31,201 nucleotides of DNA from Minisyncoccia bacterium (GCA_044356725.1 JBIKVS010000012.1:1-31201); one strand, 5' to 3'. Positions 1-31,201 are shown, numbered from the stretch's first letter. Notes: generated by a model from the sequence alone, not told the origin. Made by a program: numbers and translations.

Positions 1-29
1 GATTTTAACAAATCTTTAATAGAATACAT
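1..29 (-). CDS. Possible 5' end of a gene running off the left edge (MYSIKDLLK...), possibly leaderless
   Basis: ATG at 29-27 on the minus strand is open to the window edge, with TATAAT (40-35) just upstream. Too short to assign a product. Confidence 0.3.
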
Positions 30-151
30 TTACTATTATAATACTAAACGTCCTCATACTTCTCTTAACTATTTATCTCCTTTCTCTTTCCTCTCTAATT
101 TTTCCACGATGTATTCGTCCTATACAAATAATATACAAATATATAAAAATA

Positions 152-160
152 TGATATAAT
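152..160 (+). promoter_or_regulatory. Extended -10 promoter for the RRM gene
   Basis: TGATATAAT about 80 nt upstream of ATG 243. Confidence 0.55.
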
Positions 161-242
161 ATATTTAATCCTTGGCTTAGGCAGGTCGACAGGAGGGTAA
201 CCGTTAGTAAGAAAGAGTAATCTTTCTTCAAAATCGTAAATT

Positions 243-494
243 ATGAACAAGAATTTATTTGTACGAAATATTTCGTACAAAGCAACAAATCAGGACTTAC
301 AATCTCTTTTTGAGACTGTTGGTAATGTAGTTTCAGCAAAAATCATCTTTGACAAAGAGCAAAACCGTAGCAAAGGTTATGGATTTGTAGAGTTTGCCAC
401 TGAAGAAGAAGCTGATAGAGCAATTCAACAGTTAGATGGAGCTTCTCTTCTAGAAAGAGAAATCTCTATTCAACCTGCTAAGCCTCGAGAATAA
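243..494 (+). CDS. RNA recognition motif (RRM) RNA-binding protein
   Basis: RNP2 LFVRNI and RNP1 KGYGFVEF in an 83-aa single domain. Confidence 0.95.
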   Translation: MNKNLFVRNISYKATNQDLQSLFETVGNVVSAKIIFDKEQNRSKGYGFVEFATEEEADRAIQQLDGASLLEREISIQPAKPRE

Positions 495-503
495 GTCCTC
501 GAT

Positions 504-537
504 AACAAAAATCCCGGTTAATCCCGGGTTTTTTGTT
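504..537. terminator. Bidirectional intrinsic terminator
   Basis: AACAAAAAT-CCCGG-ttaatc-CCGGG-TTTTTTGTT between convergent genes. Confidence 0.8.
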
Positions 538-562
538 TACAGAATATTTATAGCTAATAGTT

Positions 563-1393
563 CTATGATAATAGATTAAAAACATTAGAAATAATAGCTG
601 ACACTTCATTCTCAGTACCTCTTAGTGTCCCAGACCAAACTTGCCAAGCTAATAAAGTTTTAGCAAATAATGATAGGAAAATATATATTTTTTCACCAAA
701 CACATAAGATTTCCAAGGGCCAATCTTTTTATACTGTAAGAACATATTAAGTGCAAATATATTAAAGACAGCAAATAGAGAGAATACAACAAAATATACA
801 AAACTAGGTATTTCTACTTCAGCTGATGATATAGCCCCTTGGAAATGTAAGAAAATAGCAATCCAAGGAATAATTCCAGCAATACATCCAAATATATAAG
901 GTAGCCAATTAATATCTTTACGATCTTGATTAATCTGCTCCATTACTAGTCCAAACAAATTCATACTAGCATTAATACCAAATAGTAGAAGTAGAGTAGA
1001 GAAATCATAAATTCCTACCAAAAGTGCAATTAATACAATCATCACAGATGAAGATAGAGCATATTCATACCATCTAATCACATTGATATGTTTTTTTAGG
1101 TTTTTGATATACCAAGGATAAACATTTGGTAAAATAGTAATAAAGTGAGCAACGGCCGATAATAGCAAGAATAAGGCTACCGCAGGCCCTAAGTTAATAT
1201 CAAATAAACTCTCCGTCACAGGTTTAGCAGTACGAGTAGCAGAATCAAAATCTAAATAATTAGTAGTGACAGGGAATAAAGCTTCCTTTGATACATATAG
1301 CATCAAACCAGCCTGAAAGAAGTGCAAAGCCCCCATAATACCATTGTACATTTTAAGGCGTTCAAACCCATTGTGCATACGAAACCCAAGCAT
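563..1393 (-). CDS. Heliorhodopsin
   Basis: Seven hydrophobic helices with family motifs LHFFQA, SAVAHF, RWYEYALSSSVM, MNLFGLVME, and the retinal-binding SLFAKTLLAWQ. Confidence 0.93.
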   Translation of the reverse strand: MLGFRMHNGFERLKMYNGIMGALHFFQAGLMLYVSKEALFPVTTNYLDFDSATRTAKPVTESLFDINLGPAVALFLLLSAVAHFITILPNVYPWYIKNLKKHINVIRWYEYALSSSVMIVLIALLVGIYDFSTLLLLFGINASMNLFGLVMEQINQDRKDINWLPYIFGCIAGIIPWIAIFLHFQGAISSAEVEIPSFVYFVVFSLFAVFNIFALNMFLQYKKIGPWKSYVFGEKIYIFLSLFAKTLLAWQVWSGTLRGTENEVSAIISNVFNLLS

Positions 1394-1493
1394 ATATTTA
1401 ATATTTATTTAATACTATTATAGTATGTAACACAAAGCCAAAAATGTCAAATTAATTTAATTATGAACGGTAAATTATATAAATGATGTTTTT

Positions 1494-1555
1494 TGTCCTC
1501 CCTTGGGGGAGGTGGTTCCTCTCATACTTTTGTTTTTGAGGGGGCGGAGGAGGAC
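1494..1555 (+). repeat. GC-rich two-hairpin REP-like element
   Basis: TGTCCTCCCTTGGGGGAGG...GGAGGAGGACT, a near copy of 3001-3063. Confidence 0.8.
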
Positions 1556-1623
1556 TTCTTCTCAAAAGAGGTTAACTAATACGTTAAGTATTTCTATCTT
1601 TACGAAATTATTATCAACTATAA

Positions 1624-1986
1624 TTATTCTTTTGATTTCTCTCTTTCTCCTTCAACCTTCTCAACTTTCTTCTTATTCCCTGAACTTAAAGCCCATAATC
1701 CAAGTAATATCAGAATAACTGGCCAAAAAGCTCTTAGTACTTGTCTCATAGTGATAACCTCCAACTGAAGTAGACCAATTGTAATACCAGAGCCAATAAA
1801 TATAATAGATTCCACTAAAGCTTTGAATTGAGAGGCCAATAATCTCCAAACTCCAAAAGCAATCAAAATAATAGGTAGCCACTGAGCAAAACTAGGAGTG
1901 TCAATCACTCCAAAATTATCCAATAACCACACAATTCCAATTCCAACTAATATAGATCCTAACAAAGATTTATTAGACATAGTCAT
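1624..1986 (-). CDS. LiaF/DUF5668-like four-TM membrane protein
   Basis: Two repeats of G.ILVG.G..WLL.N.G.I...W.PIILI..G.W.L. Confidence 0.7.
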   Translation of the reverse strand: MTMSNKSLLGSILVGIGIVWLLDNFGVIDTPSFAQWLPIILIAFGVWRLLASQFKALVESIIFIGSGITIGLLQLEVITMRQVLRAFWPVILILLGLWALSSGNKKKVEKVEGEREKSKE

Positions 1987-2089
1987 AAAAGTTAGTTAAT
2001 AAGCAAGTATATTATAATATAAATCCGTATTTAGTTCAAATTTGAAAAAGATGAGAAACATCGTAGACAATCTCAACCAGTACAATTAT

Positions 2090-2118
2090 TTGCCAGATAC
2101 ACTATATATTGATATAAT
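2090..2118 (+). promoter_or_regulatory. sigma70-type promoter of the tRNA
   Basis: TTGCCA-17 nt-TATAAT with TG extension, 9 nt before the tRNA. Confidence 0.75.
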
Positions 2119-2127
2119 ACACACAAA

Positions 2128-2200
2128 GGGCCGTTGGCGCAGTTGGTAGCGCGCTTCCATGGCATGGAAGAGGTCGCTGGTTCGATCCCAGTACGGTCCA
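2128..2200 (+). tRNA. tRNA-Ala(GGC), CCA not encoded
   Basis: Cloverleaf: acceptor GGGCCGT/ACGGTCC with G3:U70, anticodon stem CTTCC/GGAAG with loop ATGGCAT (A32-U38), T arm GCTGG-TTCGATC-CCAGT. Confidence 0.97.
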
Positions 2201-2201
2201 C

Positions 2202-2909
2202 ATGTCCTTTGATTATAAATCGAACCAAAACCACTTATTTATGTACACAAAATCTCAAAAAACAATTTATTTTTTCCGCCATGCCCAGAGTGAGGGGAAT
2301 CTTCGTCATATTCAAGCTACAGATGAAGACATACATCCAGCAGAGCAACATATTACCGATTTAGGTAAACAACAGGCGGAGAAGTTAGCTGATAGATTAG
2401 GTAATCTCAATTTAGAAATTCTGATTTCAAGTACTTTAATTAGAGCTAAAGAAACTACAGAAATTATCAACCAAAAACACAATTATAAGACAGAATACTC
2501 AGATTTATTCATAGAGCGCCAAAAACCAAGCTCCATCATAGGTAAATTAAGAAACGATGAAATGGTACTATCCATCGAAAAAGCTTGGAAACATAGCCTT
2601 TATACCACTAATCAACAAGTAGAAGACGGAGACTGCTATGATAGTTTAATCAAGAGAGCTCAAGACTGCCTAGAATTTTTAGAAAACAGGCCAGATAGTA
2701 TTATAGGAGTGGTGACACATGGATTTTTTCTCAACACGATAGTCAATAAAGCTATTCTAGGAGAAAAACTAACTCCAGAAATTTACAAAAGGGTACAAGA
2801 ACAACATTGGCTAGATAATGCTGGTATTACAGCCTTACAATATAATCCTGACTATCCTTATACCGGTTGGAAGATTTGGATTTATAATGATCACTCACAT
2901 CTTTTATAG
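2202..2909 (+). CDS. Histidine phosphatase (phosphoglycerate mutase-like) family protein; start may be 2241
   Basis: RHAQSEGN, SSTLIRAKET and VVTHG motifs. Confidence 0.9.
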   Translation: MSFDYKSNQNHLFMYTKSQKTIYFFRHAQSEGNLRHIQATDEDIHPAEQHITDLGKQQAEKLADRLGNLNLEILISSTLIRAKETTEIINQKHNYKTEYSDLFIERQKPSSIIGKLRNDEMVLSIEKAWKHSLYTTNQQVEDGDCYDSLIKRAQDCLEFLENRPDSIIGVVTHGFFLNTIVNKAILGEKLTPEIYKRVQEQHWLDNAGITALQYNPDYPYTGWKIWIYNDHSHLL

Positions 2910-2958
2910 GAGAGGAAAATTGTATTCGTCTATCTTTGATATAATTATATTTTTAATA

Positions 2959-3063
2959 TCCCCTACGGGTACCCCCTCCTAAGGGAGACAAAATAAAGAC
3001 TGTCCTCCTTTGGAGGAGGTGGTCCCTCCCATACTTTAGTTTGGGAGGGGACGGAGGAGGACT
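2959..3063. repeat. Inverted pair of REP-like hairpin elements (2959-2990 and 3001-3063)
   Basis: CCCCTACGGGTACCCCCTCCTAAGGGAGACA faces TGTCCTCCTTTGGAGGAGG...; related to 1494-1555 and to the GGGAGACAGA ends at 27321-27348 and 29061-29088. Confidence 0.75.
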
Positions 3064-3065
3064 AA

Positions 3066-3100
3066 AATTCATAACTTATAATTCACAATTCATAATTTTA
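3066..3100 (+). repeat. Degenerate heptamer tandem repeat (AATTCAT)n
   Basis: AATTCAT AACTTAT AATTCAC AATTCAT AATTTTA; similar run at 29161-29187. Confidence 0.6.
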
Positions 3101-3156
3101 AAATTCTATGCTATAATAAAAATACAAAATATAAGAATCAATAATATTACACAGAT

Positions 3157-3804
3157 ATGAAAAAACTAGGATATTTTGCACTGGGTATATCATTCTTAAT
3201 CGTAGGAGTGAGCCTGTACATTAATAGAGATTTTAGCAATAAAGGCAATGAAGCCATCAAGGCAAGTCTAGAGACCACAAAGCAAATTAGTAAATTAAAT
3301 GAAGATATTATGAAAGACAGACCAATTATAGAATTTGAAACTAACAAAGGAAATATAACTATAGAATTGTTCAGCGATTTGTCCCCCAATACAGCTTCTA
3401 AAATTATAAAATATACCAAAGAAGGAGTTTATGATAATACTTTATTTCATAGAGTAATTGATAGCTTTATGATTCAAGGAGGTGACCCTAATACCAAAGA
3501 TCCAAGTAAAGCTGCGCTATACGGAACTGGAGATGCTGGAGAGAAATTTGATGATGAAATTAATGATGAGCTATTAGTCAAAGGAAGCTTTGCTATGGCT
3601 AATTCAGGACCAGATACCAATGGATCTCAATTCTTTATCGTCACCACAGAATCCACACCTTGGCTAGATGGAGCTCATACCAATGCTGGTAAGGTAATCG
3701 GGGGACTAGATATCGCAGAATCAATCTCCACCGTCCAAACCGGGGCACAAGACAGACCAGCCGAAGATGTCAAAATTATCTCCGCTAAAGTGGTAAAGGA
3801 GTAA
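3157..3804 (+). CDS. Cyclophilin-type peptidyl-prolyl isomerase with N-terminal membrane anchor
   Basis: FHRVIDSFMIQGGDP, AMANSGPDTNGSQFFI and WLDGAHT motifs. Confidence 0.95.
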   Translation: MKKLGYFALGISFLIVGVSLYINRDFSNKGNEAIKASLETTKQISKLNEDIMKDRPIIEFETNKGNITIELFSDLSPNTASKIIKYTKEGVYDNTLFHRVIDSFMIQGGDPNTKDPSKAALYGTGDAGEKFDDEINDELLVKGSFAMANSGPDTNGSQFFIVTTESTPWLDGAHTNAGKVIGGLDIAESISTVQTGAQDRPAEDVKIISAKVVKE

Positions 3805-3821
3805 AACAACTATATAAAAAT

Positions 3822-4415
3822 ATGGATAATACATTAAACAAGAGTAAGGGAATGAATAGATCAATATTACTTTTAATTTTATTTATATATAACATAGTTA
3901 TATACTTAGGATCTTTTTTTCTTGTAGGACTTTTCGCAGCTTCTATCTGGGTTCATATGCTTCCATGGACATTGATAATATTACTATCTATTTCAATTGT
4001 ACATATTATTATTGATAATGATATTGAAAGAGTATCAATAAAGCCTAATACTTATCTAATTTTATTATCACTAGGAATACAAATATTAGCATTAATGTGG
4101 TTTGTATTTACTCCAACTACTACATTTTTTAGTTATCATTTTATTATGTTGATATCTTTAATACCAGGTGGGCTAGCTTATTATGTCGGTTACAGGAGTA
4201 GAACAATAATTGATAATACTGAAGCTAGAAAAAATTATATACCATATATTTTACCATTAATAATACTAGCCATTGTTTCAATAATAGCTGTAGCTTGGTA
4301 TTTTTATAGTGGTTGGATTAATAGTCCGGCAGATATACCTCAAGAGTATAATGAAAATAATGTAACACCACCAGAATATCAAGATTCTACACCTCCCCTT
4401 GACACAAATTTCTAA
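3822..4415 (+). CDS. Hypothetical multi-pass membrane protein with Pro/acidic tail
   Basis: About five hydrophobic segments; no recognised motif. Confidence 0.7.
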   Translation: MDNTLNKSKGMNRSILLLILFIYNIVIYLGSFFLVGLFAASIWVHMLPWTLIILLSISIVHIIIDNDIERVSIKPNTYLILLSLGIQILALMWFVFTPTTTFFSYHFIMLISLIPGGLAYYVGYRSRTIIDNTEARKNYIPYILPLIILAIVSIIAVAWYFYSGWINSPADIPQEYNENNVTPPEYQDSTPPLDTNF

Positions 4416-4427
4416 AATCGGTATACT
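4399..4427 (+). promoter_or_regulatory. Consensus-like sigma70 promoter
   Basis: TTGACA (4399-4404)-17 nt-TATACT (4422-4427). Confidence 0.55.
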
Positions 4428-4451
4428 ATTCAAGCTCTTTTATAAATTTTT

Positions 4452-4484
4452 ACAAAGACTCCCCTCGAGGGAGTTTTTGTTTTG
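4452..4484 (+). terminator. Intrinsic terminator
   Basis: ACAAAGACTCCC-ctcga-GGGAGTTTTTGT followed by TTTG. Confidence 0.8.
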
Positions 4485-4531
4485 TGCAAATATGATATAA
4501 TATAAATGTTAAGTGAAATAAGTTATTTATT

Positions 4532-4738
4532 ATGGAAATTAGAATTTTAGGAGGTAATAATAATAAAAATTTAAAGTCTAAACCACAATTGCTTATTTGG
4601 GGAGGGTTTGGATTATTTATATTTGCCTTCATTGCTAATTTTGCCTCTCAGATTATATTCCCAATTTTGATGGGAGTGGGAGTAGTGATTGGAATAGTTG
4701 GTTGTATTCAATTAATCATTAGCTATTTTCAAAAATAA
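4532..4738 (+). CDS. Small two-TM hypothetical protein
   Basis: 68 aa with two hydrophobic helices; TGATATAAT upstream (4493-4501); abuts the next gene. Confidence 0.65.
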   Translation: MEIRILGGNNNKNLKSKPQLLIWGGFGLFIFAFIANFASQIIFPILMGVGVVIGIVGCIQLIISYFQK

Positions 4739-4739
4739 T

Positions 4740-5294
4740 ATGCAATACACTATTATAGATATCCCAGGATACAATCATAATAGTGAAAGTATGTGGCATC
4801 CAGACTTTAGAAAATATATTATAGAGTCAGGCAATGAGGTCACAACCCTTAATTTACCAGGAGGAAAATATCCAGTATTTATAGAATGGTACCCAATTAT
4901 AGAGCAAGCAGTAGCAGAAGCCAAAAACCCAGTCATTTTGGTAGGGCATAGCTTGGGAACTAGAGCGGCATTATTATTCTTAGAGCAAACACAATATTCA
5001 GTTCAAGATGTCGTTTTAATTGCCCCTTTTGATAACTCACTTACCAATGCTAGTTTTAGAAACGGGAATTACTCTAATTTTTTTGATCATTTAGTAGATA
5101 TAGATAAAGTAAAATCCAATATCAAAGGTAATATTAAAGTTATCGGCTCTGAGGATGATGCTAATATCCCTTATATACAAGCTCAGAATATAGCTAAAGA
5201 TTTATCAACTGAGTTAATCAGTATTCCTGACAGTTCTCATTTTCTAGATATAAAATGGGCAAAAACTCTAAGTGAAATAATATTTCCTCAATAA
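4740..5294 (+). CDS. Alpha/beta hydrolase, RBBP9/YdeN family
   Basis: PGY...W, GHSLG nucleophile elbow, SEDDANIP and SSHF catalytic His. Confidence 0.88.
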   Translation: MQYTIIDIPGYNHNSESMWHPDFRKYIIESGNEVTTLNLPGGKYPVFIEWYPIIEQAVAEAKNPVILVGHSLGTRAALLFLEQTQYSVQDVVLIAPFDNSLTNASFRNGNYSNFFDHLVDIDKVKSNIKGNIKVIGSEDDANIPYIQAQNIAKDLSTELISIPDSSHFLDIKWAKTLSEIIFPQ

Positions 5295-5302
5295 TTACAA
5301 TA

Positions 5303-5346
5303 AACTTTTGTCAACTATTGACAAAAGTTATAGATAGTGTTATATT
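5303..5346 (+). promoter_or_regulatory. Promoter with palindromic operator over the -35 box (copy 1)
   Basis: AACTTTTGTCAA-cta-TTGACAAAAGTT (5303-5329); TTGACA-17 nt-TG.TATATT. Confidence 0.75.
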
Positions 5347-5419
5347 CAGGCTGTAGCATAGATTAGAATTATTTATTTTCTATCATGTATGTGCCTTAAC
5401 AATTAAATATTTTTGAAGA

Positions 5420-5545
5420 TAAGCTCTCTTTTAACAAGAGTATTCTTTGGTGCCTTTCAGTATATCTATCTCGGTATATTGAGAGGCGCCAGAGGATCTC
5501 TTAACTAATATTCCTTTGAGAATATTAGTTAAAGCTGCCTTAGGC
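5420..5545 (+). ncRNA. Candidate structured leader RNA
   Basis: 24-bp stem 5443-5466/5473-5496 fully paired only with G:U on the plus strand, then a 13-bp stem 5501-5513/5520-5532. Confidence 0.55.
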
Positions 5546-5573
5546 GTCATTGTTCACATACTTACTTTTAACA

Positions 5574-5945
5574 ATGTTACACCCAAGAGTCATCGCTGCA
5601 CTCATCATCGCTTCCACGTTATCAGTAATGCCAGCAGAAGCCCAAAAAGCTTCAGGAGCTCATACCAAAGTGAGTACCTGGAATAATTATTCTAGCAAAG
5701 GCTATCTACATGGGCGTGGTCGAGCTATCTCTATTCAAAATGGAGGTATTAATATTGAGGGAGATGGTCATTCTAATATGAAAGATTGTCATTATTGTGG
5801 CAAAAATGGATCTAATGGCGGCTATAGCTTTAAAGGAGTTTATCAATTTGAGCGAGGTGTGATGCTCACTGGTCCAGGATCTTTCGGACTTAATGAAAAT
5901 ACTTACTTCGGTGCTGAAGGTTCCAACTGGACTCAGTTTGAGTGA
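5574..5945 (+). CDS. Hypothetical secreted Gly-rich protein (ORF track starts at TTG 5550)
   Basis: Signal peptide MLHPRVIAALIIASTLSVMPAEA; CHYC motif. Confidence 0.65.
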   Translation: MLHPRVIAALIIASTLSVMPAEAQKASGAHTKVSTWNNYSSKGYLHGRGRAISIQNGGINIEGDGHSNMKDCHYCGKNGSNGGYSFKGVYQFERGVMLTGPGSFGLNENTYFGAEGSNWTQFE

Positions 5946-6064
5946 TGAATCAATTTCCCTAACCTAGTCTAGGGTTGCTTATGGAGGAGATAAGTTCTTT
6001 CTCCTCCTATCTTCTAGCATAGCCTAATCTTAGGTATTTAATTCACACAACTAATCGATTTATC

Positions 6065-6733
6065 ATGAAATTGCGGCCATTGCTTGCTGTAACAATCACA
6101 CTGATCACCCCAGCTTATGCTAGTGGAGGAGATAATACTGATGTGGGGGTTGGTGTCACAACCAATACCACTAATCAGCTAATTTCCCTACCTAGTGGAA
6201 GAGGCGGTAGGGGCTCAGTTGCTCCTGCATATAGTCCTACTACCGAAGGAGGGTCTTTAGGACACCCTGGAGAAGCTAGAGTTAGCTTGAGGACTCAAAA
6301 CGTCTGTGGAGTTTATGACCACTCAGGCAGATTGAAAGATGTCCTTGTGCTTAATTCTTCAATGGAAGTTGTTGAACCCTCTAAAGTTAAACAACGAGGG
6401 GTTTCCGCAGGACTTTCTCTCTTTAAAGTGGGTTTTTCTGGGGGGGTATTTACTGCAGATATCACTCCTTCTGACCCACACTCTCGTTCTGGAGAGTATT
6501 TTCTTGAGTTAGAGGCTTCTCAGATTGTATCTTGTGAAGCGGTAGGAAATCCTCATCTCCGCCAAGAAAGGGTTGAACAAGCCTTAAGAACTCTCAATGT
6601 CCTAAGGAGGGGGAGGTTGGAGGGAATGGCAGCTTCTGAAACTATTCAACTTCAAAAGAAGCCAGTTCATTCAACACCAGTTACTCCACCGCCACCAACA
6701 ACCAAACATCCAGCAGTCCGTGCCCTCTGGTGA
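6065..6733 (+). CDS. Hypothetical secreted protein with Pro-rich tail ending PAVRALW
   Basis: Signal peptide ending AYA; two Cys; terminator follows. Confidence 0.7.
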   Translation: MKLRPLLAVTITLITPAYASGGDNTDVGVGVTTNTTNQLISLPSGRGGRGSVAPAYSPTTEGGSLGHPGEARVSLRTQNVCGVYDHSGRLKDVLVLNSSMEVVEPSKVKQRGVSAGLSLFKVGFSGGVFTADITPSDPHSRSGEYFLELEASQIVSCEAVGNPHLRQERVEQALRTLNVLRRGRLEGMAASETIQLQKKPVHSTPVTPPPPTTKHPAVRALW

Positions 6734-6755
6734 AGCGATTTCACATATATCTATA

Positions 6756-6782
6756 TCCCCCAATTTTTGGGGGGACTTTTTT
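6756..6782 (+). terminator. Intrinsic terminator
   Basis: TCCCCCAA-ttt-TTGGGGGGA followed by CTTTTTT. Confidence 0.8.
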
Positions 6783-6806
6783 AAAATAAACAACAAACAA
6801 ACTCTT

Positions 6807-6853
6807 TATAACTTTTGTCAACTATTGACAAAAGTTATATAATATGTTATAAA
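6807..6853 (+). promoter_or_regulatory. Promoter with palindromic operator over the -35 box (copy 2)
   Basis: TATAACTTTTGTCAA-cta-TTGACAAAAGTTATA (15-bp arms); TTGACA-17 nt-TG.TATAAA. Confidence 0.75.
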
Positions 6854-6904
6854 AATTCTAGACAGTATGTCGGCTGTCATTAGTAAGCACTTAGAGGTTT
6901 CTAA

Positions 6905-7702
6905 ATGAGAAACCGACTTATAGCAGGATTATTTACAGCAGCAGTCCTACTATTTACAGCCCCTGTGGCTGCTGAGGAGTACATTCCTTCACATCGTAGC
7001 AGTATTAGTTCAGATGTTGAAGTAATTCAAGGAATGATTCAACGTTCGCAAGAGCGTCAAGGAGTTGTGCAAACAACTCAAGAGTTAGAATCAGAACCCA
7101 TTGCTCCTCCTGTTTCTAGTCAGATTGTAGAGACAGAACCTGTTATTGAGGCCATTTCGGAGCCAATTAAAAGCTCAACTAAAGTCGCGACTGTAACAGA
7201 ACAACTAGCTCCAGTTGCAGTAAATCAATCGGCTGTATCGGCTAATACTCCAGAATCAGTTCAACCCACTACTCAAACTCCAGCTCCAGATAAAAGCACT
7301 TTTTACAATTATTCAACTCAGGTAAACAAACCATCCACTACCCCCGTTACGGCAACTGTTTCAGCTAATTCAGTTCTATCTGCGGAAACACAAACTCCAC
7401 CTCAAAGCAAGGTGGTCTCGCAAAGTTCTCAACAAATTGCTGTTAGGCATATTGGCATTCAGCGACAACAGCGGGAAGCATCAGATCCTGAGCCTAGTAG
7501 GGAAGCCCAAATTTCCAACCGAGCATTTATGCTCTTTGCAGCTGATCTGGCTTGGGAGAGGGTCGATAAAAAAGAAGATTATGGATTAGGTGCTAGACTT
7601 GAAAGAGGAGTAATTACCCCCTTAGCAGCAATCAAAGCTTACGTTCCTGAGAAATTACCACAAGCATTAGCTATTTTATCTGGTCAACAAGATTACACCT
7701 AA
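6905..7702 (+). CDS. Hypothetical secreted protein with long S/T/P/Q low-complexity region
   Basis: Signal peptide ending PVAA; GAGG upstream; small helical C-terminal domain. Confidence 0.72.
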   Translation: MRNRLIAGLFTAAVLLFTAPVAAEEYIPSHRSSISSDVEVIQGMIQRSQERQGVVQTTQELESEPIAPPVSSQIVETEPVIEAISEPIKSSTKVATVTEQLAPVAVNQSAVSANTPESVQPTTQTPAPDKSTFYNYSTQVNKPSTTPVTATVSANSVLSAETQTPPQSKVVSQSSQQIAVRHIGIQRQQREASDPEPSREAQISNRAFMLFAADLAWERVDKKEDYGLGARLERGVITPLAAIKAYVPEKLPQALAILSGQQDYT

Positions 7703-7865
7703 CAAGGAGAAGATCAATCTTAAAACTAAATAAACCCAATTCCCTTGATCGGGATAAATATTCACAATTGAATACACCTTAGTTCACCTTCATTAAACCC
7801 AGACGATAAGTCCGGGTTTAAAGTTATTATAAGACAAAATCATAAGTGAAGGTATAGTGAAGTAA

Positions 7866-7907
7866 TTAGCAGTCACCTCTTGACACTGCTAAAATTAGAG
7901 TTATAAT
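7866..7907 (+). promoter_or_regulatory. CIRCE-like (HrcA) operator overlapping the hsp20 promoter
   Basis: TTAGCAGTC-N9-CACTGCTAA (7866-7892) versus consensus TTAGCACTC-N9-GAGTGCTAA; TTGACA 7880-7885 and TATAAT 7902-7907. Confidence 0.82.
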
Positions 7908-7973
7908 ATAAGTAAGGAGGGTACCCTCCAGACAGATGTACGTCACATATTAGTAATATTAAGTTATACATAT

Positions 7974-8405
7974 ATGAGGATTCGCAATCTACCAACATTA
8001 AACACTTTTGAACTAAGCCCAAGTAGGCTATTTGATGAAATATTCGAAACATCTTTCCCAAGTATGACAAGGTCACTCAGTGATATGGAAATGTATCAAG
8101 AAGGTTCTGAACTAGTGGTAAAACTACAAGCTCCTGGATTCAAGGAAGATGATATAGAAATTACTTTAGATAATCGGGTTCTCACCATAGAAGGTAAAGT
8201 ATCCGAGGAAGAGGAGAAAGAAGACAAGAATCGTCACTATTACTTCAAGTCAACTTCCAAAGAATCCTTTAGTAGATCAGTCCAATTACCAGGGGATATA
8301 GATGAGGATTCTGTCATAGCTGATTATAAAGACGGAGTAATAACTCTAAGAATACAGCAAAAGTCAGATTCTACCAAGAAAGTCATTAGCCTCAATAAAG
8401 GGTAA
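7974..8405 (+). CDS. Hsp20/alpha-crystallin small heat-shock protein
   Basis: PGFKEDDIEI, LTIEG, FSRSVQLP and ADYKDGVITL motifs. Confidence 0.95.
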   Translation: MRIRNLPTLNTFELSPSRLFDEIFETSFPSMTRSLSDMEMYQEGSELVVKLQAPGFKEDDIEITLDNRVLTIEGKVSEEEEKEDKNRHYYFKSTSKESFSRSVQLPGDIDEDSVIADYKDGVITLRIQQKSDSTKKVISLNKG

Positions 8406-8426
8406 TTTTAGACTAAAAGGAAAAGT

Positions 8427-8452
8427 AAAAGAGGGATTATGTCCCTCTTTTT
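8427..8452. terminator. Bidirectional intrinsic terminator
   Basis: AAAAGAGGGA-ttatg-TCCCTCTTTTT between convergent genes. Confidence 0.8.
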
Positions 8453-8457
8453 AGGTT

Positions 8458-8498
8458 GTCCACCCTCGTCTTTCAGACATTCTCCTTCAAAGGAGGAT
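8458..8498 (-). repeat. Degenerate REP-like element
   Basis: Reverse complement TCCTCCTTTGAAGGAGAATGTCTGAAAGACGAGGGTGGAC has the same two-hairpin layout as 3001-3063. Confidence 0.55.
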
Positions 8499-8536
8499 AA
8501 AAAAGCAGACTATCTGTATTAAAAACATATCAATTT

Positions 8537-9541
8537 TTATTTCACCACATTCAACATTTCACTCTTAAGTTGCGCTTGGATATTCTCAACCGTAGTCTCA
8601 AGAATTCTTAATATAGCCTCTTTAGAATTAAAGGCATTATGTGGAGTAACAATAACTCGATGGTCTTGGATTAATAGATGATCTTGCACTACAGTTTGTA
8701 AATCGCAAGTTTTCAAAAAAGCCTGAGATAATAATTCTTTTTCTTCTTTAATAAAACACTCTTCTTCCAAAACATCAAGTCCAGCTCCAGCTAAAATTCC
8801 TTCTTCCAAGCCCATAATTAGAGCCGAAGTCTCAATCAATCCACCTCTAGCGGTATTAATTAGATAAGAACCCTTTTTCATTAATCTTATAGTCTTCCTA
8901 TTAATAATATGATGTGTCTCAGGCCTATAAGCAGTATGAAGACTGACAATATCAGCATTAGATAATAATTCTTCTAAACTTATGTATTCAAACCCAATTT
9001 CTTTGGCCATCTCATTTTTTGGGTAAGCATCATAAGCTAAAATATTCATATTAAAACCCTTAGCCATTTTAGCTACAAAACTACCAATTCTACCCATTCC
9101 AATAATACCCAAAGTTTTACCTCTTAAATCAAACCCAGCCAAACCATCTGGATTAAAATCAAAAGTTTTTGCTCTTTCAACTGATGGGATTAACTGACGA
9201 GACAATGCGAGAATTAAAGCAAAAGTATGTTCCGCCACAGTATTCTCTCCATAAAAGGGGACAGAGTGAACAGTAATCCCACGAGTTTTACAAGCCTCAA
9301 GGTCAATATGGTCATAACCAGTAGACATAGTAAAAATGGCCTTTAATTTAGGTAATTTTTCCAAAACCTCAGCAGTAACTTGAGAGTAAACAAACACAAC
9401 TAAATGAGTAGTATCCGCTCTATTATCTAATATAGAGACAGATAAAATATCCTCATAATATTCTTGCTCTAAATCAGTAGGTAAATTTTCTTGTAAATAT
9501 TTTTTCTCAGACTTATCAATTTCAAAGGCAAGTAATTTCAT
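8537..9541 (-). CDS. D-isomer-specific 2-hydroxyacid dehydrogenase (D-lactate dehydrogenase-like)
   Basis: STGYDHID, VAEH, GIIGMGRIG, INTARGGLI, GLDVLEEE and TPHNAF motifs. Confidence 0.93.
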   Translation of the reverse strand: MKLLAFEIDKSEKKYLQENLPTDLEQEYYEDILSVSILDNRADTTHLVVFVYSQVTAEVLEKLPKLKAIFTMSTGYDHIDLEACKTRGITVHSVPFYGENTVAEHTFALILALSRQLIPSVERAKTFDFNPDGLAGFDLRGKTLGIIGMGRIGSFVAKMAKGFNMNILAYDAYPKNEMAKEIGFEYISLEELLSNADIVSLHTAYRPETHHIINRKTIRLMKKGSYLINTARGGLIETSALIMGLEEGILAGAGLDVLEEECFIKEEKELLSQAFLKTCDLQTVVQDHLLIQDHRVIVTPHNAFNSKEAILRILETTVENIQAQLKSEMLNVVK

Positions 9542-9551
9542 ACATTATAAT

Positions 9552-11231
9552 CTAGGCAATAATTTCTCCAGCATATTCAAATTTTTTGCTAGCACTATAA
9601 CTCAAACTAGTTAGTAGTAAATTCAAGGTAGTAATTAATAGAACCAATAATATTACCAAGTCTACATTATTAGTTAAGACTAAATACATAATATTAGCAA
9701 TAATTATACTACCTCCAAGAGCCAAAGTAGTGAAGGCTAATCCAGGTAAAGTGGTAGATAAAGTCTCAGGATCACTAGAAAATCTATTAGGATACTTTAT
9801 AGATAAGAATATAGCTAATAATGTTATTAAAATTACAGACAAACTAAATACAATCCAGAATAATAAAGTAGGGAAAAAACCAAAGCCTAAAATTACAAAG
9901 TTAGCAATCAGAATCGGACTACCAATAAATAAGAATAAAATAGTATATATAATCAGCTTTCCAACAGCAATATTCCAAGGAGATACTGGGGCTACTCCTA
10001 GAATCCAAGCTACTTTTCTCTCAGAACTAAAGGTAGGGAATACAAATCTTAGAGTTAAGGCACTAATAAAGTACAATCCAATCGCTAAAATTAAAGCATA
10101 AATAAAATTGGGGAAAATATAACCATCACCATAGGTTTTGGCATTAGCTGTAACCCTCCAACTGACTGCAGTTTGAGCTAACCATAAACCAACTACAATT
10201 ATAAACCAAAGTAAATTCTTTTTATCTCTCCAGATTAATAATAACTCTTTATCTATAATAGTATTTATAGCGTTAATAGACGGGAAATTATAAGATTTAT
10301 GAACAATATTTTTGGCATTATTTTGAGTAGCTATATAGGTTCCCTCTTGTAATAACTGCCACATTGTAAGATAGCTCCTTTTCAATAAAGTATAGGAAGT
10401 GATTAGTAAAATAATAGTTAGAATTGAAAATATAATGGTATAGTTAGTTCCAAAAATATTTGCACAGAACAATAAATCATGTAAAACTTGGGCTATTCCA
10501 AAAGTAGGCAAATAAATCAACTGCTCTTTCATAGTTGCCATTTGAGTCACGTAATTACCATCAAAGAATTTTACAAAGTCTTGAGGAATGGCAATTCTCC
10601 AGAATAAAGTAATCATCAAAACCGAGCTAATAACAAGCAATATAATAGCTAAAGACTGAGACACAATATTCCTTCCCATTAGATTAGAGAAATATCTCAA
10701 AATATAAACACTGAGCATATAAGATAAAACCCCAACAATACTACCAATAATAATCAAAGCAGTAGTCAAAACAAAACTTAAGAATAATTGCAGTCCACCC
10801 ACTCCCATAAACTGAGCAATACCAACTAAAACAGGAATAATTACAGAAAGAAAAATCCAAAGACTAGAAATTAACAACTGGAATAAGTTTACAAAAGCCA
10901 TAATAGAGAATGCTGGAGTAGCCATAATCCACTGATGAGACTTACGACCAAAAGAAGCAGCAATCACTAAAATACTATTTCCATAACTTAAGACAAAGAC
11001 AAGCAAATAGAATAACTGAGCAATATAAAAGTACAAAGCATCTCTTAACTCAATATCTCTACTAATGAAATTGAGTCCTCCAATAGTAGTAGCATAAATA
11101 GATATAGCAACAAATAAAATTATAATTAACAGAATAAAAACAGCAAAAATACGAGTAAATTTCTCACGAGCCAAATACCTTTTAATAACTTGTCCAGGAT
11201 AAGACAATAATAATCCAAATGATTCAGACAT
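9552..11231 (-). CDS. ABC-2 type exporter permease (two membrane halves)
   Basis: About 12 or more TM segments; KELLLIWRD and FSSERKVAWIL..APV..WNIAVGKL motifs; follows the ATPase gene. Confidence 0.8.
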   Translation of the reverse strand: MSESFGLLLSYPGQVIKRYLAREKFTRIFAVFILLIIILFVAISIYATTIGGLNFISRDIELRDALYFYIAQLFYLLVFVLSYGNSILVIAASFGRKSHQWIMATPAFSIMAFVNLFQLLISSLWIFLSVIIPVLVGIAQFMGVGGLQLFLSFVLTTALIIIGSIVGVLSYMLSVYILRYFSNLMGRNIVSQSLAIILLVISSVLMITLFWRIAIPQDFVKFFDGNYVTQMATMKEQLIYLPTFGIAQVLHDLLFCANIFGTNYTIIFSILTIILLITSYTLLKRSYLTMWQLLQEGTYIATQNNAKNIVHKSYNFPSINAINTIIDKELLLIWRDKKNLLWFIIVVGLWLAQTAVSWRVTANAKTYGDGYIFPNFIYALILAIGLYFISALTLRFVFPTFSSERKVAWILGVAPVSPWNIAVGKLIIYTILFLFIGSPILIANFVILGFGFFPTLLFWIVFSLSVILITLLAIFLSIKYPNRFSSDPETLSTTLPGLAFTTLALGGSIIIANIMYLVLTNNVDLVILLVLLITTLNLLLTSLSYSASKKFEYAGEIIA

Positions 11232-11242
11232 AGAATTTATAT

Positions 11243-11968
11243 TTATTTAACTAAATAATTTTTATAAACATCATCAAGCGAAGTCTTAGCAGGGAGCTTA
11301 GCCTTATCTACCAATTCCTTATATGTACCCTCTATCTTTAATTTTCCTTTCTCAAATATTCCAATTCTAGTAGCCAGCTCTTGAGCTACAAATAAAGTAT
11401 GAGTCACCATTAAAACCGTACCACCTTCCTTCACGAAAACATCCAAAATATTTTTAGTAATATCAATACTAACAGGGTCAAGTCCCACAATCGGCTCATC
11501 GATCAATAAAATTTTAGGATTATGCAAGAGGGCAGCTAAAATAGAATATTTTTGTCTAACTCCACGAGAATAATCTTGATACAACTGGTTCTCAGTACCA
11601 GCTAAATTATAAATTTTAAGTAATTTTTTGATATCCTTCTCTCTTTCAGAGGCAGGCATACCATATAAAGCACCTACAAAGTTCATAAACTCTAAACCTG
11701 TCATCCCATCCCAAACAGTTGGCTCATCAGGAATGTACCCAATCAAAGCCTTAGCTTCTTTTGGCTCCTCTACAACATTAATTCCATCTAATAGAATTTC
11801 TCCCTTAGTAGGCTGTAATAACCCAGCCAACAACTTAACCAAAGTACTTTTACCAGCTCCGTTAGGACCAATAAGAGCATAAAACTCACCCTGCTTAATA
11901 GATAGATCTAAAGTATGAACAACAGTCTTATCTTTGAATTTTTTAGAAACACCTTTGATTTCAATCAT
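11243..11968 (-). CDS. ABC transporter ATP-binding protein
   Basis: Walker A GPNGAGKST, signature YSRGVRQK, Walker B LLIDEPIVGLD, H-loop VTH. Confidence 0.96.
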   Translation of the reverse strand: MIEIKGVSKKFKDKTVVHTLDLSIKQGEFYALIGPNGAGKSTLVKLLAGLLQPTKGEILLDGINVVEEPKEAKALIGYIPDEPTVWDGMTGLEFMNFVGALYGMPASEREKDIKKLLKIYNLAGTENQLYQDYSRGVRQKYSILAALLHNPKILLIDEPIVGLDPVSIDITKNILDVFVKEGGTVLMVTHTLFVAQELATRIGIFEKGKLKIEGTYKELVDKAKLPAKTSLDDVYKNYLVK

Positions 11969-12000
11969 ATTTGTATATTATTATTTTTAACTATAAATTA

Positions 12001-12054
12001 ATTATATCATAGTTTGACAAATTTGTATAGTACAATATATAATAAATTTGTATA
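12001..12054. promoter_or_regulatory. Divergent promoter region with repeated motif
   Basis: Minus-strand TGATATAAT (12009-12001); plus-strand TTGACA 12014-12019 and TATAAT 12038-12043; AAATTTGTATA occurs twice. Confidence 0.55.
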
Positions 12055-12071
12055 AGCTATATATTTAATTT

Positions 12072-13250
12072 ATGAAAAAATATTTTTCAATACTTATAGC
12101 TCTAGCATTTGTACTGAGTACACAGTCAGCCTCAGCCCTGATGTTAGACGCGGGAGAGTCAGTAAATATAAGAGAAAAAGTAGAGGGAGATGCCTATCTA
12201 GCTGGACAGACAGTTAGAATTCAAGAAAATATAGAAGGAGATGCTATAATTGCTGGAGGAGTCGTAGATATAGACTCTGTTATCACCCAAGATGCTATAA
12301 TTGCTGGAGATAAAATCACTATCAATAAAGAGATCGGAGATGATGTAAGACTAGCAGGATCAACTGTAATTATTAAAGCTGATGTCAAAGGAGATGTAAT
12401 CACCTTTGCTGAGACATTAATTATAGATAAAGATGTTACTATTTCAGGAAGTATAATTGCTTTTGTATCCAAATTTCAATTAGATGGAACAGTTAATGGT
12501 AATATTAAAATTGCTAGTGTAGACAGCACCATTACTGGGACTGTATTAGGAGATGCCAAAATCCGAACAGCTGACTTCAATCTAGAAGGAACATTGGCAG
12601 GAAAGACTGAATTTGTAGCTGAAAGAAATGTAAATATTGCAGAGTCTGCTAAATTTGGAGATACTGTAAACTATGGATATACCCAAGAATTAGATTTAAC
12701 ATCTAATCTTGAAGAAGGAGTTACCGCTAAATTAGACTCAGAACTATTAAAAGCTCAAACCGAGAGCAAAGAAATTCTACCAAATATGTTCTCAGGAATG
12801 TTGGTATTTAGAATTTTATCAGCCGCTTTAGTAATCCTATTAGTAGCTTGGTTAGCTGGTAAATTCACAGCTAAAGCTACCAAAAACCTTGAAGAAGGTA
12901 AAGACTTTAGAAAAGCTTTCTTCTATGGAATATTATTATTCTTCCTACCGATTTCAATTATCATTTTACTACTTGTAAGCTTAATCGGAATCCCCGTAGC
13001 TCTATTTTTGACCTTTGCATATCTATCAATGATATTCTTCTCACAATCAATCACCAGCTTAATCATAGCTCAGTGGTTAAATCATAAGTATAAACTCAAG
13101 CAACCAAAATCCCAAGTTTTCTTAGTAGCTTTAGGAGTATACATTGTACTATATCTAATCAAATTCATCCCAATATTAGGAGTAGTAACAGGATTAGTAC
13201 TAACATACATTGCCTTTGGAGCATTAGTCATAGAATATCGAAAAAAATAA
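12072..13250 (+). CDS. Bactofilin-like beta-helix protein with signal peptide and C-terminal multi-TM domain
   Basis: Repeats of (V/I).GDA..AG..V.I followed by about five TM helices. Confidence 0.8.
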   Translation: MKKYFSILIALAFVLSTQSASALMLDAGESVNIREKVEGDAYLAGQTVRIQENIEGDAIIAGGVVDIDSVITQDAIIAGDKITINKEIGDDVRLAGSTVIIKADVKGDVITFAETLIIDKDVTISGSIIAFVSKFQLDGTVNGNIKIASVDSTITGTVLGDAKIRTADFNLEGTLAGKTEFVAERNVNIAESAKFGDTVNYGYTQELDLTSNLEEGVTAKLDSELLKAQTESKEILPNMFSGMLVFRILSAALVILLVAWLAGKFTAKATKNLEEGKDFRKAFFYGILLFFLPISIIILLLVSLIGIPVALFLTFAYLSMIFFSQSITSLIIAQWLNHKYKLKQPKSQVFLVALGVYIVLYLIKFIPILGVVTGLVLTYIAFGALVIEYRKK

Positions 13251-13256
13251 ATTAAT

Positions 13257-13985
13257 ATGCTTAGTTCATCCTTATTAATAGGGAGTTTAGTTGCAGGGGT
13301 GCTAACATTTTTAGCCCCCTGTACTTTTCCATTAATCCCAGCCTATATAGGATTTATCACAGGAGATGGTAAACTCACCAAACTCCAAACTATCCGTAAT
13401 GGAGCCCTATTCGTACTAGGATTTATGGGAGTATTTGTAATACTTGGAGTGTTTGCTAGTAGTCTTGCTGGATTTTTTACCCCTTCTGTTAGATTGCTAA
13501 TTAGCCGTATAGCTGGAATATTTATACTAATTTGGGGATTAGAAATGATAGGAATATTCAAACATAAAATTTTCCAAATAAATTGGACACCTAAAATTAA
13601 AGGACTAAAAGCCGGCACCGCTCAAAGTTCAATACTATTAGGAATATTATTAGGAATAGGCTGGACCCCATGTGTAGGCCCAATACTAGGTACAATTTTA
13701 ACTTTTCTAATTAATCAAGGTACAGTTTTAGACGGAGCTATACTGATGTTCGTATTCTCAGTCGGACTTGCTATCCCATTTTTAATAACCGCCATTTTAC
13801 TCGCTCAAGGTAGACAGTTATTACAAAAAATTGAAAAATTAACCCCAATTATCCGAATTATAAGTGGACTATTCCTCGTCCTAATCGGAATATTATTTAT
13901 CACCAATAGCCTAGAAGTACTCGGAAGATTTATATTCAAAACACTAGACTTTATCAATTACGATAGAATATTGGATTATCTATAA
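13257..13985 (+). CDS. ccdA: CcdA/DsbD-type thiol-disulfide transmembrane electron transporter
   Basis: AGVLTFLAPCTFPLIPAY and GWTPCVGPILG Cys motifs. Confidence 0.92.
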   Translation: MLSSSLLIGSLVAGVLTFLAPCTFPLIPAYIGFITGDGKLTKLQTIRNGALFVLGFMGVFVILGVFASSLAGFFTPSVRLLISRIAGIFILIWGLEMIGIFKHKIFQINWTPKIKGLKAGTAQSSILLGILLGIGWTPCVGPILGTILTFLINQGTVLDGAILMFVFSVGLAIPFLITAILLAQGRQLLQKIEKLTPIIRIISGLFLVLIGILFITNSLEVLGRFIFKTLDFINYDRILDYL

Positions 13986-13987
13986 AA

Positions 13988-15823
13988 ATGAAAAATATGA
14001 AAATAAAACAAATAATAATAATTATAGCATTATTTTTAATCCCCAAAATATCTTTAGCTGAGAGAATAACAAGTTTTGACTCTCAAATGGTCATTAATCA
14101 AGATAGAAGCATAGATGTCACAGAGACAATTACTTATGACTCAGAGGGAATAGAAAAGCAAGGGATATATCGTAAAATAGCTTTAGATAGAAAATTTGTT
14201 GATAGTATTCAGGTCTTTAGAGATGATAGCCCAGAGCCAATATTAATCACAAGAGATTGGCTGAATAATAATATCAATATTAGAATAGGGCAGGAGGAAG
14301 TTTATTTTACAGGTATTAGACAATACATAGTCCAATACAAATATAACAATATTATTCAGTCAGATAATAATTTAGATATATTAAGACATAATATTACTGG
14401 TAATAATTGGCAAATACCAATAGATAAGATATCTTCCACTATAATACTCCCCCAAAACCTATCGAATAGTTATATTATACAGCCAAAATGTGAAATTATA
14501 GGTAATGAAATGCAAATAGTTGATGACTGTCAAATCAATCAGATTGGCGATAAAGTAATCCAACTAAATTATGATAGACAGATTACTCCAAAAAATGGTT
14601 TAGAGATAAATCTTACAGTCAAGGCAGGAATATTAAATGAAGCTCCAATCTTATCTAGAGCTAACATAAACTTTTTAATAGCTTCAAGCATACTAATAAT
14701 AGGCTTGTTAACACTATGTATAATTTGGCTATTTTTATATAAGAATCAAAGTATAAGATATGAAAGTGTAGTCCAATACACTCCACCCAAGAATCTTAGT
14801 CCGGCTGGAGTAGGATATCTGAGATATAATAAGCCACATCCCCGACTAATCTCGGCTTTAATGATATCCTTAGCTAGACAAGGCATTATCAAAATTAAAC
14901 AAAATTTCGATAAAAAATTCTGGCAAAGGTCTAAATATACATTCGATATAGTAGACAAAGAAAAAGCAAGAGCAGTAAATTATATGGGAGAGGCATTTTT
15001 AATAGAAAGTATATTCAAATATTATCTGATGACAAATAATAGGTTGTTTTTAGAAATAAGAGCACTTATATCCAGAGAGGATAGAAAAAAATCAACAATA
15101 AACATCTTAATATTTGCATTTATTTTAATATTTCTAGGCTCTATTTTTAGAGTTGAATTAATCTTTTTTGGTATAATTGCAATAATGTATTTTATATTAT
15201 CTAAAACTGATCCTTTCAGTGAAATATATAAAGCTGTATATTTAGAAGAAGTTGCACAGTATTATATCAAAATACCAAGATTTATAAAATTAATACTAAA
15301 TTTAATCCCGCTATTAGGGGGTTTTTTAGTAATCATAAGTTATATATCAGGATATTCCATAATATCTATAGCCATTCTAATAATTATTATAATATCAAGT
15401 ATATTAAATAATTTAAAGCCAAAAAGAACACAAGCTGGAGATGAAGTTATGGCATATATTTTAGGACTAGAAGAATATATAGTTGTAGCTGAAAAACATC
15501 GTTTGGATTTCCAAGGTAAAAACTATTTATTCTTTGAAATATTACCTTATGCTATAGCTTTGGGACATACAAAAATATGGGAAAATGCCTTTGAAGGAGT
15601 AATTTCAGATAATCCCACTTGGTTTGAAAGTACAGCTAAATACGATCATACATTTTCATCCTCAGTGTTTTACGGCGATATTATTTATAGTACTGGACAC
15701 TCCATCACTAAAGTTAATAGTAGGTCTTACGGCTCTAATAATAATAGTAGTAGTGGTTTCTTTGGAACGGGCTTCGGAGGCGGAGGTGGCTTTGGTAGTG
15801 GAGGCGGAGGAGGAAGTTGGTAA
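13988..15823 (+). CDS. DUF2207 family membrane protein
   Basis: ERITSFD...DVTETITY N-terminus, FEILPYAIALG..KIW, and a Gly-rich C-terminus ending GGGGGSW. Confidence 0.88.
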   Translation: MKNMKIKQIIIIIALFLIPKISLAERITSFDSQMVINQDRSIDVTETITYDSEGIEKQGIYRKIALDRKFVDSIQVFRDDSPEPILITRDWLNNNINIRIGQEEVYFTGIRQYIVQYKYNNIIQSDNNLDILRHNITGNNWQIPIDKISSTIILPQNLSNSYIIQPKCEIIGNEMQIVDDCQINQIGDKVIQLNYDRQITPKNGLEINLTVKAGILNEAPILSRANINFLIASSILIIGLLTLCIIWLFLYKNQSIRYESVVQYTPPKNLSPAGVGYLRYNKPHPRLISALMISLARQGIIKIKQNFDKKFWQRSKYTFDIVDKEKARAVNYMGEAFLIESIFKYYLMTNNRLFLEIRALISREDRKKSTINILIFAFILIFLGSIFRVELIFFGIIAIMYFILSKTDPFSEIYKAVYLEEVAQYYIKIPRFIKLILNLIPLLGGFLVIISYISGYSIISIAILIIIIISSILNNLKPKRTQAGDEVMAYILGLEEYIVVAEKHRLDFQGKNYLFFEILPYAIALGHTKIWENAFEGVISDNPTWFESTAKYDHTFSSSVFYGDIIYSTGHSITKVNSRSYGSNNNSSSGFFGTGFGGGGGFGSGGGGGSW

Positions 15824-15832
15824 TTTTATATA

Positions 15833-16252
15833 TTAATAATTGTTATTTCTTGAAGAGATTAACATTAATATAGAAAATAAAATTATTATAGGCCAGAATG
15901 CTTGCCCTAGAAAACTTGGACGAATAAGACCAAATCTCATTGCAAGTAGAATAATAGCAAAACTCACTAAAATAATAGTCTCAACAGTAGTGTTTAACTC
16001 AGATTTTGACAATCTATAAATAGCAAAAGCTATTAGCCCAACAGATAGTAATAGTAATAAAGGATTATTTACCAAATCATATAATAATACGGTAGATGTT
16101 GATCTAACAGTACTGCTAATACTAGAAGTATAAGGTCCCCAAAAAGATTGATATGTAAACTTAAATGGAAGAGTAATCACTTTTAAACTTTCAAGTAAAA
16201 GCACCGTACTCAAGACAAGTAATATAGAAGAAAAGAAAGATTTAATAGACAT
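15833..16252 (-). CDS. Hypothetical membrane protein, weak LiaF/DUF5668-like (ORF track starts at 16267)
   Basis: Four TM segments; C-terminal AFWPIIIL resembles the protein at 1624-1986; minus-strand TATAAT upstream. Confidence 0.6.
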   Translation of the reverse strand: MSIKSFFSSILLVLSTVLLLESLKVITLPFKFTYQSFWGPYTSSISSTVRSTSTVLLYDLVNNPLLLLLSVGLIAFAIYRLSKSELNTTVETIILVSFAIILLAMRFGLIRPSFLGQAFWPIIILFSILMLISSRNNNY

Positions 16253-16258
16253 AATAAT

Positions 16259-17179
16259 TTGTATCACTATTATATCTTATTCCCCATAGGAAGAGGAGCC
16301 CATATAGTAGACCAGCTCATCACACAAGGACATCAAGTCATAATCATAGATAACCTAGTCACAGGACAACAAGACCTTATCAACCCAGCCGCAATTTTTT
16401 ATCAAGAAGACATCACCAATGCACAAAAAGTAGAAGAAATAGTCCAAAAACACCAAATCCAAATCATCTGCCATCAAGCCGCCCAATTAGATGTCAGAAA
16501 GTCAGTCCAAGACCCTCAATACGATGCCAATGTCAACATCATCGGTACCATCAATCTATTCGAAGCCGCCCGCAAACACGGAGTCACCAAAGTAGTCTTC
16601 GCCTCCTCAGCAGGAACAGTATATGGAGACAAAGAAACTCTACCAGTAAACGAAAGTGCCGACACCAAACCAGAGTGCCCTTATGGTATTTCTAAACTAA
16701 CAATGGAAAAGTATGCATATTTCTATCACAAACAATATGGAATTTCTTATGTTGCTTTGAGATACTCTAATGTATACGGACCAAGACAAAACTCTCATGG
16801 AGAAGCAGGAGTAGTTGGTATTTTTACAAACAAAATGTTAGCAGGAGAAGATTGTTTTATAAATGGAGATGGATTGATAACCAGAGACTTTATTTATATC
16901 GATGATGTAGTGAAGGCTTGTATTATTGCAATAAATAACGAAATTATTGGAGAGTATAATATTTCCAGAGGAGAGCAAACAGATATTAATACTATAGCTA
17001 AATTATTAAAAGAGTTTTCTCAATATTCAAAAGATATTCAGTATCGCGAAAAAAAACCAGGAGAACAACTTTTTGGAGAATACAGTTCTAAATTATTTCA
17101 ACAAAAAACCAATTGGAAGCCTATAGTTGGTATCCAACAAGGTCTACTTCAAACCGTAGAATATTTTAAGAATAAGTAA
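16259..17179 (+). pseudogene. NAD-dependent nucleotide-sugar epimerase (GalE-like), 5'-truncated
   Basis: HQAAQ, ASSAGTVYG, YGISK, LRYSNVYGPRQ and TRDFIYIDD are intact, but the N-terminal TGGAGFIG is replaced by FPIGRG and there is no ATG start. Confidence 0.65.
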
Positions 17180-17238
17180 TAATATTCACAACAACTTAAC
17201 TTTATGATAAACTAGACATAAGGTTAAAATATTAATTC

Positions 17239-18075
17239 ATGCATTCACCAATAGTATCGGTTCTAATGCCAGCATATAATTCAGAAAAATATATAGCAGA
17301 TGCAATAGATAGCATATTAAATCAGACATTTCAAGATTTTGAATTAATAGTAATAGATGACTGTTCCAAAGATAAAACATGGCATATAATCCAAAAATAT
17401 GCCCAAAAAGACAAAAGAGTAGTGGCAATCAAAAACACTAAAAATCTAGGAATAAGCGATAATCGTAATAAAGCCATCAGCATATCCAAAGGAAAATATC
17501 TAGCACCACTAGATAATGATGATTGGTCATATCCAGATAGGTTTGCAAAACAAGTAGAATTTTTAGACAATAATCCAGATATAGGTATTGTCGGCGGATC
17601 AGTAGAAGTATATAATGAAACTTTTACAAAACTATTATATAAAAACACCTTTTATCCAGATGACAAATCACTCAAAAAACATATATTCAGACAATTACCA
17701 TTCTCACACTCCAGTGTAATGTACAGAAGAGAAATTGGACTAGAAAATCCATATAGTAATAAATTATGCACCGCAGAAGACTATGACTTTTATTTTAGAG
17801 CAGGTATAAAACATAAATTTGCTAACCTAAAAGATGTATTAATCAAATACCGTACAAGCAAAACTCAAGAATCTACTACCAAAAATAGACGGCAAAGCTA
17901 TCTAGCAATGTATATACGTCTCAAAGCTACCGTAGAATATGGGTATAAATTATTTAAAAAAGATATAGCTTTAATAGTATTAAAATTAATACTAATCCCA
18001 ACCTTCCCCAAAAGATTTAGAGACCAGCTATTCAATATGTTTTGGAAAGGTCCAAATATACAAAATAAAGAATAA
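17239..18075 (+). CDS. Glycosyltransferase family 2
   Basis: VSVLMPAYN, IDDCSKD, LDNDD and EDYDF motifs. Confidence 0.95.
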   Translation: MHSPIVSVLMPAYNSEKYIADAIDSILNQTFQDFELIVIDDCSKDKTWHIIQKYAQKDKRVVAIKNTKNLGISDNRNKAISISKGKYLAPLDNDDWSYPDRFAKQVEFLDNNPDIGIVGGSVEVYNETFTKLLYKNTFYPDDKSLKKHIFRQLPFSHSSVMYRREIGLENPYSNKLCTAEDYDFYFRAGIKHKFANLKDVLIKYRTSKTQESTTKNRRQSYLAMYIRLKATVEYGYKLFKKDIALIVLKLILIPTFPKRFRDQLFNMFWKGPNIQNKE

Positions 18076-18082
18076 GATAATA

Positions 18083-19276
18083 ATGAAAATAGTTCATATT
18101 TCTATATATCCAGATAAAGGTAAGAAACATGTAGAAGCAGGTGGTGTAACTTCTTATACTAAAAATTTAGTCAATAATATAAATTATAAAAAAGACGATC
18201 AGGTTTATGTTTTATGTAATAAAATAAATAATAAATGTGATTCATACATAGAAGAAAACATCAATGTCATTAGATGTTTTGATAAAAATCCAAAGTTTAT
18301 CTATCAACTATATAAAGAGATTAATAAAATTAAACCAGATGTAATACATATACAACAAGAACTCTCACTATATGGAAATATAATAACAGCATATTTATTA
18401 CAGTGGCTAATAGTTCTTTTACATACATATACTACAATTATAACTTTACATGGAGTTGTAAGTATAAGTAAAATAAATAAAAAATTTATATTAGAAAACA
18501 ATACCAATGCTCCAGTATGGTTAGTCAAATTAGCTTTTTATGTAATATACAGACCACTATGTATTTTTTCGAAAGGAATTATAGTACATGAACAAGTATT
18601 CAAAGATAGATTAATTAAAGAATATAAAATTAATGAAAATAAAATACAAGTTCTACCTCATGGAATTGAAGACTTCACAGCAATAGACCAACAAAAATCA
18701 CAACAACATTTATACTTACCAACCAATAAAAATATATCACTATTTATGGGATATCTAACAGGATATAAAGGTCTAGACCTTCTTATAGAAGGATTTGCAG
18801 AATATATTAAAAAAGATAAAAAAGCCTATTTAATAATAGGAGCTGGAAAACATCCAAAACTTAAAAATGACCCAATATATCTAAAAGAGTATAAAAGAAT
18901 TCAAGATAAGGCACAAAATTTATTGGGAGATAAGTATCAATGGGTAGGATTTATAGAAGAAAAGGATATAAAATACTACTATAGTGCCGCAGATGTATCA
19001 ATCTATCCATATACTAATCAACTATCTAGCTCAGGTCCAATGTCAATCGCAATAGGATTCGAAAAGCCATTCCTAGCAAGTGAAGTATTTGATAGCTTTA
19101 TAGAAAATAAAGAAATTTTATTTAATAAAACCCCCAACAGCCTAAAAGATACTCTGGCTAAATTTTTTGACAATAAAGAAAATTTTGTGAAAGATGTGAA
19201 AATATTGAAAAAAGAAAGATTATGGAGTACTATAGGAGATAAGACTTATGATTATTATAAAAGTTTTGCTGTATGA
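18083..19276 (+). CDS. Glycosyltransferase family 4
   Basis: PDVIHIQ, PHG, GYLTGYKGLDLL and ADVSIYPY..SSGP motifs. Confidence 0.9.
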   Translation: MKIVHISIYPDKGKKHVEAGGVTSYTKNLVNNINYKKDDQVYVLCNKINNKCDSYIEENINVIRCFDKNPKFIYQLYKEINKIKPDVIHIQQELSLYGNIITAYLLQWLIVLLHTYTTIITLHGVVSISKINKKFILENNTNAPVWLVKLAFYVIYRPLCIFSKGIIVHEQVFKDRLIKEYKINENKIQVLPHGIEDFTAIDQQKSQQHLYLPTNKNISLFMGYLTGYKGLDLLIEGFAEYIKKDKKAYLIIGAGKHPKLKNDPIYLKEYKRIQDKAQNLLGDKYQWVGFIEEKDIKYYYSAADVSIYPYTNQLSSSGPMSIAIGFEKPFLASEVFDSFIENKEILFNKTPNSLKDTLAKFFDNKENFVKDVKILKKERLWSTIGDKTYDYYKSFAV

Positions 19277-20181
19277 AGGTGAATTTAATAGATTCGGGTA
19301 TTGTCGGGCAAGTACAGAAAATTTACCTATATGTTTTTTATAATACCAATTTTATATTAAACATAGTTGCTCTAACATCTTTATCTACCCCTCTTTTCTT
19401 AACAATATTTTTACAAAAAGAACTTTTTTTAGTTTTTAACTCCACTATGTATCTCTTTATTATAACTACATTTTTATATAATATTGTATATATAAGTAAT
19501 GATTTATTCGATTATAGAAAAGACAAAGAAAATAAGACCTATAAGTTTAGCGTATTTTCTAAGATGGATTTAAATCCATTTTTATATTCCATACTGTATA
19601 TTGGATTTCTTTGGTCTATAATTTATATATATTCCAATATATTTATAGGTTCTATTAATATCCTTATACTTTATAGTAGTTTGCTTTTTTTTATATCAAT
19701 TATTCATTCTAAAATTAAAAAGTTAAAAATAATAACTTTATTTATAGAGCGTTTTCTAAGATTGGTTATCCCATTTTATATACTATCTTTGTTTATTGAA
19801 AATATTTATATAGATGAATATTTTAAATTTGTATTAATATTTTTTCCGTTAATTATAGATTCATCATATAGAAGATATATAAAAAGTAAATTAAATATAT
19901 CTGAAAAAAATAGATTTTTTATTTACTTATTTTATTTTTTGATATTAATGATATTGAATCAATCAAATTTATTTCTAAGAATAGATTTAATGTTTAAATA
20001 TTTAGCTTTTTTATGTTCTTTTCAATTTTTTATTTATATAAGTTCTAATTCTTTTAAATTTAAATTTCTAACAAATATGTACAATAAAGATATTGATGAA
20101 AAAAATAGATTTTTAATTGAATTTATAATCCTGGTACCTATTATTATTTATCTATATTACAATGCAAATTTTAGACTTTGA
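19273..20181 (+). CDS. UbiA-superfamily membrane transferase, probably polyprenyl-phosphate phosphoribosyltransferase
   Basis: YISNDLFDYRKDKENK (NDxxDxxxD) in a multi-TM protein next to HAD and prs genes. Confidence 0.65.
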   Translation: MKVNLIDSGIVGQVQKIYLYVFYNTNFILNIVALTSLSTPLFLTIFLQKELFLVFNSTMYLFIITTFLYNIVYISNDLFDYRKDKENKTYKFSVFSKMDLNPFLYSILYIGFLWSIIYIYSNIFIGSINILILYSSLLFFISIIHSKIKKLKIITLFIERFLRLVIPFYILSLFIENIYIDEYFKFVLIFFPLIIDSSYRRYIKSKLNISEKNRFFIYLFYFLILMILNQSNLFLRIDLMFKYLAFLCSFQFFIYISSNSFKFKFLTNMYNKDIDEKNRFLIEFIILVPIIIYLYYNANFRL

Positions 20182-20749
20182 TGGGACTATAATACTTGAA
20201 AACTCTTCCCGAATGTTAGAATTAGAAACAATGAAAAAACTTCCTAATTCATTACAAAATTTGATATACCCAATATTTTTTGGAAAGATGAAAGTTTTTT
20301 TTAACAAGGTATGGGGCTTTATATCAATAGTATTTTTTAGCAATAGGGACTTTAGACTATTCATTTTCTTAGTTATCACTAGGAAGTATTTTTTAAATTC
20401 TAAAATAGATATTTATAAAACCGTATCTGAAAAGATAACATTTCGTCCAGATATATTAAAGACCATAAATAATGACACCATAATATTATCAAATGGAATA
20501 TCCGATCTGATAAAATATATTCTTCATAGTCATGGAATTAGCGTGAAGGTCATCGCTTCTAATATTGATAAATTTAAAATATCATCATTAAATAACTTTT
20601 CTTATAAATTTTCAGTTTTGAATTCATTTAAAAATTTTTACTATATAACGGATGATATATTAGAGGCAAAGTATATTTGTAAAAGATATAAATGGAAGAT
20701 TAGGTTTACACAAAAAGATAGTTTATACTACATTAATAAATTCCATTAA
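20162..20749 (+). CDS. HAD-superfamily phosphatase
   Basis: Motif I DFDGT, motif II ILSNG, motif IV YITDD; overlaps the UbiA gene by 20 nt. Confidence 0.75.
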   Translation: MQILDFDGTIILENSSRMLELETMKKLPNSLQNLIYPIFFGKMKVFFNKVWGFISIVFFSNRDFRLFIFLVITRKYFLNSKIDIYKTVSEKITFRPDILKTINNDTIILSNGISDLIKYILHSHGISVKVIASNIDKFKISSLNNFSYKFSVLNSFKNFYYITDDILEAKYICKRYKWKIRFTQKDSLYYINKFH

Positions 20750-20758
20750 TTTTTTAAT

Positions 20759-21667
20759 ATGAAAATATTCTCAAGTATCAAAAGTAGAGATCTAGCAGAG
20801 AAAATTATATATGAATTGAATACAAAGTACGCACATAATATTCATTTAGGAAAACTTAATATTAATAAATTTTCTGATGGTGAAATACTTCCTAAAATAG
20901 ATGATGATATAAAAAACAGTGATGTATTTTTCATAAATACTCTAGATACGGCTGATTCAATATTAGAAACAATTTTAGTAGTAGACGCAGCAAAAAGACT
21001 TGGATGTAAAAAATTTATATTAGTGGCGCCTTATCTTTCTTATTCAAGGCAAGATAAGGTTGATCATGTAGGATCCTCGTTAGGGGCACAATCTTTAGCA
21101 AGAACCTTAGAAAATTCTGGGATAAATATTCTTATAACTATTGATTTGCATTCAAGTAAGGTAAAAGAATTTTATCAAATTCCAGTTATAGAAATTGATG
21201 GAAAAGAGATATTTAAAGAGTTTTTTGTAGATAGTATAGAAAATAATACTTGTTTAATATCTCCAGATCAGGGAGGTGTATCTAAGATGAAATCGTTTTT
21301 AAAAGATTTTCCATATATCCATACTGCTGTAATGAGTAAAAAAAGGGTTAGACCCAATGAGGTAAAATCACTAAGTCTAAAAGGACAAGTTAGAGGTAAA
21401 GATGTGATTATATTAGATGATATAGCTGATACTTTAGGCACTATTGTAAAGGCATCACAACTTTTACTTAATAAAGGAGCCAATTCAGTCAAAGCTGTAG
21501 CTACGCATGGAGTTTTAAGCGGAAGCGCCTTTATAAACTTAGAAAAATCATCTTTAACGGAACTAGTTGTTTCAGATACATTAAACAATATCAATAACCC
21601 TAAGTTAAAAGTTATATCTTCATATAAAGCAATATCAAAACATATTCATTTATTAGTTAATAAGTGA
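20759..21667 (+). CDS. prs: Ribose-phosphate pyrophosphokinase (PRPP synthetase)
   Basis: FSDGE, PYLSYSRQDK, DLHS, SPDQGG, DDIADTLGT, ATHGV and SDT motifs. Confidence 0.95.
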   Translation: MKIFSSIKSRDLAEKIIYELNTKYAHNIHLGKLNINKFSDGEILPKIDDDIKNSDVFFINTLDTADSILETILVVDAAKRLGCKKFILVAPYLSYSRQDKVDHVGSSLGAQSLARTLENSGINILITIDLHSSKVKEFYQIPVIEIDGKEIFKEFFVDSIENNTCLISPDQGGVSKMKSFLKDFPYIHTAVMSKKRVRPNEVKSLSLKGQVRGKDVIILDDIADTLGTIVKASQLLLNKGANSVKAVATHGVLSGSAFINLEKSSLTELVVSDTLNNINNPKLKVISSYKAISKHIHLLVNK

Positions 21668-21699
21668 TATAATACATAATATTGTTATTATTTTATATT

Positions 21700-22278
21700 A
21701 TGAAAAAGATTCAATCAAAAAAATTAGATATTGGCTGTGGTAAATATAAGCAAGATGGAGCTATAGGTATTGACCATTCTGACTTACCAGAAATAGATAT
21801 TAAACATGATCTTAATATTTTTCCTTGGCCATTAAAAGAATCATCTTTTTCGGAAATACACTGTTATCATGTACTTGAGCACGTGCAAGATGTTGTAAAG
21901 TTTATGCAAGAGATATATCGTGTTTCAGAAGATGGTGCAAAAGTTTACATAAAAGTACCTCATGCATCTTGCTCCAAGTCTTTATGGACTGACCCAACTC
22001 ATTATAGAGGTTTTACGTCAAGAAGTTTTCTAGATTACTTTTCTAAGGAATCTTATTTTTCCTATTATGCTAATACAAATTTTATTGTTGAATCTCAAAA
22101 ATTAAACTATTGTTTATATGATGGTAAACGTGATACTAAGATCCCAAGATGGTGGCAAAACATTTGGAATAAATTAGGAAACATTAACTTTACTACGCAG
22201 GAAATATTTGAAAGAATATTGGCTAATTATATAGGTGGATTTGAAGAATTAGATGTAATTTTAGTTGTAAAAAAATAG
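21700..22278 (+). CDS. Class I SAM-dependent methyltransferase (ORF track starts at 21682)
   Basis: LDIGCG, HVLEHV, EIYRV and DPTH motifs, typical of glycan-cluster methyltransferases. Confidence 0.88.
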   Translation: MKKIQSKKLDIGCGKYKQDGAIGIDHSDLPEIDIKHDLNIFPWPLKESSFSEIHCYHVLEHVQDVVKFMQEIYRVSEDGAKVYIKVPHASCSKSLWTDPTHYRGFTSRSFLDYFSKESYFSYYANTNFIVESQKLNYCLYDGKRDTKIPRWWQNIWNKLGNINFTTQEIFERILANYIGGFEELDVILVVKK

Positions 22279-22285
22279 GCTCTAT

Positions 22286-24541
22286 ATGTATAAAAAGTTA
22301 ATGCACTTATTTATATTTATAATATTTGGAATATTCTTTTACATATTTTTTCAGGGTAAAGATTTAGTATTTGGTGACTTTGCTACCACATTCTCACATA
22401 ATAAACTTAAACTGGTGGGTACATTAGTATGGTCATGGTTAGACAACTCCTTTTTGGGGTATGAGACAATATTTTATGTGTTTCTTAGGATCCCATTTTA
22501 TATTATTTCGGATTTAATAAATTTCTTTTTCGGCTCAGATGCATATTGGTTGCTTTTTGTTGTAATTTATTTTTTAAGATATATATTTTTATTTATTTTA
22601 TTAAGGAGTCTAAAAGTATCGTTTTTTACATCAATAGTAATTTCCTTTATCTATTCAATAAATTTTTATTTTATTGATAGATTAGGTCATACGTTGATTT
22701 CTTTTGGTTCAATTACTATTCCTACTCTTATTTTATCTTATAGTAACTTGGTAAAGAATGGAATTTCTTTTAAGTGGCTTAGTGTATTTATGTTTTCTAT
22801 CTGGATTATAATGTCATCAATGCACGTTACCTTAATGACATTATATTTCGGAGTTTTGATGTTTATAGGGTATGCGATATGGTCAATAAATAACAAACAA
22901 ATACAAAAATTTATTTTTTTGCATATCAAATTGATTTCAGTTTTATTATTAATTTTTTCATATATAATTATACCAATATTTTATTCTACATTTTTTGTTA
23001 ACGAAACTACAGTCGTTCAGCAGGTATCTTCTCAGGCTAGTGACTGGATATTTAATCTGAGTAGATATACCAGCTTATTTAATACTTTATCTGGTGTCGG
23101 TTACCTATACTCTGAAATATTAAATAATAAGCTTATAGTTTGGATTGGGTTTTTTAGTACTATTAGTACAATGGTTTATGTAATATTGATTCCTAAAAAT
23201 AAAGTTAATATTGAATATTATATTTACTTTATTACATTTCTATTATTTTTATTCTTATCCTCAATAAGTTTATTAAAACCAGCAATACCTTTATTAAAAG
23301 ATAATTTAATCGGATTCAACTCCATTAAAGATAATTCTTATTTTATATTGTATGTTCAACTTTCATTTTGGATATTAGTCGCTATATCTATTGAGAGTAT
23401 TTCAAAAAGGAAGCTCTTTATTTGGTTGTCTCGTATACAAATATCAGTAATAGCTATATTATTTTTTATAGTAAATATTTATTCATTTAGTACATTTAAT
23501 TATTTTAAAACAGCTCAAATTCCGGAGGAGTACTATAGTATTGAACAAAAATTAGATAAAAATGGTCGAGTTTTAGTTTTACCATTGGGGTGGGTAAGTA
23601 AATTTGAATGGTCTAATGGTATTATGTCTGGATTTTTCAATTTATTTTTAGCTAATTATCAAATAGTGGGTCAAAATATTATAGAAGGACCAAGTTTGAG
23701 CACTCAAGAAAAAATTAATAAGTTTAATAGTTGTTTTGAAGAAATATGTCCAGATATCAAGATGTATTTAAAAGAATTAGGAGTGTCCCAAATCATTAAC
23801 TTTTCTGGAGCATATGATGTCTCTAAAAGTTTAGATTCAACTAGTTATATTTCATATGACAAAACGATCAAGAACTTATTAGATAATAATATTATTGAAA
23901 ATAAATTTTCTAATGACAAATATCAAATTTATCAAGTAATTGATGAATCAATTATTACAACAAAAATTTTTAGCGATAATATTAACTTTAATAAAATAAA
24001 TCCAACAAAATATAAAGTTAATATTTCTAATGTTAAATCGAATCAAGAAATTAGTTTTCTGGATTCTTTCCATAGCCAATGGAAGCTCTACCTGAACCCA
24101 ATCAATTCTAATACTAAAGATTGTAATGTAATTCAAGAATATAATAATGAAGGTAAAAATATCAAAGAGTGTGAACATACTCAAAAATTCTTTGAAGGGG
24201 AGGAGTTAAGGTGTCTTTGGAGACAACCTCTTTTTGAAGATTCTCATAAACTAGTCTATGACTATGCTAATCAATGGATTATAGATCCTGACTATATCAA
24301 ATCTAATTTTGATAAGTCTATGTACAAAGAGAATCCAGATGGAAGTATAGATATAGAGCTTACTTTGTACTTCAAACCTCAATCATATTTTTACCTAGGT
24401 ATTATCATATCTGGCACTACTCTTATCTTATGTCTTAGCTACCTTGGCTATACTTTTTACCGCCAGCGACGACAACATAAGAGCCATAATAAGATAAATA
24501 TTCATTCTGTAGAAAAAGATAAAAATATGGTGTCAAATTAA
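22286..24541 (+). CDS. GT-C fold membrane glycosyltransferase (AftD/YfhO-like)
   Basis: Early GD loop, IYSINFY, about 12 TM segments, IPEEY..RVLVLP, KINPTKYKV, SFHSQWKL, YANQW and YFKPQSYFYLG final TM. Confidence 0.72.
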   Translation: MYKKLMHLFIFIIFGIFFYIFFQGKDLVFGDFATTFSHNKLKLVGTLVWSWLDNSFLGYETIFYVFLRIPFYIISDLINFFFGSDAYWLLFVVIYFLRYIFLFILLRSLKVSFFTSIVISFIYSINFYFIDRLGHTLISFGSITIPTLILSYSNLVKNGISFKWLSVFMFSIWIIMSSMHVTLMTLYFGVLMFIGYAIWSINNKQIQKFIFLHIKLISVLLLIFSYIIIPIFYSTFFVNETTVVQQVSSQASDWIFNLSRYTSLFNTLSGVGYLYSEILNNKLIVWIGFFSTISTMVYVILIPKNKVNIEYYIYFITFLLFLFLSSISLLKPAIPLLKDNLIGFNSIKDNSYFILYVQLSFWILVAISIESISKRKLFIWLSRIQISVIAILFFIVNIYSFSTFNYFKTAQIPEEYYSIEQKLDKNGRVLVLPLGWVSKFEWSNGIMSGFFNLFLANYQIVGQNIIEGPSLSTQEKINKFNSCFEEICPDIKMYLKELGVSQIINFSGAYDVSKSLDSTSYISYDKTIKNLLDNNIIENKFSNDKYQIYQVIDESIITTKIFSDNINFNKINPTKYKVNISNVKSNQEISFLDSFHSQWKLYLNPINSNTKDCNVIQEYNNEGKNIKECEHTQKFFEGEELRCLWRQPLFEDSHKLVYDYANQWIIDPDYIKSNFDKSMYKENPDGSIDIELTLYFKPQSYFYLGIIISGTTLILCLSYLGYTFYRQRRQHKSHNKINIHSVEKDKNMVSN
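24290..24469 (+). repeat. GT-C 3'-end repeat, copy 1 (core 24436-24462)
   Basis: 180 bp matching 26920-27099 with 13 differences by hand count; core TAGCTACCTTGGCTATACTTTTTACCG. Confidence 0.92.
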
Positions 24542-24547
24542 AATATT

Positions 24548-26155
24548 ATGAAAAATATTTTCAATGAATTTAAAAGGCAGATTTTCTCTCATTTGAATAT
24601 TATTTTAAGTGTATTGTTATTAGGTATTATATTGTGGTTGTTTATAGATTTTGAAAATTTGTATCATTATCAACAAGAGTTACAGGATATACAGATCGCT
24701 CTATTGACACTTATGATTCCATTAGCTATGGAATTATATAAGTTTAGCGACACTAATTCTGATAATAAAGAAAGTTTTCCAAATAAATTTATAAAAAGTA
24801 AAAACTTAATTAAAGAAGAGCTTATTAAGAACAAGTTCCCTATTGGTATAATATTATTGATAATTTTTATATCTACAATTTTGAGTATTTTGGGGATTAG
24901 TAATTATTTAATTTTTTACACTTCATTAATTGCAAATTTAATTTTAGCATATTTTATACTTGATATATTTAATATTCTGAATAATCCTAATTCTAGAGAA
25001 GAGTTTTATAAAAAAATTTTAGAGGGCTATAATAATGAAAATCTAGATAGAACTATAGATCTATGGGAGAGTCATTGGAGTAATAAAACAGAAATTAATT
25101 TGCCTTATGATTCAACTATAGAAATCTTTATTAGAAGATTAGAGAATAAAAGAACAAAAAAGGAGAATGAAGAAATCTGGAGATTATTAGGAGTTTTTTA
25201 TAAATATATTGATAATAGGAAAATTATTCCTAAAATTATAATTGTTAAACTATTTGAATATATTTATATATTTCTGAAAGAATCTGAAGAATCTGCCGAG
25301 CATAATGGAAGTCCCAGTAAATACATTGAAGCACATGAGATATATAGGATTTCTGAAGAAATTCTAATTAAAATTTTACAAAAATCTTTACAGGATCCTC
25401 ATCCTAGTTCTGCTACCATAGATTTTTTTGAAGCATTAGATCAGCATTTACAAAAATATAAAGATGAAACTATTCAATTTCATGGTAAGGAAAAATCATA
25501 TTTTGAATTTTTCAAATATTTTGGGGATAGGGTAATTACAGAAATATTAAATTCAAAGGACGTGTTTGTAGCAAGAGATGTTTTAGATTATCATTGGAGT
25601 AAGTCTGATAGAAATTGGAAGATTAATTTATCTAATTTAGAATCAGAAAAAGATAATAAGATTACTTATTATTGGCTCAATAGAATGTTAGAATATTTAT
25701 ATAAGACTTGGAAAGAACAGATTTTTTATACTTCAACAAAAAAATTAAAATCTAAAGATATACAGAAAATCAATATTTTACTAAATTCTTTTATGCACAA
25801 CATAGATGTCATATTATTTATGAGAGTAGTAGAATTAGTGTGGTTTAAAAGAGTCGTAAATGAGAGTGTTAAAAACTATTTAGAGAAACGAGTTTTTTGG
25901 TTTTTGGATAATGTGGAAATGTATATTGACAATAGTAGTCCAGAAGAAAATCTAGAGTATGAAAAAATTATTATTGAAAAACAACAACGGGAGACTGTAT
26001 TATTATTAAAAAAGATTTATAAATTGAATGATAATTTTTATAAAGATATAAAGAGCCAAATTGAAGCTATTGATCGTAATTCATTAGATGATGAGCAAAA
26101 AGGAAGATTAGAAAGTTTACAAAAGACCATAGATTATTTTATAAATAATAAATAA
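24548..26155 (+). CDS. Hypothetical protein with four N-terminal TM helices and a large helical soluble domain
   Basis: 535-aa ORF; no motif recognised. Confidence 0.75.
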   Translation: MKNIFNEFKRQIFSHLNIILSVLLLGIILWLFIDFENLYHYQQELQDIQIALLTLMIPLAMELYKFSDTNSDNKESFPNKFIKSKNLIKEELIKNKFPIGIILLIIFISTILSILGISNYLIFYTSLIANLILAYFILDIFNILNNPNSREEFYKKILEGYNNENLDRTIDLWESHWSNKTEINLPYDSTIEIFIRRLENKRTKKENEEIWRLLGVFYKYIDNRKIIPKIIIVKLFEYIYIFLKESEESAEHNGSPSKYIEAHEIYRISEEILIKILQKSLQDPHPSSATIDFFEALDQHLQKYKDETIQFHGKEKSYFEFFKYFGDRVITEILNSKDVFVARDVLDYHWSKSDRNWKINLSNLESEKDNKITYYWLNRMLEYLYKTWKEQIFYTSTKKLKSKDIQKINILLNSFMHNIDVILFMRVVELVWFKRVVNESVKNYLEKRVFWFLDNVEMYIDNSSPEENLEYEKIIIEKQQRETVLLLKKIYKLNDNFYKDIKSQIEAIDRNSLDDEQKGRLESLQKTIDYFINNK

Positions 26156-26161
26156 TTTTAA

Positions 26162-26247
26162 TAGCTACCTTGGCTATACTTTTTACCGTCAGCGAAAACA
26201 GGGGAGTCGCTCTAAGATAGATAGTGGTTTTGTGGGGGAGTAGGGGG
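26162..26247 (+). repeat. GT-C 3'-end repeat, copy 2
   Basis: Identical 27-bp core; reads SYLGYTFYRQRKQGSRSKIDSGFVGE-stop in frame. Confidence 0.92.
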
Positions 26248-26250
26248 AAA

Positions 26251-26346
26251 ATACAGGCGACTGAAAGGTCGCCCCTACAAAAAACAGTGTCGGCTAGGGT
26301 GCCGACACTACGAAATGTAGGGATAAAAGCCCTCAAGAGGGGAATT
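26251..26346 (-). repeat. Cluster of GTAG-type REP palindromes
   Basis: Minus strand GTAGGGGCGACCTTTCAGTCGCC (26278-26256) and GTAGTGTCGGCACCCTAGCCGACAC (26311-26287). Confidence 0.75.
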
Positions 26347-26382
26347 AATATGTTATAATATAAATATATTAATTGCAACAAA

Positions 26383-26781
26383 ATGCAAAAGTTTATAAAG
26401 AGATTTCAGGAGTGGTTTATATTAAAACCTAAATTAGACAATAATAATTATTATCCTCCTAAATTTTCACAGAAGCAAGTTTGGTTTTATTATTGTGGAG
26501 AGAATATAGGAGGTGAAATTAGTGGTAAAGGAAATGAATTTTTGAGACCTTTTTTGATTTTTAAAAAATTGGATAGATATAGCTTTATAGGATTACCTCT
26601 TAGTACTAAGTATAAAGAAGGTAATAGGTATCTCAAAATTTATTTTAAGGAAAAGTTACAAACTGTATATTTACATCAACCAAGACATTTAGATTATAGA
26701 AGATTAAAGTATAAATTAGGTGAAATTACAGATAAAGAATTTATAGAAATTAGTTCAAACTTCATTAATCTTTATAAGTAA
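26383..26781 (+). CDS. PemK/MazF-family endoribonuclease toxin with no adjacent antitoxin ORF
   Basis: VWF...GENIGGEISGK...RPFLIFKK, GLPLST, Q.R.LD.RRL..KLG. Confidence 0.85.
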   Translation: MQKFIKRFQEWFILKPKLDNNNYYPPKFSQKQVWFYYCGENIGGEISGKGNEFLRPFLIFKKLDRYSFIGLPLSTKYKEGNRYLKIYFKEKLQTVYLHQPRHLDYRRLKYKLGEITDKEFIEISSNFINLYK

Positions 26782-26865
26782 AAAACCCCGACTTTATAAA
26801 GTTAGGGCTTTTTACATTTTATAACCCCTCTATATTGCAAGAGGGTCGCGGCTATTGCCGAATAC
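26780..26865 (-). ncRNA. Candidate small structured RNA convergent with the toxin gene
   Basis: Minus-strand promoter upstream, two hairpins, and a terminator with a U-tract at the toxin stop codon. Confidence 0.5.
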
Positions 26866-26871
26866 ATAACA

Positions 26872-26900
26872 ATAATAACTCTATATTATAATTTTGTCAA
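26872..26900 (-). promoter_or_regulatory. Antisense-oriented sigma70 promoter
   Basis: TTGACA (26900-26895)-17 nt-TATTAT (26877-26872). Confidence 0.6.
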
Positions 26901-26919
26901 TAGTTTTGACTTATCTAAA

Positions 26920-27147
26920 GACTACATCGAAGCTAATTTTGATAAGTCTATGTACAAGGAGAATCCAGATGGAAGTATAGATCTAGAGCTTACTTTGTAC
27001 TTCAAACCTCAATCATATTTTTATCTTGGTATTATCATCTCGGGAACTACTCTTATCTTATGCATTAGCTACCTTGGCTATACTTTTTACCGCAAGCGAA
27101 AACAGGGGAGTCGCTCTAAGATAGGTAGTGATTCTGTGGGGGAGTAA
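26920..27147 (+). pseudogene. Orphan 3' fragment of a GT-C paralog/allele (repeat copy 3, core 27066-27092)
   Basis: Encodes DYIEANFDKSMYKENPDGSIDLELTLYFKPQSYFYLG...SVGE-stop, matching the end of 22286-24541. Confidence 0.88.
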
Positions 27148-27348
27148 GGGGGGATTTGTCCTCCTTACTTCGTCGCAAAAGTCCTCCCTCCCCCGTCGCA
27201 AATGGGATTTGCTCCTTGAAAACCCACGGTTTCCAACACTCAGTCTTTGACCTCGTTGCCTTCCTCCACGGGAAAAGTACCTTTTTCCCGACCCCTTTCC
27301 CAAAGTCTAAAGCCTTTTTACGGGTACTCCCTCCAAAGGGAGACAGAA
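27066..27348 (+). repeat. ~283-bp direct repeat, copy A
   Basis: Near-identical to 28808-29088; GC-rich with multiple hairpins. Confidence 0.93.
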
Positions 27349-27367
27349 GGGTAAGGACAAAAGGACA

Positions 27368-27553
27368 ATCCACCCCCGCCTTGCAGGCTCCCCCTCCGAA
27401 GGGGGACAGAAGTTCAAGTAGAAAAATACATCCACCCCGTCAGGCGAAGCCTGCCACCCCTCAATTTATCTCCCGTAGGGAGAGAGGGGAATTTTAGCCC
27501 CCAAAAATGTCCCTCGCTGGCGAGGGGGGACCCGCTTGGCGGTGGGTGTGGAC
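27368..27553. repeat. Three REP-like two-hairpin elements (27368-27408, 27428-27506, 27508-27553)
   Basis: TCCACCCCG...CCCCTC...GGGG layout; the middle element recurs at 29191-29250. Confidence 0.75.
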
Positions 27554-27876
27554 TATATCGATTTGATTGCTATTAAATCATCTAGTGTCTTTGACGTGGA
27601 AACATTTTTACTTGCTGTTTTCTTACTATTAGCTACTATATCAAACATTGTCTTTACATTTTGTGAGCGATTGCTAAATTTTATTTTTGGAAATTTTCTT
27701 TGTAATAGTATAAATTCATGAGCTGATGAACGGGCTATAAAATCTACATGATCAAAATCAAGTATAATTGTAGGGAATAGCATAGATAATATTCTAATAC
27801 GAAAAGACAAACTCTTGACTTCATTACGAAGCATCAGTGAGTTATTAAATCTTTTAGCTATTCTAATCTTATTCAT
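27553..27876 (-). CDS. STAS-like (DUF4325-type) protein
   Basis: IILDFDHVDFIARSSAHEF...N....VKTMF; lies downstream of the HATPase gene. Confidence 0.7.
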   Translation of the reverse strand: MNKIRIAKRFNNSLMLRNEVKSLSFRIRILSMLFPTIILDFDHVDFIARSSAHEFILLQRKFPKIKFSNRSQNVKTMFDIVANSKKTASKNVSTSKTLDDLIAIKSI

Positions 27877-27929
27877 AGTGTAGTGTTGTTTAATTACATT
27901 TTAGCATATAGTATTGATAATAACAATAT

Positions 27930-28766
27930 TTATTTTATATAAGTATATAAACTTTCTTTGGAAATTTTATCTATTGGTATTCTCATTGCTACTAGTACTC
28001 CCTGCCAAGAAAAACTATATTCTTCAAGATTAAAGGTATCAAATTTTTGTGGGGTTCCAAAAGCGAATAAATTTCCAGATAATAATGCATAAGATCCCTT
28101 TAGTCCTTCTTGAATAAATTTCTTACTATCTCTAATACCAGTACCTCTTTCATAATTATCTTTGGTTGAATAATGTTGTTCAAATAATAGGTCAACTGTT
28201 TCATCAAATGATATGTCTTTGCCTATAAAGTTACTATAAGATTTTTGGATACCAATACCTGTATCTGCGATAGTTATATCTATAAAGTTAGATTTAGGAT
28301 AAATTTGAGCTAGTATATATCCAAACTCGGATTGGCTATGTTGTGCTATATTATCTATAGCTTCTCCTATTAAATATGATATATTGGTTTCGACGGAATT
28401 ACTTTTATTATCTATAAATTTTATTAATAAAGCTCTGTATTCACTCACAAGTGATGAGTTCTGAGTTGAAAATTTTATTATTGGTAAATATGTTTTGTCC
28501 TGTGAGGTGGATTTTATATTATTTTTATTAAACCCAATTGTATTGAGATAAGTTTTAACTTCAGGTCTGAGGTTGACTGGAGTTAAGTTATATTGTTGTA
28601 TATAAATACTCAATGGTAATATTAGTGGCGGGAAAATAAATGATATATTGCTAAAATCTAATTTGGAGGTATGATTATTTTGACATAAATCTCTAAGCTG
28701 TATCAGTGATACAAGTTGATGATTGAGAGAGTTTGATTTTGGTTTTGGGATTAATATTGTATTCAT
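27930..28766 (-). CDS. Histidine-kinase-like ATPase (HATPase_c) with N-terminal STAS-like region
   Basis: N box EAIDNIAQHS, G1 IADTGIGI, G2 STK...RGTGI; N-terminal LDFSNISFIFP. Confidence 0.8.
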   Translation of the reverse strand: MNTILIPKPKSNSLNHQLVSLIQLRDLCQNNHTSKLDFSNISFIFPPLILPLSIYIQQYNLTPVNLRPEVKTYLNTIGFNKNNIKSTSQDKTYLPIIKFSTQNSSLVSEYRALLIKFIDNKSNSVETNISYLIGEAIDNIAQHSQSEFGYILAQIYPKSNFIDITIADTGIGIQKSYSNFIGKDISFDETVDLLFEQHYSTKDNYERGTGIRDSKKFIQEGLKGSYALLSGNLFAFGTPQKFDTFNLEEYSFSWQGVLVAMRIPIDKISKESLYTYIK

Positions 28767-28807
28767 AATATAATTATTATAGCATAGGAAGTCGTAATTA
28801 TATATAT

Positions 28808-29088
28808 TAGCTACCTTGGCTATACTTTTTATCGCCGGCGAAAACAGGGGAATCGCTTTGAGATAGGTAAGGGCTTGTGGGGGAGTAGGGGGGATTTGTC
28901 CTCCTTACTCCGTCGCAAAAGTCCACCCTCCCCCGTCGCAAATGGGATTTGCTCCTTGAAAACCCACGGTTTCCAACACTCAGTCTTTGACCTCGTTGCC
29001 TTCCTCCACGGGAAAAGTACCTTTTTCCCGACCCCTTTCCCAAAGTCTAAAGCCTTTTTACGGGTAATCCCTCCAAAGGGAGACAGAA
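28808..29088 (+). repeat. ~281-bp direct repeat, copy B (GT-C 3'-end repeat copy 4)
   Basis: Core TAGCTACCTTGGCTATACTTTTTATCG (one synonymous change); the rest is near-identical to 27066-27348. Confidence 0.93.
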
Positions 29089-29103
29089 AGGCAATTTGCA
29101 AAA

Positions 29104-29250
29104 ATACAGGCGACTGAAAGGTCGCCCCTACGAAATGGAGGGATAAACCCTCCGCTACGAAATTCATAATTCATCATTTATAATTAAACTACATCCACCC
29201 CGTCAGGCGAAGCCTGCCACCCCTCAAGAGGTGAATTTTAGCCCCCAAAA
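29104..29250. repeat. Mosaic of GTAG REPs, heptamer run and two-hairpin REP
   Basis: ATACAGGCGACTGAAAGGTCGCCCCTAC is identical to 26251-26278; GGAGGGATAAACCCTCCGCTAC at 29137-29158; ACATCCACCCCGTCAGGCGAAGCCTGCCACCCCTCAA is identical to 27428-27464. Confidence 0.85.
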
Positions 29251-29419
29251 GTAGTGCAGAACTTTTGACTTTTTATTACCCCTATGTAAAATAGGGTCGT
29301 GGGACAATCCCAATGTATGTTTGAATTATATTACTTTTGATTTATTTGGTCAATATTGTATCATTGTGATTGGATAATTGTATCATTTACGATACAATTA
29401 TCGAGTATTATTGATTTAA

Positions 29420-29749
29420 TTATTTTTGACTCTCTTCTTTTATAAGTACGGCGGTTCCGCTGACGGCTACCATTAGCATTCCTGTACTTATCATTTCATA
29501 GTCTATGTCTACTCCTATGATGGCATTGGCTCCAAGTTTTTTGGCTTCTTGCTCCATTTCTTTGAGTGCTGATTCTTTGGCTTCTTTTAAGACTTCTTCG
29601 TAGGCTGAGGAGCGTCCTCCTATGAAGTCTCTGACTGAGGCTAGTATGTCTCGGAATACATTGGCTCCTAAGATGACTTCTCCACTGACTATTCCTTTGT
29701 ATTCGGTGATTTCTGTGCCTGAGATTAGGGTTGTGGTTGTGATTAACAT
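29420..29749 (-). CDS. ybjQ: YbjQ/UPF0145 family protein
   Basis: GIVSGEVILGANVFRD, GGRSSAYE, GANAIIGVDIDY and VSGTAV motifs. Confidence 0.93.
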   Translation of the reverse strand: MLITTTTLISGTEITEYKGIVSGEVILGANVFRDILASVRDFIGGRSSAYEEVLKEAKESALKEMEQEAKKLGANAIIGVDIDYEMISTGMLMVAVSGTAVLIKEESQK

Positions 29750-29831
29750 AGCTAATAAGTTTAGTTGATATGTTTAGTTGATATGTTGTAATTATAGCAT
29801 ATTTTATTAGCTCTCGTCAGTGGTCTTATGA

Positions 29832-29842
29832 TGTGGTATAAT
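29832..29842 (+). promoter_or_regulatory. Extended -10 promoter
   Basis: TGTGGTATAAT 33 nt before ATG 29876. Confidence 0.6.
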
Positions 29843-29875
29843 GCTTTTATTGAATATTTATTATTTTGTAGGTTT

Positions 29876-31201
29876 ATGAAATCTAAGGTTTCTGGTTTAG
29901 ATTGGTTGAAGTTGGCAGTAGTTTGGTTTGTTTTCGGGGTGGCTTTTTCTTTTTGGGATAGTGTATCGGGGTCTTTTTTATGGGCTTATTTGGTTGGGGT
30001 TATATTATTTCGTATATCTAGTGAAAAAACTTTATATTTAGCTTTAGTTTTATTGATATTATCTCCAATCGCGTTGTCTCTGAAGTTGGATGTTTTAGCT
30101 GAAAGTTTAGTCGTTAATATGTATTTTCTCCTTTGTATTTTTATTGTCGGAGAGGTTTCAAGAGGTGTGGGTGTATCTTGGTCTTGGTTAGATTGTTTAG
30201 CTAATAAAATTATTGATAGAACAAGGGGTCTTATAGTGTCTACTCCAGATTGGGTATTTATTTGTATTTTTGTTATTCCTTCTCTTTTTTTAATCTCTAG
30301 ATCATATTTTTTTACTTCTAAGATCCCTTATAACAGTTTTTTGGATATGGGTTCACTTATTGTTCAAACTGATGTTATCAGACAATTTAATATAGGTTGG
30401 GCATATCAGTTTGGGAGGGCATGGAATATTCTGACTAGTAATTGGCCAGTTCTATATACTGAGTTTTTGGGATGGATAGCTAGAGATTTTTATTTAGGGA
30501 TAAAGATACATCAATTTTTGAGTATAGTGATTGGAGCATGGGGAGTAATAGTATTATGGAGGAGTTTAATGGTAAAGTTAGAAGATAGAATAGCAAGTAT
30601 ATCTTCTCAGGTTTTAGTAGCTTTGATATATGTATTTAATCCATTTTATCTTTCAGTATTGAATGGAGTAGTAGAGTTTGGAGTAGCATATAGTCTTATG
30701 CCATGGATAGTTTGGTCATGGTTGAGATTAATTAGGGATAAAGAAGGTAAGTGGTGGGAGTTAGGGTTACAAGTTATTGTGACTGGAGTATTGTTATCAT
30801 TTGCAACAGTGGTATCAGGAATTACATTAGTTTTTACAAATGCATTACCATTGTTTGTAATTATGTTTGGTATAGGGTTGATCAGTTTTGAATCTAAGAT
30901 AGAGTTATTGAGGCGTGGAATATTATTGAGTTTAGTATGGCTGATAGTGGCTTTGATGGGACTTCACGTTATTATCCCTACTTTCTTTGGGTATAGACAA
31001 GCTGATGGTATTTTGGACTCTACACAGACAGAGGAGAGAGAGTCTCCTTTCGTGAAAGATTTTTATTCTCCTACTTTAGAGGAGATTATGTATCTGCAAA
31101 ATAAAGAGGGAATTGTTTCAGAGGAGATTGGTTATAATTTTAGAGCCATCCCTTTAAAATATCGTTTGGTCTGGTTTTTCTGGTCTTCTTTAGGAATAAT
31201 A
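29876..31201 (+). CDS. Second GT-C-like multi-pass membrane protein, runs off the window (absent from the ORF track)
   Basis: Hand translation MKSKVSGLDWLKLAVVWF... includes ALIYVFNPFYLS and AYSLMPW, typical of AftD/YfhO-like membrane regions. Confidence 0.78.
   Translation, partial: MKSKVSGLDWLKLAVVWFVFGVAFSFWDSVSGSFLWAYLVGVILFRISSEKTLYLALVLLILSPIALSLKLDVLAESLVVNMYFLLCIFIVGEVSRGVGVSWSWLDCLANKIIDRTRGLIVSTPDWVFICIFVIPSLFLISRSYFFTSKIPYNSFLDMGSLIVQTDVIRQFNIGWAYQFGRAWNILTSNWPVLYTEFLGWIARDFYLGIKIHQFLSIVIGAWGVIVLWRSLMVKLEDRIASISSQVLVALIYVFNPFYLSVLNGVVEFGVAYSLMPWIVWSWLRLIRDKEGKWWELGLQVIVTGVLLSFATVVSGITLVFTNALPLFVIMFGIGLISFESKIELLRRGILLSLVWLIVALMGLHVIIPTFFGYRQADGILDSTQTEERESPFVKDFYSPTLEEIMYLQNKEGIVSEEIGYNFRAIPLKYRLVWFFWSSLGII

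Follow-up and report, generated by a model that had tools for sequence, protein, structure and literature searches.

Known systems of cassette arrays and 3'-end accretion

Integrons and CALINs are composed of single-gene cassettes of ~1–1.7 kb located between recurring sites, and those in chromosomes often include toxin-antitoxin cassettes. In streptococci, ICEs and cis-mobilizable elements accrete at the 3' end of fda, some of them lacking an integrase and relying on one provided in trans. For type I toxin-antitoxin systems with a convergent antisense RNA, the toxins are small membrane peptides. Additive islands carrying recurring copies of the last 20 bp of a tRNA gene have been published, and additive islands in general are described there as products of mobile elements (PMC10872708). 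For the rhs genes, homologous recombination via circular intermediates has been proposed, by which the old tip is shunted downstream (Jackson et al., 2009, PMC2935791).

Here, we analyzed a window of 31,201 nucleotides from Minisyncoccia bacterium (GCA_044356725.1 JBIKVS010000012.1:1-31201), i.e., the whole stretch of DNA under study, in which an earlier note had described an accretion site on the 3' end of a glycosyltransferase gene. Accretion and turnover at this 3' end are real: relatives have the core sequence in common and differ in the number and the order of the cargo. With moderate confidence we regard the array as an additive island that is driven by homology and grows by 3'-end displacement, the process suggested for rhs genes.

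The anchor gene and its conserved 3' module

The anchor gene (22286..24541, plus strand) encodes a protein of 751 amino acids and closes a glycan cluster (16259-24541), in which it is preceded by genes for an epimerase, GT2 and GT4 glycosyltransferases, a PRPP synthetase and a methyltransferase. The protein has no match to a Pfam or NCBIfam family. Its AF2 model (pLDDT 78.6) was compared with the PDB using Foldseek, resulting in AftD (6w98, E 6e-7) as the best match followed by DPY19, STT3/OST, ArnT and AftA; the first 27 matches are all GT-C enzymes, 17 of them at E ≤ 0.001. Judged by this predicted structure, the anchor is a glycosyltransferase of the GT-C fold, in which a multi-helix membrane domain is joined to a periplasmic domain, and is nearest to the arabinofuranosyltransferase AftD.

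The last ~100 amino acids show 88–100% identity to five orthologues and 58–68% to the paralog-type genes of three relatives (G010, G004, G000), whereas the gene body mostly reaches only ~10–35% per 50-column window. In contigs with a different gene body, homology to the window begins at 24290 (L080) or ~24215 (L051), and in contigs with the same gene body and another downstream region it stops at 24469 (L065, L084). This switch between body and downstream region at 24215-24469 marks the conserved 3' module of the gene (24290..24462, plus strand) as a crossover zone. In one close relative, whose gene body is the same (90–93% identity at the DNA level), a single core is followed by other cargo.

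The core repeat

A pattern scan located a core of 27 bp in four direct copies on the plus strand, as the earlier note had claimed. Copies 1 to 3, starting at 24436, 26162 and 27066, have no mismatch and copy 4, starting at 28808, is a T variant with one C>T change. No match was found in 100 shuffles of the sequence, and a search of the whole 897-kb genome, which the note had proposed, returned these four copies at this one locus and none elsewhere. Copy 1 (24436..24462) lies within the last transmembrane helix of the anchor gene (...SYLGYTFYR). Copies 2 to 4 have ~86 nt in common, i.e., the core and a 60-nt tail, with an identity of 79–93% among each other and of only 60% to the gene's own copy. 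Copies 2 (26162..26247) and 4 (28808..28893), both on the plus strand and each with a form-1 tail, start at TAGCTACC, and the junction of copy 4, ...GTAATTATATATAT|TAGC, is common to four other genomes or contigs. Copy 3 (27066-27092) has an extra 146 nt of gene homology upstream of the core (repeat pair 24290-24474 / 26920-27104, 92% identity) and forms with its form-1 tail a long, E-type fragment of the 3' module (26881..27151, plus strand), whose junction is also found in G004 (L047) and G008 (L046).

Half of the relatives carry another core variant, GGGTAT-CTT-GGGTAT, a direct repeat encoding LGYLGY. The imperfect 6-3-6 palindrome TAGCTA-CCT-TGGCTA, at which the note had placed the start of copies 2 and 4, does mark their start; as a defining site it fails, since it is missing from this second variant and no dyad symmetry is kept between the two. 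Folding of both strands of the core and tail of copies 2 to 4 gave no significant fold relative to shuffles (z −1.1 to +0.9). Over the 82 nt of core and tail, 16 non-coding copies are conserved like a coding gene (majority fraction 0.95 and 0.90), suggesting constraint or frequent conversion. Polymorphisms in the core are mosaic, yet they fall at synonymous sites and do not allow crossovers to be located.

Cassettes, REP-like modules and predicted small RNAs in the window

Cassette 1 (24463..26161, plus strand) consists of a diverged AT-rich gene tail, which ends at 24541, and an ORF for a membrane protein of 535 amino acids (24548-26155, plus strand) that had no match in Pfam and other family searches. 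Relative to G004 it represents an insertion of 1726 bp, as in this genome the main gene directly precedes what comes after core 2 in the window. The same cassette is found with the same right junction in L080 (92% identity), L076 (74%) and G002/L061, with other tails behind the core.

The next cargo is a MazF/PemK-like ORF of 132 amino acids (26383..26781, plus strand), whose match to PF02452 (E 3e-4, 21.4 bits) lies below the cut-off of 23.1 bits; seven of eight MazF-like copies of relatives exceed it. No protein antitoxin ORF adjoins this gene in the ORF listing around it. The third cassette (27553..28766, minus strand) encodes a DUF4325 (STAS-like) ORF (27553-27876, minus strand) and a HATPase_c-like ORF (27930-28766, minus strand), both below the Pfam cut-off, and gives a weak DrmA-region match in PADLOC. 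These three kinds of cargo agree with the note, albeit with sub-threshold Pfam support for the MazF/PemK-, HATPase- and STAS-like ORFs. The YbjQ family gene (29420..29749, minus strand; Pfam E 4e-39), which it had also counted as cargo, belongs to the conserved distal flank, as the arrays of G004, G011 and L083 end with YbjQ as well (Pfam-confirmed in G004 only). It is followed by a gene for a second large membrane protein that exits the window end (29828..31201, plus strand) and likewise belongs to the conserved distal flank.

Between the cassettes lie GC-rich, REP-like modules that act as predicted terminators. These comprise modules of GTAG and a hairpin at 26248..26340 (minus strand), with terminator-like sites on the minus strand at 26274-26255 and 26311-26284, and two clusters at 27147..27545 (53–56% GC in a genome of ~25% GC) and 28887..29250. 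The GC-rich stretches behind copies 2 to 4 are members of a repeat family that is dispersed over the genome and gave 71 matches.

Strong promoter-like sites are present within the cassettes. Convergent with the MazF-like gene, a small RNA gene is predicted at 26815..26900 (minus strand), composed of a promoter (TTGACA-17-TATTAT, 26900-26872), a small hairpin (26860-26849) and a terminator hairpin (26845-26826). A second predicted copy without an adjoining toxin gene lies at 29268..29353 (minus strand; promoter TTGACC-17-TATAAT, 29353-29325). In all of the 19 MazF-like genes examined, a convergent promoter leads into a predicted two-hairpin small RNA of ~50 nt, and for zeta genes and the examined DUF3800 and NYN cassettes, too, a small RNA is predicted downstream of a convergent promoter.

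Arrays in related genomes and exchange of cassettes

Six of the 12 congeneric Paceibacteria genomes have 2–10 core copies behind the orthologous gene. Among 17 family genomes the core is present in six (4, 10, 6, 4, 3 and 2 copies) and absent from the other 11, and a reversed-pattern control gave no match in any of the 17. Comparison of the cargo behind orthologous genes, a check suggested by the note, revealed that its number, kind and order differ while the core occurs in all array-bearing relatives. The relatives' cargo is MazF-like, NYN, DUF3800, KilA-N, Fic, zeta and HATPase+STAS-like, and array cargo is mostly toxin- or defence-like and encoded on both strands. As examples, the DUF3800 unit opens the array in G009, takes the third place in G011 and comes last in G004, and a MazF unit common to G000 and G004 is flanked by different cassettes in each. 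MazF-like paralogs of 40–70% identity are numerous.

All tail fragments identified by tblastn with the last 100 amino acids reach the core, and none consists of the 5' part alone. Their tails of 17–25 amino acids fall into four forms, and at least two of these pass directly into REP-like DNA; the repeats range from 17 nt to ~250 nt. A fixed start at the core, as the note implied, does not hold: relative to the core the left ends lie at about −190/−146, −85, −75, −20, −5, −4, 0 and +5. Every class of junction goes with a single type of cargo and is common to several species.

Two cassettes are more similar between species than their surroundings. The MazF(-) unit of G008 and G009 is 97.4% identical over 613 nt, whereas their flanking gene reaches 88.2% over 2386 nt and their module 87.9%. 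Between G011 and G008 the NYN unit is 95.8% identical, compared to 89.3% for the module. Cassettes therefore move horizontally.

A proposed homology-driven additive island

The evidence leans towards the homology-anchored of the two mechanisms that the note had offered. The array would be an additive genomic island of Paceibacteria (CPR), in which a hypervariable GT-C gene ends in a conserved 3' module of ~180–250 nt, followed by compact cassettes in a row. Each cassette would end in a module fragment that keeps the 3' end, i.e., the core of 23–27 bp and a short tail. Each junction would have arisen by a rare illegitimate join of a cargo end to a point within the module. RecA-dependent homologous recombination at the repeated core or module, and at a short motif that the cassettes share on their other side, may then insert, delete, reorder and swap cassettes within a genome and, after DNA uptake, between species. 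The intermediates could be circles that enter by Campbell-type insertion, or linear molecules carrying a homologous arm at either end. Each insertion would provide a new gene tail and shunt the previous tail, together with its cargo, downstream, as in the 'C-terminal displacement' model for rhs, and addictive toxin modules would be favored for retention. We infer how the enzymes act, which intermediates form and what the small RNAs do.

RecA and ComEC are encoded in the genome. Cassettes that share just the core of 23–27 bp with the gene have non-homologous tails behind it (the window compared with L076/L061; L048 compared with L069), showing that the exchange used a very short identity. Homologous stretches of 23–27 bp come close to the minimum that RecA-dependent recombination requires. 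Moreover, five of about nine junction classes lie within 10 nt of the core's left edge (−5, −4, 0, 0, +5), a clustering that is expected from a preferred site and counts against the homology reading, as do the very short identity and the conservation of the non-coding copies of core and tail; two near-core classes (F type) resemble microhomology deletions of the long form. Core-to-core deletion or circle junctions were not seen among contigs, which drop rare variants.

Alternative explanations

A possible but improbable alternative is that the core, perhaps together with a motif at the other end of the cassettes, acts as an attachment site at which a recombinase moves integrase-less cassettes in trans. 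Candidates for such an enzyme might be the single Xer-type enzyme, a RAYT-like HUH protein, or an enzyme supplied by a phage or by a different cell, comparable to integron arrays and CIME accretion. The near-invariance of the core (27/27 in three copies, 26/27 in the fourth) speaks for this, as do two unrelated junctions, of the 535-aa and the MazF(-)/HATPase cassettes, whose starts at TAGC|TACC differ by no more than 1 nt, with three more within 5 nt. Furthermore, highly similar cassette tracts stop at the core, one cassette has non-homologous sequence behind the core in different contigs, and the islands with a recurring tRNA end offer a published precedent (PMC10872708). Against it stand the varying fragment starts and a core that has neither a fold nor a dyad symmetry common to both variants.

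The search for an enzyme also argues against recombination in trans. In agreement with the note, a Pfam scan of 20 ORFs of at least 110 amino acids (1–20 kb) and 11 selected ORFs (19–31 kb) found no recombinase family in the window, and no recombinase-like ORF is among those listed, and in part Pfam-scanned, for 12 array-bearing loci. The genome was searched for PF00589, PF00239 and PF01797. Its sole PF00589 (tyrosine recombinase) gene lies on another contig and has a conserved, housekeeping-type Xer architecture. It occurs once in 11 congeners and in one family member of another genus, and in 21 of 21 genomes overall, some matches being two pieces of one ORF, and is 86–91% identical among congeners regardless of whether they bear an array. 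No serine recombinase or resolvase was found in the genome, the candidate RAYT-like ORF (186 amino acids, HxH and YDH motifs) scores 20.3 bits, below the PF01797 cut-off of 23, and a search for dif-like sites gave nothing usable for comparison with the core.

Somewhat less probable still is a mostly in situ evolution with little horizontal input, by which one or a few old tandem duplications, which took in everything between a point within the module and the region after the first toxin module, were reshaped by unequal crossing-over, microhomology deletions and REP turnover, so that the arrays would be decaying paralogous repeats and not an acquisition site. The long fragment always follows the MazF(+)/small RNA module and ends beside the small RNA promoter, the short D and F classes resemble deletions of the long fragment at the microhomology TTATCT, and the abundance of MazF-like paralogs fits as well; the 535-aa junction is old, as cassette copies are just 74% identical. 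However, the excess similarity of cassettes (96–97%) over their flanks (88–89%) between species, the unrelated cargo families (NYN, DUF3800, KilA-N, Fic, zeta, HATPase) and the close relative with nearly the same gene body, one core and other cargo are at odds with it.

An assembly artefact chaining the alternative downstream regions of co-existing strains at the common core is very improbable. In its favor, the genome is a 20-contig metagenome bin, contigs break at the arrays in G004 and G011, and in runs X3 and X4 the contig depth of the gene body is far below that of the array. Against it, independent lake-metagenome contigs from two runs not flagged as the source span all cores and flanks without mismatch (24364-26277, 26994-27215, 27441-28950), the bins of three other species have arrays within contigs as long as 82, 119 and 144 kb, and the exact repeat is just 27 bp.

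Comparison with known systems

The array is not an integron. It resembles integron and CALIN arrays in its compact cassettes separated by a recurring site and differs from them in lacking IntI, attI and a structured attC hairpin and in carrying cargo on both strands with its own promoters in place of mostly promoterless cassettes of one orientation. Of the mechanism given in the note, gene-tail accretion and turnover and the exchange of cassettes between species stand, whereas the likeness to an integron does not amount to membership.

Regarding the cargo, the 3' end of a toxin gene facing a strong promoter for a predicted short structured RNA with a terminator is reminiscent of type I toxin-antitoxin systems, from which the toxins differ, being MazF/PemK-like proteins of 132–145 amino acids and a zeta-like protein of 273 amino acids. 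With accretion at fda the array shares a tandem arrangement behind a protein gene, in which copies of the gene's 3' end delimit the units. The fda elements, unlike the one- or two-gene units here, comprise many kb, are ICE-derived and have a known integrase; no such integrase was found in this genome among the three families searched.

Like 3'-end-stacked elements in general, the units have copies of the 3' end of the target gene as direct repeats at their borders. A cognate integrase, which such elements have in one of them or elsewhere in the genome, was not detected here in the arrays listed or, for PF00589, PF00239 and PF01797, in the genome. As in the additive islands at tRNA 3' ends (PMC10872708), a fixed site grows by cassettes that each leave the last bases of the target gene; it adjoins a glycan island of the replacement type, and the host is a freshwater bacterium with a streamlined genome. 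In contrast to these islands and to tycheposons, the target is protein-coding, the repeats span the above range of lengths with no fixed att length, and no integrase lies within or adjoining the array.

Finally, as in the rhs arrays (also CdiA and MafB), an intact gene is followed by its own fragments, which vary in length, keep the same conserved end and each have a different tip and intervening genes (PMC2935791). In rhs arrays the tip of each fragment is a different functional C-terminus; here the cargo consists of separate ORFs and the displaced tip is a tail of ~17–25 amino acids without evident function. Unlike rhs, the anchor is a GT-C glycosyltransferase and not a toxin gene, the host is a CPR bacterium with a genome of 0.9 Mb, and the conserved part is the 3' end, the gene body being the hypervariable part.

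Core repeat and its genomic distribution

Pattern matching located the 27-bp core repeat four times on the plus strand, three times exactly (24436, 26162 and 27066) and once as the T variant (28808), with no match in 100 shuffled sequences, which bears out the four direct copies claimed in the earlier note. The genome-wide search proposed there gave four copies, all at the array, and no further ones in the 897 kb of the genome (20 contigs, 99% complete). Copies 2–4 are alike over approximately 86 nt (79–93% identity), while the gene-internal copy is only 60% identical to them over this stretch because its tail has diverged. Copy 3 contains another 146 nt of the 3′ end of the anchor gene, the GT-C glycosyltransferase gene at 22286–24541 (plus strand). 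The left ends of copies 2 and 4 lie at TAGCTACC as described before; the palindrome that had been taken as the defining site is present in only one of the two main core variants.

With the last 100 residues of the anchor protein as query, all tail fragments extend through the core and none consists of the 5′ part only. Their left ends fall into classes at approximately −190/−146, −85, −75, −20, −5, −4, 0 and +5 relative to the core, each going together with one cargo end that is common to several species. As an example, the junction of GTAATTATATATAT with TAGC occurs in window copy 4, in the family genomes G004, G008, G009 and G011 and in the compared stretch L069. The short classes D and F have the look of long forms shortened by deletion at the microhomology TTATCT. 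To the right of the core four alternative tails were found. The form 1 tail of approximately 60 nt occurs in arrays only and is conserved at 0.90 in 16 non-coding copies, next to 0.95 for the core, and at least two of the other forms lead directly into GC-rich modules. No significant fold was found in core plus tail, and an Rfam search of 24000–30000 (E ≤ 1) gave no match to the core or to the two-hairpin element described below. Sub-threshold Rfam matches fall within the GC-rich repeats (suhB-like, 33 bits versus 41; whalefall-1, 21.7 versus 37). The only tRNA of the window sits at 2128 and the array is therefore not a tRNA-anchored island.

The GC-rich modular repeats at 26248–26340, 27147–27545 and 28887–29250 have 45–56% GC in a genome of approximately 25% GC. 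They belong to a dispersed family with 71 matches genome-wide, many units of which consist of GTAG and a hairpin; in the window these units read as minus-strand terminators. An IS200/RAYT-like ORF of 186 aa with HxH and YDH motifs, scoring below the Pfam cut-off, is encoded on the minus strand of contig C5 of the same genome (L055:1450–2010). Taken together with this ORF, the repeats resemble a REP/RAYT system, here in a member of the CPR.

Arrays in related genomes and metagenomes

The array is real and conserved, and its cassettes are mobile. Allowing up to two mismatches, core copies were counted in 17 genomes of the family: G011 has ten, five on each of two contig ends that probably form one array, G004 has six, G000 and G008 have four each, G002 has three, G009 has two and the remaining 11 have none. 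The reversed-pattern control gave no match in any of the 17. Copies in one contig have the same direction and all lie downstream of the orthologous gene. The cargo behind this gene in relatives, which the earlier note had suggested to compare, differs in number and order. In G011, with no fewer than ten cores and 12 cargo genes, the locus makes up as much as approximately 1.5% of a 0.8-Mb genome.

Scanning metagenome contigs yielded 21 stretches, 15 of which passed the motif filter (L067, L068, L071, L072, L077 and L085 failed and were left out), and 13 of these 15 contain the gene tail or tail fragments. The other two, L066 and L073, were judged unrelated by their protein context alone, which has a reverse transcriptase-like look. 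Two of nine genome-collection stretches, L060 and L064, come from unrelated phyla and were taken for chance matches. Array-bearing bins carry Paceibacteria or Parcubacteria names.

In another genus (L049, contig C3 of G015) PIN, AbiEii and AAA+DUF4143 genes, but no tail repeats, occupy the same slot, which lies between the GT-C gene and the gene of the second large membrane protein (oriented positions 5300–8700); since it is filled there without repeats, the slot is an accessory-gene hot spot even without them. A cluster of local repeats in the genome of the window (C20:40.9–51.9 kb) was considered as a gene-tail array and rejected, as it consists of promoter/REP regions shared by reverse-strand genes. 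This region (C20:40.9–52 kb) is a second accessory island with a 1339-aa ORF, a MazF-like gene and two ORFs of 272–283 aa with an antirepressor-like N-terminus.

Anchor gene and glycan locus

The 751-aa anchor protein matches no Pfam or NCBIfam model. In a structure search with an AlphaFold model built on a 10-sequence alignment (pLDDT 78.6), the first 27 PDB matches are exclusively GT-C enzymes, the best being the mycobacterial arabinofuranosyltransferase AftD (E 6e-7). The gene is the last of a glycan cluster with an epimerase, GT2, GT4, a polytopic 302-aa protein, a HAD-like ORF, a PRPP synthetase and a methyltransferase. By analogy with the known mycobacterial pathway, the PRPP synthetase would fit a polyprenyl-phospho-arabinose-type pathway. 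The window also encodes a heliorhodopsin at 566–1393 on the minus strand (Pfam E 9e-96).

Among congeners the gene body is mostly approximately 10–35% identical at the amino acid level per 50-column window, and a comparison of G004, G008, G009, G011, G015 and metagenome contigs revealed several allele classes in the latter. The last approximately 100 residues are 88–100% identical among five orthologues; on the scale of the single-copy recombinase of these genomes (86–91%), the 3′ module thus evolves like a core gene. The gene body behaves like the replaced, hypervariable part, as in a glycan island of the replacement type with its border within the gene. On metagenome contig L078 (oriented 3046–6899) the conserved 3′ module forms a separate ORF of 105 aa behind a membrane ORF of 631 aa and a homologue (547 aa) of the 535-aa cargo protein, so either the module can follow genes arranged in another way or this contig has a split gene.

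Cargo genes and predicted small RNAs

The cargo previously listed for the window is present as described, but three of the Pfam matches lie under the curated cut-offs. The HATPase and STAS-like pair is there, with the correction that both are minus-strand genes located between copies 3 and 4, and YbjQ turned out to be conserved flank instead of cargo. Across the arrays, cargo families comprise MazF/PemK-like (many), NYN, DUF3800 and zeta toxin proteins, a KilA-N protein corresponding to the PADLOC candidate PDC-S22 (E 1e-133), a SoFic/PDC-S04-like Fic protein, the HATPase and STAS-like pair and a membrane protein of 535–550 aa with no family assigned; an NCBIfam search of the 535-aa ORF gave no match.

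Of the promoter-like sites in the region, the best two are on the minus strand (26900–26872 and 29353–29325) and agree with the consensus at 11 of 12 positions. They would drive predicted small RNAs of approximately 50 nt (26815–26866 and 29268–29318, or 26815–26900 and 29268–29353 with the promoter); a further such locus lies at C20:41510–41620, all being on the minus strand with a TTGACA-17-TATAAT-type promoter. The predicted RNA starts with a hairpin of 4–5 bp and a 3-nt linker, followed by a GC-closed (terminator) hairpin of variable sequence and, in most copies, a U-rich tail. Such a convergent promoter and two-hairpin RNA lies within 260 nt of the 3′ end of 19/19 MazF-like genes examined, including the off-array C20 copy, these 19 being non-independent and representing about nine distinct variants. 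Zeta cassettes carry the same element behind the toxin gene, and the DUF3800 and NYN cassettes examined have convergent promoter-driven predicted RNAs of their own. The DUF3800 RNA (oriented L047 1540–1650, L048 5400–5490 and L045 9940–10030) differs from the MazF type in that the TTGACA-17-TATAAT promoter is followed by a long hairpin, CCCUAAGUG...CACUUAGGG, and a U-run.

In a loose-pattern search of 12 congeners, which missed more divergent copies such as that on C20, all 11 matches with hairpin complementarity lie on contigs that carry an array; in one case the match follows the flanking gene of the second membrane protein. MAFFT and RNAalifold on 12 element copies recovered the small hairpin alone (three pairs, two with compensatory changes), because the first stem is too variable in length; single-sequence folds gave both hairpins in 12/12 copies. 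The small hairpin covaries as GGC/GCC, GGGA/UCCC, GCC/GGC and CUAC/GUAG. No protein antitoxin ORF was found next to the MazF-like gene of the window. The MazF-like gene and its convergent RNA are a candidate RNA-controlled toxin module, and such pairs are candidates for an RNA-controlled MazF-like toxin system. Cassettes are therefore compact: REP-like terminators and a toxin-like gene are joined by either a predicted small RNA gene or the cargo's own promoter, and the core comes last.

Cassette movement

The place of one and the same unit in the array varies: DUF3800 comes first in G009, third in G011 and at the end in G004. The MazF units of G000 and G004 are 92.6% identical over 996 nt, with different neighbors on both sides. 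Between G008 and G009, the unit with the MazF-like gene on the minus strand is 97.4% identical over 613 nt, compared to 88.2% for the adjacent 2.4-kb gene and 87.9% for the 3′ modules; similarly, the NYN unit of G011 and G008 is 95.8% identical and the modules 89.3%. One border of these high-similarity tracts is the core. The other lies a few bases before the small-RNA promoter, between TTTTGAC and TTGACAAATGTAAAG, a motif common to different cassettes. Moreover, the stretches L065 and L084 match the gene body of the window (90–93%) up to 24469 and continue with one core and other cargo, and L080 has a different body and a 92% match to the window from 24290 through the 535-aa ORF. The mosaics meet in the 3′ module, which demonstrably acts as a crossover zone.

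Mechanism of array formation

That homology-driven recombination builds and reshuffles the array is the reading that we favor, although we would accept it about as readily as reject it. Rare illegitimate joins would make each cargo–module junction, and RecA would then act at the repeated core/module and, on the opposite side, at REP modules or a short motif that the cassettes have in common. Cassettes might then be inserted, deleted and swapped via circles or linear DNA, within and between genomes, every insertion supplying a new gene tail and displacing the old one. The fragments of varying length that are all 3′-anchored, the module acting as crossover zone, a repeat without symmetry or fold and the presence of RecA and ComEC argue for this model. 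Furthermore, no recombinase was seen in the arrays whose ORFs were listed and in part Pfam-searched, no resolvase was found in the genome, and its only tyrosine recombinase is a housekeeping-type Xer gene. Against homology, the junctions crowd within 10 nt of the left edge of the core, some cassettes share only 23–27 bp with their partners and yet have non-homologous tails, and the non-coding repeat is strongly conserved.

These three observations keep alive a site-specific enzyme that moves the cassettes in trans, which we regard as rather unlikely. In its specific form, the 23–27-bp core together with the short conserved TTTTGAC/sRNA-promoter motif at the opposite end of each cassette would be the true recombination site of such an enzyme, for which the RAYT-like HUH protein and the single Xer-type recombinase are candidates. 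The array would then be a new cassette system, integron-like and found in CPR bacteria, in which modules of toxin and small RNA are captured and shuffled behind a surface-glycan gene with no dedicated integrase; this is unlikely. A scripted search of the genome for dif-like sites gave weak, unconvincing matches only, and the haplotypes of the core did not place the crossover points. Purely in situ duplication and decay, which leaves the excess similarity of the cassettes unexplained, is decidedly improbable.

Support from independent assemblies

The window stretch is present in 24 lake-water runs. Contigs of X3 and X4, two public runs not flagged as possible source, span each core and both flanks with no mismatches: core 1, the 535-aa ORF and core 2 are bridged over 24364–26277 by an X3 contig and by two of X4 (24364–24927 and 24978–26277), core 3 over 26994–27215 by both, and core 4 over 27441–28950 by X3 only, the X4 contig stopping at 28729. 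Contig breaks are confined to the GC-rich dispersed repeats, so the junctions are confirmed and the block order is not. Comparable arrays lie inside contigs of 82, 119 and 144 kb in three other species bins, and that an assembly artefact explains the array is hardly conceivable.

The contigs of X3, X4, X5 and X7 contain no core-to-core joints, all joints listed in them lying in GC-rich repeats; as contigs drop rare variants, they are silent on circles and deletions. Contig depth is 0–4 over the gene body (23500–24395) in X3 and X4, and approximately 16 (X3) and 5–10 (X4) over 24396–26187. The low gene-body depth may reflect a different gene-body allele; the hole in the contigs by itself proves nothing.

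Significance and relation to known systems

CPR bacteria have tiny genomes with few recognizable mobile elements, and their gain and loss of accessory genes is poorly understood. Open-access papers and bioRxiv held nothing relevant on a like phenomenon in these bacteria. The locus turns over between species, takes part in horizontal cassette exchange although it has no integrase itself, and couples a hypervariable surface-glycan gene, likely a phage-facing trait, with stacked toxin- and defense-like genes. Should homology alone be the driver, this would be a simple and general way for a conserved gene end to become a landing pad; with a trans-acting enzyme as the driver, the array would be a new cassette system.

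The array is not an integron: the likeness to integrons was tested for IntI, attC structure and cassette orientation, and none of the three agrees with one. The locus also fits the idea of a flexible genomic island of the additive kind beside a replacement (glycan) island (PMC10872708). In one published case the additive island is recognized by repeated copies of a tRNA gene's final 20 bp (PMC10872708), whereas the present one targets a protein gene and an integrase is absent. The rhs C-terminal displacement arrays have the same architecture and proposed mechanism (PMC2935791). They differ in that the displaced tips are here tails without evident function, the cargo consists of separate genes and the variable part is the gene body.
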